NCBI GenBank assembly: GCA_964226865.1
Contig: CAXQUZ010000757.1
Coordinates: forward strand, 2,370-66,369
DNA from: Myxococcota bacterium
GTDB lineage: Bacteria > Myxococcota_A > UBA796 > UBA2385
Direction: 5' to 3'
Length of the DNA stretch: 64,000 bases
Shown here: positions 1 through 64,000 of the stretch, one piece after another
How the letters are laid out: each line of letters begins with the position of its first letter
Position numbering within the stretch: the first letter of the stretch is position 1
The notes under the pieces: generated by a model
What the model saw: the letters and a program-made list of their open reading frames with translations, nothing else
The model's database searches: none
Told to the model about the DNA's origin: nothing
Position numbers and translations under genes: made by a program

Positions 1-634
1 CGGCCTCGCCTGCGAGGCAGGCCGTGCCGCACTCTGTGCCGTCGCTGAGCCCGTCGCCGTCGGTGTCGGCCACGAGCGGCTCGGAGAGACAGTCCAGCTC
101 GTCGAGCGTCGAGAGGCCGTCGCCGTCGGGGTCGGCGGTGAGGTCGTAGAGGGCGTCGGGCAGGGTGTCGGCGCAGCGCGGGGCCGGCGCGGCGGTCGCG
201 CTCGGGTCGTCCGGGTCGAGGGGGGAGCTGCCGGGGGCCGACATGCCCGCGACCTCGGTGCCGTCGTCGATGCCGTCGCCGTCGGTGTCGGAGCAGAGCG
301 GGTGGGTGCCCCAGTGGAAGACCTCGAGCCCATCGGGCAGGCTGTCGCCGTCGGTGTCGGGCTCGCTGGGATCCGTCCCGAGCAGCCCCTCCTGGGCGTC
401 GCTGAGCATGTCGCAGTCGGTGTCGAGCTCGGTGTCGCAGGCGCCCATCCACGGATCGGGCTCGGTGCTGCCGTCGGGGCTGGCGCTGTCGGCGCTCTCG
501 CCGGGTGTCGCCGCGTCGTCGGTCGGGGGGGCGCCGGTGTCGTCCGCCTTGCCGCCCTCGCGTTCGACACAGGCACTGAGCGGCACCAGCAGGCTGGCAG
601 TGCAGAGCAGCTTCGGGAGGAGGCGGTGGCGCAT
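1..634 (-). CDS. Lipoprotein with thrombospondin type-3-like calcium-binding repeats (3' end lies outside the window)
   Basis: The minus-strand frame is open from the window edge up to the ATG at 632-634, with GGAGA just upstream. It is absent from the ORF track because no stop lies inside the window. Translation starts MRHRLLPKLLCTASLLVPLSAC (lipobox L-S-A-C) and carries four DTDGDG(L/I/S)xDxxE repeats. Confidence 0.75.
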   Translation of the reverse strand, partial: MRHRLLPKLLCTASLLVPLSACVEREGGKADDTGAPPTDDAATPGESADSASPDGSTEPDPWMGACDTELDTDCDMLSDAQEGLLGTDPSEPDTDGDSLPDGLEVFHWGTHPLCSDTDGDGIDDGTEVAGMSAPGSSPLDPDDPSATAAPAPRCADTLPDALYDLTADPDGDGLSTLDELDCLSEPLVADTDGDGLSDGTECGTACLAGEA

Positions 635-790
635 GGGGGTCTCCGGGGAGGGAGGGGCCACAGGTCTGGCCCATTGTGGTGGCGGGAAAGCACTGAGACG
701 ACTCTACCGGTCGCTCGGCCAAGTCCCTGACAAGCAAGAGACATGCCCGCCGCCAACGCATGGTGGATCAGACTCTTGTGACCCGGTCGG

Positions 791-923
791 GGTGACGGTC
801 GTCACCCCCCCCGCGCGGGGCGCCCCGCCGCCGAGGCCCCCCACTCCCTGGCTCTGGCCCCTGACGACGGTCGTCAGCCCTGACGACCGTCGTCACCCCC
901 CACCGGGGCGCACCGGGGGGGGG
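791..923. repeat. Cluster of GC-rich palindromes/hairpins between the meaB stop and the downstream lipoprotein gene
   Basis: GGTGACG-GT-CGTCACC (791-806), CTGACGAC-G-GTCGTCAG (861-877) and TGACGAC-C-GTCGTCA (881-895) share the core TGACG..CGTCA. They are followed by a C6-ACCGG / CCGG-G9 hairpin (896-923; 11 bp stem, one mismatch, 6 nt loop). No U-tract on the minus strand. Confidence 0.6.
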
Positions 924-931
924 CGCCGCGC

Positions 932-1951
932 TCAGTCTCTGGCGAGCGGCCCGGCGTCGAGCACCAGGGCCAGCAGCTCCTGGGCCGCGGCCACGGCCGT
1001 GCGGCTGCCCGCCACCACGTCCTGCTCGAGCACGGGCGCCCGTGCCTGCACCCGGGGATCGGCCCGCAGGCGCCGGCCGAGCTCGCTGTCGACCATGTCC
1101 CACATCCACCGGCGGCGCTGGTCCTGGCGGCGCGCGTCGAGGGTGCCCGTGGCGCGGAGCTGGGCCCGGTGGCTGGTGACCGCGTCCCAGACCTCGTCCA
1201 CCCCCGCGCCGGTCAGCGACGAGGCCGTGAGCACCGGCGTCGTCCAGCCGGGGCTGGTGGGCTGGAGAAAGTGCAGGGCGCCGGCGTACTCCCGGGCCGC
1301 CCGGCGGGCGGGCTCGGCGTTGTCGCCGTCGGCCTTGTGGACCACCAGGATCTCGGCCAGCTCGAGAATCCCGCGCTTGATGCCCTGGAGTCCGTCGCCG
1401 GCGCCGGCCAGCATCAGCACCAGGAAGCTGTCGACCATGGCGGCCACGGCGAACTCGCTCTGGCCCACGCCCACCGTCTCGACGAAGACCACGTCGTGAC
1501 CGGCCGCCTCGCAGAGCAGCAGCGTCTCACGGGTCTTGCGGTGCACCCCGCCGAGCGAGCCTTCGGTGGGGCTCGGGCGGATGAAGCAGCGGGGGTCGAC
1601 CGAGAGCCGCGCCATGCGGGTCTTGTCGCCCAGGATGCTGCCGCCGGTGCGGCCGCTGGTCGGGTCGATGGCGAGCACGGCGAGGCGGTGGCCCGCGTCG
1701 ACCAGCCGCATGCCCAGGCCCTCGATGAAGGTGCTCTTGCCCACCCCGGGCACCCCGGTGATGCCCACCCGGTGGGCGCCGCCGGTGTGGGGCAGCAGGT
1801 CCTGGAGCACCTCCTGGGCGAGGTCCTGGTGGGCGGGAAGGTTCGACTCGACGAGGGTGATGGCCCGGCCCAGGATGGCCCGGTCGCGGCCCAGCACCCC
1901 GTCGACATAGTCGGCCCGGCCCAGCCGGCGGCGGCGCCGTCGCTCAGCCAA
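932..1951 (-). CDS. meaB: Methylmalonyl-CoA mutase-associated G3E GTPase MeaB/ArgK
   Basis: 339 aa. P-loop [23 protein letters not shown] and VVHKADGD motifs typical of MeaB/ArgK. The start overlaps the mutB stop by 8 nt. Confidence 0.95.
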
Positions 1952-4088
1952 GCTCGTGCTCCAGCACGGTGGCCAGCTCGTCCAGCAGCGCGACGGCGGC
2001 GACGGGGATGACTGTGCCCGGGCCGAAGATCGCTGCGGCCCCGCCGGCCCGCAGGGCGTCGTGGTCCTGGGGCGGGATCACGCCGCCGGCAACGACGAGG
2101 ATGTCGTCGCGGCCGAGCTTGTCGAGTTCCTGGCGCAGGGCCGGCACGAGGGTGAGGTGGCCGGCGGCCAGGGAGCTGGCGCCCACGATGTGGACGTCGT
2201 TCTCGACGGCCTGCCGCGCCGTCTCCTCGGGGGTCTGGAACAGCGGGCCCACGTCCACGTCGAAGCCCAGGTCGGCGAAGGCCGTCGCCACCACCTTCTG
2301 GCCGCGGTCGTGGCCGTCCTGGCCCATCTTCGCCACGAGGATCCGGGGGCGCCGGCCCTCCTGCTCCATGAAGCGCGCGATCCGCGCCCCCACCGCTGCG
2401 TCTTGCTCGGCCGACACGCCACCCTCCCCCTTGTAGACCCCGCGCACGACCGCCGGGGTGGCCTCGTGGCGACCCCAGACCGCCTCGAGTGCGTCGCTCA
2501 TCTCGCCCACGGTCGCCATCGCCCGGCCGGCGTCCACCGCCAGCGCGAGCAGGTTGCCCTCGCCGGTCTCGGCGCAGCGGGTCAGGGCGGCGAGGGCGTC
2601 CGCCACGGCGCGGTCGTCCCGCTCGGCCCGGAGCTGGGCCAGGCGCTCGAGCTGGGCGGCCCGCACGGCCGAGTTGTCGACCTGGAGGATGGGGATGTCG
2701 TCGGGCTCGGTCGGCGGCAGGTGGTTCACCCCGAGAATGGTCTGCTGGCCGCTGTCGATGCGCGCCTGGACCCGCGCGGCCGACTCCTCGATGCGCCGCT
2801 TGGGCAGCCCCTGCTCGATGGCCTTGGCCATGCCGCCGAGGGCCTCGACCTCTTGGATGTGGGCCCAGGCCCGGTCCACCAGCGCCTCGGTGAGCCGCTC
2901 GACCACAGCGCTGCCGCCCCAGGGGTCGACCGTGCGGGTGGTGCCCGACTCGTGCTGGAGGAAGAGCTGGGTGTTGCGGGCGATGCGGGCCGAGAAGTCG
3001 GTCGGCAGGGCCAGCGCCTCGTCGAGGCTGTTGGTGTGGAGCGACTGTGTGTGGCCCTGGGTGGCGGCCATGGCCTCGACACAGGTGCGCACGACGTTGT
3101 TGTAGACGTCCTGGGCCGTGAGCGACCAGCCGGAGGTCTGGGAGTGGGTGCGCAGGGCCATGCTCTTGGGGTTCTGGGGGGCGAAGGGCTTCATCAGCCG
3201 GGCCCAGAGCCCCCGGGCGGCCCGCAGCTTCGCCACCTCCATCAGGAAGTTCATCCCGATGCCCCAGAAGAAGCTGATGCGGGGCGCGAAGGCGTCGACG
3301 TCCAGCCCGGCGGCGACCCCCGTGCGCACATACTCGAGGCCGTCGGCCAGCGTGTAGGCGAGCTCGAGGTCGGCCGTCGCTCCCGCCTCCTGCATGTGGT
3401 AGCCGCTGACGCTGATGCTGTTGAAGCGCGGCATGTTCTCGGCCGTGTAGGCGAAGATGTCGGCGATGATGCGCATGCTGGGCGCGGGCGGGTAGATGTA
3501 GGTGTTCCGGACCATGAACTCCTTGAGGATGTCGTTCTGGATGGTCCCGGCGAGCTGGGCCGGCGCGACGCCCTGCTCTTCGGCAGCGACGATGTAGAGC
3601 GCGAGGATCGGCAGCACGGCGCCGTTCATGGTCATCGACACGCTCATGCGGTCCAGCGGGATGCCGTCGAAGAGCACCCGCATGTCGAGGATGCTGTCGA
3701 CGGCCACGCCCGCCATGCCCACGTCGCCCGCGACCCGCGGGTGGTCGGAGTCGTAGCCCCGGTGGGTGGCGAGGTCGAAGGCGATGGACAGGCCCTTCTG
3801 GCCGGCGGCGAGGTTGCGCCGGTAGAAGGCATTCGAGGCCTCGGCCGTCGAGAAGCCCGCGTACTGCCGGATGGTCCAGGGACGGCCGGCGTACATGGTG
3901 GCGTAGGGGCCGCGGATGTAGGGGGCCGCGCCGGGGATGCCCGGGTCGATGGCCGGGGCGCCCGTCACGAAGCGCGGCAGCGTGATGCCCTCCGGGGTCG
4001 ACCACTCCGTCGTGTCGGCGGGGGCGACGGGGGCGGTGCCCTCGGGGGCCTGCCAGGGGATGCGGGTGAAGTCGGGAATCATCGGCAC
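1944..4088 (-). CDS. mutB: Methylmalonyl-CoA mutase large (alpha) subunit
   Basis: 714 aa. Characteristic [22 protein letters not shown] and [15 protein letters not shown] regions. C-terminal B12-binding domain with [23 protein letters not shown] (DxHxxG). Confidence 0.97.
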
Positions 4089-5851
4089 ACCCCCAGGGCG
4101 CTGTGCAGTGCGGTCATCTGGTCGAGGGCGTCGCCGCCCAGGTAGAGCTGCGGGAGGGCGCTGTCGGCGAGGGCGCGGCCGGCGACCCCGATCCAGCGGG
4201 CCCCGGCGGCCTCGAGGCCCGGCACGAGGGCGTCGCCGGCCGCGGCCGCCTCGGCATCGGGGGCACAGACCACAGCCGCGGCCGCCCCGCTGGCCCGGAA
4301 GGCGGCGAGGATGCCGTCAGGGTCGGTGTCGGCGGGGCCATGGACCGCGACGAGTCCGCCGGCCTGGACGAGGTTGGCGATCCAGTCGGCCCGGGCCTTG
4401 TGGGTGCGCAGGGGGCCCCAGCAGGCCAGGAACACGGTGGCGCCCCGGGCCAGCCCCGCGTCTTGGAGGGCCTCCCAGGGGGCGGCGTCGCGCTGGGCGA
4501 GCAGGGGGGCGACCGGGCCGTCCGGGGCCAGGGCCAGCGCGGGTGCCGGCGCGCGCGAGAGCGGGGCCGCGGCGAGGTCGGCGAACTCGCTCACCCCCAC
4601 CATCACGTCCTTGCGGGCGCCGATGCGCTGGCGGCGGCGGGCCTGCTCTCCGGCGACCCGGGCCGCGAGCGCACCCGAGCGGAGCACGGCAGCCGCCCCC
4701 CCGGCGGTCTCGAGCTCCTGGAAGGCGCCCCAGGCCGCGGCACACTGGGCCTCGGTGAGGCCCTCGAAGGCCCAGGCCCCGTGGCAGGGGTCGACGGTCG
4801 CGCCGAGGTGGCTCTCTTGGGCGAGCAGCAGCTGGGTGTTGGTGGCCAGGCGCAGCCCGAGGGCGTCCGGGCGGCCGAGGGCGTGGTCGAAGGGGAGCAC
4901 GGTCACGGCATCGGCGCCGCCGACCGCGCCGACGAAGCCGGCCATGGTGCTGCGCAGCAGGTTGGTCCAGGGGTCGCGCCGGGACAGGTCGCGGGCGAGC
5001 TGGACGGCGTGCACGGGCACCCGGGAGGCCGCCGGTGCGACGCCGCAGGCGCCGAGCAGCCGGGCCCAGAGCAGCCGCAGCGCCCGCAGCCGGGAGAGGC
5101 CGACGAGCTGGTCGCGGCCCACGCCGAGCTGGAGCTGGAGCCGGTCACACACCGCCGCCGGCGCGATGCCCCGGTCGTCCATGGCCCGCAGCAGGGCGGC
5201 ACCGCTGGCGAGCAGCCAGCCGAGCCCGGTGGCGCTCTCGGCGCCCGCCTCGTCGGCGACCAGGGTCGAGAGGGAGACCACCCGCATGCCCGCGGGCGCG
5301 CCCGTGATGAGGGCCGCGAGGGCGTCCCAGTCCGCGTCGAGCGCGTCCGGATCGCCGCCGCGGCGGGCCAGCTCGCCCAGCGGGTCGACGAGCAGCGCCG
5401 CGCCGTCGGTGGCGTCGACGTCCTGGAGGGCCGCGAGGGCGCCGGCGCCGTCCGTGCCACAGTCGAGCACCAGCCCGGCCCCGCCGCGCACGGCGGCGAC
5501 GGGCCCGAGGGTCGTGGCCGTGAAGGGGGCGCCGCTCGGGTTGGAGAGCAGGAGGCTGTCGACGCCGCGGGCGACGTCTTGGGCGGCCGCCTCGGCCAGG
5601 TCGGTGGCCTCCGCGGCCGTGGTGGCGGCGAGGTGGAGGGCCCGCAGCTCCCAGGCCCCGGCCCGGGCGAGGCCCGGCGACAGGGGGCTGCCGGCGGGCG
5701 CGGTGTAGAGCGGCGCCACCGTCGGACCGTCGAGCAGCTGGCGCAGGAGGCGGGCCGGATCCTTGCCCTTGAGGGCCTTCCGGGCGAGGGGCTCCCAGGC
5801 ATCGCGGCCCGGGGAGGGGAACCACGCAGACAGCGCCGGACGGTCGTCCAT
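4079..5851 (-). CDS. mutA: Methylmalonyl-CoA mutase small (beta) subunit
   Basis: ORF 4079..5917 trimmed to the in-frame ATG at 5851 ([11 protein letters not shown]). MCM-like fold regions ([16 protein letters not shown]) but no DxHxxG. The stop overlaps the mutB start by 10 nt. Confidence 0.88.
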
Positions 5852-6067
5852 GACGTCTCCAACATCGGGTGGGCATCGACGCGGCGGGCATCGATGGGGC
5901 GGGGCGCCCCGTAGCACGCTGGGGGGGCCCGGTCCGCCGTGCCCCGCGCCGTCCGCCCCGCGCCTGGTCGGCCCCGGGCGGCCGCGAGATCATGTTCTCG
6001 TTTTGGTCGACGGTGCCCGCCGCCGCTGCTACTTACGCAAAAGTAAGCAGCCAGCCCCGAGGCCCCC

Positions 6068-6535
6068 ATGCGCACCGCCGACCAGTGGTTCGACGCCTAC
6101 GCCGAGAGCCACCAGAACCCCGTCAACAAGGCCATCCACTGGGTGTGCATCCCGCTGATCTACCTGTCGACCTTCGGGCTGCTGGCGGCCCTGCCGCTGC
6201 CGGGCATGGCCGGGGCCTTCCTCGGGGCGGCGGTCGCGATGGCCTTCTACGCGAAGCTCTCGCGCACGATCCTCGCGGGCATGGCGGCGTTCACGGCCCT
6301 GTGCATCGCCATCAACGCCGCCATTGCGGGGGCGGGGCTCTCCCTCTTTGCCGTCAGCATCGGCATCTTCGGCCTGGCTTGGGTGGTCCAGTTCGTCGGC
6401 CACAAGATCGAGGGCAAGAAGCCCTCCTTCCTCGACGAGCTGCCCTTCCTGCTCGTTGGCCCCGCGTGGCTGCTGCAGTTCGTGTACCGTCGGGTGGGCA
6501 TCCCCGTGTCCCCGGGGCTGTCCTCCGCGACCTGA
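6068..6535 (+). CDS. DUF962 / Mpo1-like membrane protein
   Basis: 155 aa. N-terminus MRTADQWFDAYAESHQNPVNKAIHWVCIPL followed by hydrophobic helices and FVGHKIEGKKPSF, as in YGL010w/Mpo1-like proteins. Confidence 0.8.
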   Translation: MRTADQWFDAYAESHQNPVNKAIHWVCIPLIYLSTFGLLAALPLPGMAGAFLGAAVAMAFYAKLSRTILAGMAAFTALCIAINAAIAGAGLSLFAVSIGIFGLAWVVQFVGHKIEGKKPSFLDELPFLLVGPAWLLQFVYRRVGIPVSPGLSSAT

Positions 6536-6552
6536 GTGCCGAGGAGGCGCCC

Positions 6553-7074
6553 ATGGCCGAGTCTTCCTCCCCGGGCCTCTCTCGCCGCCACCTGCTCATC
6601 GGCGGGGCGGCCGTGGCCCTCGCGGGCAGCGCCGGTGCCGTGATGGCCCTGCGCCTGAGCGCGCCGGCGGCCGGCTTCAAGGTCTTCAACGCCGAAGAGC
6701 TGTCGGTGGTGGCGGCCCTCTCCGCCCTGTGGTTCCCGGCGGGGGTCTTCCCGGTCGACGGCATCGAGGCCGGCGTCACCGAGAAGGTCGACGAGGTGGC
6801 CGAGCAGATCCTGCTGCCCCTCCAGCTCGCCGGCTTCCGCTACGTGCTGCGCACCCTCGAGTGGGGCACGGTCGCCCGCTGGGGGCGCACCTTCACCCAG
6901 CTCACCGTCGACGAGCGCGAGGTGGTGGTGGGACGGTGGAGCGCCGCCGAGCCGGTCGCCCGCCGCACGGCCATCGACGCGGTCAAGGCCGTGCTGGCCA
7001 TGGCCTACTTCTCCCACCCGGCCGTCATCGAGACCATCGGCTGGCGGGTGGGCTGTGGCGGAGGATCCACATGA
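6553..7074 (+). CDS. Tat-signal small subunit (gluconate 2-dehydrogenase subunit 3-like) partner of the GMC oxidoreductase
   Basis: ATG at 6553 preceded by GAGGAGG. Twin-arginine signal SRRHLLIGGAAVALAGSAG. The stop overlaps the next gene's start in ATGA (7071-7074). Confidence 0.75.
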   Translation: MAESSSPGLSRRHLLIGGAAVALAGSAGAVMALRLSAPAAGFKVFNAEELSVVAALSALWFPAGVFPVDGIEAGVTEKVDEVAEQILLPLQLAGFRYVLRTLEWGTVARWGRTFTQLTVDEREVVVGRWSAAEPVARRTAIDAVKAVLAMAYFSHPAVIETIGWRVGCGGGST

Positions 7075-8597
7075 GCGGCGACTTTGCGACCGGCCGACAC
7101 AGCGCCGAAGACTACGGCGGCAAGCCCCTGCGCCTCCACGCCGACGTGGCCATCCTCGGCGCGGGCGCCGGCGGCAGCGCGACGGCCCTGGCGCTGGCCG
7201 AGAAGGGCCTCAAGGTCATCCTCCTCGAAGAGGGTCGCCACTGGCGCCCCGACCAGTTCCAGGCCCGCCAGCCCTGGGCCCTGCGCAACCTCTACCAGTC
7301 CCGGGGCTCCCGCGCGCTGCGGGGCAACGCCGTCATGCCGCTGCCGGGCGGCCGGGGGGTCGGCGGCTCGACCCTCATCAACAGCGCCATCAGCTTCCGC
7401 TGCCCCGAGTCGGTGATGGCCCAGTGGCGCGACGACCACGGCTGCCACACCATCCAGAGCGACCGCTTCAACGCCTACTTCGACCGGCTGTGGACGGCCC
7501 TGGGCATCACGGTCAACCCGATGGAGGTCCAGCGCAACAACAACCTCATCTTCAAGGAAGGGGTCGAGAAGCTGGGCCTCAAGGGCGACTTCATGGCCCG
7601 CTCGGCCCCGGGCTGTGTGGGCTGCGGCGTCTGCCAGCTGGGCTGCCCCACGGGGGGCAAGTTCAGCGTTGACCGCACGCTCCTGGTCCACGCGGAGAAC
7701 ATCGGCCAGGTGGGCATCTACGCCGACTGTCGCGTCCGGGGCTGCGAGGTCGAGGGCGACCGCGTCGTCGCCTTCACGGGCACGGTGATGGACCCCGAGA
7801 GCCAGACCCCCCGCCAGGAGGTGCGGGTGACGGCCGACCAGTTCGTCGTCAGCGGCGGGCCCATCGGCAGCCCCCTGTTCCTGCTCGCCAACGGCCTGGC
7901 CGACGACACCCACTGCGGCCGCCACCTCGTCGTCCACCCCACCGTCGGCGCCATGGCCCGCTTCGACCAGGAGATCCGCCCCTGGTCCGGCGTCACCCAG
8001 GGCTACTGGGTCGACTGCTACGACGAGGGCTACCTGCTCCAGACCTACTCGGTCACCCCCGACCAGTACTACTCGCTGCTCCAGACCGCGCCCGGCCGCG
8101 AGACCCTCGAGATCATCCGCGATCTCAAGCACTACGCCTCGGCCGGCGCCCTCGTCCACGACGAAGACAGCGAGGGCCGGGTGGCCCACACCCCGGCCGG
8201 TCCCGACCTGTCCTACTTCATGGGCCCCGGCGACTGCCTGCGGCTCATCGAGGGGCTGCGCCGCACCTGCGAGGTCTTCTTCGCGGCGGGCGCCCGGCGG
8301 GTCCACCCCCTCATCCACGGCCTCGCGGGCATCGACCGCCCCGAAGACATCGAGCGGCTCATCCCGGCCACCCTCCAGCCCCACCACCTCTTCCTCTACG
8401 CCAGCCACCCCATGGGCACCTGCCGCATGGGCGCAGCGCCCGAGACCAGCGTGGTGGATCCGACGGGCAAGGTCTGGGGCTGGGCGAACCTGCGGGTGGC
8501 CGACGCGAGCCTGTTCCCGACGAGCCTCGGCGTGAACCCCCAGGTCACGACCATGGCGATGGGCCTGATGGTCGGCCACGACATCGCGGGCGCCTGA
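7071..8597 (+). CDS. GMC family FAD-dependent oxidoreductase
   Basis: 508 aa from the in-frame ATG at 7071. Rossmann motif DVAILGAGAGGSATALALAEKG. C-terminal GMC signature HPMGTCRMG...VDPTGKVWGWANLRVADASLFPTSLGVNPQ. Confidence 0.9.
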   Translation: MSGDFATGRHSAEDYGGKPLRLHADVAILGAGAGGSATALALAEKGLKVILLEEGRHWRPDQFQARQPWALRNLYQSRGSRALRGNAVMPLPGGRGVGGSTLINSAISFRCPESVMAQWRDDHGCHTIQSDRFNAYFDRLWTALGITVNPMEVQRNNNLIFKEGVEKLGLKGDFMARSAPGCVGCGVCQLGCPTGGKFSVDRTLLVHAENIGQVGIYADCRVRGCEVEGDRVVAFTGTVMDPESQTPRQEVRVTADQFVVSGGPIGSPLFLLANGLADDTHCGRHLVVHPTVGAMARFDQEIRPWSGVTQGYWVDCYDEGYLLQTYSVTPDQYYSLLQTAPGRETLEIIRDLKHYASAGALVHDEDSEGRVAHTPAGPDLSYFMGPGDCLRLIEGLRRTCEVFFAAGARRVHPLIHGLAGIDRPEDIERLIPATLQPHHLFLYASHPMGTCRMGAAPETSVVDPTGKVWGWANLRVADASLFPTSLGVNPQVTTMAMGLMVGHDIAGA

Positions 8598-8646
8598 GGG
8601 CCGCGTCCCAGGCCCCCTTGGGTCCGCCGCCCCCCGGTCCTCGTGC

Positions 8647-10658
8647 TCAGGGCTGCACGGTCGCCCAGAAGTGCGCCACAAGCGCGGGATCCTGGGCCGT
8701 CGCGGCCAGGGCGCGGGCGGGCCGGATGGGGCTGTCGGGGCCGTCGCCCTCGCGCAGCTGGACCGTGTCGAGGCGGTGCTCCGGCAGGGAGAAGCGGCCG
8801 TCCCAGATGGCGAGAACATCGACGCTGTCGTTGTTTACGTTGATGTTGCCAGGCAGGGGGTGGAGCACGAGGGGCGGGGCGAGGGTGTCCCCGGCGACGG
8901 GGAAGAGCCGCAGCCCGTCGCCGGCCACGGCGAGCACCCGGCCGTCGGGGCTGAAGGCCAGGGCGGACCGGCGGGTGGCGGGCGGCAGGGCCGCGGTGGC
9001 GAGCACCCGGTCGTGGTCGAGGTCGACCAGGAGGAGGCGGTCGTCGACGGTGAGCACGGCGGCCCGGTCGCCCCGGGGGGAGAGGGCCCGCCGGGCCGGG
9101 GTGGAGCGCACGCCGGCCGGCAGGGTGGCACGACGGTGGCCGGGCCGCCGGCGCCGCCGCGGTGGAGCTGGTGGGTCGGGCCGCCGGGGACGGGGGCGTC
9201 GGTCGCCCAGAGGGCCTGGTCGCCCCGGGGGCTGGGGGCGGTGCGCCCGCCGAGCAAGGTGTCGGCGCCCGCCACCTCGGCGAAGCCCGTGCCCGGGTCG
9301 GCCCAGAGGGTGCCCTGCCAGGCGAGCCGCCCCGCCCCGCCCCAGGCGAGCTGGTGGCCGCTGCGGGGCCCGGCCACGGTCTCTTGGCGCTGGCCGTCGG
9401 ACGAGACGGCGACGAGGCCCCGGTGGGTGGAGACCAGCAGCCCGCTGCCGTCGGGGGCCAGGGCCACGGCCCGGGCGTCGGCGGGCAGCGCCACCCGGCG
9501 CGCGGGCCAGCCCGCGACCGGCCCCCAGCCCCCGAGCGCAGCGCTGGCGACGGTGGCGAGGTCGGCGGTCGCCGAGAGCTGGTCGGGGGGCCGGTCGCCG
9601 CCGAGGGGCAGCACCGTGGCCTCGCCCTGGTCGAGCTCCCAGCGCAGCAGCCGGCTGCCGGTGGTGAGCAGCCGGCGATCGGGGCCCCAGTCCACGTCGG
9701 TCATGACCTCGGTGGCACCGACCGGGAGCATGCGGGGGGTGGGCCCGTGGAGGCAGATGCCCTGGGGCGAGACCGAGATCCGGGCCCCGTCCCCGCCCGC
9801 CGGCAGGGTGCGCACGGCCGCGCCCTCGGCGGCCTGGGCGGGGCAGGGCGAGGGCAGGGGCGCCAGCGCACCGGGGCGGCCGACCCAGAGGCGGTCGGTG
9901 AGGATGGTCCACTGGTCCCCATCGTGGGCGAGCACCCGTCCGTACTGCTGGCCGCGCAGGGCGCCGGTGAAGTCGGCCTGGGCGCTCGGACGGGTGGCGC
10001 GGGGCCCCCAGGCCCGGGCGCTGCCGTGGCGGCCGTAGGCGAGCAGGGTGTCGCCCTGCCAGTGCAGCCCGGTCACGTCCTCGTCGAGCGCGGTCTCGAG
10101 GCGGCGCCGCACCTCCCCGGTCTCGGCGTCGAGCACGAGGACGGGGTCGCTGCCGATGGTCACGGCCACCGCCCCGCCGTCCGCCCGAAAGGCCGCCGCC
10201 CAGGGGGTGTCGTCGAGGGCCCGGGTCCAGACGGTCTGGCCGTCGCTGTCGACCAGGCGCAGCCCCGGCGCGTCGCTGTCCTCCACCAGGATGCCCCGGG
10301 CGTGCACGTCGAGCACGGGCCCCGAGCGCGCCTGGAGAACATCGGTGGGGCCGCTGCCGTCGAGGGGCCACCGGGCCAGCTCGTCGCGCACCACCCGCAC
10401 CATGCCCCCGCCCTGGAGCGCCCAGGGCTGGAGCGCCGTCTGCTCGGTGCTCTCGTGGCCCACGCCCCGGACCGGCAGCCGGGCGCGCAGGGCGCCGGCC
10501 TCGAGGTCCCAGACCGCCAGGGCGCGGTCGCCGGTCAGCAGCAGGGAGGTGCCGGGAACCAGCACGGGGTCGACCATGCCGAAGCCGGCGTCGAGGCTTG
10601 GCGGCGGCGCGTGGTGGAGGGGGGCGGCGAGGGCGGTCGAGAGCAGGATCATCCACAT
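8647..10658 (-). pseudogene. Secreted beta-propeller (WD40/PQQ-like repeat) protein, apparently frameshifted near 9120-9170 (or a sequencing error)
   Basis: The N-terminal 5/6 lies in the frame of ORF 8835..10712, from ATG 10658 (MWMILLSTALAAPLHHA signal). After ...ALWATDAPVPGGPTHQLH this frame degenerates into P/S/T/C-rich text. The repeat-like sequence (ALSPRGDRAAVLTVDDRLLLVDL...LAFSPDGRVLAVAGDG) continues in the frame of ORF 8647..12075, to the stop at 8647. Confidence 0.5.
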
Positions 10659-10756
10659 GCGCCCGGGAATAGCACGGGGGGCGGGGGCCCTCCGCCGGGG
10701 CCGTCCGGGCACGAGGGGGGGGGCGCCGGGCCGGGCGCAGCCGGTAGACTGGCGGG

Positions 10757-11737
10757 ATGCACACCCCCACGCCGCGCGCCAGCCCGCCCCTCCCCACCGG
10801 TTCCCGGGCGGCCCCTTCCCGCCGCCGTCCGTGCCCCGGCGGGGCCTGCGCCCGGGGGACGGGCCTCGTGCTCGCCCTGGTCCTGGGGCGGCCGGCCCAG
10901 GCCGAAGAGCTCGACGTGGCCCTGGCCCGCGACCTGGGCGACGGCCTCTTCGCCGCCGGCGACGCGGTCGGGGCGCTGCAGTGGTACCGCACGGCCCGCT
11001 GGCTCGAGCCCTCCGCGGCCGAGCTGCCGGGGGTCCAGGTGCGGGTGGGCATGGGCCTCGAGGCCACGGGCGACTTCGCCGCGGCCCAGGACTGGTACCG
11101 CCGGGTCGACCTCGGCGACCCCCAGCTGGCCCGGCTGCGGGCGGGCATCTGCGTCTCCCGGCTCGGGGCCCCGGACCGCGGGAATGCTGAGCTGGTCAGT
11201 CTCTCCGACGACTTCCCCGCGCTGCGGCCCACCGTCGACATGGTGCGCGGTGCGCTCTGGGTCGAGGCGGGCGCGCTCGACGCGGCGGCCCAGGCCTTCG
11301 CCGCCGTGCCGGCCGCCCACCCCCAGGGCCCCACGGCCGCCGGCATCGCCGCCCTCGCCGGCGCGCCGCCCCACCGCAAGAGCCCCGGGGTCGCCGCCGG
11401 CCTCAGCCTGCTGCCCGGCGCGGGCCAGATGTACGTGGGCCAGTGGGGCCGCGGCCTCGGCAGCCTCGCCATGGTGGGGGCCCTCTTCGGAGGGGCCTGG
11501 TGGACGACGAGCCAGGCCACGGCCACGGGGGCCGCGGGCTGGAGCACGGTGGCGGGGGGGCTGGGGGCCGCGGGCCTGGGCACCTGGAGCTGGACGGTGG
11601 TGCGGGCCTGGCGCTCGGCCGAGGGGGCCGCCGCCGAGGCGCGGGCCGCCCATGTCGCCGCGGTCCAGGAGCGTCTCGACACCCTGCTGCCCGAGATTCC
11701 GCTGGCACCCTCGCCCGACCAGCTCCAGGGCCTCTGA
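10757..11737 (+). CDS. TPR-like / membrane-anchored hypothetical protein
   Basis: 326 aa. Signal-like LVLALVLGRPAQA, TPR-like helices (GDAVGALQWYRTARWLEP, GDFAAAQDWYRRV), then LLPGAGQMYVGQWGRGLGSLAMVGALFGGAWW transmembrane segments. The true start is uncertain. Confidence 0.55.
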   Translation: MHTPTPRASPPLPTGSRAAPSRRRPCPGGACARGTGLVLALVLGRPAQAEELDVALARDLGDGLFAAGDAVGALQWYRTARWLEPSAAELPGVQVRVGMGLEATGDFAAAQDWYRRVDLGDPQLARLRAGICVSRLGAPDRGNAELVSLSDDFPALRPTVDMVRGALWVEAGALDAAAQAFAAVPAAHPQGPTAAGIAALAGAPPHRKSPGVAAGLSLLPGAGQMYVGQWGRGLGSLAMVGALFGGAWWTTSQATATGAAGWSTVAGGLGAAGLGTWSWTVVRAWRSAEGAAAEARAAHVAAVQERLDTLLPEIPLAPSPDQLQGL

Positions 11738-11809
11738 GCCGGCCCTGGGGTCTGCCAGGGCTGCGCAAAGTGTGGGGGCGGCGGCTGTCGGGAGGCCCCG
11801 GCCGGTGCG

Positions 11810-13186
11810 ATGGTGGGGGCATCCCCCCCGTGGGGGAGGACGCCCGCCGAGGTCCGCATCTCCCGCCGCGCCGCCCGCTCCCGCTTCCTGCGCCACGCCC
11901 TGGGCATCCTCGCCTGTGGCGCGCTGTTGGTGATGCTTCCCGGCGAGCTGCGGCTCCGGCTCAGCCGCGACTGGGGCGCCCAGGCCGAGGCCGCGGCCGA
12001 CGCCAAGCCCCTGTTCCTGACCACCCGCGCCGTGGCCCGCGGCGAGGACCCGACCGATCCGGCCGTGCTCCGCACCCTCGCGGGCTACCACCCCGTCTAC
12101 CGCCGGGCGCCGACCATCGCGGGCCCCGAGCCCACGGGCAAGGGCAGCCCCTTCGCCTCGATGTACCCGCCGACCCTGCCGACCCTCCTGGCGGCGGTGG
12201 CGCCGGAGCAGTGGTGGGACTTTGCGGGCTGGTGGCGCCACCTCGGCATGGTGCTGTTCCTCGGCGGCGGGGCGGCGGCCGGGGCAGCCGCCCGCCGGGC
12301 CCAGGGTCGGCTGGCGGGCACCCTCATCGGCCTCGCCGTGGCCCTGTGGTGCACCCCCGCTGTCGAGGTGGCCGTGCAGCTGGGCCAGGCCAACCTCCAC
12401 CTCGCCGGGGTGCTCGGGCTGCTGCTGCTCGCCCTGTCGCTGGGCTGGTCGGCGGTGGGCGGCGCGCTGCTGGCCCTCGGGGCCGCCGTGAAGCTCGCGC
12501 CGCTGGCGCTGGTGGGGGCGCTCGGCCTCGGCCGGCGCTGGGGGGCCCTGGCGGCGGGGGCGGTCACCGGCGGGGGGCTGCTGCTCTGGTCGGGTGATCA
12601 GATCGGCGTGGGCGCCGTCATTGCCGACGTCTGGGCCTCGGTGCGCTACGCCGGGGCGCTGACCCCCCCGTGGCTGGCGGACGGGGCGCCGGTGCCCCTG
12701 TGGCTGTGGAAGCTCTGGGCCCTGCGCACGGTCCACCTGGGGCTGGCCACGGCGGCCATCGCGCTGGTGGCCCTGTGGGGGGCCCCGGGGGACGACCGGC
12801 GGCTCGCGGGGGTGGGCGCGCTGGTCTGCGCCTGGGTGGCCCTCGTGGCGGCCCCGGGGGGTGTGGTCTACGGCCCGCTGCTGCTGCCCGCGATGGCCTG
12901 GCTGGCCGCCAGTGCCGTCGAGGGGCGCCGGCCGCTGCTCTCGCTGCTGCCCCTGCTTGTCGCGGCCCCCGTGGTGCACGGGCTCTGTGCCGGGGGCCCG
13001 GCCGGCCCGCTCGGGCCGCTGCCGCCGGCCGGGGCGCTGCTGGTCGCCGCCGCCGTGCTCTGGTGGGCCGTGGCCCTGCGGGTGGTGATCGCGGCCATGC
13101 CCCGCAGCGGGCCGGTCTGGCGGGCGGGCGCGCTAGGCCTCGGCCTCGGCAGCTCGGTGGCCGTGGTCGGCTGGATGGTGGCCTGA
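11810..13186 (+). CDS. DUF2029 / GT87-like polytopic glycosyltransferase (GT-C type)
   Basis: 458 aa with about 10 hydrophobic helices and the central GAAVKLAPLALVGALGLG motif seen in DUF2029 mannosyltransferase-like proteins. Confidence 0.65.
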   Translation: MVGASPPWGRTPAEVRISRRAARSRFLRHALGILACGALLVMLPGELRLRLSRDWGAQAEAAADAKPLFLTTRAVARGEDPTDPAVLRTLAGYHPVYRRAPTIAGPEPTGKGSPFASMYPPTLPTLLAAVAPEQWWDFAGWWRHLGMVLFLGGGAAAGAAARRAQGRLAGTLIGLAVALWCTPAVEVAVQLGQANLHLAGVLGLLLLALSLGWSAVGGALLALGAAVKLAPLALVGALGLGRRWGALAAGAVTGGGLLLWSGDQIGVGAVIADVWASVRYAGALTPPWLADGAPVPLWLWKLWALRTVHLGLATAAIALVALWGAPGDDRRLAGVGALVCAWVALVAAPGGVVYGPLLLPAMAWLAASAVEGRRPLLSLLPLLVAAPVVHGLCAGGPAGPLGPLPPAGALLVAAAVLWWAVALRVVIAAMPRSGPVWRAGALGLGLGSSVAVVGWMVA

Positions 13187-13276
13187 GCGGGGCCCGCCCG
13201 GGCCCTGGCGCGGGGGGCCGGCCGCGGGCGGCCCTGGTCAGGCACGGGCCGGCCGAGTAGGGGCGGCCCCGAGGGA

Positions 13277-14161
13277 GTGCCCATGTCCACCGACCCCCCC
13301 GCCGTCTCGCCCGCCCGGCGCGTCTTCTTCGTCGGGGGCCCGCCCAAGTCCGGCACCACCTGGCTCCAGCACCTCCTCGCCGCCCACCCGGCGCTGGCCT
13401 GCCGGGGCGAGGGCCACCTCACCGGCACCCTCGTGCCCGTGCTCAAGGCCGCCCTCGAGGGCTACAACCAGAAGATCCAGGCCGACAACACGGGCCTCTT
13501 CGCCGAGACCGCCGGCTTCCCCACCTTCGGCGAGCCCCAGCTCCGCGCCGTGGTGCGCGCCGCGGCGACGGCCCTGCTCGACCAGGTGGCCGCAGCGGCG
13601 CCCGGCGCGGTGGCCGTGGGCGAGAAGACCCCCGCCAACATGGCCGCGCTGCCGCTGCTCGACTGGATCTTTCCCGGCTGCGCCCTCGTCTGCACCGTGC
13701 GGGACCCGCGCGACGGCTTCGCCTCGAACTGGCGCCAGACCCTGCGGGTGAACCCGGCCTACATCGAAGAGGTCCACAAGGGCGAGATGGCCAGCTTCGC
13801 TCGCCTCTACGGGCGCCAGTGGGCGCGCATGGTCCAGGCCGGCATGGCGGCGGCCGAGGCGGCCCCCGGGCGGGTCGCGCTGCTGCGCTACGAAGATCTC
13901 CACGCGGCCCCCGACGACGTGCTGCGCCCGGTCTTTGCCATGCTCGGCGTCGCCGCAGACCCGGCCACGGTCGCCGCCTGCGTGGCCGCCGCGTCCTTCT
14001 CCCGCCTCAGCGGGGGCCGGCGCCGGGGCGCCGAGAGCGGCGCCAGCTTCTTCCGCAAGGGCGTGGTCGGAGACTGGCGAAACACCCTCCAAGATGACGC
14101 AGTGGAAGCCATCTTGGGCGAGGTGGGCCCCCTCATGGCCCGGTGGCGCTACCCGGTCTGA
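13277..14161 (+). CDS. Sulfotransferase family protein
   Basis: 294 aa. 5'-PSB loop FFVGGPPKSGTTWLQHLL; later RDPRDGFAS and FFRKGVVGDWRN (3'-PB-like) motifs. Confidence 0.8.
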   Translation: MPMSTDPPAVSPARRVFFVGGPPKSGTTWLQHLLAAHPALACRGEGHLTGTLVPVLKAALEGYNQKIQADNTGLFAETAGFPTFGEPQLRAVVRAAATALLDQVAAAAPGAVAVGEKTPANMAALPLLDWIFPGCALVCTVRDPRDGFASNWRQTLRVNPAYIEEVHKGEMASFARLYGRQWARMVQAGMAAAEAAPGRVALLRYEDLHAAPDDVLRPVFAMLGVAADPATVAACVAAASFSRLSGGRRRGAESGASFFRKGVVGDWRNTLQDDAVEAILGEVGPLMARWRYPV

Positions 14162-14462
14162 GGCCGGTGGCCCGCCCCCCTGGGTGGTCCCCCCCGTCTC
14201 CCCCCCGCGCTGCCCGAGAGAACCCGCCGGGACCTGACCGTCGACAGGGGCGGCGGGCCCGGGCGCGTGTAGAACCAGGGGCCGGTCGCGGGGTCGGCCC
14301 GCGGCCCCGTGGGACCGTCTGCCCTGCCGCGCCCCCGTGGGCGTCTCTCCGCCCGGGTTCCCCGTCCGCACCCAAGCCTGCCCCCCAAGGTCCGGCCCCG
14401 CCCGTGGCCCCGCCCGTGGCCCCGCCGCAGCCCGTCGTCCCCCTGTGTCTCTCGGAGCCCCC

Positions 14463-15347
14463 ATGCGCACCGCACTCTTGTTCTTCCTCGCGGCCTGCAG
14501 CACGGGCGCCCCCACCAAGGCGGACGGCACCACCAGCGGCGCGGACGGGAGCGACGGCACCGACGGCACCGACGGCACCGACGGCACCGACGGCACCGAC
14601 GGCACCCGCACCGTCCAGCTCGCCCTCGTCGTCGACGGGGCCCCCTTCGTCTGCGGCGAGAGCCTCTCTCTCAACGGCAGCACCGTCAGCTTCGACGACA
14701 TGCGCTTCTACCTGAGCCTGCCCACGGCCACCGACGCCGACGGCGCCGCCCTCGCGCTGTCGATTCCCGAGGCCAGCCCCTGGCAGGGCCAGGGCGTCGT
14801 GCTCGTCGACTTCGAGGACGGCTGCCGCGCGGGCACGGCCGAGACCAACACGGCCATCACCCTCGCGGGCCCCGCCGGCACCTGGCACGACCTCGGCTTC
14901 ACCATGGGGGTGCCCTTCGACGTGAACCACATCGACCCGGCCACGGCCCCGGCCCCCCTCAACGTGAGCTCGATGTTCTGGAGCTGGGCGGCGGGCTACA
15001 AGTTCCTCAAGGTCGACGGTGCGTCCACGGGCCAGCCCGGCGGCTTCTCGCTCCACGTCGGCAGCACCCTCTGCGAGCAGGACGAGGCCGGCGAAGTGAC
15101 GGGCTGCACCAACGAGAACCGCGTCGCCTTCACGGCACCGGGCGCCTTCGACCCCGACAGCAACACCCTCCAGATCGACCTCGCCGCCATGGTCGAGGGC
15201 CTCGACTTCGACACCAACACCGCCGACACGGCCCCCCTGTGCATGTCGGCGCCCAACGACCCCGACTGTGCCCCCCTCTTCGAGAACCTCGGCCTCGCCT
15301 TCGACGGCGTGCCCGGCACGGTCCCCACCTTCGCCACGGTCCAGTGA
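14463..15347 (+). CDS. MbnP-like copper-binding lipoprotein (WxW / multi-Cys 'metallo-mystery pair' protein)
   Basis: In-frame ATG at 14463. Lipobox LFFLAAC. FWSWAAGYKFLKVDG (WxW motif) and paired Cys (FVCGES, DGCRAG, STLCEQ..TGCTNE, PLCMSAPNDPDC). The stop overlaps the MbnH-like start (TGATG). Confidence 0.8.
   Translation: MRTALLFFLAACSTGAPTKADGTTSGADGSDGTDGTDGTDGTDGTDGTRTVQLALVVDGAPFVCGESLSLNGSTVSFDDMRFYLSLPTATDADGAALALSIPEASPWQGQGVVLVDFEDGCRAGTAETNTAITLAGPAGTWHDLGFTMGVPFDVNHIDPATAPAPLNVSSMFWSWAAGYKFLKVDGASTGQPGGFSLHVGSTLCEQDEAGEVTGCTNENRVAFTAPGAFDPDSNTLQIDLAAMVEGLDFDTNTADTAPLCMSAPNDPDCAPLFENLGLAFDGVPGTVPTFATVQ
14566..14610 (+). repeat. Perfect 9-bp tandem repeat (GGCACCGAC)x5 inside the MbnP-like gene
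   Basis: Read directly. Encodes (GTD)5 in the linker after the lipobox, flanked by degenerate copies (GADGSD before it, GTR after it). Confidence 0.9.
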
Positions 15348-16531
15348 TGCCCCCGGCCCCGTCCCGCGCCCCACTCCCGCACGCCGTGCTGGCCCTGGCG
15401 CTGCTCGGGGCCTGTGCCGACGACGGCCGGGCGAAGGGGGTGCCCTCCACAGACGCGCAGGCGGCGGCCTTCAGCTGGTCGCTGCCCCTCGGGCTGCCCG
15501 AGCCGCCCGTGCCTGACGACAACCCCATGACGGAGGCCAAGGTCGAGCTCGGCCGCCACCTCTTCTACGAGCCCCGGCTCAGCGTCAACGGCGAGAGCTC
15601 CTGCGGCAGCTGCCACCTGCCCTCGCTCTCCTTCACCGACGGCCGGGCCCAGGCCGAGGGCACGACGGGCGAGCTCCACCGCCGCAGCGCCATGAGCCTC
15701 GTCAACGTCGCCTACAACACCAGCTACACCTGGTCCAACGACCTCATCCTCGACCTCGAACACCAGGCCCTCGGCCCCCTCTTCGGCACGGATCCCATCG
15801 AGCTGGGGCTGGCCGATCTGGAGGACGACCGGCTGGACGAGTTCGCCGAAGATGACCTCTACATCGAGCTCTTCACCGCCGCCTTCCCCGAGCAGGACGA
15901 CCCCTTCACCCTCGACGCCCTGCTCAAGGCCCTGGCCAGCTTCCAGCGCACCCTGCTCGTCGGCGACACCCCCTACGACCAGTACGTCTCGGGGGGCGAC
16001 CCCGGCGCCATGAGCCAGCTCGCCAAGGACGGCGCGGCGCTGTTCAACTCCGAGCGCCTCGAGTGCTACCACTGCCACGGCGGCTTCAATTTCAGCGACG
16101 CCGCCGCCTCGGCCGAGACGCCCTTCATCGAGATGGCCTTCCACAACAACGGCCTCTACAACCTCGACGGCGACGGCGCCTACCCCGCCCGCGACCAGGG
16201 CCTCATCGAGGTCACCGGCGACCCGCGCGACATGGGCGCCTTCAGGGCCCCGAGCCTGCGCAACATCACCCTCACGGCCCCCTACATGCACGACGGCTCG
16301 ATCGCCGACCTCGACGGGGTGCTCGACCACTACGCCGCCGCGGGCCGCACCATCGACAGCGGCCCCGACGCGGGGGTGGGGGCCGACAGCCCCCTCAAGA
16401 GCCCCTTCCTCATCGGCTTCACCCTCAGCGAGGGCGAGCGCGCGGCCATGCACGCCTTCTTCGCGGCCATCAGCAACGAGGCGGCCCTCCAAGACGAGCG
16501 CTTCTCCGACCCCTTCGGCCGGCTCGAGTAG
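15347..16531 (+). CDS. MbnH-like di-haem cytochrome c peroxidase family enzyme
   Basis: 394 aa from ATG 15347. Two haem motifs, CGSCH and CYHCH. FRAPSLRNITLTAPYMHDGS, typical of the CCP/MauG/MbnH family. Lipoprotein-like signal LALALLGAC. Confidence 0.9.
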   Translation: MPPAPSRAPLPHAVLALALLGACADDGRAKGVPSTDAQAAAFSWSLPLGLPEPPVPDDNPMTEAKVELGRHLFYEPRLSVNGESSCGSCHLPSLSFTDGRAQAEGTTGELHRRSAMSLVNVAYNTSYTWSNDLILDLEHQALGPLFGTDPIELGLADLEDDRLDEFAEDDLYIELFTAAFPEQDDPFTLDALLKALASFQRTLLVGDTPYDQYVSGGDPGAMSQLAKDGAALFNSERLECYHCHGGFNFSDAAASAETPFIEMAFHNNGLYNLDGDGAYPARDQGLIEVTGDPRDMGAFRAPSLRNITLTAPYMHDGSIADLDGVLDHYAAAGRTIDSGPDAGVGADSPLKSPFLIGFTLSEGERAAMHAFFAAISNEAALQDERFSDPFGRLE

Positions 16532-16570
16532 GCCCGCGGCGCGCGCCCGGGCCCCCGCTGGTCTGCGCTC

Positions 16571-17122
16571 TCAGTCGCCGGGGGGCAGCTTGGCCAGCTT
16601 GCGCTGGAGGGTGCGGCGGTGGAGCCCGAGCCGCCGGGCCGCCTCCGAGATGTTGTGGTCACAGTCGGCCATCACCCGCTGGATGTGTTCCCACTCGGCC
16701 CGGGCCAGCGAGGGCGCCCGGTAGTCCTCGGGCACCTCGGGCGCGGGGCCCTTCGTGCGCCGCAGGGCCGCCAGCACCATGTCGGCGTCCGCCGGCTTGG
16801 CCAGCACGTCGACGGCCCCCCGGTGGACCGCCTCGACCGCCGTGGGGATCGAGCCGTAGCCCGTGAGCAGCACCACCCGGACCGCCGGCGCCCGGGCGAT
16901 CAGCGCCGGCAGCAGCTCGAGGCCCGAGCCGCCGGGCATGCGCAGGTCGACCACCGCGAGGTCGGGCACGAGGCCCGCGTCGACCAGGGCCAGGGCCGCC
17001 GCGGGGCTGTCGGCGCCGTGGGCATCGAGGCCCCGCCGGGCGAAGGCCCGCACCATGCGCGGCCGCAGCCGGTGGTCGTCGTCGACGACGAGGATGGTCT
17101 CCCTGGGGTCATGCGCGGGCAT
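16571..17122 (-). CDS. regA: Response regulator, RegA/PrrA/ActR type (REC + Fis-type HTH)
   Basis: 183 aa from ATG 17122 (MPAHDPRETILVVDDD). LAVVDLRMPGGSG phospho-acceptor region. C-terminal NISEAARRLGLHRRTLQRKLAK. Confidence 0.88.
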   Translation of the reverse strand: MPAHDPRETILVVDDDHRLRPRMVRAFARRGLDAHGADSPAAALALVDAGLVPDLAVVDLRMPGGSGLELLPALIARAPAVRVVLLTGYGSIPTAVEAVHRGAVDVLAKPADADMVLAALRRTKGPAPEVPEDYRAPSLARAEWEHIQRVMADCDHNISEAARRLGLHRRTLQRKLAKLPPGD

Positions 17123-18338
17123 CGGCGTCCTCCGGGCGCAGGGCGGGGGGCACGGGCAGGCTGAGCACGGCCCGGGTGCCGGCGCCCGGGCGCGAGTCGA
17201 GGTGGAGGCTTCCGCCGAGGGCCGCCGCGACCGAGTGGACGAAGAAGAGGCCGAGCCCCGTGCCCTGGCCGTCGGCCTTGGTGGTGAAGAAGGGCTCGCA
17301 GGCCCGGGCGAGCACGGCGGGCGCCATGCCCGGGCCCGTGTCTTCGACGGTGAAGGTGACGGCGCGCTCGCTGCGGGTGGCCGTGAGGCGCACGGGGACG
17401 CCGGGGCCCTGGGCGTCCCGGGCGTTGCCCACGAGGCGCCGGAGGGCCTGGACCACGAGCCGCCGCGGCAGGGGCACGCGGAGCTCGGGGGCCACGACCA
17501 CCACGTCGGTCGCGCCGCGCACCACCCGGTCGAGGAAGGCGGGCAGCGCCACGGGCACGGGGGTCTCGCCCATGCCCTGGCCCGCGTCGGCCGCCAGCTG
17601 GTGCAGGATGTCTTGGCAGCGGGCGACCTCTTCGCGCACCAGCAGGGCATCCTCGACGGTCTCTTCGTCGTCGGCGCGCTGCTCCAGCTCGCGGGCCACC
17701 ACGAGGATGGTCGACAGGGGCGTCGCGAGCTCGTGGGCGGCGCCGGCCGCGAGGGTGGCGAGGGCGGCCAGGCGCTCGGTGCGGGCCTGGAGCGCCCGGG
17801 CCTGGTGCTCCTGGGCCTCGGCCCGGGCCGTGACCCGGCGGGCATGGAGCAGGGCGAGGGCCACGATGGGCCCCGCCGCGGCGTAGACGGCGAACATGCC
17901 GACGAGGTGGCCCGCCATGCCCGCGTGGCCCATGTGGGGGCTCGGGGCGAGGCCGAAGAGGCTGCCGTAGCCGAGGCCCGTGGCGGCGAAGATGCCCCAG
18001 ACCTGGACGGGCGGCAGCACGAGGGCCGCGACGATGACGGGCACGATGTAGAGGCCCACCAGCGGGTTGCCCACGCCGCCCGAGACCGCGAGGATGGCCG
18101 TCAGCGCGATGGTGTCGACAAAGAGCAGCGGACCGTGGAGGACCGGGCGGCGCCCGAGCAGCGCCCCGGCGAGGGCCATGACCGCCCCGGCCCCGAGCGC
18201 CGTGAGCCCCATCGCGAGCACCCCGCCCTGGACCAGCGCCCCCACCCCGGCGGTGGCCGTCAGCGCCGCGAGGGCCTGGTGGCCGCGCAGCCAGTCGGCA
18301 GCGGGCAGCAGGGGCGGGTGGGTGGCGGGAGGCGTCAC
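17109..18338 (-). CDS. regB: Sensor histidine kinase, RegB/PrrB/ActS type
   Basis: 409 aa. Six N-terminal transmembrane helices including GGVGNPL (resembles the RegB GGxxNPF quinone box). H-box AAHELATPLSTI. G-boxes DTGPGM and GTGLGLF. Overlaps regA by 14 nt. Confidence 0.85.
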   Translation of the reverse strand: MTPPATHPPLLPAADWLRGHQALAALTATAGVGALVQGGVLAMGLTALGAGAVMALAGALLGRRPVLHGPLLFVDTIALTAILAVSGGVGNPLVGLYIVPVIVAALVLPPVQVWGIFAATGLGYGSLFGLAPSPHMGHAGMAGHLVGMFAVYAAAGPIVALALLHARRVTARAEAQEHQARALQARTERLAALATLAAGAAHELATPLSTILVVARELEQRADDEETVEDALLVREEVARCQDILHQLAADAGQGMGETPVPVALPAFLDRVVRGATDVVVVAPELRVPLPRRLVVQALRRLVGNARDAQGPGVPVRLTATRSERAVTFTVEDTGPGMAPAVLARACEPFFTTKADGQGTGLGLFFVHSVAAALGGSLHLDSRPGAGTRAVLSLPVPPALRPEDADARA

Positions 18339-19063
18339 GGGCGCGATCCCGCGGCGGGCCAGGCGGCGATGACCCGGTTCTTGGGCGTGATGACCGCGGG
18401 CAGCTCGCTCCAGCGGGTCTGGTAGCCGGCGGCGTGGAGCCGGTAGGTGCGGTGGACGTCGGTGGCGAGGTCGAGGCCCAGCGCCCGGCCGAGGGTCGGG
18501 GGCCCCGGCAGCTGGGACTTCTGGTGGCAGCAGGGCACGAGGGCGACGGGCCCCCGGGCAGCGAGGGCCCGGTCGATGACCGCGTCGGTGGCGCCGCCGC
18601 AGGCGTGGATGCCCAGCACGGCCGCCCCCTCGGGCACGTCCACCGTGTCGAGGCCCGCCTCGACGAAGGCCACCTTCGGGGCGAGCCAGGGGGCCACGGG
18701 CGCGAGGGCCGCGAGCACCCGGTCGACGCTCTCGGGCCGCTGGCGGTCGACCAGCAGCACCCGGTCGACGTCGCGCTGGAGCACCCCGTAGAGCACCCCC
18801 ACCAGCCCGTGGCCGCAGCAGAGGTCGACCACCACCGGCGCCCGCACCCGCTTGCGCACGTGGGCGAAGACCTCGAAGCTCTCGAGCAGCTCCTTGAAGG
18901 GCACGGCCTGGGCCACGAGCAGGGCCCGGGCCAGCTTGTCGACGAGCCCGTCCCCGTCGAACCAGGGCATCACCTTGTCGATGGGCCGCGCCCGGGACCA
19001 GGGCACGAGGGGCAAGGTGGCGGGATCGATGCGGGGGAAGGCCTTCAGGCGGTCGGAGGACAT
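18335..19063 (-). CDS. SAM-dependent methyltransferase-like protein
   Basis: 242 aa. Motif I-like VVVDLCCGHGLVG, then VLLVDR and LGIHACGGATD. The stop overlaps the regB GTG start (GTGA). Confidence 0.65.
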   Translation of the reverse strand: MSSDRLKAFPRIDPATLPLVPWSRARPIDKVMPWFDGDGLVDKLARALLVAQAVPFKELLESFEVFAHVRKRVRAPVVVDLCCGHGLVGVLYGVLQRDVDRVLLVDRQRPESVDRVLAALAPVAPWLAPKVAFVEAGLDTVDVPEGAAVLGIHACGGATDAVIDRALAARGPVALVPCCHQKSQLPGPPTLGRALGLDLATDVHRTYRLHAAGYQTRWSELPAVITPKNRVIAAWPAAGSRP

Positions 19064-19106
19064 GGGGCCCGCTATCGCGCAGCGGCGCCCCGGGCCCCGG
19101 ACGAGA

Positions 19107-19484
19107 TCAGCCCTCGGCCCGGGGGGCGTCGAGCATGGCCTGGAAGCTGCCGTCGGCGATGGCGGCCCGGAGCCGGTCGTTGCCGCCGATGAGGGTGCCC
19201 TTGACGAAGACCTGGGGGAAGGTGGGCCAGCCCGACCACATCTTGATGGCCAGCCGGGGCTTCCACTCCGAGAGGTAGCCCCCGTAGTTCAGGCAGTGGG
19301 GGGTGACGCCGGCCTCGGTGGCCGCCGCGTGGGCCTTCTTCACGAAGGGGTTCACGGCCATGCCCACGATGACCACGTCGTGGGCGGCGATGGCGGCGAT
19401 GATCTCGTCCAGGACGGCGGCGTGGAACTCGTTCTGGGCGGCATCGACCGCCGGGGAGACAGGGGGGGCGGGGGGACGGGCCAT
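19107..19484 (-). CDS. Monothiol-glutaredoxin-like protein lacking the active-site cysteine
   Basis: ORF 19107..19532 trimmed to ATG 19484 (MARPPAPP). Grx fold motifs HDVVIVGMAVNPFVKKA (in place of P-x-CGFS) and WPTFPQVFVKGTLIGGND. Confidence 0.6.
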   Translation of the reverse strand: MARPPAPPVSPAVDAAQNEFHAAVLDEIIAAIAAHDVVIVGMAVNPFVKKAHAAATEAGVTPHCLNYGGYLSEWKPRLAIKMWSGWPTFPQVFVKGTLIGGNDRLRAAIADGSFQAMLDAPRAEG

Positions 19485-19635
19485 GGGGGTCTCCAGCAGG
19501 CAGGGCACAGGCCCCGGAGGCACCGTCCACACGACCGGCCCCGGGTCGCCCGGCCCCTATCGCAGGGCCGGCGCCGTGCCCCCCCCCGTTGGGCCGCCGA
19601 CCGGGTGCCCGCCAAGGGCAAGGAACCGGCGCCCC

Positions 19636-19678
19636 ATCTATTCTTGATTAGATGCTTGCTGAAGCATTGCGCTTCAGC
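19636..19678. promoter_or_regulatory. AT-rich island with two inverted repeats in the divergent intergenic region
   Basis: ATCTA-N8-TAGAT (19636-19653) and GCTGAAGC-ATTGC-GCTTCAGC (19658-19678), in the only AT-rich stretch between the Grx-like gene and the DUF2087 gene. A C9 run lies at 19579-19587. Confidence 0.4.
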
Positions 19679-19755
19679 GTAGACGTTCCCGTGCACCATC
19701 CACGCTGTAGACCCCGCGGCCCGCGCCGCCCCCCCCCTCGCGCCCGGAGCGCCCC

Positions 19756-28449: not shown

Positions 28450-31400
28450 TCACGGCAGCACCAGCGGCGCGCTGGGGGCGCTGCGGCGGCCGGCGGGATC
28501 GACGGCCACCACCCTCCAGCGGGTGCCGGAGGGGGGCTGGCCGGGGCTGCGCCAGAAGGCGAGGCCCGTGGCGTCGATCACGCCCTCCGGGCCGGCACCC
28601 TCGGCGTCCAAGAGGGCCACCTGCTCGGCGGGCTGGCCCGGCAGCTGGCGCAGCACAGCGAAGCGGTAGACCCCCATGCTGCCGCCCCCGGGCAGGGCAC
28701 AGCGCCACGACAGCCGCACCCCGAGGGGCTGGGGCTGGACCGCGACCGGCACGGGCACGGGCGGCGGCCCGGGGGGCATCACCAGCGCCGCGGCGGGCCC
28801 GCTGGGGGGGCTCCAGGCCCCGGGCAGCAGCTCGGGGGTCTCGGGCAGCCGGTCGCCCGTGACCGGGTGGCGTGCGCCCGTGCCCGGCGCCGGGCCGGCC
28901 TGGACCTCGACCCGCCAGGCGTAGCGGGTCCAGGGCCGCAGTCCCGCACCGGGCACCCCGGGCAGGGCCCCGGTGTCGAAGATGTCGAACTCGGCGGGGC
29001 CCTCGGCCGGCAGCTCCGGCACGGAGCCCGTGGCCACGATGGGCATCTGGTCGGGGTCGAGGGCGCTGATGCGGCTGCGGCGGAGGCGCCAGCGCACCGG
29101 CGCGACGGCCCCGCGCACGGCCCGCACCCGCAGCCGCCAGGCCCCCGCCGGCCCCGCGGGCCCGGGGCTGCCGTCGGCGGCGGCGGGCAGCACGGGCGCG
29201 GCGGCCGGCGGCACCTCGAGCAGCGGCGGCGGCGGCGCCCCGATGGCCGGCACGGCAAAGGGGGCGACGCCCGAGGCCCCGAAGTCGGCGGCGACCCCCT
29301 GAAGACTCTCGGCGACGACCTTCACAAGGGTCAGGGTGCGCAGGGCGCCCGAGACCCGGTGGGCGAAGCGCAGCCGCCCCCCGACCGCCGCCAGGGGCCC
29401 AGCGCTCACGAGGCGGAACCAGGTCGGCGGGAAGCGGTGGCCGTGGTCGCGGCAGGCCTGGGCCCGGGCGAGCAGGTCGCGCCCGGCGGCGCTGTGGGCG
29501 GCCACGAAGGCGGCGAGGCCGGCGTCGCTGCCCGCGGCATCCGCGGCCATGGCCACCAGGCGGGTCTCGTCGGCGGCATAGACCCGGTAGCGCAGCCCCG
29601 CACCGCCCACCCCCACGTCGATGGGCAGCAGCGCCAGCCCGTGGGCGTCGGGGCGCTGGGTGTAGGCGAGGGTGATGGGGAGCACCACCGGCTCTGGCGG
29701 GCGCGGATCGACGAGCGCGACGGTCTTCTCGGTGGCGGGACCGAGGGTCGTGCGCACCGTGCGCCACCGGGCCTGGAGCACGACCTGGCCGGCGCCGCAG
29801 CGGGGCAGGGCGAGGCCGGGAATGGTGAACTCGAGGGTGTCCTGGGCGCCGTTGACCGGCACCTCCTGGTGGACCCCGTGGTCGCCGTCGAGCACGAGGT
29901 GGGCCAGGGCCTCGCTGCCGGGGGCGAGGCTGTCGGCCGGGGGCACGGGCACCCACACCCGGATGCTGCCCGCCAGCGGCCCGTCGGGCACGGGCTGGGG
30001 CACGGCCGGGGGCACCACCTCGGTCATGAGCTGGGGGGCCGGCGGCGGCGGCGGCGGCAGCGGGTCGGCGTGCACGGTCGCCACGTCGCTCCAGCGGCCG
30101 AACCAGTCGGTCTGGGCGAGCCGGTAGTCGAGGGGCCGGTTCGGGGCCGACCGGTCGCGGAGCAGCCCCTGGCCCGTCTGGCGCACGGCCGGGTCGCGCT
30201 CGGCGGTGAGGGCGAGGGCGCGGCCGCCCGGCGGGATGTGCGGCGGCCAGGGGGCCGCCTGGGGCAGCCGGTCGTTCAGCCCGTCCACGGCGCCCCCGTC
30301 CACCCGGGCCAGCATCATCATGCCGGTCGGGTTGCGCGCCGAGAGGGCGAGCTCGACCTCGCGCTCGGCCTGGTCGGCGGGCACCCCCGGGGGCGTGGCG
30401 AAGAAGGGCCGCAGCACGGCGGTGGCCGTGGGCGCCGGGGGCCGGTCGAAGGGCGCGCCGACGGTCACACAGGCCACACAGCGCACGGGCACGTGCTGGC
30501 GGCCGTCCACCGACACCGGCGGCAGGTCCCAGGCGCCGAGGGTCGCGCGGGCGTCGCTCTCGATGAGGTGGCGCTGGAGCAGGGCCGCAGCGGGGCCCAC
30601 GGCCGCCGGGTCGACGGCGAAGACCCCGTCGATGACGTAGGCGATGACGTCGCCCGGGTCGCCCCCGGGGGCCTCGTCCCGGTCGGCGAAGCCCAGCCAG
30701 CGGGCCTGGCCCGGGTCGATCATGGCCGCCATCACGACGCTCATGGCCGCGACCGAGGCCACCTCGTCCGTGGCGCCGCCGGTCTCGATGCCCGCGTACT
30801 CCTGGACGGCCTGCTCGGGCGGCAGGGGGCCGTCCAGCATGGTCTGGAGGGGCGGCAGCGTGGCGCCGAAGGTCATCAACACCCGCGCCAGCTCGTTGTT
30901 CTCGGTCGCCGGGTCGAGGTCGCTGAGGGCCTCGGCCGCGGGCTGGTCGTGGCGGCCCATGCGGGCGGGGGCCCCCCGGCGCACCCGGGCCTGGGCCTGG
31001 GCGCTGGCGTCGGCGGCCCCCCGGTAGCGCTGGGCACTGCGGATGGGCAGCCCCATCTCGCGCCACAGCTGGGTCTTCACGTCCCGCAGCACCTCGCGGG
31101 CCGAGATCCACTCGACCCCGTGCACCGTGCCCTTGCCCGTGATGCGCAGGGCGTGGAGCTGGCTGGCGGCCACGTCCCACGGGTCGCCGGACCGTGCGGC
31201 AACGACCTGCTCATCGCCATGTTCGTCGTAGACCAGCCCCTCGAGGCGCATGGCGAAGGTGAGGGTGCGGCCCCCGTCCGGCACGAGCACGTCGCCCGGA
31301 TCGAAGACCGTGCCCCCGCCCGGCACCCGCACATCGCCCGGGTCGAGAACCACGCCCCCGTCCGGCAGGCGCAGGTCGCCCGGCTCGAAGACCGTGCCCG

Positions 31401-32025
31401 GGCGCACCACCGTGCCCGGCGCGAGGACCACCGTGCCCGGCCGGACCACCCCGCCCAGGTCGCGGACCGTGCCCGGCTGGCGCACGCTGTCGGGGTCGAT
31501 GCTCAGCCCCCGTCCCGCCGGCGCGGGCGCCGCCACCACCGTGCCACCGGGCCGCAGGGCGCCGCGTCCCCGCAGCCGGCCGATGCTCTCGCGCACGCTG
31601 GCCACCGGGCCCGCCGCCGTGCGGCCCCGGCTGCGGCCCCGCGGCAGCCGCCCCCGCGGACCGGTCCGCCCCCCGCCCGTGCCCCCGATGGTGACCGTGT
31701 CGGGGCTGAGCTTGGCCCGGGCCCAGACCGCGGGGTGGCTGGCCTGGTCGGGGAAGGTCGCCGTGACCACGTCGCCCAGGCCGATCTGGAAGGGCGGCTG
31801 CAGCTGGGCACCGCGCTGGTCGCGGAAGATGACGTCCGTGCGCAGCTGGCCGCGCTCGGTCGCCCCGGGGCCCAGGTTCTGGCGGGTGATGCGGAAGGGC
31901 GCGACGGGCAGACCGAGGGCCGGCCCGGGCACCACCCGCAGGTGGACACCGTCGCGGAGGTGGGCATCGCCCGTCCCGTCGATGGCCTGGGCCACCAGGG
32001 CCCACGGGGGCGCGAGGAGGATCAT
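28450..32025 (-). CDS. Giant-operon gene 3: 1191-aa hypothetical protein (P-G-x-V micro-repeat, FN3-like C-terminus)
   Basis: ORF 28450..32334 trimmed to ATG 32025 (MILLAPPWALVAQ), which overlaps the stop of gene 2 in ATGA. About 10 tandem PGxVxx units. C-terminal LGVRLSWR...YRFAVLR...RWRVVAVDPAGRRS looks FN3-like. Confidence 0.8.
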   Translation of the reverse strand: MILLAPPWALVAQAIDGTGDAHLRDGVHLRVVPGPALGLPVAPFRITRQNLGPGATERGQLRTDVIFRDQRGAQLQPPFQIGLGDVVTATFPDQASHPAVWARAKLSPDTVTIGGTGGGRTGPRGRLPRGRSRGRTAAGPVASVRESIGRLRGRGALRPGGTVVAAPAPAGRGLSIDPDSVRQPGTVRDLGGVVRPGTVVLAPGTVVRPGTVFEPGDLRLPDGGVVLDPGDVRVPGGGTVFDPGDVLVPDGGRTLTFAMRLEGLVYDEHGDEQVVAARSGDPWDVAASQLHALRITGKGTVHGVEWISAREVLRDVKTQLWREMGLPIRSAQRYRGAADASAQAQARVRRGAPARMGRHDQPAAEALSDLDPATENNELARVLMTFGATLPPLQTMLDGPLPPEQAVQEYAGIETGGATDEVASVAAMSVVMAAMIDPGQARWLGFADRDEAPGGDPGDVIAYVIDGVFAVDPAAVGPAAALLQRHLIESDARATLGAWDLPPVSVDGRQHVPVRCVACVTVGAPFDRPPAPTATAVLRPFFATPPGVPADQAEREVELALSARNPTGMMMLARVDGGAVDGLNDRLPQAAPWPPHIPPGGRALALTAERDPAVRQTGQGLLRDRSAPNRPLDYRLAQTDWFGRWSDVATVHADPLPPPPPPAPQLMTEVVPPAVPQPVPDGPLAGSIRVWVPVPPADSLAPGSEALAHLVLDGDHGVHQEVPVNGAQDTLEFTIPGLALPRCGAGQVVLQARWRTVRTTLGPATEKTVALVDPRPPEPVVLPITLAYTQRPDAHGLALLPIDVGVGGAGLRYRVYAADETRLVAMAADAAGSDAGLAAFVAAHSAAGRDLLARAQACRDHGHRFPPTWFRLVSAGPLAAVGGRLRFAHRVSGALRTLTLVKVVAESLQGVAADFGASGVAPFAVPAIGAPPPPLLEVPPAAAPVLPAAADGSPGPAGPAGAWRLRVRAVRGAVAPVRWRLRRSRISALDPDQMPIVATGSVPELPAEGPAEFDIFDTGALPGVPGAGLRPWTRYAWRVEVQAGPAPGTGARHPVTGDRLPETPELLPGAWSPPSGPAAALVMPPGPPPVPVPVAVQPQPLGVRLSWRCALPGGGSMGVYRFAVLRQLPGQPAEQVALLDAEGAGPEGVIDATGLAFWRSPGQPPSGTRWRVVAVDPAGRRSAPSAPLVLP

Positions 32026-35000
32026 GCCAGCTCCTGGGAGATGATGTGGGGGATGGCCCCGATGGACCGGCGCAGGGTGAAGCCGCGGTCCGGAGCGACC
32101 GCGTCGATGGTGAGGACCAGGTCGGCGAGCGCGAGGCCCCCGCCCGGCACGAGAGGCGCGGCCGGCGCCAGCAGCACCCGGGTGCCGGCGACGTTGCTGC
32201 GCAGCACCCGCAGCCGCTCGGCGCCCACGGCCCCGCCGGTGATGTCGAGGCGGGGCACCGTGCCCGCGCCCTCGAGCCGCGGCGGCCGCAGCAGGGCCTC
32301 GTCGCTGTCGAGCAGCACCCCCACGATCGCCCACTGATCGGCCACCAGAGACCAGACCAGCACCGTGCGCGGGGCCCGGGGCAGGGGCAGCGGGTCGAGG
32401 CCCAGCTGGGCGAGGGCCGCGTCGAGGGCCGCGTCGTCGCCGAGGGGCGGGGCCGCCGCGCCGGTGAGGGCCACCGGCAGGGGGGCCGGGGCGATGCGCT
32501 CGACGGGAACACTCGTCCCCACGTCATTGTCGAGACCAAAGCCCAGCGCCTGGAGCAGCCCTTCGGGGCCCCGGTGGCGGCTCGTGCGGAAGTGCTGCAC
32601 GGCGATGATCGTGCCCTCGTCCCCCGGCAGGTTCGGGGAGACCGCCGCGACGATGAGGTCGTAGGCGGCGCCCGGGTCGAGGGTGGCCGAGATGCGCAGG
32701 GTCGTGCTGTGGGGCACAGCGTCGGCGGCGATGCAGGGGTTCTCGCGGATGGCGACGGTCAGCGCCGTCTCGCGGGCCGTGAGCACCGCATCGGGGCTGA
32801 TGCCGGCGGTGACCTGGACGGCCACATCCGGCGGGTGGGCCCGGCCGACGAGGCTGCCGGGGGCCGGGTCGGTGCGCCGGAGCCGCAGCTTCAAGCGCTT
32901 GCCATAGCGGGCCAGCAGCCCCTCGACGTGGAGCACGGAGAAGTGGACCAGCAGGGCATCGTCGAGGAAGTGGCGGAGCAGCGGGCCCGTCGGGTCGAAG
33001 CCCCGGAGGTAGCGGAGCAGGGCCGCGGGATCGAAGGCCTGCTGGGCGTCGTGGCGCAGCCGGTCGTCGATCGACAGCGCCCCGGCGGCCGCCGTGTCGA
33101 AGCGGAAGTCCTGGTGCGTGCCGGAGGCGGTCGACCAGTCGACGCTGTCGACGGGCGGCGGCTGGTCGTTGGCGTCGGCCGCCACCCAGGTGAGCCAGCG
33201 CCAGCGCACCCGCACGGTGTGGGGGGTGTTCGCCGCCATCAGCCAGCGCAGCCCGTCCGGGTCTGGCTGGCGCCCGCCCGGGGCGGCCTCGGCGGCCTCC
33301 TCGAAGACGTCCTCCAGCTCGTCGTGCAGCTCCTGGACCGAGGCGGCGGCGGCATCGGCCCCGGCGCTGATGCCACACAGGGCCAGCAGCGAGACCGTGA
33401 ACAGCGGCCAGCGCAGCACGATCAGCTTGTCGTGGACCGTGACCGTGTCGCCGGCGTCGGGCCGGTACTCGAGGTAGACCCCGAAGCGGCCGCTGTCTTC
33501 GGCGAAGTGGGCGAGGCAGCGGGCCTCGAGCTGGACCCAGCGCCCGGCGGTGGTGTGGGCCATGACCCGGGGGAACCAGCCCGAGGCGGCCAGGGTGGCG
33601 CCGGCGGTCTCGGCGAGGCCGCCGAGGGTGTCCTTGACGGCCACATCGGCGCAGACCTTGTGGATGCGCACGCGGCGGTCGGTGGCGTCGATCGACACCC
33701 ACCGGATGTCGTCTTCTTGGTGTTCGATGATGTGGACGACGTTCTCGTCCTTGTCGAGCTCGAGGCGGCGGGTGTGGAGCACGGCGTCGTGGGCGCCGTG
33801 GATGACCACCTCGACCGCGCGGCTGAAGCTGGGGCGGAGGTCGGTGTGGCTGAGCTCGAGGCGGATGCGCCGGGCGGGCCGGGGCATCTCGATGCGCATG
33901 CCCTTGGAGGTGGGGACCAGCACCGTGCCGCCCGCGGGGGGCAGCCCCGGGCCGAAGAAGATGTGGTCGCCGCGGTCGCGGAAGCGCAGCTCGTCCTCGA
34001 CCAGGGGCGAGACCTGGTTGCTCGTGGGGCTGTGGTCCGAGAAGTCGACGCAGTGCATGCGGTGGCTGGGCACGGCGGGGATCTGGCCGACCACGGCGAG
34101 GGTCAGGCGCAGGTCGCGCAGGGGGCTCACAAGGTTGACGGCGAGGTCGAGGCTGGCCACCAGCGCGCCGTCGGTGTGGAGCTGGGGGAGCTGCCAGCCC
34201 GCGGCGTGGACGTGGGGCAGGTCGGGGGGGGCGCTGTCGCCGACGGGGGCGACCCGGCCGGCCACCAGCCGCATGCCCGCGCTGGCGGCGAGGGCGCGGA
34301 CCTCGGAGATCGGCATGGGCAGCAGCGCCTCGGTGGCCACCGCGTCGATCTGGGAGTGGAGGGAGGAGCTCGGGGGCCCGGAGGCGAAGTGGACCTGGTC
34401 GCCCACGGGCCGGCCCTCGGCGCCGAGGGCACAGGCCGCCTTCGCGACGGGCGGGGTGTCGCAGAGGGTGGCCAGGGTGCCGCCGACCTCGCCGGGGATG
34501 TCGACCACGTCGTCGGCCAAGCCGGCCTGCCAGTGCTGGGGGCGCCAGTGGAAGAGCCCGAGCACGGCCCCCTCGTGGTCGCCCTCGGCCGTCTCGACCG
34601 CGGTGGCGCCCGGCCGGGGGTTCCACCGGGCGAGGTGTTCGCCACCGGCGATGGGCTGGCCCTGGCTGTCGAGCAGCTCGACGCTCTCGAGGCGGAAGAG
34701 GTGGCGCAGCTCGGAGGAGCCGACCCACCGGGCTCGGGGCGCGCCCGAGGGCAGCTGGATGCCGGGGCCGTGGCTGGCGACCACGACGGGGTGGGCGAGG
34801 TGGATCAGGGGGATGGTGTCGGGCCAGACCGTGGGCACGGGCCGGGGGGCCGCCACCCCCTGCTCGCTGGCCTCGGCCACGCTGCGGCCCCAGCCGTCGA
34901 GCAGGGCCAGCCGGTCGACCAGCGGATCGGGCGGCAGCACCGGGGGCTCGGGCTCTTCGCCGCCCCAGGTGAGGCCCACACAGGCGCTGACCGAGAAGAA

Positions 35001-38000
35001 GAAGAAGCTGACCCGGCCACAGAAGCGGGCCCGCAGGAACACATCCTCGTCGGTGATGATGGCCTGGATGGTGCCCGAGAGGCCGATGCTCACGATGAGC
35101 AGCCGCAGGGAGCCGGCCACGTGGATGGTGCCGGCGAGGGTGAAGGGACGGGTGCCGACGCCGGCGAGCACGGTGGCGCTGACGCCGAAGCCGAGGGCGG
35201 CGTTGCCCCAGTCGAGCTTGAAGCCCGCGCCGAAGCCCAGGGCGAAGCCGTTGAGGTCCATGCGGGCGGCGGCCCGGGGACGGTGGGGCCCGCCGAGGTC
35301 GTGCAGCTTGCGCTCTTCGACCATGAAGAAGGCCCAGCCGTCCACATCGAGCACCCCGGGCAGCAGGGTGAGCGAGACGGGGCTGTCGGGCCGGCCGTCA
35401 CCGCCGTCCGCGCCCACCCGCAGGTGGGCATCCCGGGGCACGCCGGGCATCGGGAAGTAGGCCGAGAAGGGCACGTCGACCCGCAGCAGGTTGGGCACCT
35501 CGAAGAGGCCCCGCACGGCGACCAGCACGTGCTCCGGGGTCACCTCGACCAGGCCCGTCAGCGCCCCGGAGGGCCCCGCCGTCTCGGTCACCGCCGCGGT
35601 GGGCTTCTGGAGCATCTTGGCGTCGATGCTGAGCAGCACGGCGGGCTGGGGGAAGGCCACGACCAGCATGCCGAGGGCGTGGAAGGTGAAGCCGCCGTCG
35701 GGGAGGGTGCCGACGACAACACCCAACCCGAGGGCATTCTGGTCGGCTTCGTAGCCGTACTTCTGGCCCACGGGGCGCTGGTGCCAGGCCAGCAGCCGCG
35801 CCGCCGGATCGCCCGGCCCGTCCTGGCCCGTGCGCACCCCGTTGCTCACGAAGCGGCCCTGGACCCCCGACAGCCCGAGGCCCGAGCTCGCCAGGGGGAT
35901 GGCCGAGCCGAAGACCACGCCGGCCTCGACATGGGTCATGCCCTGCTTCATCGAGAGGGCGGCGTTGGCGCGCACGTCGATGGGCAGGATCTCGAGGTCG
36001 ATGGCGGCGCTGAGCTCCTGGGCCCCGAGGGCGAGCTGGCCCGTGCCCCGGACCACCCCGGGCAGGTCGACCCGGGCGGCGAGACCGCGCACGGCCACGT
36101 CCACGTCGACCTGGTCGCCCCGGCGGGCGAGGGTGATGCGCACCGTGGCCTCGGTGACCTCGACCACGCCGAGGTCGAGGGTGAACTCGAGGTCGAGCTC
36201 GAACCAGACCGAGCCGGCGCCCATGCGCACGGCCGTCACGCCGAGCAGCCGGCCGAGGGCGTTGTCGAGCACCCACTGGCCCGGGTCTTCGATGGCGAAG
36301 TCGGCCTCGTCGTAGGAGAGCGACAGCTTCTCGAGGCCGGTCTGGGCGTCGTCCCAGGTGAGGCCGACGTTGCGGTAGCGCACCCGCACGGGCTTGTCGG
36401 TGCGCAGCCCGAGGGGGTTGTCGGCCTTGACGTGGAGGGCCACGCCGTAGTCGCAGCGGATGCGGCTGCGGAAGCCCTCGACCACGTCCAGATCGGGCTG
36501 GCGGTGTTCGATCTCGACCCGCTGGAGCACCACCTCGGCCTTGTCGGAGATGGCCGCGCCGATGGTGCCGGCGGCCGTCAGCGCGGCGATGCGCACGGCC
36601 GTGCTGTCGGGGGCGGCCGCCGAGATGCCGCCGAGCAGGGCCGGCCCGAAGGCCAGGGCCGTGCCGAGCACCACCCCGGCGGTGTCGGTGGCCGTGAACT
36701 TCGCGAGGCCGTCGGGGTCGCCCGGCCGGTCGACGGCGACGCTGAACAGGGTCTGGCCCGAGCGGGGGTCGTGGCTGAAGCGGCCGACGACCTGCCAGAC
36801 ATCGGGCACCCCGGGGGGGCTCTGGGGCACGACCGTGCCCGTGGCGCCCGGCACCGCGACGGGGGTGGCCTGCCAGGCGACCCGCAGCTCGCAGAAGGTG
36901 GGGGCCCAGTCGGCGGGCGCCACCACCCGGGGGCTGTCCCAGCGGACCTCGAGGGTCACGCGCCAGGGCAGGTCCGGGTCGCGGGGGGCCACGGGGGCCG
37001 CAGCCGGCGCGTCGGCCCCCGGGACGAGCACCCGCCGGCGGGTGGTGCGCGGCGGGGTCGGATCGGGCCGGGGGGTCGGCGGGGTCTGGGGCGGCACGAG
37101 GGCGTAGATGTCGGCGCTGCGGTGCTCCCAGCGGGCGGCGATGTCCTGGATCTTCTTGCCGTCGCGGACCCAGCGCGACAGGGCGCTGTAGCGGCCGAGG
37201 ATGGCCTGGTCGTCGACATCGAAGGCGGCGCCCTCGGTCCACGGGGCCCCGGCGGGCAGGGCGGCGCCGGCGGCCGCCTTGGCCGTGCCCTGGCGCCAGG
37301 TGGTCGTGGGCTCGTCCTCGCCCCGCCAGCGCAGCCGGTCGGCGGCGATGGCCCCGGCGCCCAGGGCCGGATCCAGCAGCAGCCGGGCGGTCTGGTGGGC
37401 CCGGTCGCGGCCGAGGCGGGTGTTGTGGGCGCGGCTGCCGATGTCGCAGGTGCGGCCGATGACGAGGAAGCGGGTGCCGGCGGGCAGGGCGCCGGCCCAG
37501 GCGCGCAGGGCCCGGGCGTGGGCGGCGATGTCGGTGCTGGCCTGGAAGGCCGCCGCGCCCGTCGCCGGGTCGGTGTAGGGGGCCGCCTCGGCGATGGGCC
37601 AGGGCTCGGCCGGGCCGAAGACCGTGCCGCCCGTGGCGGTGGCCTGGAGGATGGCCCGGCGGCCGCGCAGGTGGACCGCGTCGTACTGGTAGTGGACCCG
37701 CTGGTGCTGGACCCAGGTCACGGCCGGCGGGGTGGGCGCATCGGGGGCTGCGGGGGCGCCGAGGGCCACGGCCACCTCGGCCAAGACATCGACGGGAACG
37801 TTGACCGCATCGTTGTTCACGGTGGCCTTGGACCGGCCCGGGGCGCGACCGCCCGTGGCGTGCCAGCCCCCCAGCGCGAGGCTGTCGAGCACGGCCTCGA
37901 CCCCGACGGGGTTGCCGCTCGCGTCGGTCACACCGCCGGCCCCGCCGAGCAGCAGGGCGCCGGTGGCCAGCACCCGCAGCTCGACCCGGCGCCGGAGGCC

Positions 38001-44438: not shown

Positions 44439-46166
44439 TTGCCCCGTCCCGTCCCCGGTGCCCGCCTGCTCCTGCTCGGCCTGCTCGGCCCGGGCTGCGG
44501 GCCCGCCCCCGCCCCCGGTGCCCCGACCGCCCCGGCCGGCGCCGGCCTCCCGACCGCCGACACGGGCCCCGCCGCCGACAGCGCAGCCCCCCGGGCGGTC
44601 CTGCCCGTGCCCGACACCCCGGGCTGGGTCCACACCGACCCGGCCCCCGCCGCCCCCTGTGCCGACCCCGAGGCCCGCGCGCGCCTCGGCCCCGGGGCCT
44701 GGGTGGACGACCCGACGGGCCCCGCCGCCCTGGGCGACTTCGCGGGCGAGCTGCCCGGCTCGACCATGTCCATGGCCGTCGGCGACATCGACGGCGACGG
44801 CGTCTTCGACCTGGTCTACGGGCGCCCGGACGGCGTGCGGCTCTACCACGGCACCGGCGACGGCCGCTTCGCCCCGATGGCCCCCGGGGCCTGGCCCGGC
44901 CTCGAGCCCGCCGACCAGCTCCTCAGCGGCGTCATCCTCGTCGACCTCGACGACGACGGCGACCTCGACGTGGTCGCCACCCACCGCACCCGGCTGCCCC
45001 GCCGCTACGAGAACGACGGCCACGGCCACTTCACGGCCCACGACGACCTCGACCCCAGCCCGGCCCCCCTGGCCCACGTGGGCAGCGCCGTGGGCGACCT
45101 CGACGGCGACGGCCAGCTCGACCTCTTCGTCGGCGGCAACCAGCCCGCCCGCTTCGACCCGGCCGATCCCGTGCCCGCCGAGCCCGCCGCCGTCTTCGAC
45201 CTGGCCGGGGGGGTGCTGCGGCCCCACAGCGTCGCCCTGCCCGCCGCCGCCCACCCGGGCTACACCTTCGTCACGGGCCTCGTGGACCTCGACGAAGATG
45301 GCTTGCTTGACGCCCTTCTCATCAACGACCACGGGGCCTTTGGCGGGCCGAACCAGCTGCTCTGGAACCGGTCCCGGCCCGGCACGCTCGACTTCGCCGT
45401 CGACGACGGCAGCCACGGCCTCACCCTGACCATGCTCGGCATGGGCCTCGGCGTGGGCGACCTGAACGACGACGGCCGGCCCGATCTGGCGATCAGCAAC
45501 CGGGGCACCCCCAAGCTGCTGCTCAGCACCCCCGACGGCGCCTGGTACGACACGGCCTGGGCCTCCGGGGTGCGCGACAGCGACCGCTCCTCGGTGGGCT
45601 GGGGCACGGCCTTCGGCGACCTCGACAACGACGGCGACCTCGACCTGTCGATGGTCTTCGGCATGCTGCCCGGGGTGGGCGACGAGCACTTCCCCAACGA
45701 CCCCGAGCAGCCCGACAAGCTCTTCCTCAACGACGGCACGGGCCAGTTCACGGACGTGGCCGCGGCCTGGGGCCTCGACGACCGCTCGGTGGGCCGCAGC
45801 TCGGTGCTCGCCGACCTGAACGGCGACGGCTTCCTCGACGTGGTGCTGGCGCCCCAGTTCGCCCCGCCCCGGGTCTGGCTCGCCCGCTGCGACACCCAGG
45901 CCTGGCTGGCCGTCGCGCTCGTCCAGCCGCCGCCCAACATCGACGCCGTGGGCGCCAAGGTCCAGGTCGTGGCCGGCGACCGGGTCTGGACCCGCTGGGT
46001 GGCCGCCGGGGGCCGCAGCTTCGGCGCGAGCCCGCCCCTCGTGCTCCACTTCGGCCTGGGCATGCGGGATCGGGTCGACCGGGTGCTCGTCACCTGGCCC
46101 GACGGGGCCGTGACCGAGGCGACCGACCTGGCCACCCGCCAGCGCATCGAGCTGGGCCGCGACTGA
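44439..46166 (+). CDS. FG-GAP/VCBS repeat + ASPIC/UnbV protein (CRTAC1-like), lipoprotein-type signal
   Basis: Real part of ORF 43281..46166; proposed TTG start at 44439 (PRPVPGARLLLLGLLGPGC). Repeated GDxDGDGxxDL motifs. C-terminal GAKVQVVAGDRVWTRWVAAGGRSFGASPPLVLHFGLG is UnbV/ASPIC-like. Confidence 0.82.
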   Translation: MPRPVPGARLLLLGLLGPGCGPAPAPGAPTAPAGAGLPTADTGPAADSAAPRAVLPVPDTPGWVHTDPAPAAPCADPEARARLGPGAWVDDPTGPAALGDFAGELPGSTMSMAVGDIDGDGVFDLVYGRPDGVRLYHGTGDGRFAPMAPGAWPGLEPADQLLSGVILVDLDDDGDLDVVATHRTRLPRRYENDGHGHFTAHDDLDPSPAPLAHVGSAVGDLDGDGQLDLFVGGNQPARFDPADPVPAEPAAVFDLAGGVLRPHSVALPAAAHPGYTFVTGLVDLDEDGLLDALLINDHGAFGGPNQLLWNRSRPGTLDFAVDDGSHGLTLTMLGMGLGVGDLNDDGRPDLAISNRGTPKLLLSTPDGAWYDTAWASGVRDSDRSSVGWGTAFGDLDNDGDLDLSMVFGMLPGVGDEHFPNDPEQPDKLFLNDGTGQFTDVAAAWGLDDRSVGRSSVLADLNGDGFLDVVLAPQFAPPRVWLARCDTQAWLAVALVQPPPNIDAVGAKVQVVAGDRVWTRWVAAGGRSFGASPPLVLHFGLGMRDRVDRVLVTWPDGAVTEATDLATRQRIELGRD

Positions 46167-46184
46167 AGCGCCGGGGCCCGCCCC

Positions 46185-46769
46185 TCAGAAGCGCACGGCC
46201 ACGCCCGCGCCGATGCTCTGGCGCAGCAGCTGGTCCTGGGGCAGCAGCCGGGTGGTGCGGGCGAAGATCTCGGTGTTGTCGAGCACGTCGAAGCCCGCGC
46301 GCAGCTCCTCTTCGCGCCAGCTCGCGCTCAGCCCCTCCGAGTGGCGGTAGCGGGCGTGGACCCGGCCCAGGTTGAGCCCCAGGCCGAGCTCGACGCCGAC
46401 CAGGGGGCCGAGCTCGAGCATGGCCCCGTCCGTGGCGCCCAGGGCCCCGCCGGCGCCGGCGAAGAGCCCCAGGTCGATGTCGACGGCGTCCACCCGCTTG
46501 AGCAGGTCGAGGCCGCCGGCGAGGCGCCCCGTCCAGACGCCGTTGCCGATGCCCCGGCCCTCGAGGCTGCCGTAGGCGCGGCCCAGGTCGAGGCGCAGCC
46601 CGAGGGCCAGGGTGGCGTCAGTGCTGTCGCCGGTGGTGGCCCCGGCGAGGACGGCCTCGTCGGTGACCGTGGTCTGCTGGGCCTGGAGCGAGGCATCCAG
46701 CCGGAGCCGCTCGTCGGCGGCGTGGGCAGCGGGGGCGGTCAGCAGGGCGGCGAGCAGCAGGCTGGGCAT
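46185..46769 (-). CDS. Small outer-membrane beta-barrel-like protein
   Basis: ORF 46185..46814 trimmed to the ATG at 46769 (MPSLLLAALLTAPAAHA signal). Alternating hydrophobic strands and a terminal aromatic residue (AVRF). Confidence 0.55.
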   Translation of the reverse strand: MPSLLLAALLTAPAAHAADERLRLDASLQAQQTTVTDEAVLAGATTGDSTDATLALGLRLDLGRAYGSLEGRGIGNGVWTGRLAGGLDLLKRVDAVDIDLGLFAGAGGALGATDGAMLELGPLVGVELGLGLNLGRVHARYRHSEGLSASWREEELRAGFDVLDNTEIFARTTRLLPQDQLLRQSIGAGVAVRF

Positions 46770-46932
46770 CGGGGTCTCCTCGGCAGGTCGGGGCCGCGTC
46801 GCTGCGACCTCCACCCCACCGAACGCGGCAGCCCCCCCCGGCCGGCCGCCCCAGAGGTTGCAGCGGCTCGCGGGCGCTTGCGGCCAATTTCGGCGCCGGG
46901 ACGGAGCAGGGCCGGGAGCGGGGGCCCCGGAC

Positions 46933-48276
46933 TCAGCGTGGGTCGGGGGGCTGCGCTGCAGCGGCCTCGGGGTCGGTCTGCACCGCCGCCCCGTCCCCCT
47001 CCGGCCACGGGAAGGGATGCGCCAGCGCGGCCCAGCCCGCCGGATCCCGGCGCTCCTCCTCGGTCATCAGGGCCGCGTCAAAGCCCGCCCGCAGGGCCGC
47101 CTCGTCGATGTCGATGCCGATGAGCACGATCTCCTGGCGGCGATCGCCGTAGTCGGGGTGCCAGAGCGCGGCGAGCTCGGCCTCGAGCTCCGCGTCGAGC
47201 CCGCGCTGCTCCGGCGGGATGGCCGCGAACCACATGCCCAGCACCCCGCTCTCCCAGCAGGCGCCCGCAAGCTGGAGCTCGGCGGTGAGCTGGGGACGCG
47301 AGGCCACCCAGAACCACCCCTTCGCACGGACCACCCCGGGCCAGGGGGCGTCGAGCCAGGCCCGCAGCCGCCCCGGGTGGAAGGGGTGGCGGGCGCGGTA
47401 GACGAGGCTGCCGATGCCGTACTGCTCGGTCTCGGGGGTGTGGCTGCCCTCGAGCTCCTGGATCCAGGCCGGCCGCAGCATGGCCGCCTCCATGTCGAAG
47501 AGGCCCGTGCCGAGAACGGCGTCGAGGTCGACCTCTCCGCGCACGGCGGGGACGATCCGCGCGTCCGGGTTCAGGGCCCGCAGCCGCGCCTCGACCGCCC
47601 GGCGCTGGGCCGGCGTCGTGCGGTCGAGCTTGTTGAGCACGAGCACATCGGCGAACTCGACCTGCTCCACCAGCAAGGAGGCGAGGCTGCGGTCGTCCCC
47701 CGGGCCCAGCCCCACCGCGCGCCCGGCGAGGGTGTCGCGGGCCGCGAGCTCGGCCGGGAAGGTGGCGGCATCGACCACCGTGACCATGGTGTCGAGTCGG
47801 GCGAGCGACGACAGAGAGCGGCCCTCCTCGTCGACGAAGGTGAAGGTCTGGGCCACCGGCAGCGGCTCGCTGATGCCCGTGGACTCGATGAGCAGGTGGT
47901 CGAAGCGCCCCTCCCGCGCGAGGCGGGCGACCTCTTCGAGCAGGTCTTCGCGCAAGGTGCAGCAGATGCAGCCGTTGCTCAGCTCGACGAGCTGCTCCTC
48001 GGTGCGCGAGAGCGCGGCCTGGCCCTCGCGCACGAGCGCCGCGTCGACGTTGACCTCGCTCATGTCGTTGACGATGACCGCCACCCGCTTGCCCGCACGG
48101 TTGCGGAGAATGTGGTTGAGCAGGGTGGTCTTGCCGGCGCCGAGAAAGCCGGAGAGCACGGTCACGGGCAGCCGCGGCGCGGCCGAGGCGGGGGACGGGG
48201 CCGACACCGGGGACGACACCGGTGGAGGGGACGGGGACGGGCGTGCAGGCAAGAGAGACTCCAGTTGGGAGCCCAT
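46933..48276 (-). CDS. COG0523 (CobW/ZigA/YjiA) G3E GTPase, putative zinc metallochaperone
   Basis: P-loop [15 protein letters not shown], metal motif [26 protein letters not shown] at 48276 chosen (MGSQLES). Confidence 0.92.
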
Positions 48277-48298
48277 GCTATTTCCCACCAACCGCTAT

Positions 48299-48313
48299 CG
48301 CAAATTGTTTGCG
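48299..48313. promoter_or_regulatory. Candidate Zur/Fur operator upstream of the COG0523 gene
   Basis: Perfect palindrome CGCAAA-TTG-TTTGCG in an AT-rich patch, 23 nt upstream of the COG0523 start and directly downstream of the Fur-family gene. Confidence 0.45.
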
Positions 48314-48374
48314 TTAAGGATCCTGCCCCGATGGGTGCCCCGCCGCCCGGCCCGGAGGCTCGCCCGTCCGGGAC

Positions 48375-48833
48375 TCAGGCCGCCGCGCAGCGCGCGCAGG
48401 TCCCCGTGATCCGCACCTGGAAGTCGGCGCCCTCGAGCACGGCCGGCAGCGCCCCGCCGGGGGTGCGCACGACGAGGGCCGGCAGGCAGGCGACCGTGCC
48501 GCAGGCCACACAGAGGAAGTGGGGGTGGTCTTCGCTGACGGGGCGGCAGGCGTCGCGCAGCTCGTAGCGCCAGACCCGGTCGCCGAGGTCCATCTTGCGC
48601 AGCAGCCCCTCGTCAGCGAGCGCAGAGAGCACCCGCCACACCGAGGCCTGGTCGTGGGCGCCCGTCGGCAGGGCGTCCATCACCTCGTCATGGGACATGG
48701 GCCGCGCCTTCTCGTGCAGCAACACGAGCACGGCCACCCGCACGGCGGTCGCCCGGAGGCCCCGCGCCCGGAGCAGCCCGCGCACCTCGTCTCGCACCCC
48801 GTCCAGCTGTCCTGCCACGCCGACCTCCACCAC
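48375..48833 (-). CDS. zur: Fur family transcriptional regulator (Zur-like)
   Basis: 152 aa. wHTH region RVAVLVLLHEKARPMSHDEVMDAL. HPHFLCVACGTVAC and a C-terminal CARC (two CxxC pairs). Adjacent to a COG0523 gene. Confidence 0.82.
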   Translation of the reverse strand: MVEVGVAGQLDGVRDEVRGLLRARGLRATAVRVAVLVLLHEKARPMSHDEVMDALPTGAHDQASVWRVLSALADEGLLRKMDLGDRVWRYELRDACRPVSEDHPHFLCVACGTVACLPALVVRTPGGALPAVLEGADFQVRITGTCARCAAA

Positions 48834-49076
48834 ACCACCCGGGAGGGCCTAACGGGCCGCCCCCCGGCCGGGCGCCTCAGCGGGGCTGGGGCCGGCTGCG
48901 GGTGCAGATGCGGCGCTCGCGCCCCGAGGGCAGGGCCGGGCGCACCGGGGCCATGACCCGCAGCTCGCGCAGCACCCAGGGGGCCAGCGGCACGAGGGGC
49001 GCCACGGCCGTGAAGCCCGGGGGCGGGGGCGAGGACCGCAGCGTGCCCAGTCCCGGCGGAACGAGGACCCAGTGGC

Positions 49077-50486
49077 TCATGAGGGCTCTCCGGCGGCGCT
49101 TCTGTCCCCAGCGGACGGGCCAGCGCTGCTTGCTTCATCCAAGATGCCGTCTTCATCAGCATCTTGCGGTTCTTCGGTCTCGGCCTGGAAGGGGGTGAGC
49201 TGCCAGACCACCGACCGGGGCAGGCTCACCCGGGCATGCCAGCCGTCGGCCTCCCAGCGCTCGCGCAGCACCTCGCCGTGCTCGTGCACCAGGGCGGCGA
49301 GGCGGGCCTCGGCGTGGGGCACGAAGACCGACAGCTCGGCCCAGTCGGCGCTGCGGCGGGCCACGACCACCTCGGCCAGGTCGTCGAGCCCCGTCCGGGC
49401 CACGGCGCTCACGGCGACGGCCGCACCGAAGTGCTGGCGCAGCACGCTCAGCGTCTCGGGGGCGTCGAGCTGGTCGACCTTGTTGAGCACCCCGACCACC
49501 CGGTCGAGCTCGACCCCCAGCTCGGCGAGCACCCCGTGCACCGCCTCGACCTGGCCCTCGGCCTCGGGGTGGGAGGCGTCGACCACATGCAGCAGCAGGT
49601 CGGCGTGGAGGGCCTCGGCCAGCGTCGAGCGGAAGGAGGCGACGAGGTGGTGGGGCAGGTCGCGGACGAAGCCGACCGTGTCGGAGACCGGGATGTCGAC
49701 GCCCGGGCGCACGGCCCAGCGGCGGCTCACGGTGTCGAGGGTCGCGAAGAGCTGGTCGGCGGCGTAGGTGCCGGCGTCGGTCAGGGTGTTGAGCAGGGTC
49801 GACTTGCCGGCGTTGGTGTAGCCGACGAGGCCCACGGTCCAGACCCGGTTGTTGCGGGCGCGCACGGCCCGCTCGCGGCGGGCGAGGACCTGGTCGAGCT
49901 CGCCCTTGAGGCGGCTGATGCGCTTCTGGACGATGCGCCGGTCGATCTCGATCTGCTGCTCGCCGGGGCCGCGGGTGCCGATGCCGCCGGAGCGGCCGCC
50001 GCCACCGCCGGCCTGGCGCTCGAGGTGGGACCACATGCCGCGCAGCCGGGGCGCCGTGTACTCGAGCTGGGCCAGCTCGACCTGGAGCATGGCCTCGCGG
50101 GTGCGGGCCCGGGCAGCGAAGATGTCGAGGATCAGCTCGCTGCGGTCGATCACGCGACACTGGAGACGCTTCTCGAGCTCGCGGATCTGGGCCGGAGAGA
50201 GCTCGTTGTCGAAGACGACGAGGTTCGCCTCGAGGCTCTGGAGGTCGTACTGGAGCTCTTGGACCTTGCCCCGGCCGATGTAGGTCGCCGGATCGGCCGG
50301 GCGCTGGCCGTCCTGCTCGCGGCCCCGGCGCTGGAGGATCCGCCCCACGACCGTGCCCGCCGCTGCCTCGACCAGGCTCTGGAGCTCGTCCTGGCGCAGA
50401 TCGGGGGAGAGGGAGGCGTCGGTGGGGTAGAGGCCGACGAGGACGGCGCGGTCGCCGGAGCCGGTGGTGTTTCGCGTGTCGAGCAT
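49077..50486 (-). CDS. hflX: GTPase HflX
   Basis: 469 aa. HflX N-domain (RSELILDIFAARARTREAMLQVELAQLEY, GTRGPGEQQIEIDRR). G-domain GYTNAGKSTLLN, SDTVGF, NKVD. Confidence 0.95.
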   Translation of the reverse strand: MLDTRNTTGSGDRAVLVGLYPTDASLSPDLRQDELQSLVEAAAGTVVGRILQRRGREQDGQRPADPATYIGRGKVQELQYDLQSLEANLVVFDNELSPAQIRELEKRLQCRVIDRSELILDIFAARARTREAMLQVELAQLEYTAPRLRGMWSHLERQAGGGGGRSGGIGTRGPGEQQIEIDRRIVQKRISRLKGELDQVLARRERAVRARNNRVWTVGLVGYTNAGKSTLLNTLTDAGTYAADQLFATLDTVSRRWAVRPGVDIPVSDTVGFVRDLPHHLVASFRSTLAEALHADLLLHVVDASHPEAEGQVEAVHGVLAELGVELDRVVGVLNKVDQLDAPETLSVLRQHFGAAVAVSAVARTGLDDLAEVVVARRSADWAELSVFVPHAEARLAALVHEHGEVLRERWEADGWHARVSLPRSVVWQLTPFQAETEEPQDADEDGILDEASSAGPSAGDRSAAGEPS

Positions 50487-50557
50487 CCCCGCCCTCTACG
50501 CTCGCATCCCCGGCCGCGCAAGGCGGCGGCGGCGACGTCCTCGCGACGTCTGGGCCT

Positions 50558-53500
50558 TCAGTCGGGGCGGGCCTCGACCTCGACCTGGGCCAGCCAGGCG
50601 GCCAGCCCCACGACGAGGCGCTCGCAGCGCGCGAGCTCGCCCTCGCGGGCGTGGTCCTCGATGTGGCGGCAGACCTCGGTGATCTGGGGGAAGCCATAGG
50701 CCCCGCCCGTGCCCTTGAAGCGGTGGGCCAGGCCGAGCAGCGCCGGGCGATCGTCCGCCGCGATGGCCGCCTGCATGCTGCGGATCGCCTCCCAGACGTC
50801 CTCGAGGTAGGCCGGCACCAGCGCCATGAGGGCCGGATCGAGCTGGACGGGGGCCTCGGGGGGCCGCAGGGCGGGCACGGGGGCGGGACTGTGGTCGAGG
50901 AGCACGGCGTCGAGGGCATCCTGGCGCACGGGCTTCTCGATGATGTGGGCGATGCCGAGGCCCGCGAGGCGCGCCGCGACCGGGGCCTCGGTGTGGGCCG
51001 AGACGATCACGATGGTGGCGGCGGGCCGGCCGGGGCGCTCGAGGGCCCGCATGCGCGCGGCCACCTCGTCGCCCATCATGTCGGGCATCTCGAGGTCGAG
51101 CAGCACGAGCTGGGGCCACCAGAGCACGAAGCGGCGCAGGGCCTCGGCGGCGCTGTCGGCCATCACGACGTGGGGCTGGTCGGCCTTGCGCAGCCGCAGC
51201 TCGAGGAGCTGGCGGGCGCTGGCGTCGTCGTCGACCACCAGCACCCGCGGCCGGGGCCCGCGCCAGGCGTCGAGGGCATGCAGCAGGCCGGCCCGGGCAA
51301 TGGGCTTGGTGAGGAAGCCGTTCATGCCCGCCTCTTCGCAGCGGCGGCGCACGGCCGCGGTCGCGTGGGCGGTCAGCGCCAGCACGGGCAGGTGGGCCAT
51401 GGGCCCGGCGCGGAGCAAGCGGGTGGCCTGGATGCCGTCCATATCGGGCATCTGGACGTCCATGAGCACCAGGTCGATGCCGCCCTCTTCGGCCCGGGCC
51501 ACCGCCTCGGCGCCCGTGCCCGCCACCACCACCTCGCAGCCGGCGTTCCGCAGGTAGTGCTCAGCGACGACGCGGTTGTTCGGATCGTCCTCGGCCAGCA
51601 GCACCCGCCCCCGGCCCACGGCGGGCGCGGCCACCCGCTCGCTCTGGTCGAGCAGGGCCCGGCGCAGGGCCTCTCGGGTCACGGGCCGGCGGACGTGGGC
51701 GTCGACCCCCGTGGGCACGGGCTCGGCGTGGGCGAGGCAGACCACCACCCGCAGCCCGGCGTCCCGGAACGCCCCGAGCCGGGCGCCGAGCACCCGCCGG
51801 TCGACCAGCACCGCCGCCATGCCGGCCAGCCTCGCGTCCGCGCCGAGCACCCGCACCTTGGCGCCGAGGTTCTCGAGCTGGGTGCGCACGGGGCCGAGCT
51901 GGCGCATGGGCAGGTCGATGCCCACGAGGCGCTCGAGCAGGGGCCGCTGGTGGGGCGGGCCGCTCAGCAGCCGGGCGCCGGGCAGGTGGAGCAGGAAGCA
52001 GGCGCCGGGGCGCTCGGGATCGTCGGGCTCGAGGGTCAGGAAGCCGCCCATGCGCTCGGCGAGGTTGCGGCTGATGCTGAGGCCGAGGCCCGTGCCCGGA
52101 CCGGCCCGGTCGCCCCGCTCGAAGCGGGAGAAGATGCGCTCCCGGGCCGCCGCCGAGACCCCGGGGCCGGCGTCCCGCACCCGGACGAAGAGGTCGCGCT
52201 CGACCGCCTCCACCGTGACCAATACATTGCCGTCTTCGGCGTGCTGGAGGGCATTCGAGACGAGGTTGGCCACGATCTGGCGCACCCGGGCCGCGTCGCC
52301 CAGGGTGCACCGGGCCCCGGGCTCGACGGCCACGTCGAGGGTGCGGCCCCGGCGCACGGCGGTGGCGGCGAAGCCGGCCGCGATGTCTTCGCACAGGGCG
52401 CCGATGTCGAAGCGCTCCCGGGCCAGCTCGAGGGTGTCGGACTCGATGCGCGAGAAGTCGAGCAGGTCGCTGAGCAGGTGGTGGAGCTGGGCGCTCGCCG
52501 CCCGCACCGAGCCGACGAGGTCGGCCTGGGTCGGCGTCAGGGCGCTGTCCATCACCAGCTCGGTCATGCCCATGATGGCGTTGAGCGGGGTGCGGATCTC
52601 GTGGGAGATGCTGGCCAGGAAGTCGTTCTTGGCGAGGTTGGCGCGCTCGGCTGTCTCCTTGGCCTCCCGGAGCTGCTCGGCGGCCCGCACCCGCTCGGTG
52701 ATGTCGCGGTAGACCCAGAGGCGGCCCCGGATCTGGCCGCCGTCGAGGATGGGCCGCGAGGTGCGCTCGAGCACCCGCCCGTCGCGGGTGGAGAGGGTGT
52801 CTTGCACGGCGCCCCGCCCCCCCTCGGCGGCCCGGACCGTGGCGAGGAAGCCCGCCGGGTCGACGAAGAGCCGCGAGGCCTCGACCGAGACGGGCCCGCT
52901 GGGCAGCCCCACGAGGGCCCCCACCTCGGCGAGCCCGAAGAGCCGCCCGAAGGCCGGGTTGGCCAGCGCCACCCGCCCCTCGGCGTCCTCGACCATCACC
53001 CCGTCGTCCATGGCCTCGAGCAGCGCCTGGTTGCGCAGATCCACCACGGCGAGGGTGTGGGAGACGTCGGTGACCGCGCGCTCCTGGCGGGCCAGCCGCC
53101 GCGCCCAGCCCCCCACCGCCCGGAGCACCTGGCCGATGAGGGGGCTGAGGCGCTGGGCGAGGTCGATGGAGGCCGGCCCGAAGTGGCCCCGCTGGGGGTG
53201 CACACAGACGAGCATGCCCTCGCCCTGGCCGAGCCGCAGGGGCACGCAGAGGACCGAGACCACCCCCTCCCGGTCGGCCGCGCCGCGGTCGCGCCAGAGG
53301 GGGGCGTGGGCGGCGTCGAAGAAGGCCACCGGGCGACCGGCGGCGGCCCGGGCCAGGGGGCCCGTCCAGTGCCAGCCCTCGCCGCAGGGCCAGCCGGGGC
53401 GGGTCGAGGCGGCCACGGCGGCCGCGTCGCCGGCGCGCAGCAGCACGAAGGCCTCGGCGTAGTCCAGCAGGGGGCGCAGCATGTCGAGGGTGAGGTCGAG

Positions 53501-53659
53501 CAGCTCGTCCTCGTTGCTGGCCTCGACCAACACCCGCACCGCCTCGAGGGCCGCCGCCGACTCGCTGCGCAGGCGGCGCTCGCGGGTCTCGGCCCGGTGC
53601 AGCGCGAGCTGGGCTTCCTGGAGCAGCTCGCGCAGGGTCGCCGCGTCGCCCTCAGACAT
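50558..53659 (-). CDS. Hybrid sensor histidine kinase (GAF-PAS-HisKA-HATPase-REC-REC-HPt)
   Basis: 1033 aa. H-box SHEIRTPLNAIMG. GTGLGLSISRNL. Two receiver domains (LLAEDDPNN...LVLMDVQMPDMDG; VLVVDDDASA...LVLLDLEMPDMMG). C-terminal HPt AHRFKGTGGAYG. Confidence 0.93.
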   Translation of the reverse strand: MSEGDAATLRELLQEAQLALHRAETRERRLRSESAAALEAVRVLVEASNEDELLDLTLDMLRPLLDYAEAFVLLRAGDAAAVAASTRPGWPCGEGWHWTGPLARAAAGRPVAFFDAAHAPLWRDRGAADREGVVSVLCVPLRLGQGEGMLVCVHPQRGHFGPASIDLAQRLSPLIGQVLRAVGGWARRLARQERAVTDVSHTLAVVDLRNQALLEAMDDGVMVEDAEGRVALANPAFGRLFGLAEVGALVGLPSGPVSVEASRLFVDPAGFLATVRAAEGGRGAVQDTLSTRDGRVLERTSRPILDGGQIRGRLWVYRDITERVRAAEQLREAKETAERANLAKNDFLASISHEIRTPLNAIMGMTELVMDSALTPTQADLVGSVRAASAQLHHLLSDLLDFSRIESDTLELARERFDIGALCEDIAAGFAATAVRRGRTLDVAVEPGARCTLGDAARVRQIVANLVSNALQHAEDGNVLVTVEAVERDLFVRVRDAGPGVSAAARERIFSRFERGDRAGPGTGLGLSISRNLAERMGGFLTLEPDDPERPGACFLLHLPGARLLSGPPHQRPLLERLVGIDLPMRQLGPVRTQLENLGAKVRVLGADARLAGMAAVLVDRRVLGARLGAFRDAGLRVVVCLAHAEPVPTGVDAHVRRPVTREALRRALLDQSERVAAPAVGRGRVLLAEDDPNNRVVAEHYLRNAGCEVVVAGTGAEAVARAEEGGIDLVLMDVQMPDMDGIQATRLLRAGPMAHLPVLALTAHATAAVRRRCEEAGMNGFLTKPIARAGLLHALDAWRGPRPRVLVVDDDASARQLLELRLRKADQPHVVMADSAAEALRRFVLWWPQLVLLDLEMPDMMGDEVAARMRALERPGRPAATIVIVSAHTEAPVAARLAGLGIAHIIEKPVRQDALDAVLLDHSPAPVPALRPPEAPVQLDPALMALVPAYLEDVWEAIRSMQAAIAADDRPALLGLAHRFKGTGGAYGFPQITEVCRHIEDHAREGELARCERLVVGLAAWLAQVEVEARPD

Positions 53660-54878
53660 CGAGCTCTCCGTCGCCGAGCAGCCCCTCGCGGGTGAGCATG
53701 ACCGCCGAGGTCATCAGGTTGGCGTGGAGGTTGCCGGGACGGTCCATGCGCGGGCCCTGCTCGCCGAAGGTGAACCAGCCCAGCACCGGTGCCGGCCCGA
53801 GCCGGGCCCGGAGCGCCCCCACCACCTCAGAGATGTCTTTGCGCATCACCAGGGCATAGCCGACGCAGTGGATGGTGATGCCGCCCACGACGGGCTCGCC
53901 CTGGATGGCCTCGGTGGTGACCCGGCCCATGCGGGCGGCCAGCCCGTCCGCCGTGCCCTCCATCAACACCAGCTCTTCGCCGGTCTCGACCTCGGTGAGC
54001 ATGTCCATGCTGCCGTCGGGGTGGAGGTCGACGGGCAGGGTCAGGGCATAGATGGGCAGCCGGTTGACCGTGCCGATCTGGCGGCCGAGGGGGCTCAGGG
54101 TGGTCTGGGCCATCACCGAGCCCTCGGGCGCGAGGGCCGGCGCCATCGAGCCCTCCGTCCACCGGTCGTAGACGGGCCCCGCCGGCTCGCCGTCGATCTC
54201 GTAGATGCGCCGGCCCGCCGCCCGGGTGACCCGGCCCCGCAGCGCCGTCGGCACGAAGCCCGAGCGGTTGGCCTGGCGCAGCCGCCGGGAGGGGAAGAGG
54301 GCCACCACCACGACGGCATCCGCGCTCGTGCCCTCGGGGCCCGCGAGCATCCAGCGGCCCGCGAAGTCGTTGTCGCCGGCCGAGCCCCCGAGCACGGGCA
54401 TCTGGGGGCCGACCACGTCCTCGATGCCCATGAGCAGCTGCTCTTCGGCGCCCGCCACCCCCATCATCAGGGCGGCCTCGGGCAGCTCTCCCTCGCGGCC
54501 GGCCGCGGCGATGGCCCGGGCCACGGCCACCTGGGCCGCCGCCCGGGGGTCGTCGCCCAGCCGCTGGAGGCAGACCCCGAAGGCCCCCTCCGGGTCGACC
54601 AGGCCGAAGGCCCCCACCGCCGGGCCGGGCATGTAGCCCTCGTGGGTGAGCAGGCCGACGGCGGTGGTCGTGCCGGCGACGGCGGCCGCGGGGAAGGCCG
54701 CCCGCACCAGCGAGACCAGGGCACCGAGGGGGTGCTCTTCGGTGCAGACGACCAGCACGAGCTGGGGCCGCGCGCCCAGCTGGGCCCGCAGCGCGTCGAC
54801 GACCCGGGCCCCGAGCAGGGACGTGTCGGTGCCGGTCTCGGCGAAGGTGGCGACGCGCAGCTCGGAAGACGCAGTCAA
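53652..54878 (-). CDS. FIST N/C domain signalling protein
   Basis: ORF 53652..55061 trimmed to TTG 54878 (GGAGG 5 nt upstream), because the longer ORF would overlap speA. FIST-like LVLVVCTEEH..., VLGGSAGDNDF..., GGITIHCVGYALV. The stop overlaps the kinase start by 8 nt. Confidence 0.82.
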   Translation of the reverse strand: MTASSELRVATFAETGTDTSLLGARVVDALRAQLGARPQLVLVVCTEEHPLGALVSLVRAAFPAAAVAGTTTAVGLLTHEGYMPGPAVGAFGLVDPEGAFGVCLQRLGDDPRAAAQVAVARAIAAAGREGELPEAALMMGVAGAEEQLLMGIEDVVGPQMPVLGGSAGDNDFAGRWMLAGPEGTSADAVVVVALFPSRRLRQANRSGFVPTALRGRVTRAAGRRIYEIDGEPAGPVYDRWTEGSMAPALAPEGSVMAQTTLSPLGRQIGTVNRLPIYALTLPVDLHPDGSMDMLTEVETGEELVLMEGTADGLAARMGRVTTEAIQGEPVVGGITIHCVGYALVMRKDISEVVGALRARLGPAPVLGWFTFGEQGPRMDRPGNLHANLMTSAVMLTREGLLGDGELDV

Positions 54879-54912
54879 CTCAGCCTCCGGGCGAGCGGGG
54901 TCGGCCCCCGGC

Positions 54913-56823
54913 TCACTCCAGGTAGGTGTAGCCCTCGAGACCCTGCTGGTACATGCCCACGAGGCGGGCGGTCTCTTCGGGAGTGACGTGGCCCGCGCGC
55001 ACCGCACGCTCGCACGCCGCGCGCACCATGCGCACCAGCTCTCGTCGGCTGTATTGCACATAGCTCACGACATCGGCCACACGGTCGCCTTCCAACACAT
55101 GCTCCAGCTCGTAGTCGCCGTCCTCGCCGAGGCGCACCACCACGGCGTTCGTGTCGCCGAAGAGGTTGTGGAGATCACCCAGGATCTCCTGGTAGGCGCC
55201 GACGAGGAAGGCGCCCAGCACGTAGGGCGTCTCGGGGTCTTCGGGGAGGTCGTGCAGCTCGAGCACCCGCTTGACGTCGTGGAGGTCGATGAAGCGGTCG
55301 AGCTTGCCGTCGCTGTCGCAGGTGATGTCGGCGAGCACGGCCGTGCGGTTGGGCTTCTCTTCGAGGCGGTGGATGGGCACGACCGGGAAGAGCTGGTCGA
55401 CGGCCCAGGCGTCCGGCATGCTCTGGAACACGCTGAAGTTGCAGAAGTAGGTGTCGGCCAGGGCGCGCTTGAGGCCAGCGAGGTCGTCGGGCACGTAGCT
55501 GAGGCCCGCGGTGACCTTGCCGATGCGGCCGACGATCTGCCAGTAGAGCTTCTCGGCGGTGGCGCGCTGGCGCAGGCTGAGCAGCCCCAGGTTGAACATG
55601 TTCAGGGCCTGCTCGCGGCCGCCGAGGGCGTCGTGCCAGGCGGCCTGGTAGTTCTTCTCGGTGATGCCGCCGGCGAGCACGTCGCGCAGCTCGGTGAGCA
55701 CCTCGGGCGCGTCGGCCTCGAGGGCCACGGCGGTCGAGACGGTCGGGTGGGCCGAGACGCCGAGGATGTTGAAGAGCAGCACGGCGTGGTGGGCCACCAT
55801 CGCGCGGCCCGACTCGGTGACGATGTCGGGGTGGGGCTGGCCGGCCTCGTCGCAGGCGCTCTGGATGGCGGCCACGACGTCCTGGGCGTACTCGCGCACG
55901 CTGTAGTTCACCGAGCTGGCGAAGTTGGTGGACGAGCCGTCGTAGTCGACGCCCAGGCCGCCGCCCACGTCGAGGTAGCGCAGGTCGGCGCCGAGGCTGC
56001 GCAGCTCGACGAAGAGCCGGCTGGCCTCCTTGAGGGCCGACTTGAAGGACCGGATGGCCGAGACCTGAGAGCCGATGTGGAAGTGGAGCAGCTGGAGGCA
56101 GTCCAGCTTGCCCTTCTCCGCGAGAAGATCGACCAGCTCAACAATCTCGAGCACGGTGAGGCCGAACTTGGCCTTGTCGCCCGTGCTGGCCTCCCAGCGG
56201 CCGGCGCCCTTGCTGGCGAGCTTGGCCCGCACCCCGAGGATGGGGTCGATGCCGTGGATCTCGGCCAGCCGCAGGGCCGTGTGGACCTCGCTGAACTTCT
56301 CGATGACGATGATCGGACGGCGGCCCATGCGCTGGGCCAGCATGGCCGTCTCGATGTACTCCTCGTCCTTGTAGCCATTGCAGACGATGATGGCCTCGGG
56401 ATCGTCCATCAGGGCCAGCACCACGAGCAGCTCGGGCTTCGAGCCGCACTCGAGGCCGAGGTGCCAGGGGCGGCCGGCCTTGACGATCTGCTCGACGAGG
56501 TGGCGCTGCTGGTTCACCTTGATGGGGTAGACGCCGCGGTAGCGCCCGCCGTAGCCGTACTCGGCGATGGCCTCGTGGAAGGCGCCGGCGAGGGTGCGGA
56601 TGCGGGCCTCGAGCAGATCCGGGAAGCGCAGCAGCAGGGGCATGCCGATGCCCCGGCGCTGGATGTCGTCGGCGAGGGTCTTCAGGTCGACCCAGGGGCC
56701 GTCGTCCCCAGCGGGCGCGAGCACGAGGTTGCCGTCGGGACCGATGCGGAGGAACTCGCGGCCCCAGTTGGGAATGCCGTAGAGATCGGCACTGTCATGA
56801 ATGGACCAGCGGCGCATGCTCAC
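54913..56823 (-). CDS. speA: Biosynthetic arginine decarboxylase
   Basis: 636 aa. WSIHDSADLYGIPNWG N-terminus, YPIKVNQQRHLVE PLP-lysine region, HFHIGSQ and CDSDGKLDRF motifs characteristic of SpeA. Confidence 0.97.
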   Translation of the reverse strand: MSMRRWSIHDSADLYGIPNWGREFLRIGPDGNLVLAPAGDDGPWVDLKTLADDIQRRGIGMPLLLRFPDLLEARIRTLAGAFHEAIAEYGYGGRYRGVYPIKVNQQRHLVEQIVKAGRPWHLGLECGSKPELLVVLALMDDPEAIIVCNGYKDEEYIETAMLAQRMGRRPIIVIEKFSEVHTALRLAEIHGIDPILGVRAKLASKGAGRWEASTGDKAKFGLTVLEIVELVDLLAEKGKLDCLQLLHFHIGSQVSAIRSFKSALKEASRLFVELRSLGADLRYLDVGGGLGVDYDGSSTNFASSVNYSVREYAQDVVAAIQSACDEAGQPHPDIVTESGRAMVAHHAVLLFNILGVSAHPTVSTAVALEADAPEVLTELRDVLAGGITEKNYQAAWHDALGGREQALNMFNLGLLSLRQRATAEKLYWQIVGRIGKVTAGLSYVPDDLAGLKRALADTYFCNFSVFQSMPDAWAVDQLFPVVPIHRLEEKPNRTAVLADITCDSDGKLDRFIDLHDVKRVLELHDLPEDPETPYVLGAFLVGAYQEILGDLHNLFGDTNAVVVRLGEDGDYELEHVLEGDRVADVVSYVQYSRRELVRMVRAACERAVRAGHVTPEETARLVGMYQQGLEGYTYLE

Positions 56824-56956
56824 CTCGCGGTGCAGGGGGGCGCGCGAGTGTAACGCCAGCCCACCCCGGCGCAGGCGCTCGGCCCGACTTTCCCCGAGAA
56901 CGCGGCTCCATGCGGGCTCTCCAGAGGCCCGGGCCCCGGCGCGCCCCCGCCGTCGC

Positions 56957-57703
56957 TCAGGGGTTGTCGTGGCGGTCCTTCACGTGGCCCGCCACCACGG
57001 TCTCGAGCAGGGCGGCCGCCGCCGCGTCCCCGCCGGGCCCGTCGAGGGCGCCCACCGCCACACAGCGGGTGGCGTGGCCCGGGGCGGTGACCAGCACCCG
57101 CCGGCCGCCCCGCACGACCACCACCGTGCCGCTCTCGAGGTGGGGCGCGAGGGCCGTGTGGGCCCGGTCGCAGCGGAAGCCGCGGTTCTCGTCGAAGACC
57201 GCAGCGGCGACGGCGGCCTGCTGGGCGGGGCTGAGCGAGACCAGCGCGGCCTCCCGGCAGTCGGTGCGGGCCGCCCCCCCGAGCATCGCCAGCACGACCG
57301 GATCGGCCGGCCCCCGCCGCAGCACCAGCTCCTGGCGCTGGCCCTTGCGGCGGATCACGAGGGCGATCTCGCCGGTGCCGGGAACCGCGTCGATGGCGGC
57401 GTTCAGCCCGGCCGCGTCGGCGATGGCCACACCGTTGGCCTCGACCACCACGTCGCCGTCTTCGAGCAGGGCGGCCGCGGGGCTGCCGGGGCTGCGGGCC
57501 GTGACCACCACCCGGCCCCCCCGGCCCCGGTAGCTCAGGCCGAGCCACTGGCGCTGGGTCTGGAGGGCCGCGAGGTCGGCGCTGCGGTCGCGCCAGGCGG
57601 GGGTGAGCTCGGCGAGCTGGAGCCCGATGGGGCAGGGATCGCCCGCCCAGGCCGGGGCCGAGACGAGCAGCGAGGCGAGGAGGGGAAGCAGGGCCGCAGG
57701 CAT
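56957..57703 (-). CDS. Secreted PDZ domain protein
   Basis: ORF 56957..58339 trimmed to ATG 57703 (MPAALLPLLASLLVSAPAWA signal). PDZ-like GLSYRGRGGRVVVTARSPGSPAAALLEDGDVVVEANGVAI. Confidence 0.68.
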   Translation of the reverse strand: MPAALLPLLASLLVSAPAWAGDPCPIGLQLAELTPAWRDRSADLAALQTQRQWLGLSYRGRGGRVVVTARSPGSPAAALLEDGDVVVEANGVAIADAAGLNAAIDAVPGTGEIALVIRRKGQRQELVLRRGPADPVVLAMLGGAARTDCREAALVSLSPAQQAAVAAAVFDENRGFRCDRAHTALAPHLESGTVVVVRGGRRVLVTAPGHATRCVAVGALDGPGGDAAAAALLETVVAGHVKDRHDNP

Positions 57704-57768
57704 GCACACTCCGGGACGACGCCAGCCTACCCCGGGGCGCGCCCCGTCCTCCCCCGAGCGCCGGCCCC

Positions 57769-59451
57769 TCAGCGGGCCCAGGCGTGGGCGCCCGCCGGCA
57801 CGTCCCGGTGCTCCTGGGTGCTGCCGTCGGGCCAGGTGAGGGTCACCCGGTCGGCGGCGGCCGCCCCCATCAGCGGCGCCTCGACGACCAGCTCGCCCGA
57901 CGAGCCGATGCCCCCCGGCAGCATCCAGCCCGTCCACCGGTGGGGCCCGACGGCCACCTCGACCCGGGTGCCGATGCCGTGGGGGTTGCCCGGGCCGGCG
58001 TCGAGGGCCAGCCGCAGCCCCGTCTCGCAGCCCCCCTCGACCCCCCAGAGCCGGGCCGTCGGGCCGCCGGCGAGGAACAGCTCGCTGCGCCCGTCGCCGT
58101 CCACGTCGATGCGCACGAGGGCGCGGTGGTTCTCGGGGCTGTCGAAGCCCAGCGCGGCGCCCACATCCGAGAAGCCCGCGGGCCCGGCGAGCAGCAGGGC
58201 GTCGTGCTGGTCGTCGGACCAGGTGAAGCCCTCGCCGAGCAGCCCGATGCTCTCGCGCTGGACCTCGGCGATGTGGCCGAAGGCCGTGAGGATGTCGCTG
58301 CGGCCGTCCCGGTCGAGGTCGTGCACGAGGGCGCCCCACGAGACCAGCCGCTCGGGGTCGGCCCCGAGGTCGGCGCCGAGGGCCCGGGCCGTCTCGTAGA
58401 AGCTGCCGTCGGGCAGGCTCGCCAGCAGCTTGGGGCCGCCGATGTCGGTGATCCAGAGGTCGGGCAGCCCGTCGCCGGTGGCGTCGCCCACGGCCGCCGC
58501 CATGCCGTACATCGAGAGGTCGCAGGCGCAGTCCTCGTCGACGCTGAAGACGCCGTGGCCGTCGTTCTCGAGCAAGAGGTTCGGCACGATGAAGGGGCCG
58601 AAGTCGTTGGCCAGGTAGAGGTCGAGGTCGCCGTCCCCGTCGGCATCGAGCACGGCGGCCTCTTGGGTGTGGGCCGGGTGGACGGCGGCGGGCAGCCGGT
58701 CGCTGGCGTCGGTGAAGACGCCCGGGGCCGCCTGGAGGTAGAGGCTCGAGGGGTCGCCCGGCGGGGCCAGGCTGGTGATCTCTTCGAGGGAGACATCGGC
58801 CTCGAAGCGCCGGGCCACGAAGAGGTCGAGGCGGCCGTCGCCGTCGAGATCGGCGAAGCTGCCCGTGCCCGTGAAGCCGTCGCTGGCGGGCAGGGCCGTG
58901 GCCGTGAAGCCGAAGGCGCCGTCGTTCCAGAGCAGCAGGTCGGGGCTGCCGCTCGGGGTGCCGAGGAAGAGGTCGAGGTCGCCGTCCTCGTCGAGATCTG
59001 CCGCCGCGACGGCCTGGGCCGGGGGCGCCGGGCTGCCGTCGACGAGCAGCGGCCCGGGGCTGAGCACCCCGTCGGCGTTGCGAAGGCTGCGCGCCCCCCT
59101 GCGGCTGGCCAGCACGATGTCGGCCTGGCCGTCGCCGTCGAAGTCGCCGACCGCCGCCCCCCAGCCGCCCACCAGGGGCTCGTGGCCGACCGGCCAGTGC
59201 TGCCGCAGGTGCAGCGTCGGGGCCGGGCAGACCACCGGCGCGGGGCTGGCCGTGTCGTCGCCGTCCCCGCCGCCGCCCGTGCCCTCGCCCCCGTCCGTGC
59301 CCCCGGCGCCGCTCCCGGCCCCGTCCGCCCCGCTTCCCCCGGCGCTGTCGGTGGTCCCGGCGGCCGGCTTGCGGGCCTCCCCCGTGCAGCCCCCCGCCGC
59401 CGCCCAGAGCAGCAGCCCCGCCGCGGTCCGGCCCCGCCGTCCGCGGCTCAT
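57769..59451 (-). CDS. FG-GAP/VCBS repeat + ASPIC/UnbV lipoprotein (CRTAC1-like), second copy
   Basis: ORF 57769..60771 trimmed to ATG 59451 (MSRGRRGRTAAGLLLWAAAGGC lipobox). G/D/T-rich linker, repeated GDFDGDGQADI / DLDGDGRLDL motifs. C-terminal GIGTRVEVAVGPHRWTGWMLPGGIGSSGELV. Confidence 0.85.
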   Translation of the reverse strand: MSRGRRGRTAAGLLLWAAAGGCTGEARKPAAGTTDSAGGSGADGAGSGAGGTDGGEGTGGGGDGDDTASPAPVVCPAPTLHLRQHWPVGHEPLVGGWGAAVGDFDGDGQADIVLASRRGARSLRNADGVLSPGPLLVDGSPAPPAQAVAAADLDEDGDLDLFLGTPSGSPDLLLWNDGAFGFTATALPASDGFTGTGSFADLDGDGRLDLFVARRFEADVSLEEITSLAPPGDPSSLYLQAAPGVFTDASDRLPAAVHPAHTQEAAVLDADGDGDLDLYLANDFGPFIVPNLLLENDGHGVFSVDEDCACDLSMYGMAAAVGDATGDGLPDLWITDIGGPKLLASLPDGSFYETARALGADLGADPERLVSWGALVHDLDRDGRSDILTAFGHIAEVQRESIGLLGEGFTWSDDQHDALLLAGPAGFSDVGAALGFDSPENHRALVRIDVDGDGRSELFLAGGPTARLWGVEGGCETGLRLALDAGPGNPHGIGTRVEVAVGPHRWTGWMLPGGIGSSGELVVEAPLMGAAAADRVTLTWPDGSTQEHRDVPAGAHAWAR

Positions 59452-59497
59452 GCCGCCCCCCGGGCCCGTCGGCCGCCCGCTCCCGCCCGCTCCACGC

Positions 59498-60898
59498 TCA
59501 TGGCACCAGCTCCTCGGCGTCCAGTTGGGCATGGATCTGGTCGGCGATCCAGTGGTTCCCGTCGGCGCTGAGGCGGAGGTGCTGGGCGCTGTGGAAGAGG
59601 CGCCGCCGGTCGGGGTGGGCGAGGATGCCGCCCTGGAGGTCGACCAGGGGCAGGTCGCGCCCGGCGGCGATGCGCGCGAGGGCCGCCTGCTGGGCGGGCA
59701 GGGTCGAGAGGTTCTCGAGCACGACCCGGGCGCCCCGGGCCTCGGCGGCGGCGGCGATGCGCGCGATGTGGAGCGCGAGCAGGGTCTCCATCGTGTCGCG
59801 GGCGGCGTCGGCATCGGCCACCGAGCCGGCCCGGAGCCCGTGGGCCACGTCGGCGTCCTGGACCAGGGCGGCCCGGGCGCCCAGGGCATCGGCCGGGTCG
59901 AGGGTCTCGCCCGCCGTCCAGCGCAGGAAGGCGAGCAGGCTCCAGGCCTCGGCCGTGTCGGGATCCCGGGCCAGCGCCCCCTCGAGCAGCCCCGCGGCGC
60001 GCGCGAGCTCGGCCGGTCCGCCCCGCACGATGGCCACCCGGGCCTCGTCGATGGCCTCCCGCAGCACCATGTCGGTGTCGGCGCGGGCGGTCTCGCGGCG
60101 CTTCTGGGCGCTGCGGCGGGCGAGGGCCTGGGCAAAGTCGGGCCACCGCTGGCGCACCAAGGCGAGGGTCTCGGCGGCGCCGGCGAAGTCGCCCGTGCCC
60201 ACGAGGAGCCCGAACAGCCGCATGTGCTGGGCCGGTCGGGGGTCGGGCGAGAGGGCGAGGTGGGTATGCCAGGCGGCGAGGGCCGGGCCGAGCTCGTCCC
60301 GCTCGATGAGGGCCGTGGCCAGGGCGGCCCAAGCGGCCGGGTCGTCGGGCCGCTGCTCGGTGGCGCGGACCCGGGCCGACAGGGTGCCCTCCGCCGCCGG
60401 GGCGGGCGTGCCGCCGGGCGCCGGGGGGTGGAGCACGAGGCCCACCAGCCGGGGCAGCACGAGGGCATCCCAGGGCCGGGGCGCCGGGGGGGCCTGGGCG
60501 GCCGCGAGGGCCTCGGCCGAGCCGTCGAGGCGCCGGTTGATGTTGACCACCACCACATCGGGCTGGTGGGCATCGAGCAGGGCCTCGATGTTGGCCGAGA
60601 AGTGGTCGATGTTCTTGCCGCGCACGCCCCCGTTGACCACCCGGGCGTCGAGGCCGGGATGGTGGTCGCGCAGGGCATCCTCGAGCAGGGCCGGGTAGCT
60701 CTGGTCGGCGGGCAGGCCGAGGCCGAGGGTGTAGCAGGCGCCGAGGCAGAGCACGGTGAAGTCCCCGCCACCCGGGCCCCGGCGCTGGGCGTCGAGCAGC
60801 CCGAGGCCGAGGCCGAGCCCCTGGAGGGCCAGCTCGAGCAGCGCCACCCCGGCGAGCCCGCCCCCGATCACCCGCAGCAGCCGCCCCGCGCTCAGCAT
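59498..60898 (-). CDS. Membrane-anchored SGNH-like protein with TPR-like insertion (DltD/AlgX-position partner of the MBOAT)
   Basis: 466 aa. N-terminal anchor LRVIGGGLAGVALLELAL. Block I-like FTVLCLGACYTLG, then VVNGGVRG. Helical repeat insert (AWAALATALIERDELGPALAAW..., AEAWSLLAFLRW...). C-terminal SADGNHWIADQI (DxxH-like). Confidence 0.6.
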   Translation of the reverse strand: MLSAGRLLRVIGGGLAGVALLELALQGLGLGLGLLDAQRRGPGGGDFTVLCLGACYTLGLGLPADQSYPALLEDALRDHHPGLDARVVNGGVRGKNIDHFSANIEALLDAHQPDVVVVNINRRLDGSAEALAAAQAPPAPRPWDALVLPRLVGLVLHPPAPGGTPAPAAEGTLSARVRATEQRPDDPAAWAALATALIERDELGPALAAWHTHLALSPDPRPAQHMRLFGLLVGTGDFAGAAETLALVRQRWPDFAQALARRSAQKRRETARADTDMVLREAIDEARVAIVRGGPAELARAAGLLEGALARDPDTAEAWSLLAFLRWTAGETLDPADALGARAALVQDADVAHGLRAGSVADADAARDTMETLLALHIARIAAAAEARGARVVLENLSTLPAQQAALARIAAGRDLPLVDLQGGILAHPDRRRLFHSAQHLRLSADGNHWIADQIHAQLDAEELVP

Positions 60899-60928
60899 GG
60901 CCCGGCCCCCGGGCGGCCCGCGCCCCCC

Positions 60929-61087
60929 TCAGAACAAGGCATAGATGAACTCGGTGCGGTCTTGGCTCCACAGCAGCAGCAACAGCCCCAGACCGCCGAT
61001 GAGCACGACAGAGAGGGGCAGCTGCCACCACGCGGCATCGTCGGCGATGGCACGGCGGACACGGTCGAGCGGGCGGGGCGGCGACAT
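60929..61087 (-). CDS. Unlisted 52-aa single-pass membrane ORF with DltX-like C-terminal FIYxxF motif
   Basis: My own translation of the minus strand: MSPPRPLDRVRRAIADDAAWWQLPLSVVLIGGLGLLLLLWSQDRTEFIYALF-stop. The ATG lies 9 nt after the MBOAT stop, and the stop lies 30 nt before the SGNH-like start. Too short for the ORF track. Confidence 0.55.
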   Translation of the reverse strand: MSPPRPLDRVRRAIADDAAWWQLPLSVVLIGGLGLLLLLWSQDRTEFIYALF

Positions 61088-61096
61088 GCCCAGGGG

Positions 61097-62296
61097 CTAC
61101 CACGCTCCCAGCACGTGTCCCACCAGCGCGGCCAGCTTCGTGGGCCCGGTCATGAACACCACCACGCCGGCGCAGAAGTAGGTGACCGTGACGAAGACGG
61201 CGACGGGCGCCGGCACCCGCTGGAGCGCCCGGTGGAGGCCCCGGTGGCGGCGGCGGGCCTGCTGGACCCGCTGGACGAGCAGCACGCCGGCGGCGTGGTA
61301 GACGCCGAGGAACAGGAAGGCCGGCGACAGGCGGTGCCAGATCTGGACCAGGAAGACCGTGACGAAGACCCCGAGCACGAGGCGGCCCGGGCTGGCCTTG
61401 ACCCCGAAGAAGGGCAGCAGCACGTAGTCGCGGAAGAAAGTGTAGAGGGTGATGTGCCAGCGGCGCCAGAGGGTGGCGAGGTCGCGGGCGAGCAGGGGCC
61501 AGTCGAAGTTCTCCGGCACGGTGAGCCCAAAGAGGGCCCCGAGGCCGATGGCCACGTCGGAGTAGCCCGAGAAGTCGAGGTAGAGCTGGATGCCGGCGCC
61601 GTAGGCCGCGGCGAGGGCCTCCCAGCGGGCGTGGTCGCGGGGGGCCAGCAGCACGGGGCCCGCCCAGCGGCCGAGGGTGTCGGCCAGCACCAGCTTCTTC
61701 ACGAGCCCCACCCCGATGCGCACCAGGGCGAGGTTGAGCACCCCGAGGCCCGGGGCCGGCGCCTCGCGGAGCTGGCGCTGGAAGGGGCCGAAGCGCATGA
61801 GGGGGCCGGCCAGCAGCAGGGGCGGGAAGAAGAGCCACGCGAGAACATCGCGCGCTGGGGCATCTTCGATGGTTCCGCGGGCCCGCTCGACCCAGAGGTG
61901 GACGAGGCGGAAGGTGAGGAAGCTGAGGCCCAGGGGCACGAGGACGGCGTCGGCGCCGGGCAGGGGGTTGTGGGCCGGGGCGACGGCCAGGGCCCCGCCG
62001 GGGGGCGCCAGCACCTCGTAGAGCTTCCAGCCGACGAGGTGGGCCACGAGCAGCCCGAGCACCGCCGCCCGCTGCCACCGGGCCGGCCCCGCCCCCGCGC
62101 GCCCGAGGCGGGCCGACCAGGCGACCCCGCCGGCGGCCAGGCCGAGGTGGAGCAGGGACCAGCCGCCCGCCTGGATCCCGAGCAGCAGGGCGCCGGCCGC
62201 CGCAAGCAGCCAGGCCCGGGCGGGAGGGGCGAGGCCACGGGCCACCAGCGCCAGCAGGGCCAGGGCGCCGAGCAGGGCGGGGTGGGTCAGGGGCAC
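61097..62296 (-). CDS. MBOAT family O-acyltransferase (DltB/AlgI-like)
   Basis: 399 aa. LGLSFLTFRLVH, YLDFSGYSDVAIGLG, and LWRRWHITLYTFFRDYV with the conserved catalytic His. The GTG start overlaps the halogenase stop by 10 nt. Confidence 0.9.
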   Translation of the reverse strand: MPLTHPALLGALALLALVARGLAPPARAWLLAAAGALLLGIQAGGWSLLHLGLAAGGVAWSARLGRAGAGPARWQRAAVLGLLVAHLVGWKLYEVLAPPGGALAVAPAHNPLPGADAVLVPLGLSFLTFRLVHLWVERARGTIEDAPARDVLAWLFFPPLLLAGPLMRFGPFQRQLREAPAPGLGVLNLALVRIGVGLVKKLVLADTLGRWAGPVLLAPRDHARWEALAAAYGAGIQLYLDFSGYSDVAIGLGALFGLTVPENFDWPLLARDLATLWRRWHITLYTFFRDYVLLPFFGVKASPGRLVLGVFVTVFLVQIWHRLSPAFLFLGVYHAAGVLLVQRVQQARRRHRGLHRALQRVPAPVAVFVTVTYFCAGVVVFMTGPTKLAALVGHVLGAW

Positions 62297-63669
62297 GCGG
62301 GACCGAAGGCGTGGCTGCTGAGGCTGCCGAGGGCCCGGTGGAGGGGGTGGTCGGGGTTGGCCTCGACCGCCCGCACCATGGCCTCCATCTCGTCGAGCAC
62401 GGGGGGCGGCGGCCCGTAGACATCGCCCTGGAGCAGGGCCAGCACGTCGAGGCGGTGGGCGGGCTGGGAGAGGAACCAGGTGAAGAGCACGTTGAGCCGG
62501 TAGTAGAGGCTGATGAAGCGGTGCCAGGTGGCCGTGCCCCGGCGCATCATGGCGGCGTAGTCGGCGAAGTCGGCGGCCACGGGCGGACGCCCCTGGGCCC
62601 GGGAGGCGCGCACGGCCCGGGCGGCGGCGCTGGCCCCGGTGAGCGCGATGCTCACGCCGCTGGAGAAGATGGGATCGACGAAGCGGGCGGCGTCGCCCAC
62701 CAGCAGGAAGTCGTCGCCGTGGAGGGCGCGCATGGCGTAGCTGTAGTCGGCCTCGAGGCGCAGGGGCCGCACCCGCTCGGCCGCCGCCACCCGGGCCGCC
62801 AGCGCCGGCGTCGTCGCGAGACAGGCCGCGAAGAAGTCCGCCGCGCTGCCGCCGTGGGCCCGCCGGTCGCGCCGCTGGGCGACCACCCCGATGCTCGTGT
62901 GGTCGTCGTCGATGGGGATCTGCCAGATCCAGGCGTCGCGGAAGGGCAGGAAGTGGACCCAGATGTGGTCGGCCCGGTCGGTGCCCCGGTCGAAGCCCCG
63001 GAACCAGCTGTGGACGGCGAGCTGGTCGAAGACCGGGTCGTGCACCCGCAGGCCGAGCTGGCGCCCGAGCACCGTGGCCCGGCCGCTGCAGTCGAGCACG
63101 ATGTGGGCCCGCAGGGTGGCGGGGCCGCCGGGGCCCTGGAGGCGGAGGCGGGCCGGGCCGTGGGCGCCGCCGAGCTCGACCCCGGCCACCGCCGTCTCCT
63201 CGCGCACCTCGGCCCCGACCGACCGGGCGTGGTCGAGCAGGATCTTGTCGAAGCGGGCCCGGTCGACGTGGAAGGTGTGGGGGCGGTCGACGCCGGGCTG
63301 GGGCCGCTCGGCGAAGCGCAGGCTCGCGGTGGTGGCGGGCAGGGAGCCCGATGCAGACCCGGGCACGGCGAGGCCCTGCCAGTCGTGGGCGTGGAGGCGC
63401 GGGCTGCCGTGGGCCTGCCAGACGGCGCCGTACTTGCGGGGAAAGCCCGCCGCCTCGATGGTCTCGAGCAGCCCCAGCTCGGCGAGCACCCGGTTGGCCG
63501 CCGGCACCAGCGACTCGCCGACGTGGGGCCGAGGGAAGCGGGCGCGCTCGAGCACGACACAGCGCAGCCCGTCCGGAGCGAGCAGCCCCGCTGCCGCCGC
63601 GCCGGCCGGACCGCCGCCGATGATGGCGACATCGTAGGGACGCGGGTCACGGGCAGCAGGGGCGGGCAT
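62287..63669 (-). CDS. Flavin-dependent halogenase-like FAD enzyme (CndH/PltA-type motifs)
   Basis: ORF 62287..63804 trimmed to ATG 63669. DVAIIGGGPAGAAAAG (GxGxxG), HVGESLVP, FPRKYGAVW (conserved Lys position), AWIWQIPI (WxWxIP) and LVGDAARFVDPIFSSGV. Confidence 0.78.
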   Translation of the reverse strand: MPAPAARDPRPYDVAIIGGGPAGAAAAGLLAPDGLRCVVLERARFPRPHVGESLVPAANRVLAELGLLETIEAAGFPRKYGAVWQAHGSPRLHAHDWQGLAVPGSASGSLPATTASLRFAERPQPGVDRPHTFHVDRARFDKILLDHARSVGAEVREETAVAGVELGGAHGPARLRLQGPGGPATLRAHIVLDCSGRATVLGRQLGLRVHDPVFDQLAVHSWFRGFDRGTDRADHIWVHFLPFRDAWIWQIPIDDDHTSIGVVAQRRDRRAHGGSAADFFAACLATTPALAARVAAAERVRPLRLEADYSYAMRALHGDDFLLVGDAARFVDPIFSSGVSIALTGASAAARAVRASRAQGRPPVAADFADYAAMMRRGTATWHRFISLYYRLNVLFTWFLSQPAHRLDVLALLQGDVYGPPPPVLDEMEAMVRAVEANPDHPLHRALGSLSSHAFGPACP

Positions 63670-63728
63670 CGCGGGGCACTCCGAGAGACACGGGACGGGA
63701 CGGGGCGGCCCCCGACCAAGGCCGGAGC

Positions 63729-64000
63729 TTAGCCCGGTGGGCGCGCGGCCCCAGGGCGGCGCAGCTTGCCCCGCGCGGTCCGGGGCAGGGCCTCCACGAA
63801 GCACAGCTCATCGGGCAGCAGCGCGGCCGGCAGGCGCTGGCGCAGGGCCCGCCAGGCCGCCCGCAGGTCGGCCGGGGCGCCCGGATCCGCCTCGAGGGCG
63901 GCCACCAGGGCCCTGCCCGTCCAGTCGACCCGGGCCGCCGCCACCCCGGGCAGGGCCGCGCAGGCCGCCTCGACCTCCTCGGGCTGGATGCGGAAGCCCC
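63729..64000 (-). CDS. C-terminal fragment of an adenylate-forming enzyme (AMP-dependent synthetase/ligase); 5' part lies outside the window
   Basis: The frame is open to the window edge: GFRIQPEEVEAACAALPGVAAARV...FVEALPRTARGKLRR (A8 to A10 motifs of ANL adenylation domains). The tracked ORF 63729..63944 is only its tail. Confidence 0.72.
   Translation of the reverse strand, partial: GFRIQPEEVEAACAALPGVAAARVDWTGRALVAALEADPGAPADLRAAWRALRQRLPAALLPDELCFVEALPRTARGKLRRPGAARPPG

Follow-up and report, generated by a model that had tools for sequence, protein, structure and literature searches.

The window analysed here, a stretch of 64,000 nucleotides from a Myxococcota bacterium, carries on its minus strand three genes, denoted C, D and E, that encode giant proteins (Table 1). 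Gene C, the first of the three, starts with MTARGGISLLDLIADL in the translation of its ORF. Its reading frame is genuine, judging by the codon-position GC of 0.774, 0.529 and 0.967 at positions 1, 2 and 3, and because the gap between the upstream stop and the ATG is only 7 codons, a hidden leader is ruled out. The first-pass annotation had described a leaderless protein of 2477 residues, with an OmpA-like peptidoglycan-binding motif about 650 residues inside it and some 1800 residues to follow, and this description holds: there is neither a leader nor a convincing membrane helix, and the motif covers residues 662-716, with 1761 residues downstream. The encoding segment also falls within the interval 37300-37490 that had been assigned to it. 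The peptide as quoted at that time corresponds to the same segment with one extra leading R. Full-length homologues of gene C numbered 37 in the first search, and the family is represented at 124 genome loci, counted in data with one genome per species.

Table 1. Genes C, D and E and the parts of the gene C protein, in coordinates of the window
Feature	Positions	Strand	Basis or remarks
Gene C, 2477-aa giant protein without leader, cassette gene 1	32022..39455	minus	ORF and translation, GC3, homologues
N-terminal all-beta array, residues 1-580, tandem Ig/FN3-like sandwiches	37716..39455	minus	AlphaFold (pLDDT 81.6), Foldseek
Complete OmpA-like domain, residues 583-790, with 2 family-specific insertions	37086..37709	minus	profile and model
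Insertion 1, residues 596-642, strand 1 to helix 1	37530..37670	minus	small beta-hairpin and disordered, poorly conserved loop
Canonical core, residues 662-716 (strand 2, binding loop, helix 2, strand 3)	37308..37472	minus	translation, alignments
Putative binding loop G667-R-T-C670-D671 (GRTCD)	37443..37457	minus	translation; alignments to 2mqe, 5u1h, 5nhx
Arg685, equivalent of the DAP-carboxylate-binding Arg	37401..37403	minus	aligned to R of LSE(R/K)RA in solved OmpA domains
Insertion 2, residues 717-772, ~55 aa, strand 3 to helix 3	37140..37307	minus	modelled with moderate confidence as two short helices
Helix 3 and last strand, residues 773-786	37098..37139	minus	model and family alignment
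Beta-rich Gly/hydrophobic core, residues 888-1685	34401..36794	minus	BLASTP to P0035; conservation
Hydrophobic helix-loop-helix, residues 926-965 (LAxALAxGPALLxG ... VRIxALxAA)	36561..36680	minus	hydropathy peak 1.78
Gene D, 1191 aa	28450..32025	minus	start overlaps gene C stop (ATGA); found wherever the locus has room for it
Gene E, 1136 aa, third cassette gene	25005..28415	minus	missing from one alphaproteobacterial/Psychrobacter clade

As read from the sequences, C and D, in most cases together with E, form a translationally coupled, self-contained cassette that has spread horizontally between phyla. The order C-D-E is maintained in essentially all of 80 loci; the cassette is found in at least 9 phyla, in single-membraned Actinomycetota and in double-membraned hosts, with unrelated neighbours, and the gene C tree contains sister pairs from different phyla. 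In the present genome, the cassette is single-copy; a search of the same-genus genome did not find it, and 3 of 21 genomes of the same family carry it. Neither all-against-all clustering of 738 flank genes nor a Pfam tally of the 144 nearest neighbours revealed conserved partner genes: the 144 flanking genes belong to ordinary metabolism, and no integrases and no secretion, lysis, holin or defence genes stood out among the flanks. The upstream gene B and the downstream gene F, an SGNH hydrolase, do not belong to the cassette. Cultured carriers include Halomonas halmophila NBRC 15537, Pelomonas sp. Root405, Sphingomonas yantingensis, Nannocystis punicea and Planotetraspora. Searches of Pfam, NCBIfam and the PDB yielded no matches for gene E and none for gene D apart from weak FN3 hints; the family profiles of D and E likewise detected nothing significant in the PDB and Pfam, again with just weak FN3 hints in D, so that a PLD-like C-terminus in E finds no support at the sequence level. 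Among the products of B, C, D, E and F, the only match in PADLOC, PHROGs and NCBIfam was a weak, OmpA-type one for C, to NF053611 of the YiaD family (E 0.016, 14.9 bits, far under the cut-off). Searches of the literature on DUF6603, PF20248 and giant leaderless OmpA proteins turned up nothing relevant, and we found no paper on the cassette. The OmpA-like domain of gene C is the sole recognisable part of this three-gene set.

That residues ~583-790 are a genuine, albeit divergent, OmpA-like domain of the PF00691 type can be held with high confidence, and the claim that this domain is internal rather than C-terminal is borne out as well. The evidence from the single protein is marginal. The PF00691 profile scores 15.6 bits against the full-length protein (E 0.021) and 21.0 bits against the excised residues 630-800 (E 4e-4), short of the Pfam gathering cut-off of 27.2 bits, and direct comparison with the OmpA of K. 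pneumoniae gives an E of 0.013. The family-level evidence, in contrast, is decisive: 18 of 24 relatives match PF00691 at E<=0.1 (best 1.6e-6), and the domain profile of the relatives matches solved OmpA, OprF and Pal domains in the PDB, with 2mqe, 5u1h and 3nb3 at E 1.6e-9 to 8e-9. The top-scoring PDB matches of the whole-protein profile are all OmpA-like, with a single weak off-family match (7f4v, E 0.0024), and the family profile, when run against 1.84 billion sequences, recovers ordinary OmpA-like proteins at E 1e-10 to 1e-20. The original reading as an OmpA-like domain is supported by the profile. A chance resemblance, whereby a short motif would have arisen in a high-GC, Ala/Arg-rich protein, could appeal to the marginal single-sequence scores (E 0.013-0.021) but is effectively refuted by the profile, the AlphaFold model and the Foldseek matches, and the motif is also kept in low-GC relatives, so that this explanation deserves next to no credence.

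The fold points in the same direction. The AlphaFold model contains the full beta-alpha-beta-alpha-beta-alpha-beta order, with strands at residues 584-589, 662-667, 708-712 and 780-786 and helices at 643-655, 675-694 and 773-778, and Foldseek matches it, with probability 1.0, to OmpA (4rha_B, TM 0.64) and to PorE (6top_A, TM 0.54). The best 50 fold matches of a first, smaller model were all OmpA-like, and the fold matches include TagL, PorE and DotH-complex proteins. The order of the fold is shared with OmpA, OprF, Pal, MotB, RmpM, PorE and TagL, all with PF00691 domains, and so are the LFDFD-like strand 1, the loop G-x-T/C-x-x-x-G, the N..L..R-A and G-E motifs and the RRVEI-like last strand; for helix 3 and the last strand, gene C has EHRSADIYAL where the family has YRRVDIYAVG, which corresponds to NRRVEI. 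Unlike ordinary PF00691 domains, the one in gene C has an insertion after strand 1, with low pLDDT at residues 615-624 and a conservation of 0.17 across residues 601-650, and a second one before the last helix and strand. Furthermore, unlike PF00691 proteins, which it resembles in fold, gene C carries the domain internally and lacks any signal peptide, lipobox or membrane anchor.

The ligand-binding site is a more intricate matter. In AbOmpA, Asp271 of the G-x-T-D motif and Arg286 are ligand-binding residues, and the Arg binds the carboxylate of DAP (PMC5974059). The first-pass annotation had both peptidoglycan-contacting residues in place, and this is correct for the Arg only: R685 aligns with the equivalent of Arg286 and is present in 70 of 70 relatives, whereas the equivalent of Asp271 is absent, Cys670 occupying the canonical position and D671 following it. 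Of the 70 relatives, 38 have D and 32 have C at position 670, compared with D in 126 of 151 ordinary OmpA-like proteins; conversely, D671 is kept in all 70, whereas the partner position varies in ordinary OmpA proteins. The resulting loop pattern, G-R-[C/T]-[C/D]-D, thus places the invariant acid one residue past the canonical Asp, and a Cys is found at 669 or 670 in 59 of the 70 members; the Halomonas and Pelomonas copies read GRCDD. Invariant across the 70 relatives are G667, D671, L681, R685, E713, R775 and R779. Given that the canonical Asp is Cys here and in 32 of the relatives, classical DAP binding is not assured.

The rest of gene C combines surface-type and hydrophobic parts. The N-terminus, with RGISLLDL, is kept across the family, and the beta array that it opens finds Foldseek matches in the Ig domain of MDGA1, the FN3 domain of CbhA, GhpA, SiiE, S-layer proteins and phage Ig-like proteins; against viral models, residues 1-830 retrieve only generic Ig-like tail and fibre proteins. 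The beta-rich core is the most conserved part of gene C (conservation 0.55-0.71) and matches P0035 in BLASTP at E 6e-51. In turn, residues 933-1157 of P0035 match PF20248, the DUF6603 profile, at 30 bits (cut-off 27), and P0037, a more distant relative that scores 43 bits against the same profile, combines DUF6603 with a weak OmpA match at residues 562-646. In the Pfam search, PF20248 does not match gene C itself even at E 10. Sequence comparison nevertheless makes the gene C core a homolog of DUF6603 proteins. To our knowledge, these are uncharacterised large bacterial proteins with no known function, so the link to gene C gives no mechanism. The helix-loop-helix within this core is conserved across 64 members and might be either buried or a membrane-inserting hairpin.

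So what could a peptidoglycan-binding fold be doing in such a protein? The first-pass annotation, in which the cassette and the DUF6603-like core did not figure, proposed either non-classical export of a very large protein or a non-canonical use of the fold, and either may hold. By simple hydropathy tests, none of the 69 C, 60 D or 51 E proteins has a signal-peptide-like N-terminus, and no membrane helix is conserved; in the low-GC members, no 19-residue window exceeds a hydropathy of 1.7. The earlier claim that the protein lacks a signal or transmembrane anchor is thus supported by the N-terminus and hydropathy of 69 C proteins, and in gene C no detected signal peptide, lipobox or membrane anchor places the domain outside the cytoplasm. 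The host genome encodes 5 Omp85 genes. As C, D and E have no leaders, their folding and their assembly, presumably into one large complex, would take place in the cytoplasm. The scenario that we favour, with a confidence that falls a little short of even, is that this complex, built in the cytoplasm, docks on a cell wall after release. It would meet peptidoglycan only on leaving the cytoplasm, by lysis or through an unrecognised exit route, or on landing on another cell; the beta-sandwich array would then bind surface structures, R685 and D671 would let the OmpA-like domain attach non-covalently to the wall's stem peptide, and the hydrophobic core would act on the membrane. The same logic underlies the wall-binding modules of leaderless phage-tail, tailocin and Tc-type particles.

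Among the established findings, this scenario draws on the identity of the domain, the missing signal peptides and membrane helices, the C/D overlap, the constant gene order with no other conserved neighbour, the patchy horizontal spread and the occurrence in hosts of both membrane types. Release followed by docking is suggested by the Ig-like arrays, since leaderless proteins with such arrays are typically phage virion or surface-binding proteins. The distribution of the cassette is also suggestive. The walls of Ornithinimicrobium and Serinicoccus contain ornithine instead of DAP (PMC6113628, PMC9973731), and the cassette occurs in these hosts with D671 and R685 still invariant, which fits a target other than simply the producer's own DAP-type wall. 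Against this scenario stand the absence of linked genes for export, lysis, holins or secretion, the failure of fold and sequence searches to connect the cassette with a known injection or toxin machine, the Cys residues of the loop, which would be at home in the reducing environment of the cytoplasm, and the replacement of the canonical Asp, which leaves classical DAP binding in doubt. The comparison with Tc (ABC) toxins, tailocins and contractile injection systems is accordingly one of analogy only: as in C-D-E, several very large, leaderless, co-transcribed subunits are encoded in a mobile, self-contained locus, and the modules with which the known particles bind surfaces and walls come into play only once they are outside the cytoplasm of the producer. 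However, lysis or export genes are not linked to C-D-E, and searches of Pfam, NCBIfam and the PDB detected none of the signature domains of these systems (VRP1, SpvB, RHS, sheath, tube, baseplate) in C, D, E or their families.

Alternatively, the complex might never leave the cytoplasm, and the OmpA-like domain might bind soluble wall precursors or recycled muropeptides (UDP-MurNAc-peptides, anhydro-muropeptides), reporting wall damage or phage attack within a defence or stress system. The lack of leaders in all three proteins, the frequent Cys at 669/670, suited to a reducing compartment, and the re-registration of the acid with retention of the Arg are all compatible with such a sensor, and the giant size, the patchy horizontal spread and the self-containment of the cassette recall defence systems. 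Still, we consider it improbable: PADLOC gives no match, the flanks are no defence islands, a role at a surface or membrane accounts better for the Ig-like arrays and the hydrophobic core, and we know of no cytoplasmic OmpA-like sensor of ligands.

Less likely again is a resident envelope machine. OmpA-like domains normally serve as stators or anchors in such machines, and gene C could enter or cross the producer's cytoplasmic membrane by an unrecognised route, perhaps via the hydrophobic hairpin and the core, and anchor to the producer's peptidoglycan in the manner of MotB, TssL/TagL and ZorB, in which the OmpA-like domain is part of a large multi-protein assembly, as proposed here for gene C. 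The presence of TagL, PorE and DotH-complex proteins among the fold matches and the conservation of the hairpin speak for this possibility. However, in MotB, ZorB and TssL-TagL an N-terminal membrane helix brings the domain into the periplasm, whereas gene C has ~580 folded, soluble residues instead, and these would need to pass the membrane with no signal to guide them; the low-GC members lack any sufficiently hydrophobic window, and the cassette is present in ornithine-wall hosts and in single- and double-membraned hosts alike, without partner genes.

To much the same low degree, one could believe that the domain is a structural relic, its fold kept as a scaffold or a protein-protein contact within the giant complex and binding no wall component, as might be suspected from the loss of the canonical Asp in the gene C protein, the two large insertions and the score under the Pfam cut-off. 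The pattern of conservation argues otherwise: across 70 members from at least 9 phyla, 7 positions never vary, among them the ligand Arg, the N of YN, the GE motif and the RRV strand, while the flanking loops drift. This is more the pattern of a retained binding site than that of a simple scaffold.

The cassette is widespread (124 loci, hosts of both membrane types), takes up 11-15 kb of coding sequence in each copy and is functionally uncharacterised. Its OmpA-like domain is the only part with a known, experimentally tractable biochemistry and therefore offers a practical entry point, the questions being whether and which wall chemotype it binds, where the protein is located and which residues matter. 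On a tentative and rather doubtful extension of release and docking, C-D(-E) would represent a new class of giant complex, distributed over at least 9 phyla, that is assembled in the cytoplasm, exits without a known secretion signal and acts on envelopes, the re-registered loop (Cys/Asp-Asp) enabling it to recognise soluble muropeptides or wall stem peptides not limited to those with meso-DAP. An OmpA-like domain that sits inside a leaderless protein and has its acid shifted would also broaden the known uses of a very common fold.

Gene C, which encodes the leaderless 2477-aa protein P0001, carries a true OmpA-like fold at an internal position. Taken singly, its sequence match is marginal: PF00691 scores 15.6 bits against full C (E 0.021), short of the cut-off of 27.2, and 21 bits against the excised domain, and phmmer pairs the domain with K. 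pneumoniae OmpA at E 0.013. At the level of profile comparison, it is the relatives that make the assignment decisive. Full-length homologues recovered by a protein search number 37 and are 2350-2900 aa long; a Methylibium member is annotated 'OmpA family protein'. Taken individually, 18 of 24 relatives match PF00691. With E 1.6e-9, the profile of the relatives' residues 630-800 matches OmpA, OprF and Pal domains of known structure. When the whole 2400-aa family is compared with PDB, the best-scoring matches are OmpA-like domains throughout, apart from 7f4v, a weak match (E 0.0024) outside that family. In a search of 1.84 billion representative proteins, the family profile recovers the giants, with the domain always at about residues 600-800, and then ordinary 200-800-aa OmpA-like proteins (E 1e-10 to 1e-20).

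The predicted structure agrees. In a first model (residues 630-800, pLDDT 75) the 50 best PDB matches are all OmpA-like; a second, built from 70 sequences over residues 1-830 (pLDDT 81.6, pTM 0.71), contains the whole domain in OmpA-like topology (see the table), and Foldseek matches it to Salmonella OmpA (4rha_B, TM 0.64) and PorE (TM 0.54), at probability 1.0 each. Given this profile and fold evidence, the OmpA-like motif reported in the first-pass annotation stands, and chance resemblance is excluded.

Features of the cassette region (window nucleotides) and of the OmpA-like domain in the second model (residues of C)
Feature	Position	Strand	Remark
Weak terminator-like hairpin	41423-41441	-	directly after SulP/STAS gene
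SulP/STAS transporter	41503-43275	-	
Gene B	39477-41291/41456	-	604-659 aa; 21 nt upstream of C
Gene C (P0001)	32022-39455	-	2477 aa
First-pass peptide	37308-37472	-	residues 662-716 of C
Gene D	28450-32025	-	ATG overlaps C stop as ATGA
Gene E	25005-28415	-	
E C-terminus	25005-25800	-	
Gene F, SGNH/GDSL-like hydrolase	23763-24905	-	99 nt downstream of E; weak Pfam match
Strand 1	584-589		RVHYQY; family consensus RHVQVLMDFD = LFDFD strand
Inserted small hairpin and disordered loop			between strand 1 and helix 1
Helix 1	643-655		
Strand 2	662-667		
Helix 2	675-694		
Strand 3	708-712		
Insertion, ~55 aa			between strand 3 and helix 3
Helix 3	773-778		
Strand 4	780-786		HRSADIYAL; family YRRVDIYAVG = NRRVEI strand

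The GC content of the window (72-80%) produces long ORFs in many frames. The codon-position GC of the C ORF (0.774/0.529/0.967) is that of a real high-GC gene, a pattern absent from a 3185-aa plus-strand ORF that overlaps it. The ATG of C follows the upstream stop by only 7 codons, and the N-terminus (M..RGISLLDL) is kept among relatives, so the start is correct and no leader is hidden. Simple hydropathy, by which signals and membrane helices were called, finds no convincing membrane helix in C and, in its low-GC relatives, no 19-residue window above 1.7, in line with the earlier claim that the protein lacks a signal or transmembrane anchor.

The binding site of the domain is conserved and partly re-registered. 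Seven positions never vary among the 70 family members taken from genome assemblies (G667, D671, L681, R685, E713, R775, R779), and 68 of these members have N678. In the alignment, R685 falls on the Arg of LSE(R/K)RA, the residue that, with Asp271, binds diaminopimelate (DAP) in A. baumannii OmpA (summarised in PMC5974059). The canonical G-x-T-D Asp, by contrast, pairs with residue 670 instead of 671, and the loop of C reads G-R-T-C-D; of the two peptidoglycan contacts originally proposed, the canonical Arg is thus present, whereas the position of the canonical Asp holds Cys. At position 670, 38 of the 70 members have D and 32 have C (C in 19/20 from Actinomycetota, D in 37/50 elsewhere), and its state flips several times on the family tree. 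Among ordinary OmpA-like proteins from the same search, 126 of 151 have D at the canonical position, and the next one varies among D, S, N and A. Alignment and conservation counts together indicate that the fixed acid of this family is displaced by one residue; classical DAP binding is plausible, not assured.

Residues 1-580 of C model as a beta-sandwich chain whose best structural matches, all generic, are Ig/FN3 arrays (MDGA1, SiiE, the grappling-hook protein of Aureispira, the CbhA FN3 modules, S-layer proteins, a phage N4 decoration protein and Ig-like phage tail/fibre proteins). The most conserved part, residues 888-1685 (column identity 0.55-0.71), includes a conserved hydrophobic helix-loop-helix at 926-965 and is homologous (E 6e-51) to the DUF6603-carrying region of an Arthrobacter protein; the DUF6603 model does not match P0001 itself. 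The C-terminal half has widely spaced Cys residues, invariant at 1665, 1935 and 2241 and nearly so at 1802, which could bind a metal or pair in disulfides.

Genes C, D and E constitute a self-contained mobile cassette. Their order is the same in two relatives' contigs and then in 80 loci, drawn from one-genome-per-species assemblies with 124 confirmed matches. In one actinomycete lineage D is split into two overlapping ORFs of 525 and 575 aa (L001/L013, 17167-20452), and in a clade of Paracoccus, Rhodobacterales, Sabulicella, Sphingomonas and Psychrobacter even an HMM search finds no E downstream of D (loci L050, L051, L052, L059, L065, L068), so that C-D is the minimal unit. Clustering of 738 flank genes revealed no other conserved neighbour; the 144 nearest are, by Pfam, ordinary oxidoreductases, methyltransferases and similar enzymes, with no secretion, lysis, integrase or defence family standing out. 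B, which matched no family, and F (Pfam E 8e-6, below cut-off) are never beside the cassette in the 80 related loci, so B is specific to the window genome and not part of the module. The hairpin after the SulP/STAS gene suggests 41291, not 41456, as the start of B, with a new transcript beginning at this point. The D and E families have no significant match in Pfam, NCBIfam, PADLOC, PHROGs or PDB, weak FN3 hints in D aside; the E C-terminus (consensus LHLASTxVVVDD...GxTHLWRRG) resembles PLD by eye, a reading left without sequence support since the E-family profile matches nothing in PDB or Pfam.

The hosts span many Actinomycetota as well as Chloroflexota, Gemmatimonadota, Acidobacteriota, Bacteroidota, Myxococcota and Alpha-, Beta- and Gammaproteobacteria. 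The window genome, a 7.5-Mb MAG of the same family as another Myxococcota MAG (L009, genome G009), has five Omp85-family genes, hence two membranes, and one cassette copy; none was recovered from the same-genus genome searched, while 3 of 21 genomes of the family and 0 of 19 of the order yielded copies under a stricter filter, which makes these counts a floor. The C tree contains cross-phylum sister pairs (Cytophagia with Anaerolineales, Acidimicrobiia with Pseudomonadota, Anaeromyxobacter with Sphingomonadales, Gemmatimonadales with Rubrivivax; L004/L080, L027/L028, L012/L078, L040/L079), and Nannocystis has two different C types. Such pairs are a sign either that the entire cassette was recently transferred horizontally or of errors in binning, which MAG taxonomy labels may include; with the patchy distribution, they mark the cassette as accessory and horizontally mobile.

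So what could a wall-binding module be doing in such a protein? Because C and D are translationally coupled and strictly co-occur, C, D and E probably form one complex. No signal-like N-terminus is found in 69 C, 60 D or 51 E proteins, and the complex probably meets peptidoglycan only beyond the producer's cytoplasm. A cytoplasmic sensor of muropeptides or precursors, compatible with the Cys-rich loop (at least one Cys in 59 of the 70 members) and a defence-like distribution, is unlikely given the lack of a defence context. More doubtful is a resident, self-inserting envelope machine, as no membrane helix precedes the domain; furthermore, the cassette occurs, with D671 and R685 retained, in Ornithinimicrobium and Serinicoccus, which have ornithine instead of DAP as the diamino acid of their wall (PMC6113628, PMC9973731), which argues against simple anchoring to the host's own DAP-type wall. 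A structural relic is similarly improbable in view of the seven invariant signature residues. We found no paper on this family. Our tentative preference is for a released or envelope-penetrating complex, because leaderless proteins that combine an Ig-like array with a wall-binding module are otherwise characteristic of particles built in the cytoplasm but deployed outside it; carriage by ornithine-wall hosts points the same way. In such a complex, the Ig-like array would bind surfaces, the OmpA-like domain would dock on the wall, and the hydrophobic core may act on the membrane.

What the first reader, a model, noticed from the sequence alone, without database searches (positions are those of the whole stretch)
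59498..64000. Dlt-like envelope acylation locus with a halogenase: adenylating enzyme, flavin halogenase, MBOAT, DltX-like mini-protein and SGNH-like/TPR protein
On the minus strand the order is as follows. First the adenylation-domain tail (GFRIQPEEVE...LPRTARGKLRR), then a 59 nt gap. Next a CndH/PltA-type halogenase, then a 10 nt overlap. Next the MBOAT, then a 9 nt gap. Next a 52-aa transmembrane protein ending in FIYALF, then a 30 nt gap. Last the membrane-anchored SGNH-like protein. In the Firmicute Dlt pathway the same logic is used: DltA adenylates, DltC carries, the MBOAT DltB passes the acyl group to a Tyr in the C-terminal motif of the small DltX, and SGNH-like DltD delivers it to the polymer. 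Here the organism appears Gram-negative-like (inference), and the set includes a halogenase of the class that acts on carrier-tethered substrates. This suggests that a possibly halogenated acyl or aminoacyl group is exported onto an envelope polymer or lipid, which I do not know as a described pathway. The FG-GAP/ASPIC lipoprotein (46 nt gap) and the PDZ protein follow on the same strand.
Basis: partly seen in the sequence, partly recalled or inferred. Interest (0 to 1): 0.8.

Follow-up and report, generated by a model that had tools for sequence, protein, structure and literature searches.

The report
Dlt-like relay exporting a halopyrrole acyl group
An uncultivated marine bacterium joins the enzyme set that turns proline into a halogenated pyrrole on a carrier protein to a membrane relay like the one Gram-positive bacteria use to decorate their cell wall, which suggests that a natural-product-like group is attached to something outside the cell.

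Summary
In detail: every gene, gap and overlap is as described. A metagenome contig 99.96% identical to the window's last 2.7 kb continues past position 64000. It shows the operon start: carrier protein, acyl-CoA-dehydrogenase-like enzyme, then a full 512-aa adenylating enzyme.

The cargo can now be named. The adenylating enzyme's specificity residues (DLLYLALVCK) match those of the proline ligase PltF. The dehydrogenase is closest to prolyl-carrier dehydrogenases (AnaB, Bmp3, PigA, RedW). The halogenase is closest to PltA and Mpy16. Together these form the known proline-to-halopyrrolyl-S-carrier cassette.

The membrane half is Dlt-type:
- a short MBOAT whose only solved relatives are DltB, with no fused tyrosine motif;
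- a 52-aa microprotein ending in FIYALF, conserved in eight loci;
- a membrane-anchored SGNH-like/TPR protein whose nucleophile is an invariant cysteine rather than serine.

Relatives keep the relay and the proline cassette but lack the halogenase. One distant relative uses radical-SAM enzymes instead.

Most likely mechanism: a (halo)pyrrole-2-carbonyl group passes from carrier to MBOAT, to Tyr49, to Cys55, to an unknown extracytoplasmic acceptor. I found no published description of this combination. It is a new variant of a known kind.

The parts
63729..64000 (-). 3' end (last 89 codons plus stop) of a stand-alone 512-aa proline-type adenylating enzyme. The rest of the gene, the prolyl-carrier dehydrogenase and the 93-aa carrier protein lie beyond position 64000.
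   Evidence: Translation. Contig L039, 99.96% identical over window 61280-64000, gives the full gene and the two genes upstream. The protein passes NCBIfam TIGR01733, amino acid adenylation domain. Its specificity residues DLLYLALVCK are identical to those of PltF as read from the alignment.
62287..63669 (-). FADH2-dependent halogenase of the PltA/Mpy16 type (460 aa). Key residues: GGGPAG 18-23, Lys79, WIWQIP 247-252, FVDPIFSSG 330-338.
   Evidence: Pfam Trp_halogenase 5.5e-25. PDB matches PltA 5.5e-122, ChlB4 2.2e-121 and 5BUK 2.6e-116, aligned end to end. Motif positions. The gene is also present in relatives L007 and L036.
61097..62296 (-). Short DltB-type MBOAT acyltransferase (399 aa) with invariant His281 and His321 and no fused C-terminal Tyr motif.
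   Evidence: Pfam MBOAT 2.9e-20. NCBIfam DltB 5.7e-45, below the family cut-off. The only PDB matches are DltB, 1.9e-28. Invariant residues from alignment A1. None of 20 close family members has a C-terminal FxYxxF motif.
60929..61087 (-). 52-aa single-pass microprotein, DltX-like. It has a basic N-terminus, a transmembrane segment from about residue 20 to 40, and a C-terminal acyl-shuttle motif F47-I-Y49-A-L-F52.
   Evidence: It gives a weak Pfam DUF5989 match, and a relative's copy passes the DUF5989 cut-off; the DltX model scores only E about 0.05. The FXYXXF motif is defined in PMC12148441.
59498..60898 (-). Membrane-anchored SGNH-like protein (466 aa) split by a TPR insertion. Block I reads G53-A-C55-Y-T, with Cys at the nucleophile position. 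Block II Asn89/Gly91 and block III Asn121 are conserved. The block V Asp/His pair is not conserved.
   Evidence: Pfam NonGDSL, Lipase_GDSL_2 and TPR, all weak. Alignments. About 20 full-length family representatives all have G-[A/P/N]-C-[Y/F]-T, while more distant relatives of the same architecture have G-[D/A/E]-S. AlphaFold2 model with pLDDT 81: helix 4-39, alpha/beta parts 46-135 and 390-461, TPR helices 167-352.
57769..59451 (-). FG-GAP/ASPIC (UnbV) repeat protein (560 aa), a probable lipoprotein. It is a conserved downstream neighbour in the window clade; its role is unknown, possibly binding or presenting the acceptor.
   Evidence: Pfam FG-GAP_3 1.5e-31 and UnbV_ASPIC 2.5e-07. It sits directly after the SGNH/TPR gene in the window, L007 and L033/L034. 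N-terminal sequence ...WAAAGGC.

Best explanation
The window holds the downstream two-thirds of one operon: carrier protein, prolyl-carrier dehydrogenase, proline adenylating enzyme, halogenase, MBOAT, microprotein, Cys-SGNH/TPR protein, FG-GAP/ASPIC lipoprotein. It is a Dlt-type trans-membrane acyl relay whose cargo is built on the carrier protein by a pyrrole cassette.

Proposed steps:
1. The stand-alone adenylating enzyme activates L-proline and loads it on the phosphopantetheine arm of the 93-aa carrier protein.
2. The acyl-CoA-dehydrogenase-like flavoenzyme oxidises prolyl-S-carrier to pyrrolyl-2-carboxyl-S-carrier.
3. The PltA-like halogenase chlorinates or brominates the carrier-bound pyrrole. 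It would use reduced flavin from a reductase encoded elsewhere.
4. The short DltB-like MBOAT accepts the acyl-carrier protein at the cytoplasmic face. It passes the (halo)pyrrole-2-carbonyl group to Tyr49 in the extracytoplasmic FIYALF tail of the 52-aa microprotein.
5. The membrane-anchored SGNH-like/TPR protein takes the group from Tyr49 onto Cys55 as a thioester and delivers it to an extracytoplasmic acceptor of unknown identity (glycan, lipid, protein or amine).

What is shown here: the identity, order and conservation of the parts, the proline-type specificity residues, the motifs, and the Cys-for-Ser replacement. What is inferred from characterised homologues: every chemical step, the topology, and the existence of an acceptor.
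For: Operon continuity in the same organism. L039 overlaps the window at 99.96% identity and adds carrier, dehydrogenase and full adenylating enzyme. The genes are tightly packed, with overlaps or gaps of 59 nt or less.

Proline cargo. The specificity residues DLLYLALVCK equal those of PltF. In the pocket region the best PDB matches are the two L-proline--carrier ligases 7THN (5.8e-19) and 6O6E (2.3e-15), ahead of DltA (7.7e-11). Relatives read DL[L/F]Y[L/V]A[L/F]V[C/V]K.

Dehydrogenase. PDB: AnaB 7.2e-69, 6CXT 4.3e-62, PigA 1.9e-59. NCBIfam: PigA 1.8e-88 and RedW 1.9e-79, against 1.4e-46 for the next family.

Carrier protein. Its best PDB matches are the carrier chain of 6CXT and PltL, followed by DltC.

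Halogenase. PltA 5.5e-122 over the full length, with the Lys, WxWxIP and GxGxxG motifs present.

Dlt-type relay. The MBOAT matches only DltB in the PDB and in NCBIfam, and the His residues are invariant. None of 20 close family members has the fused motif, whereas most longer MBOATs do. The microprotein's FxYxxF tail is conserved under purifying selection. PMC12148441 describes FXYXXF as the acyl-shuttle motif of DltX and PatA.

Cys55 as nucleophile. It sits where more distant relatives of the same architecture have the GDS serine.

Synteny. MBOAT + mini + Cys-SGNH/TPR occur with carrier + adenylating enzyme in the window clade, in L013/L014, and in the 32% G+C locus L037. L015 has MBOAT with carrier + dehydrogenase + adenylating enzyme, but the sequence after the adenylating gene is disrupted and no mini or SGNH/TPR could be read there. 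One Ser-type relative (P0186) has no MBOAT nearby.
Against: - No acceptor, and no polymer-synthesis gene, is in the window operon.
- The SGNH-like protein lacks a conserved block V Asp/His pair. How Cys55 would be activated is unclear, and the protein could be non-catalytic.
- The MBOAT, dehydrogenase and carrier protein all score below NCBIfam's equivalog cut-offs.
- Docking of a PltL-like carrier on the MBOAT is untested.
- In L033/L034/L035 the MBOAT-mini-SGNH/TPR trio has no carrier or adenylating enzyme within 10 kb.
- The best PDB match of the dehydrogenase is AnaB. From my own knowledge, AnaB stops at a two-electron oxidation.
- No flavin reductase is in the operon.
- The halide used and the number of halogenations cannot be read from sequence.
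- Nothing here is biochemical evidence.
Confidence: 0.62

Rival explanations
1. Export and release. The same relay carries the halopyrrolyl group across the membrane, but the Cys-SGNH/TPR protein hydrolyses it. The system then works as a trans-membrane thioesterase that secretes free halogenated pyrrole-2-carboxylate, or halopyrroles after decarboxylation, as a diffusible toxin or signal. No envelope component is decorated.
For: The operon has no thioesterase, ketosynthase or condensation domain to off-load the carrier. No acceptor-synthesis genes are present in the window clade. SGNH-fold proteins are often hydrolases; the weak NCBIfam match is to TesA thioesterase/lysophospholipase, 3e-06.
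Against: The characterised MBOAT-Tyr-SGNH relays are transferases (PMC12148441). A TPR insertion and a co-conserved FG-GAP/ASPIC lipoprotein suggest binding of a macromolecular partner. The distant relative L037 lies inside a glycosyltransferase/flippase locus. Loss of the His/Asp pair argues against an efficient hydrolase.
Confidence: 0.2
2. A different cargo. The group handed to the MBOAT is prolyl or dehydroprolyl (pyrroline-carboxyl) rather than pyrrolyl, closer to the aminoacyl chemistry of Dlt. The halogenase would then act on another substrate, or on the product after transfer.
For: The best PDB match of the dehydrogenase is AnaB prolyl-ACP dehydrogenase. From my own knowledge it makes a pyrroline, not a pyrrole. 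Most relatives have the relay and the dehydrogenase without any halogenase, so halogenation is dispensable for the relay.
Against: The top NCBIfam matches are the pyrrole-forming PigA and RedW. The halogenase is about as close to PltA/Mpy16 as those are expected to be to each other, and their substrate is pyrrolyl-S-carrier (substrate from my own knowledge). The halogenase gene sits between the adenylating-enzyme and MBOAT genes and overlaps the MBOAT gene by 10 nt.
Confidence: 0.1
3. Two unrelated modules that happen to be adjacent: a cytoplasmic halopyrrole natural-product cassette, and an ordinary acetyl-CoA-dependent MBOAT/SGNH polymer O-acetylation system.
For: In L033/L034/L035 the MBOAT-mini-SGNH/TPR trio stands alone, and in L023/L024 carrier-dehydrogenase-adenylating enzyme stand alone. 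JGI annotations call close homologues 'AlgI'.
Against: Gene overlaps and single-strand packing. In L013/L014 the carrier, dehydrogenase and adenylating genes lie between the MBOAT and the mini gene. A carrier protein and an adenylating enzyme recur with the relay even in a 32% G+C genome. Acetyl-CoA-using bacterial MBOATs carry the Tyr motif fused to their own C-terminus (PMC12148441), and this family never does. The cassette has no other off-loading enzyme.
Confidence: 0.06

Closest known systems
DltXABCD D-alanylation pathway of Firmicutes (and Dlt-like loci of some Gram-negatives)
   Same: Both have a stand-alone adenylating enzyme and a small carrier protein. Both have a short MBOAT without a fused motif; the window's MBOAT matches only DltB among solved structures. 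Both have a separate single-pass microprotein ending in FxYxxF and an N-terminally anchored SGNH-like protein. The operons are tightly packed in both. The mechanism is as described in PMC12148441.
   Different: The cargo is proline-derived, not D-alanine. Two enzymes here tailor the cargo while it is on the carrier, a dehydrogenase and a halogenase. The last enzyme has Cys for Ser, lacks the conserved His/Asp pair and carries a TPR insertion. The microprotein matches Pfam DUF5989 rather than DltX. All parts score below Dlt equivalog cut-offs. The acceptor is unknown and there are no teichoic-acid genes.
Pyrrolyl-S-carrier cassettes of natural-product pathways (PltF/PltL/PltE/PltA of pyoluteorin; Bmp1-4; Mpy; PigI/PigG/PigA; RedM/RedO/RedW)
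   Same: All four parts are present: a proline ligase with the PltF specificity residues, a type II carrier protein, an acyl-CoA-dehydrogenase-type prolyl-carrier dehydrogenase, and a PltA/Mpy16-like halogenase with Lys and WxWxIP.
   Different: The carrier is not off-loaded by a ketosynthase, thioesterase or soluble acyltransferase. The only candidate off-loading enzymes in the operon are the MBOAT, the microprotein and the SGNH/TPR protein, so the product would leave the cytoplasm as an acyl group.
MBOAT-SGNH O-acetyltransferase pairs (PatA/PatB for peptidoglycan; AlgI/AlgJ/AlgX for alginate; cellulose acetylation)
   Same: The relay logic is the same: MBOAT, then an acyl-Tyr in an FxYxxF motif, then an SGNH-fold transferase (PMC12148441).
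   Different: In those systems the motif is fused to a longer MBOAT, the donor is acetyl-CoA, and no carrier protein or microprotein is involved. PMC12148441 states that such pathways lack a DltX-like microprotein. The window family has the split, carrier-dependent layout.
Unpublished sister loci found here (L013/L014/L015, and the 32% G+C locus L037/L038)
   Same: L013, L014 and L037/L038 share a short MBOAT, a carrier protein, an adenylating enzyme, a microprotein ending in [E/D]FIYSLF and a Cys-type SGNH/TPR protein. L015 shares the MBOAT, carrier, dehydrogenase and adenylating enzyme only; an inserted element follows and no mini or SGNH/TPR was read.
   Different: L013-L015 lack the halogenase, and L013/L014 add an ABC exporter and sulfatase-family genes. 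L037 replaces the dehydrogenase and halogenase with radical-SAM enzymes, one of them fused to the adenylating enzyme. It lies among glycosyltransferase, flippase and sulfatase-family genes.

Membership tests
Dlt pathway (DltXABCD) | DltA: an adenylating enzyme specific for D-alanine | tested here: not met
   The specificity residues DLLYLALVCK equal those of the proline ligase PltF. Pocket-region PDB matches are PigI/PltF at 5.8e-19 and 2.3e-15 against DltA at 7.7e-11. The NCBIfam DltA models score far below their cut-offs.
Dlt pathway (DltXABCD) | DltC: a small carrier protein with a phosphopantetheinyl serine | tested here: inconclusive
   A 93-aa PP-binding protein with the GVLDSM motif is present. 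Its best NCBIfam match is DltC at 6.8e-09, but 35.6 bits is below the 68-bit cut-off. In the PDB its close homologue from L007 is nearer to the Bmp1 carrier and PltL than to DltC.
Dlt pathway (DltXABCD) | DltB: a short MBOAT with catalytic His residues and no fused Tyr motif | tested here: inconclusive
   The architecture is met. The protein is 399 aa, His281 and His321 are invariant, no C-terminal FxYxxF is present, and the only PDB matches are DltB. The NCBIfam DltB equivalog score of 154 bits is below the 375-bit cut-off. It is therefore DltB-like but not an orthologue by that test.
Dlt pathway (DltXABCD) | DltX: a membrane microprotein with a C-terminal FxYxxF acyl-shuttle motif | tested here: inconclusive
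   The motif, size and single hydrophobic segment are met (FIYALF at 47-52). The Pfam DltX model PF12459 gives only E about 0.05 for two relatives and nothing for the window protein. DUF5989 (PF19451) matches instead.
Dlt pathway (DltXABCD) | DltD: an SGNH-like transferase with a serine nucleophile | tested here: not met
   Block I reads GACYT with an invariant Cys55. The block V Asp/His pair is not conserved, and a TPR domain is inserted.
Pyrrolyl-S-carrier cassette (PltF/L/E/A type) | A proline-specific stand-alone adenylating enzyme | tested here: met
   Nine of nine pocket residues, plus Lys517, are identical to PltF as read from the alignment. Positions were mapped. The protein passes TIGR01733.
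Pyrrolyl-S-carrier cassette (PltF/L/E/A type) | An acyl-CoA-dehydrogenase-fold prolyl-carrier dehydrogenase | tested here: met
   The top PDB matches are AnaB, 6CXT chain B and PigA. The top NCBIfam matches are PigA 1.8e-88 and RedW 1.9e-79, more than 30 orders of magnitude ahead of the next family, although below the equivalog cut-offs. Whether the oxidation is two- or four-electron cannot be tested with these tools.
Pyrrolyl-S-carrier cassette (PltF/L/E/A type) | Off-loading by a ketosynthase, thioesterase or soluble acyltransferase into a small molecule | tested here: not met
   No such domain occurs anywhere from the carrier gene to the FG-GAP gene in the window or L039.
Flavin-dependent halogenases acting on carrier-tethered substrates | GxGxxG, catalytic Lys, WxWxIP, and a PltA-type C-terminal region | tested here: met
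   GGGPAG 18-23. Lys79 aligns with the FPKKFGA segment of PltA. WIWQIP 247-252. The alignment to PltA runs from residue 10 to 457 at 5.5e-122. Activity and halide preference cannot be tested with these tools.
MBOAT-SGNH acetyltransferases (PatAB/AlgIJ type) | [quoted passage not shown] | tested here: not met
   None of the 20 close family members has the motif at its C-terminus, against 57 of 100 longer homologues (88 of 100 with a relaxed pattern). Donor use cannot be tested with these tools.

The most novel reading that the evidence does not exclude
The window belongs to an undescribed class of 'programmable' envelope-acylation systems. A conserved relay (short MBOAT, FIYxLF microprotein, cysteine-type SGNH/TPR transferase) accepts carrier-protein-bound cargo. 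That cargo is first sculpted by natural-product enzymes: proline to pyrrole, then halogenation here; radical-SAM chemistry in L037. The product is installed outside the cytoplasm through a thioester on Cys55, possibly onto an amine to give halopyrrole-2-carboxamide linkages. That would be a bacterial route to the dihalopyrrole-carboxamide motif familiar from marine alkaloids. It would also be the first halogenated covalent decoration of a bacterial surface.
Probability: 0.4. Interest if true: 0.9.

Novelty: new variant of a known kind. Interest (0 to 1): 0.8.

Why it matters
Two well-studied fields meet here. One is Dlt/MBOAT envelope acylation, so far known to carry D-alanine or acetate. The other is type II NRPS pyrrole and halogenase chemistry, so far known to make diffusible small molecules.

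If the mechanism holds, four things follow:
- The DltB/DltX/DltD logic is not restricted to D-alanine or to Firmicutes.
- DltX-like microproteins exist outside Dlt, contrary to the statement in PMC12148441. Part of Pfam DUF5989 would then have a function.
- An SGNH-fold acyltransferase can use a cysteine nucleophile outside the cytoplasm.
- A bacterial surface or extracellular molecule can be covalently tagged with a halogenated aromatic group.

All of this is directly testable with a small operon, and it gives a handle on an abundant uncultivated marine lineage.

Tried and rejected
- Exact-sequence look-ups of the MBOAT, of the SGNH/TPR protein and of P0001 found nothing. The mini-protein and the halogenase did work.
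- The homologue search with the 52-aa protein returned only itself. The search with the SGNH/TPR protein returned 5 hits, so a profile search of representatives was used instead.
- The genome scan did not contain the source genome.
- The metagenome scan with the adenylating enzyme found relatives but not the window organism.
- Greedy longest-ORF calling in the 63-72% G+C loci picked wrong frames. It was replaced by a third-position G+C filter.
- Over its whole length the adenylating enzyme scores best against the second module of linear gramicidin synthase LgrA. I rejected this as a substrate clue because the pocket region and specificity residues match proline ligases.
- Foldseek with the SGNH/TPR model was dominated by TPR proteins. 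It gave only one SGNH esterase match and no DltD or PatB match.
- The promoter and terminator scan was uninformative.
- The primary DltX mechanism paper (PMC10664464) is not held.
- Cluster look-up gave no organism names. Taxonomy remains unresolved, and the 'Enterobacterales' labels on related MAGs are implausible for 63-75% G+C.
- The PDZ gene was considered as part of the system and rejected. It follows the operon only in the window species.

Full report
**Observation**

The window has 75% G+C, so long chance ORFs occur in all six frames. The five genes of the finding are nonetheless real and lie exactly where stated.

On the minus strand:
- The adenylation-enzyme tail ends with a stop at 63729.
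- The halogenase is 62287-63669, 460 aa from an ATG.
- The MBOAT is 61097-62296 and overlaps the halogenase gene by 10 nt.
- The 52-aa ORF is 60929-61087, after a 9-nt gap.
- The SGNH-like/TPR gene is 59498-60898, after a 30-nt gap.
- The FG-GAP/ASPIC gene is 57769-59451, after a 46-nt gap.
- The PDZ gene is 56957-57703.

Independent gene calls on near-identical metagenome contigs give the same genes. Pfam and NCBIfam support each assignment.

**What lies beyond position 64000**

An exact-sequence look-up of the halogenase found contig L039. It matches window 61280-64000 with one mismatch in 2721 nt and runs 5.2 kb further. In the same organism, therefore, the operon begins with three more genes:
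- a 93-aa PP-binding carrier protein with the serine motif GVLDSM;
- a 386-aa acyl-CoA-dehydrogenase homologue;
- the complete 512-aa adenylating enzyme, which has no fused carrier domain.

Upstream of the carrier gene lie a 150-nt spacer and divergently oriented peroxiredoxin-like and methyltransferase genes.

Contigs L001-L006 come from several marine metagenomes, including a TARA sample. L001-L003 are 99.8-99.97% identical to the window, so this is a recurrent uncultivated marine organism. The window also encodes a flagellin. The phylum could not be established.

**The cytoplasmic half is a proline-to-halopyrrole cassette**

I located the ten specificity-conferring positions of the adenylating enzyme from the conserved core motifs. 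The numbering is that of GrsA-PheA, from my own knowledge, and the mapping is scripted. They read DLLYLALVCK.

In the PDB alignments of the pocket region, the proline ligase PltF (6O6E) reads DLLYLALVC at the same columns. The ligase in 7THN reads DLFYIAWVC; its partner chain is PigG, so it is PigI. These two are the best PDB matches for the pocket region (5.8e-19 and 2.3e-15), and DltA is weaker (7.7e-11). Over the whole length the best match is the second module of LgrA. I do not take that as a substrate clue.

The other three parts agree:
- Dehydrogenase. In the PDB it is closest to AnaB prolyl-ACP dehydrogenase (7.2e-69), 6CXT chain B (4.3e-62) and PigA (1.9e-59). In NCBIfam it is closest to PigA (1.8e-88) and RedW (1.9e-79), and the next family is at 1.4e-46.
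- Carrier protein. The carrier of the close relative L007 is nearest to the carrier chain of 6CXT and to PltL, then to DltC.
- Halogenase. It aligns end to end with PltA (5.5e-122), ChlB4 and 5BUK (2.6e-116). It keeps GGGPAG, Lys79, WIWQIP and FVDPIFSSG.

From my own knowledge, 5BUK is Mpy16 and 6CXT is the Bmp3-Bmp1 carrier complex. Also from my own knowledge, PltF/PltL/PltE/PltA make 4,5-dichloropyrrolyl-S-PltL from proline.

No ketosynthase, thioesterase or condensation domain is present to off-load the carrier.

**The membrane half is a Dlt-type relay**

MBOAT. Its only matches among solved structures are DltB (1.9e-28). Its only NCBIfam match is the DltB model (5.7e-45, below the cut-off). 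His281 and His321 are invariant in 18 family members.

The literature gives the framework (PMC12148441). DltB passes D-alanine from DltC to a tyrosine in the C-terminal FXYXXF motif of the microprotein DltX. Acetyl-CoA-using MBOATs such as PatA carry the same motif fused to their own C-terminus and are said to lack a DltX-like microprotein.

In my set, none of the 20 close relatives of the window MBOAT (374-459 aa) ends in such a motif. Of the 100 longer homologues, 57 do, or 88 with a relaxed pattern.

Microprotein. The missing motif is supplied by the 52-aa protein. It has a basic N-terminus, one hydrophobic segment, and F47-I-Y49-A-L-F52 followed by the stop. In eight loci from 32% to 75% G+C the ORF keeps exactly 33 codons from the WW motif to the stop. 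It ends [E/D]FIY[A/S]LF, and codon changes inside the motif are synonymous.

Against Pfam it matches DUF5989, and one relative's copy passes that family's cut-off. The DltX model scores only E about 0.05.

SGNH-like/TPR protein. It has an N-terminal helix (residues 4-39) and a split alpha/beta domain (46-135 and 390-461) around a TPR insertion (167-352). The AlphaFold2 model has a mean pLDDT of 81.
- Block I is invariably G-[A/P/N]-C-[Y/F]-T in about 20 full-length family representatives.
- More distant proteins of the same architecture have GDS, GAS or GES at that place. Cys55 therefore occupies the nucleophile position.
- Block II (Asn89, Gly91) and block III (Asn121) are kept.
- The block V Asp/His pair is not kept.

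**Comparative evidence**

- The halogenase-containing arrangement occurs in three lineages: the window, L007-L009 (71% MBOAT identity) and L036 (62%).
- L013 and L014 (42-49% MBOAT identity) have MBOAT, carrier, dehydrogenase, proline-type adenylating enzyme, microprotein and Cys-SGNH/TPR but no halogenase. L015 (49%) has the MBOAT, carrier, dehydrogenase and adenylating enzyme, but an inserted element follows and no microprotein or SGNH/TPR was read there.
- L033-L035 have the membrane trio alone, with the FG-GAP/ASPIC gene in L033/L034. L023/L024 have the carrier-dehydrogenase-adenylating trio alone.
- A distant Cys-type family member in a 32% G+C genome (L037/L038) sits with a short MBOAT, a carrier protein, a radical-SAM/adenylating fusion protein, further radical-SAM enzymes and a microprotein ending SEFIYSLF. 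These lie among glycosyltransferase, flippase and sulfatase-family genes.
- One Ser-type relative (P0186) has no MBOAT nearby.

The relay is therefore the conserved unit, and the on-carrier tailoring enzymes vary.

**Mechanism**

The best-supported reading has five steps:
1. Proline is loaded on the carrier protein.
2. It is oxidised to a pyrrole.
3. The pyrrole is halogenated.
4. The MBOAT hands the acyl group to Tyr49 of the microprotein.
5. The group moves to Cys55 and then to an extracytoplasmic acceptor.

The parts, motifs, order and conservation are shown here. Each chemical step is inferred from characterised homologues. The acceptor is unknown.

Rivals:
- Hydrolytic release of free halopyrrole carboxylate outside the cell.
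- Transfer of a prolyl or pyrroline group instead of a pyrrolyl group.
- Chance adjacency of a natural-product cassette and an acetyl-CoA-dependent O-acetylation system.

The third is weakly supported, given the gene overlaps, the interleaved gene order in L013/L014 and the split-motif architecture.

**Novelty**

Full-text searches found no paper that combines halogenase with MBOAT, or pyrrole with MBOAT and carrier protein. The seven papers that combine DltB with 'pyrrol' are unrelated. The DltX literature held is confined to Firmicutes.

I rate this a new variant of a known kind. Both halves are known systems. What I could not find described is their fusion, the cysteine-type terminal transferase, and the existence of DltX-like microproteins outside Dlt.

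Noticed in passing
L037/L038 1-21509 (32% G+C; GCA_964489445.1 contig CAZAYU010000002.1): A sister system. A short MBOAT (392 aa), a carrier protein, a radical-SAM/AMP-binding fusion protein (812 aa), B12-binding radical-SAM enzymes, a 50-aa microprotein ending SEFIYSLF and a Cys-type SGNH/TPR protein lie among sulfatase-family, glycosyltransferase and flippase genes. Next to them is a long MBOAT (479 aa) that carries its own fused EFVYFQF ending.
   Followed up: partly
window 60929-61087; L033 11222-11473: The microprotein family overlaps Pfam DUF5989 (PF19451), with the match running to the last position of the profile. One relative's copy scores 32 bits against the 27-bit cut-off. DUF5989 may in general be a family of DltX-like acyl-shuttle microproteins. 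No paper in the held library mentions DUF5989.
   Followed up: partly
L013 6834-8804 (-) and L014 11120-13063 (-); L014 17503-20162: In the halogenase-less relatives an MsbA/MdlB-like ABC exporter gene lies on the opposite strand between the MBOAT and carrier genes. In L014, two secreted sulfatase-family-like ORFs follow the SGNH/TPR gene, judged from their sequence only.
   Followed up: no
L007 1561-5685: In the 71%-identity relative the carrier gene is preceded on the same strand by two Cys-rich probable lipoproteins without Pfam matches. Before those lies a 688-aa protein with a lipoprotein-like N-terminus and a PPDK_N (PEP-utilising, ATP-grasp-like) domain, an odd domain for a secreted protein. 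The window organism has a peroxiredoxin-like gene and a methyltransferase gene there instead (L039).
   Followed up: no
L033/L034 14584-17881: Downstream of the relay and the FG-GAP/ASPIC gene lie a YkuD_2 (L,D-transpeptidase-like) gene and a PLP-dependent decarboxylase gene. In the window the biosynthetic arginine decarboxylase SpeA (54913-56823) follows on the same strand. A link to amine acceptors is pure speculation.
   Followed up: no
window 32025-39476 (-): A 2484-aa ORF with coding-like third-position G+C (0.97) and no Pfam match at E <= 1e-5.
   Followed up: no
window 45021-46130 (+): A second, divergent FG-GAP/ASPIC-like coding region, 35% identical to the FG-GAP protein of L007 by tblastn.
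   Followed up: no
window 21104-22699 (+); 50558-53659 (-); 53655-55061 (-): A flagellin gene, and a 1033-aa hybrid histidine kinase next to a FIST-domain sensor protein just downstream of SpeA. The flagellin argues for a motile bacterium. Related MAGs are labelled 'uncultured Enterobacterales', which is implausible at 63-75% G+C.
   Followed up: no
L015 13900-14708: In this relative the sequence after the adenylating gene appears to hold an inserted mobile element, judged from an integrase/transposase-like translation only. The microprotein and SGNH/TPR genes expected from the L013/L014 gene order were not found in the 0.9 kb that remains on the contig.
   Followed up: no

Follow-up and report, generated by a model that had tools for sequence, protein, structure and literature searches.

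Among the described systems closest to the locus reported here are those in which an MBOAT works together with an acyl-carrying tyrosine. In the dltXABCD D-alanylation system of Firmicutes, the tyrosine belongs to DltX (PF12459/DUF3687), a protein of about 50 amino acids that has a basic N-terminus followed by a single transmembrane helix, and whose acyl-Tyr shuttle was reportedly established in 2023. The partners of DltX are a short DltB-type MBOAT without the shuttle motif, a carrier-protein thioester donor made by a stand-alone adenylating enzyme, and a membrane-anchored SGNH-type protein. The FXYXXF motif has been defined and acyl-Tyr shuttling described for both DltX and PatA, with the PatA shuttle established in 2025 (PMC12148441). 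In PatA/PatB (peptidoglycan O-acetylation) and AlgI-type systems, the hexapeptide is part of the MBOAT itself, and His-catalysed transfer to Tyr, followed by transfer to an SGNH partner, has been proposed; non-Dlt MBOAT pathways are said to have no carrier-protein donor and no DltX-like microprotein (PMC12148441).

We analysed a window of 64,000 nucleotides in which the initial annotation had noticed, between an MBOAT gene and an SGNH-like gene, a 52-amino acid minus-strand ORF encoding a single-pass membrane peptide with a DltX-like C-terminus. The ORF is present at 60929..61087 (minus strand), with a translation identical to the one given initially (MSPPRPLDRVRRAIADDAAWWQLPLSVVLIGGLGLLLLLWSQDRTEFIYALF-stop); it starts with ATG and comprises 52 codons followed by a TGA stop (60929..60931, minus strand). 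A predicted transmembrane helix spans approximately residues 23-40 (60968..61021, minus strand), where the Kyte-Doolittle profile reaches its maximum of 2.75 (residues 25-39), and there is no second hydrophobic segment, in agreement with a single-pass peptide. The N-terminus is rich in Arg and Lys, with four Arg ahead of the hydrophobic stretch, and the N-termini of the orthologues are even more so; under the positive-inside rule, the N-terminus is predicted to face in and the C-terminus out. A conserved AWWQxPL segment precedes the helix in the alignment. The last six sense codons (60932..60949, minus strand) encode the FxYxxF motif, F47-I-Y49-A-L-F52, with Tyr49 specified by TAT (60941..60943, minus strand), and the resemblance to the DltX end is borne out by the comparison of FIYALF-stop with the STFIYNEF terminus of Bacillus thuringiensis DltX (PMC5541007).

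The microprotein gene begins 9 nt after the MBOAT stop codon and is followed, after 30 nt, by the SGNH-like/TPR gene. Its G+C content by codon position (0.68/0.47/0.85) shares the pattern of the flanking genes (~0.8/0.5/0.96), and scans of the window for RNA genes detected no tRNAs and no Rfam families. Six-frame translation of the window gives 586 segments between stops that are 30 amino acids or longer, and the microprotein is the only one of them that ends with F.Y..[FY]; given the residue frequencies of the window itself, about 8e-5 such termini are expected per window by chance. It had been supposed that automated annotation would miss so small an ORF, but the exact sequence is already recorded, although unnamed, in NCBI, ENA and Logan contigs, and an identical gene is found on independent contigs from several samples.

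The microprotein is real and conserved. An exhaustive HMMER search found approximately 30 relatives, and a word-indexed protein search with the 52-amino acid query returned nothing beyond the query itself. The relatives, at 36-75% identity, all end with TEFIY[AS]LF-stop, except for two loci with MDFIYSLF-stop; the singleton P0152 ends with DAIYPLF, and Y49 is otherwise invariant across the relatives. In the alignment, the N-terminus is variable and the C-terminus invariant, with E46, F47, I48, Y49, L51 and F52 identical in 9/9 aligned sequences at identities down to 36%. Over the last eight codons, the window differs from two orthologous loci (L008 and L009) by three to four synonymous and no non-synonymous changes, a pattern of purifying selection. 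The comparison argues that selection is on the amino-acid sequence of the microprotein, not merely on its translation. Thus, in the orthologous loci, the frame is intact, the motif is kept and codon changes are synonymous only, so that the initial reading of the ORF was not refuted.

These data bear directly on the simplest alternative, namely, that the ORF arose by chance in DNA of 76% G+C or is a pseudogene fragment, the C-terminus of an MBOAT split off through a nonsense mutation or misassembly. Long spurious ORFs are numerous in high-GC DNA, and this ORF lies in the MBOAT frame, only three sense codons past the MBOAT stop. Against this, the terminal motif is far rarer by chance than one per window, the identical gene recurs on independent contigs, and orthologues whose MBOATs are as little as 42-54% identical retain the split, as do loci with a reshuffled gene order; in L031, the ORF lies out of frame with the MBOAT. 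Furthermore, the arrangement is not a simple nonsense break, as it entirely lacks the transmembrane helix by which fused MBOATs connect core and tail. We consider this alternative hardly credible, and it is effectively refuted by the conservation data. A fusion produced by stop-codon readthrough was also considered, since the MBOAT and the ORF share a reading frame in six of the seven adjacent cases, but it was rejected as the main reading given the out-of-frame arrangement in L031 and the missing linking helix.

By sequence, the microprotein is not a member of the DltX family. The window protein has no match to Pfam DltX (PF12459) at E<=1, only two of nine family members reach that model (best E 0.056), and hhalign assigns a probability of 2.8% to the relationship between the microprotein family and B. 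thuringiensis DltX. A profile search of the PDB with the family produced only chance transmembrane matches (E ~1-2), with no DltX chain among them. Profile comparison instead suggests that the microprotein belongs to a divergent, SxtK-like branch of Pfam DUF5989 (PF19451): hhalign aligns the family with canonical DUF5989 over the whole length (97.8%, E 9e-13), PF19451 is matched by eight of nine relatives (best 1e-7), and most orthologues of the window protein were already labelled PF19451 in the protein collection, the window protein itself scoring 21.1 bits against a Pfam gathering score of 27. The DltX likeness perceived initially thus holds as a functional analogy on every point testable in silico, but not as family membership.

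The window family and DUF5989 have in common a WW-x-x-P-L/I segment ahead of the transmembrane helix and the terminal FIYxLF-stop, whereas the residues before the motif are TE in the former and AP in the latter. The gene contexts differ as well. In canonical loci (L012 and L013), a carbamoyltransferase gene is followed by SxtJ and then by DUF5989, and by gene position and size, the DUF5989 members are SxtK-like microproteins that come after SxtI-like carbamoyltransferase and SxtJ genes; the window family, in contrast, lies between an MBOAT or adenylation gene and an SGNH-TPR gene. The published listing of SxtJ and SxtK assigns them no function (PMC2679770), and a full-text literature search for 'DUF5989' found no paper. 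Because DUF5989 is not normally found beside an MBOAT but adjoins a carbamoyltransferase and SxtJ, the FIY terminus could have another role.

The neighbouring minus-strand gene (61097..62296) encodes a short, 399-amino acid MBOAT that resembles DltB in its length, its sequence and its predicted fold, and its position beside the microprotein fits the analogy with DltX as initially proposed. The protein matches Pfam MBOAT (2.9e-20), has LTA_dltB (TIGR04091) as its best NCBIfam match, and aligns with the DltB structures 6BUG/8JEM at E 2e-28; in a Foldseek search with an AF2 model (pLDDT 80.5), the top match was DltB over the full length. W280 and H281 (within WHITL) are invariant in 16 orthologues, with His281 as the putative catalytic histidine. 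A fused FxYxxF tail is absent from the window MBOAT, and the terminal motif is likewise missing from all 22 MBOATs listed for the orthologue clade (P0002-P0004 and P0007-P0025; 344-459 amino acids), whereas about 84 of the next 100 homologues, which are longer (~460-590 amino acids), end with F.Y..[FY]. The system therefore has a single FxYxxF motif, located on the adjacent microprotein and not on the MBOAT.

When the MBOAT and microprotein sequences are concatenated, they are collinear with the long MBOATs, the microprotein aligning with the last peripheral helix, the last transmembrane helix and the motif of the latter. One difference from PatA/AlgI is that the motif resides on a separate polypeptide, without the transmembrane helix that joins core and tail in the fused proteins. 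The microprotein-family HMM scores at most 14.8 bits against the fused MBOAT tails, a weak match that vanishes when the last eight residues are removed; the putative homology to the fused tails is therefore supported by the collinear alignment and not by the HMM statistics.

On the other side of the microprotein, the gene at 59498..60898 (minus strand) encodes a membrane-anchored, SGNH-like protein of 466 amino acids with a TPR insertion, as suggested by weak matches to Lipase_GDSL_2, NonGDSL and TPR. In the SGNH-like partner named initially, the catalytic Ser is replaced by Cys, and no His is conserved. Block I reads G-A-C, and in the alignment with the esterase 7C2A (E 1e-7), Cys55 (codon 60734..60736, minus strand) falls on the Ser of GDS. 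The LGACYTxGxG segment is invariant in the SGNH-TPR orthologues, as are Cys55, N89, G91 and N121; no His is invariant among them, DxxH being found in the window copy only, and the Ser-His-Asp triad of DltD and PatB is absent. Cys55 was also considered as the Cys of a lipobox (LGAC), and this was rejected because the residue lies 55 positions into the protein, is immediately preceded by charged residues and aligns with block I of an SGNH esterase. A single-sequence AF2 prediction of the protein (pLDDT 49) gave no reliable model. Judging from the alignment, we propose Cys55 as a candidate second acyl acceptor.

Nine distinct loci possess the SGNH-TPR gene (the window, L007, L008, L009, L010, L018, L019, L031 and L033), and in every one of them it directly follows the microprotein gene. 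Three of these (L010, L018 and L019) have the reshuffled order MBOAT-carrier-dehydrogenase-adenylation-microprotein-SGNH, in which the adjacency of the microprotein and SGNH genes is kept, and four (L008, L009, L031 and L033) have MBOAT-microprotein-SGNH without an adjacent carrier cassette. Orthologous MBOATs in L016 and L017 are adjoined by neither a microprotein nor an SGNH gene, and in L030, the microprotein is present with no SGNH gene within 8 kb. The tightest gene linkage of the microprotein is thus with the SGNH-TPR gene rather than with the MBOAT gene.

This linkage is compatible with a different role, in which a real DUF5989/SxtK-type membrane microprotein carries no acyl cargo but is a structural or assembly subunit with a docking peptide as its FIY terminus, serving, for example, to stabilize or tether the SGNH-TPR protein or the MBOAT. 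The strong hhalign relationship to DUF5989, a family usually found next to a carbamoyltransferase and SxtJ and not an MBOAT, and the listing of SxtJ and SxtK as function unknown (PMC2679770) speak in the same direction. However, the invariant residues coincide with the FxYxxF positions that are catalytic in DltX and PatA, the partner MBOAT has no motif of its own while ~84% of its more distant homologues do, and a subunit of this kind would leave unexplained a constant Tyr three residues from the C-terminus in every member. We therefore regard a purely structural role as unlikely, although it is the most serious competitor of the acyl shuttle.

The genes on the MBOAT side suggest what the shuttle might carry. 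Directly upstream of the MBOAT gene, and overlapping its start by 10 nt, is a gene (62287..63669, minus strand) for a PltA-type, FADH2-dependent halogenase, recognized by Trp_halogenase, the WIWQIP motif and full-length similarity to PltA (5DBJ, E 7.5e-122), followed by ChlB4 (3e-121) and 5BUK (3.5e-116). Halogenases of this class act on pyrrolyl-S-carrier proteins. The next gene (63729..64000, minus strand) is the 3' end, truncated by the end of the window, of a PltF-like stand-alone amino-acid adenylation enzyme, identified through the same-species contig L002, where the protein includes AMP-binding and AMP-binding_C. The adenylation enzyme reaches the amino-acid-adenylation cut-off. The best PDB matches of its pocket region are L-proline--[L-prolyl-carrier protein] ligases (7THN and 6O6E), and in our motif-anchored reading, the nine variable positions of the specificity code are DLLYLALVC in both the L002 enzyme and PltF 6O6E.

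Because the window ends inside the adenylation gene, the carrier protein and the dehydrogenase are seen only in orthologous loci. An orthologous locus at 71% identity also encodes a carrier protein and a prolyl-carrier dehydrogenase that is PigA/RedW-like, and the pair is present in L007, L010, L018, L019 and L020, the presence of a carrier protein next to an adenylating enzyme being a further point of agreement with the Dlt arrangement. The best families for the dehydrogenase are PigA (277 bits) and RedW (264 bits), ahead of the next family at 162 but below the equivalog cut-offs of 500 and 650. The present genome probably encodes both proteins as well, and their genes would lie past the end of the window.

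The cassette follows the four-enzyme logic of PltF/PltL/PltE/PltA, PigI/PigG/PigA and RedM/RedO/RedW, to which its members are close sequence relatives. The pyoluteorin and prodigiosin pathways hand the pyrrolyl unit to a cytoplasmic PKS or ligase. Here, in contrast, no PKS or condensation enzyme adjoins the cassette, which is operon-linked to, and interleaved with, the genes for the MBOAT, the shuttle microprotein and the SGNH-like protein. We accordingly predict that the acyl donor is a carrier-protein thioester, like that of Dlt and unlike the acyl-CoA of PatA/AlgI, and that the cargo is not D-alanine but a (halo)pyrrole-2-carboxyl group. A literature search for papers containing both 'MBOAT' and 'pyrrolyl' found none.

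The presence of a halogenase and an acyltransferase, both tailoring-type enzymes, beside a small ORF with short spacers (9 nt on the MBOAT side and 30 nt on the SGNH side) could also suggest a precursor peptide modified by these enzymes, or a leader or regulatory mini-ORF whose translation is coupled to MBOAT/SGNH expression. This seems very improbable: the halogenase is of the PltA type, the class for pyrrolyl-S-carrier proteins, and is missing from L010, L018 and L019, which retain the microprotein; the peptide has a transmembrane helix, and its invariant C-terminus and variable N-terminus are the reverse of a typical leader/core arrangement; and selection acts on the protein sequence, beyond translation.

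The locus shares with Dlt the small size and basic N-terminus of the microprotein, its one transmembrane helix, an FxYxxF motif at the extreme C-terminus of a short tail predicted to be external (STFIYNEF in B. thuringiensis, TEFIYALF here), a short DltB-type MBOAT without the motif, a predicted carrier-protein thioester donor made by a stand-alone adenylating enzyme and a membrane-anchored SGNH-type third partner. Nevertheless, it is not a dlt operon, given the PltF-type proline pocket, the prolyl-carrier dehydrogenase, the PltA-type halogenase and the Cys/TPR variant of SGNH alongside the DltB-like MBOAT. The microprotein lacks significant sequence similarity to DltX, and its gene is flanked by the MBOAT (or adenylation) gene on one side and the SGNH gene on the other, whereas dltX is first in its operon; the partner has Cys rather than Ser and a TPR insertion, and is not DltD; a (halo)pyrrole-2-carboxyl group takes the place of D-alanine as the predicted cargo; and the hosts are not Firmicutes but high-GC uncultured marine bacteria, one NCBI record being labelled Deltaproteobacteria.

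The data directly establish that the ORF exists and is conserved, that it has the motif, how the genes are linked, and to which families the MBOAT, the carrier protein and the three cassette enzymes (halogenase, adenylation enzyme and dehydrogenase) belong. From these we infer the acyl-Tyr chemistry, every chemical step, the topology and the identity of the cargo. Most likely, the Tyr near the C-terminus of the microprotein takes up an acyl group (probably a chlorinated pyrrole-carboxylate) from the DltB-like MBOAT and delivers it to an outer enzyme. In such a pathway, L-proline would be adenylated and loaded onto the small carrier protein, the PigA/RedW-like dehydrogenase would oxidize the prolyl group to pyrrolyl-2-carboxyl-S-carrier and, in loci of the window type, the PltA-like halogenase would halogenate the latter. 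The MBOAT, via His281, would then move the acyl group from the carrier thioester across the membrane to Tyr49, the resulting acyl-Tyr ester would swing to the membrane-anchored SGNH-like/TPR protein to acylate Cys55, and this enzyme would hand the group to an acceptor outside the cytoplasm. We have good confidence in the core of this scheme, in which the microprotein supplies in trans the FIYALF acyl-shuttle hexapeptide, a motif borne by most bacterial MBOATs at their own C-terminus, and the group passes from a (halo)pyrrolyl-S-carrier through His281, Tyr49 and Cys55 to the external acceptor.

To our knowledge, halogenated pyrrole-carboxylate chemistry has so far been known only from cytoplasmic natural-product assembly; its delivery outside the cytoplasm, if true, would be an unexpected cargo for such a system. 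The statement on non-Dlt MBOAT pathways (PMC12148441) is clearly contradicted by the present locus, which represents a different sequence family. If the scheme is true, the DltX mechanism extends beyond teichoic-acid alanylation, the split architecture of a short MBOAT and a microprotein recurs outside Firmicutes, the Cys-for-Ser SGNH partner is a new catalytic variant, and Pfam DUF5989 acquires a functional hypothesis. All DUF5989/SxtK members seen end with FIYxLF-stop, and the family is usually found beside a carbamoyltransferase and SxtJ. A broader and distinctly more tentative proposal is an undescribed trans-membrane pathway, in which a chloropyrrole-2-carboxyl group from a cytoplasmic carrier might be exported as a Tyr ester on a DUF5989-type microprotein and attached outside by the Cys-type SGNH/TPR protein, with the whole of DUF5989/SxtK being, by extension, a second, independent lineage of Tyr-based acyl (or carbamoyl) shuttles. 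If this general reading is true, SxtJ and SxtK, which occur as a pair in saxitoxin clusters, also acquire a role open to testing.

Downstream of the SGNH-TPR gene, the one remaining conserved neighbour encodes an FG-GAP/ASPIC repeat protein of 560 amino acids (57769..59451, minus strand), which is kept in L007, L008, L031 and L033 and, read by eye, possibly has a lipoprotein signal (…LWAAAGGC). Separately, two more split variants were observed in metagenome-assembled genomes of Armatimonadetes and Alphaproteobacteria.

The 52-codon ORF at 60929..61087 on the minus strand runs from ATG to TGA and encodes MSPPRPLDRVRRAIADDAAWWQLPLSVVLIGGLGLLLLLWSQDRTEFIYALF; re-translation of this interval reproduced exactly the ORF and product proposed in the initial annotation. 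Its start lies 9 nt from the stop of the MBOAT gene, and 30 nt separate its end from the 466-aa SGNH-TPR gene. The G+C content of the window is 76%, and spurious long ORFs are therefore common there, which is the background to the possibility of a chance or broken ORF. The microprotein ORF, however, has a GC distribution by codon position (0.68/0.47/0.85) with the same pattern as the adjoining genes; it alone among the 586 stop-bounded window segments of at least 30 aa ends in F.Y..[FY], with about 8e-5 such endings expected by chance; and its product contains a single hydrophobic stretch (residues 23-40) preceded by an Arg-rich N-terminus. These features argue for a genuine gene despite the base composition, and a chance or broken ORF appears exceedingly improbable.

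The exact microprotein is already on record without a name in NCBI, ENA (including a TARA sample) and Logan assemblies, the database copies always being flanked by the same two genes. Relatives were sought by exhaustive HMMER comparison, with a profile and in two collection scans; about 30 were found, at 36-75% identity. Their C-terminus is TEFIY[AS]LF-stop or MDFIYSLF-stop in nearly every case, with DAIYPLF in the singleton P0152 as the one exception. Residues W20, Q22, L29, L35, E46, F47, I48, Y49, L51 and F52 are invariant in a nine-sequence alignment. Between the window and two related loci, L008 and L009, the last eight codons show 3-4 synonymous and no non-synonymous changes, and codons of the transmembrane part vary freely; selection therefore acts at the protein level on the frame, the position of the stop and the motif. 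Thus, the loss of frame or motif in orthologous loci that the initial annotation had named as evidence against its reading is not what was found: frame, stop and motif are conserved. A precursor or leader peptide, a reading to be set beside both the small size of the product and its conserved end, seems very unlikely.

The MBOAT gene (61097..62296, minus strand; 399 aa) lies directly upstream of the microprotein ORF. The best curated family of its product is DltB (TIGR04091, 154 bits, under the equivalog cut-off), and its only sequence relatives in the PDB are the DltB entries 6BUG and 8JEM (E 2e-28). DltB also heads the Foldseek matches of an AF2 model derived from 16 orthologues (pLDDT 80.5), with full-length coverage; the catalytic residue, His281, does not vary. 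Not one of the 22 orthologue-clade MBOATs (344-459 aa) carries the acyl-shuttle motif at its C-terminus; among the 100 homologues that come next (about 460-590 aa), about 84 terminate in F.Y..[FY], with EFIYFGF, PFIYLQY and PFVYGQF as examples. When MBOAT and microprotein are concatenated and compared with these long MBOATs, the microprotein is collinear with their C-terminal part, which consists of their last peripheral helix on the cytoplasmic side, their last transmembrane helix and the motif. Just ahead of this part the long enzymes have a further transmembrane helix, to which nothing in the concatenate corresponds. A short MBOAT with a separate motif-bearing microprotein is the arrangement described for DltB/DltX, where the shuttle motif is FXYXXF (PMC12148441). 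A non-catalytic subunit, to be weighed against both the invariant terminal motif and its absence from the partner MBOAT, is an unlikely but not negligible alternative to an acyl shuttle.

In six of the seven adjacent cases (window 61087-61099; L007 9216-9225; L008 9216-9222; L009 9381-9390; L029; L030; L031), the microprotein lies in the reading frame of the MBOAT, 2-3 sense codons past its stop, L031 being out of frame. The shared frame may reflect an earlier gene fission or merely inherited spacing; an MBOAT-microprotein readthrough fusion looks topologically implausible.

The likeness to DltX that was initially proposed holds as a functional analogy, supported by the motif, the DltB-like MBOAT devoid of it and the gene linkage, but not as membership in the DltX sequence family. 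Pfam DltX does not match the window microprotein and matches two of nine relatives (E 0.056); hhalign against Bacillus thuringiensis DltX (PMC5541007) gives a probability of 2.8%, with the alignment collinear end to end. The microprotein is not detectably a DltX family member by sequence, and the evidence supports a protein that would work in a DltX-like manner outside that family. By profile comparison, it is classified as a divergent member of Pfam DUF5989: it scores 21.1 bits (under the gathering score of 27), eight of nine relatives match, most orthologues already bear this label, and family-to-family hhalign gives 97.8% (E 9e-13). Canonical DUF5989 proteins (L012 561-3004; L013 3-1285; P0155-P0166) end in APFIY[SAT]LF-stop, sharing the FxYxxF terminal motif with DltX and PatA, and their genes come directly after a carbamoyltransferase gene and an SxtJ-family gene. 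This trio corresponds to the sxtI-sxtJ-sxtK order and sizes in saxitoxin clusters, in which the entry for both SxtJ and SxtK is 'unknown' (PMC2679770). Motif and gene context suggest that canonical DUF5989 proteins may act as tyrosine-based carbamoyl or acyl shuttles; among the papers searched, we found none naming DUF5989.

Three locus layouts were observed. Layout A (L007) comprises genes for a carrier protein, an acyl-CoA-dehydrogenase-like protein, an adenylation enzyme, a halogenase, MBOAT, microprotein, SGNH-TPR and FG-GAP/ASPIC, and the window follows it for as far as it extends. Layout A' (L008, L009, L031, L033) has MBOAT, microprotein, SGNH-TPR and FG-GAP, the last missing from L009, with no donor cassette adjoining. 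In layout B (L010, L018, L019), the order is MBOAT, carrier protein, dehydrogenase, adenylation enzyme, microprotein, SGNH-TPR, an interleaving which argues for one pathway. Wherever SGNH-TPR is present (nine distinct loci), the microprotein gene directly precedes it. L020 has the layout B order up to the adenylation gene; at the site expected for the microprotein and SGNH genes, the contig ends with an integrase/IS-like ORF (11877-12708). L016 and L017 encode an MBOAT without microprotein or SGNH neighbour. In L030, the DNA after MBOAT and microprotein is rich in repeats and apparently non-coding, lacking a coding-type GC3 signal at 8200-11000, and SGNH-TPR is absent within 8 kb.

In the window, the donor cassette is represented by a PltA-type halogenase (62287..63669, minus strand), whose gene shares 10 nt with the start of the MBOAT gene, and by the 3' part of the adenylation gene (63729-64000, minus strand), cut by the window end; in this genome, the genes for the carrier protein and the dehydrogenase would lie past that end. 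Full-length matches of the halogenase are PltA (5DBJ; E 7.5e-122), ChlB4 and the halogenase 5BUK. The adenylation enzyme attains the cut-off set for the amino-acid-adenylation model, and the two best PDB matches of its specificity-pocket region are both 'L-proline--[L-prolyl-carrier protein] ligase'. The nine variable code positions, inferred from the alignments with the motifs FDxS, xxAGE and GPTE as anchors, read DLLYLALVC in both this enzyme and PltF 6O6E. For the L007 dehydrogenase, the highest scores are those of the L-prolyl-carrier dehydrogenase models PigA (277 bits) and RedW (264 bits), with the next family at 162 bits; the 85-aa PP-binding protein shows a weak resemblance to DltC and to other families. 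The pyoluteorin/prodigiosin set converts proline to pyrrolyl-2-carboxyl-S-carrier, which PltA chlorinates. L007 (3798-6666) and the window together hold a complete PltF/PltL/PltE/PltA-like cassette, from proline to halopyrrolyl-S-carrier, here operon-linked to an MBOAT rather than to a PKS or ligase; no paper combining 'MBOAT' and 'pyrrolyl' was found among those searched.

The SGNH-TPR gene (59498..60898, minus strand), with weak SGNH/GDSL and TPR matches, encodes a protein with a membrane anchor at its N-terminus, in which SGNH blocks I-III are accompanied by a long TPR insertion. All seven orthologues have LGACYTxGxG as block I, and phmmer aligns G-A-C on the G-D-S of the SGNH esterase 7C2A (E 1.6e-7), so that the invariant Cys55 (codon 60734-60736) sits at the nucleophile position, that of the GDS serine. 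No His is invariant among the orthologues; DxxH occurs in the window copy alone, with Arg at that His position in five of six orthologues. The protein thus differs from DltD/PatB, which have a Ser-type triad.

The most likely mechanism is a predicted relay in which the carrier protein would supply a (halo)pyrrole-2-carboxyl group to the MBOAT, which would transfer it onto Tyr49 of the microprotein, from where Cys55 of the SGNH-TPR enzyme would pass it to an acceptor outside the cytoplasm. MBOAT pathways other than Dlt are described as having neither a carrier protein nor a DltX-like microprotein (PMC12148441), which makes this locus a new variant, with an unexpected predicted cargo, an unusual partner enzyme and a directly testable tie to an uncharacterised Pfam family. 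The FG-GAP/ASPIC repeat protein, encoded downstream of SGNH-TPR (57769-59451, minus strand) and kept there in several loci, could be an acceptor or an accessory factor; by eye, its N-terminus, MSRGRRGRTAAGLLLWAAAGGC, could be a lipoprotein signal.

Elsewhere in the window, a 2484-aa ORF (32022-39476, minus strand) has no Pfam match at E<=1e-5 and a strongly coding-like composition (GC3 0.97). In metagenome-derived genomes of Hyphomicrobiaceae and other Alphaproteobacteria, mini-ORFs directly upstream of short MBOAT genes (L025 7531-7812, L026 7505-7666, L027 7432-7671) match neither Pfam DltX nor DUF5989 and encode one transmembrane helix and a C-terminal LFRYQQF-stop. Another split system occurs in a metagenome-derived Armatimonadetes genome (L021 4882-9318), where genes for an AMP-binding enzyme and a 365-aa protein without known identity precede a short 391-aa MBOAT, the 3' end of which is overlapped by a mini-ORF terminating in VPFVYARF-stop.
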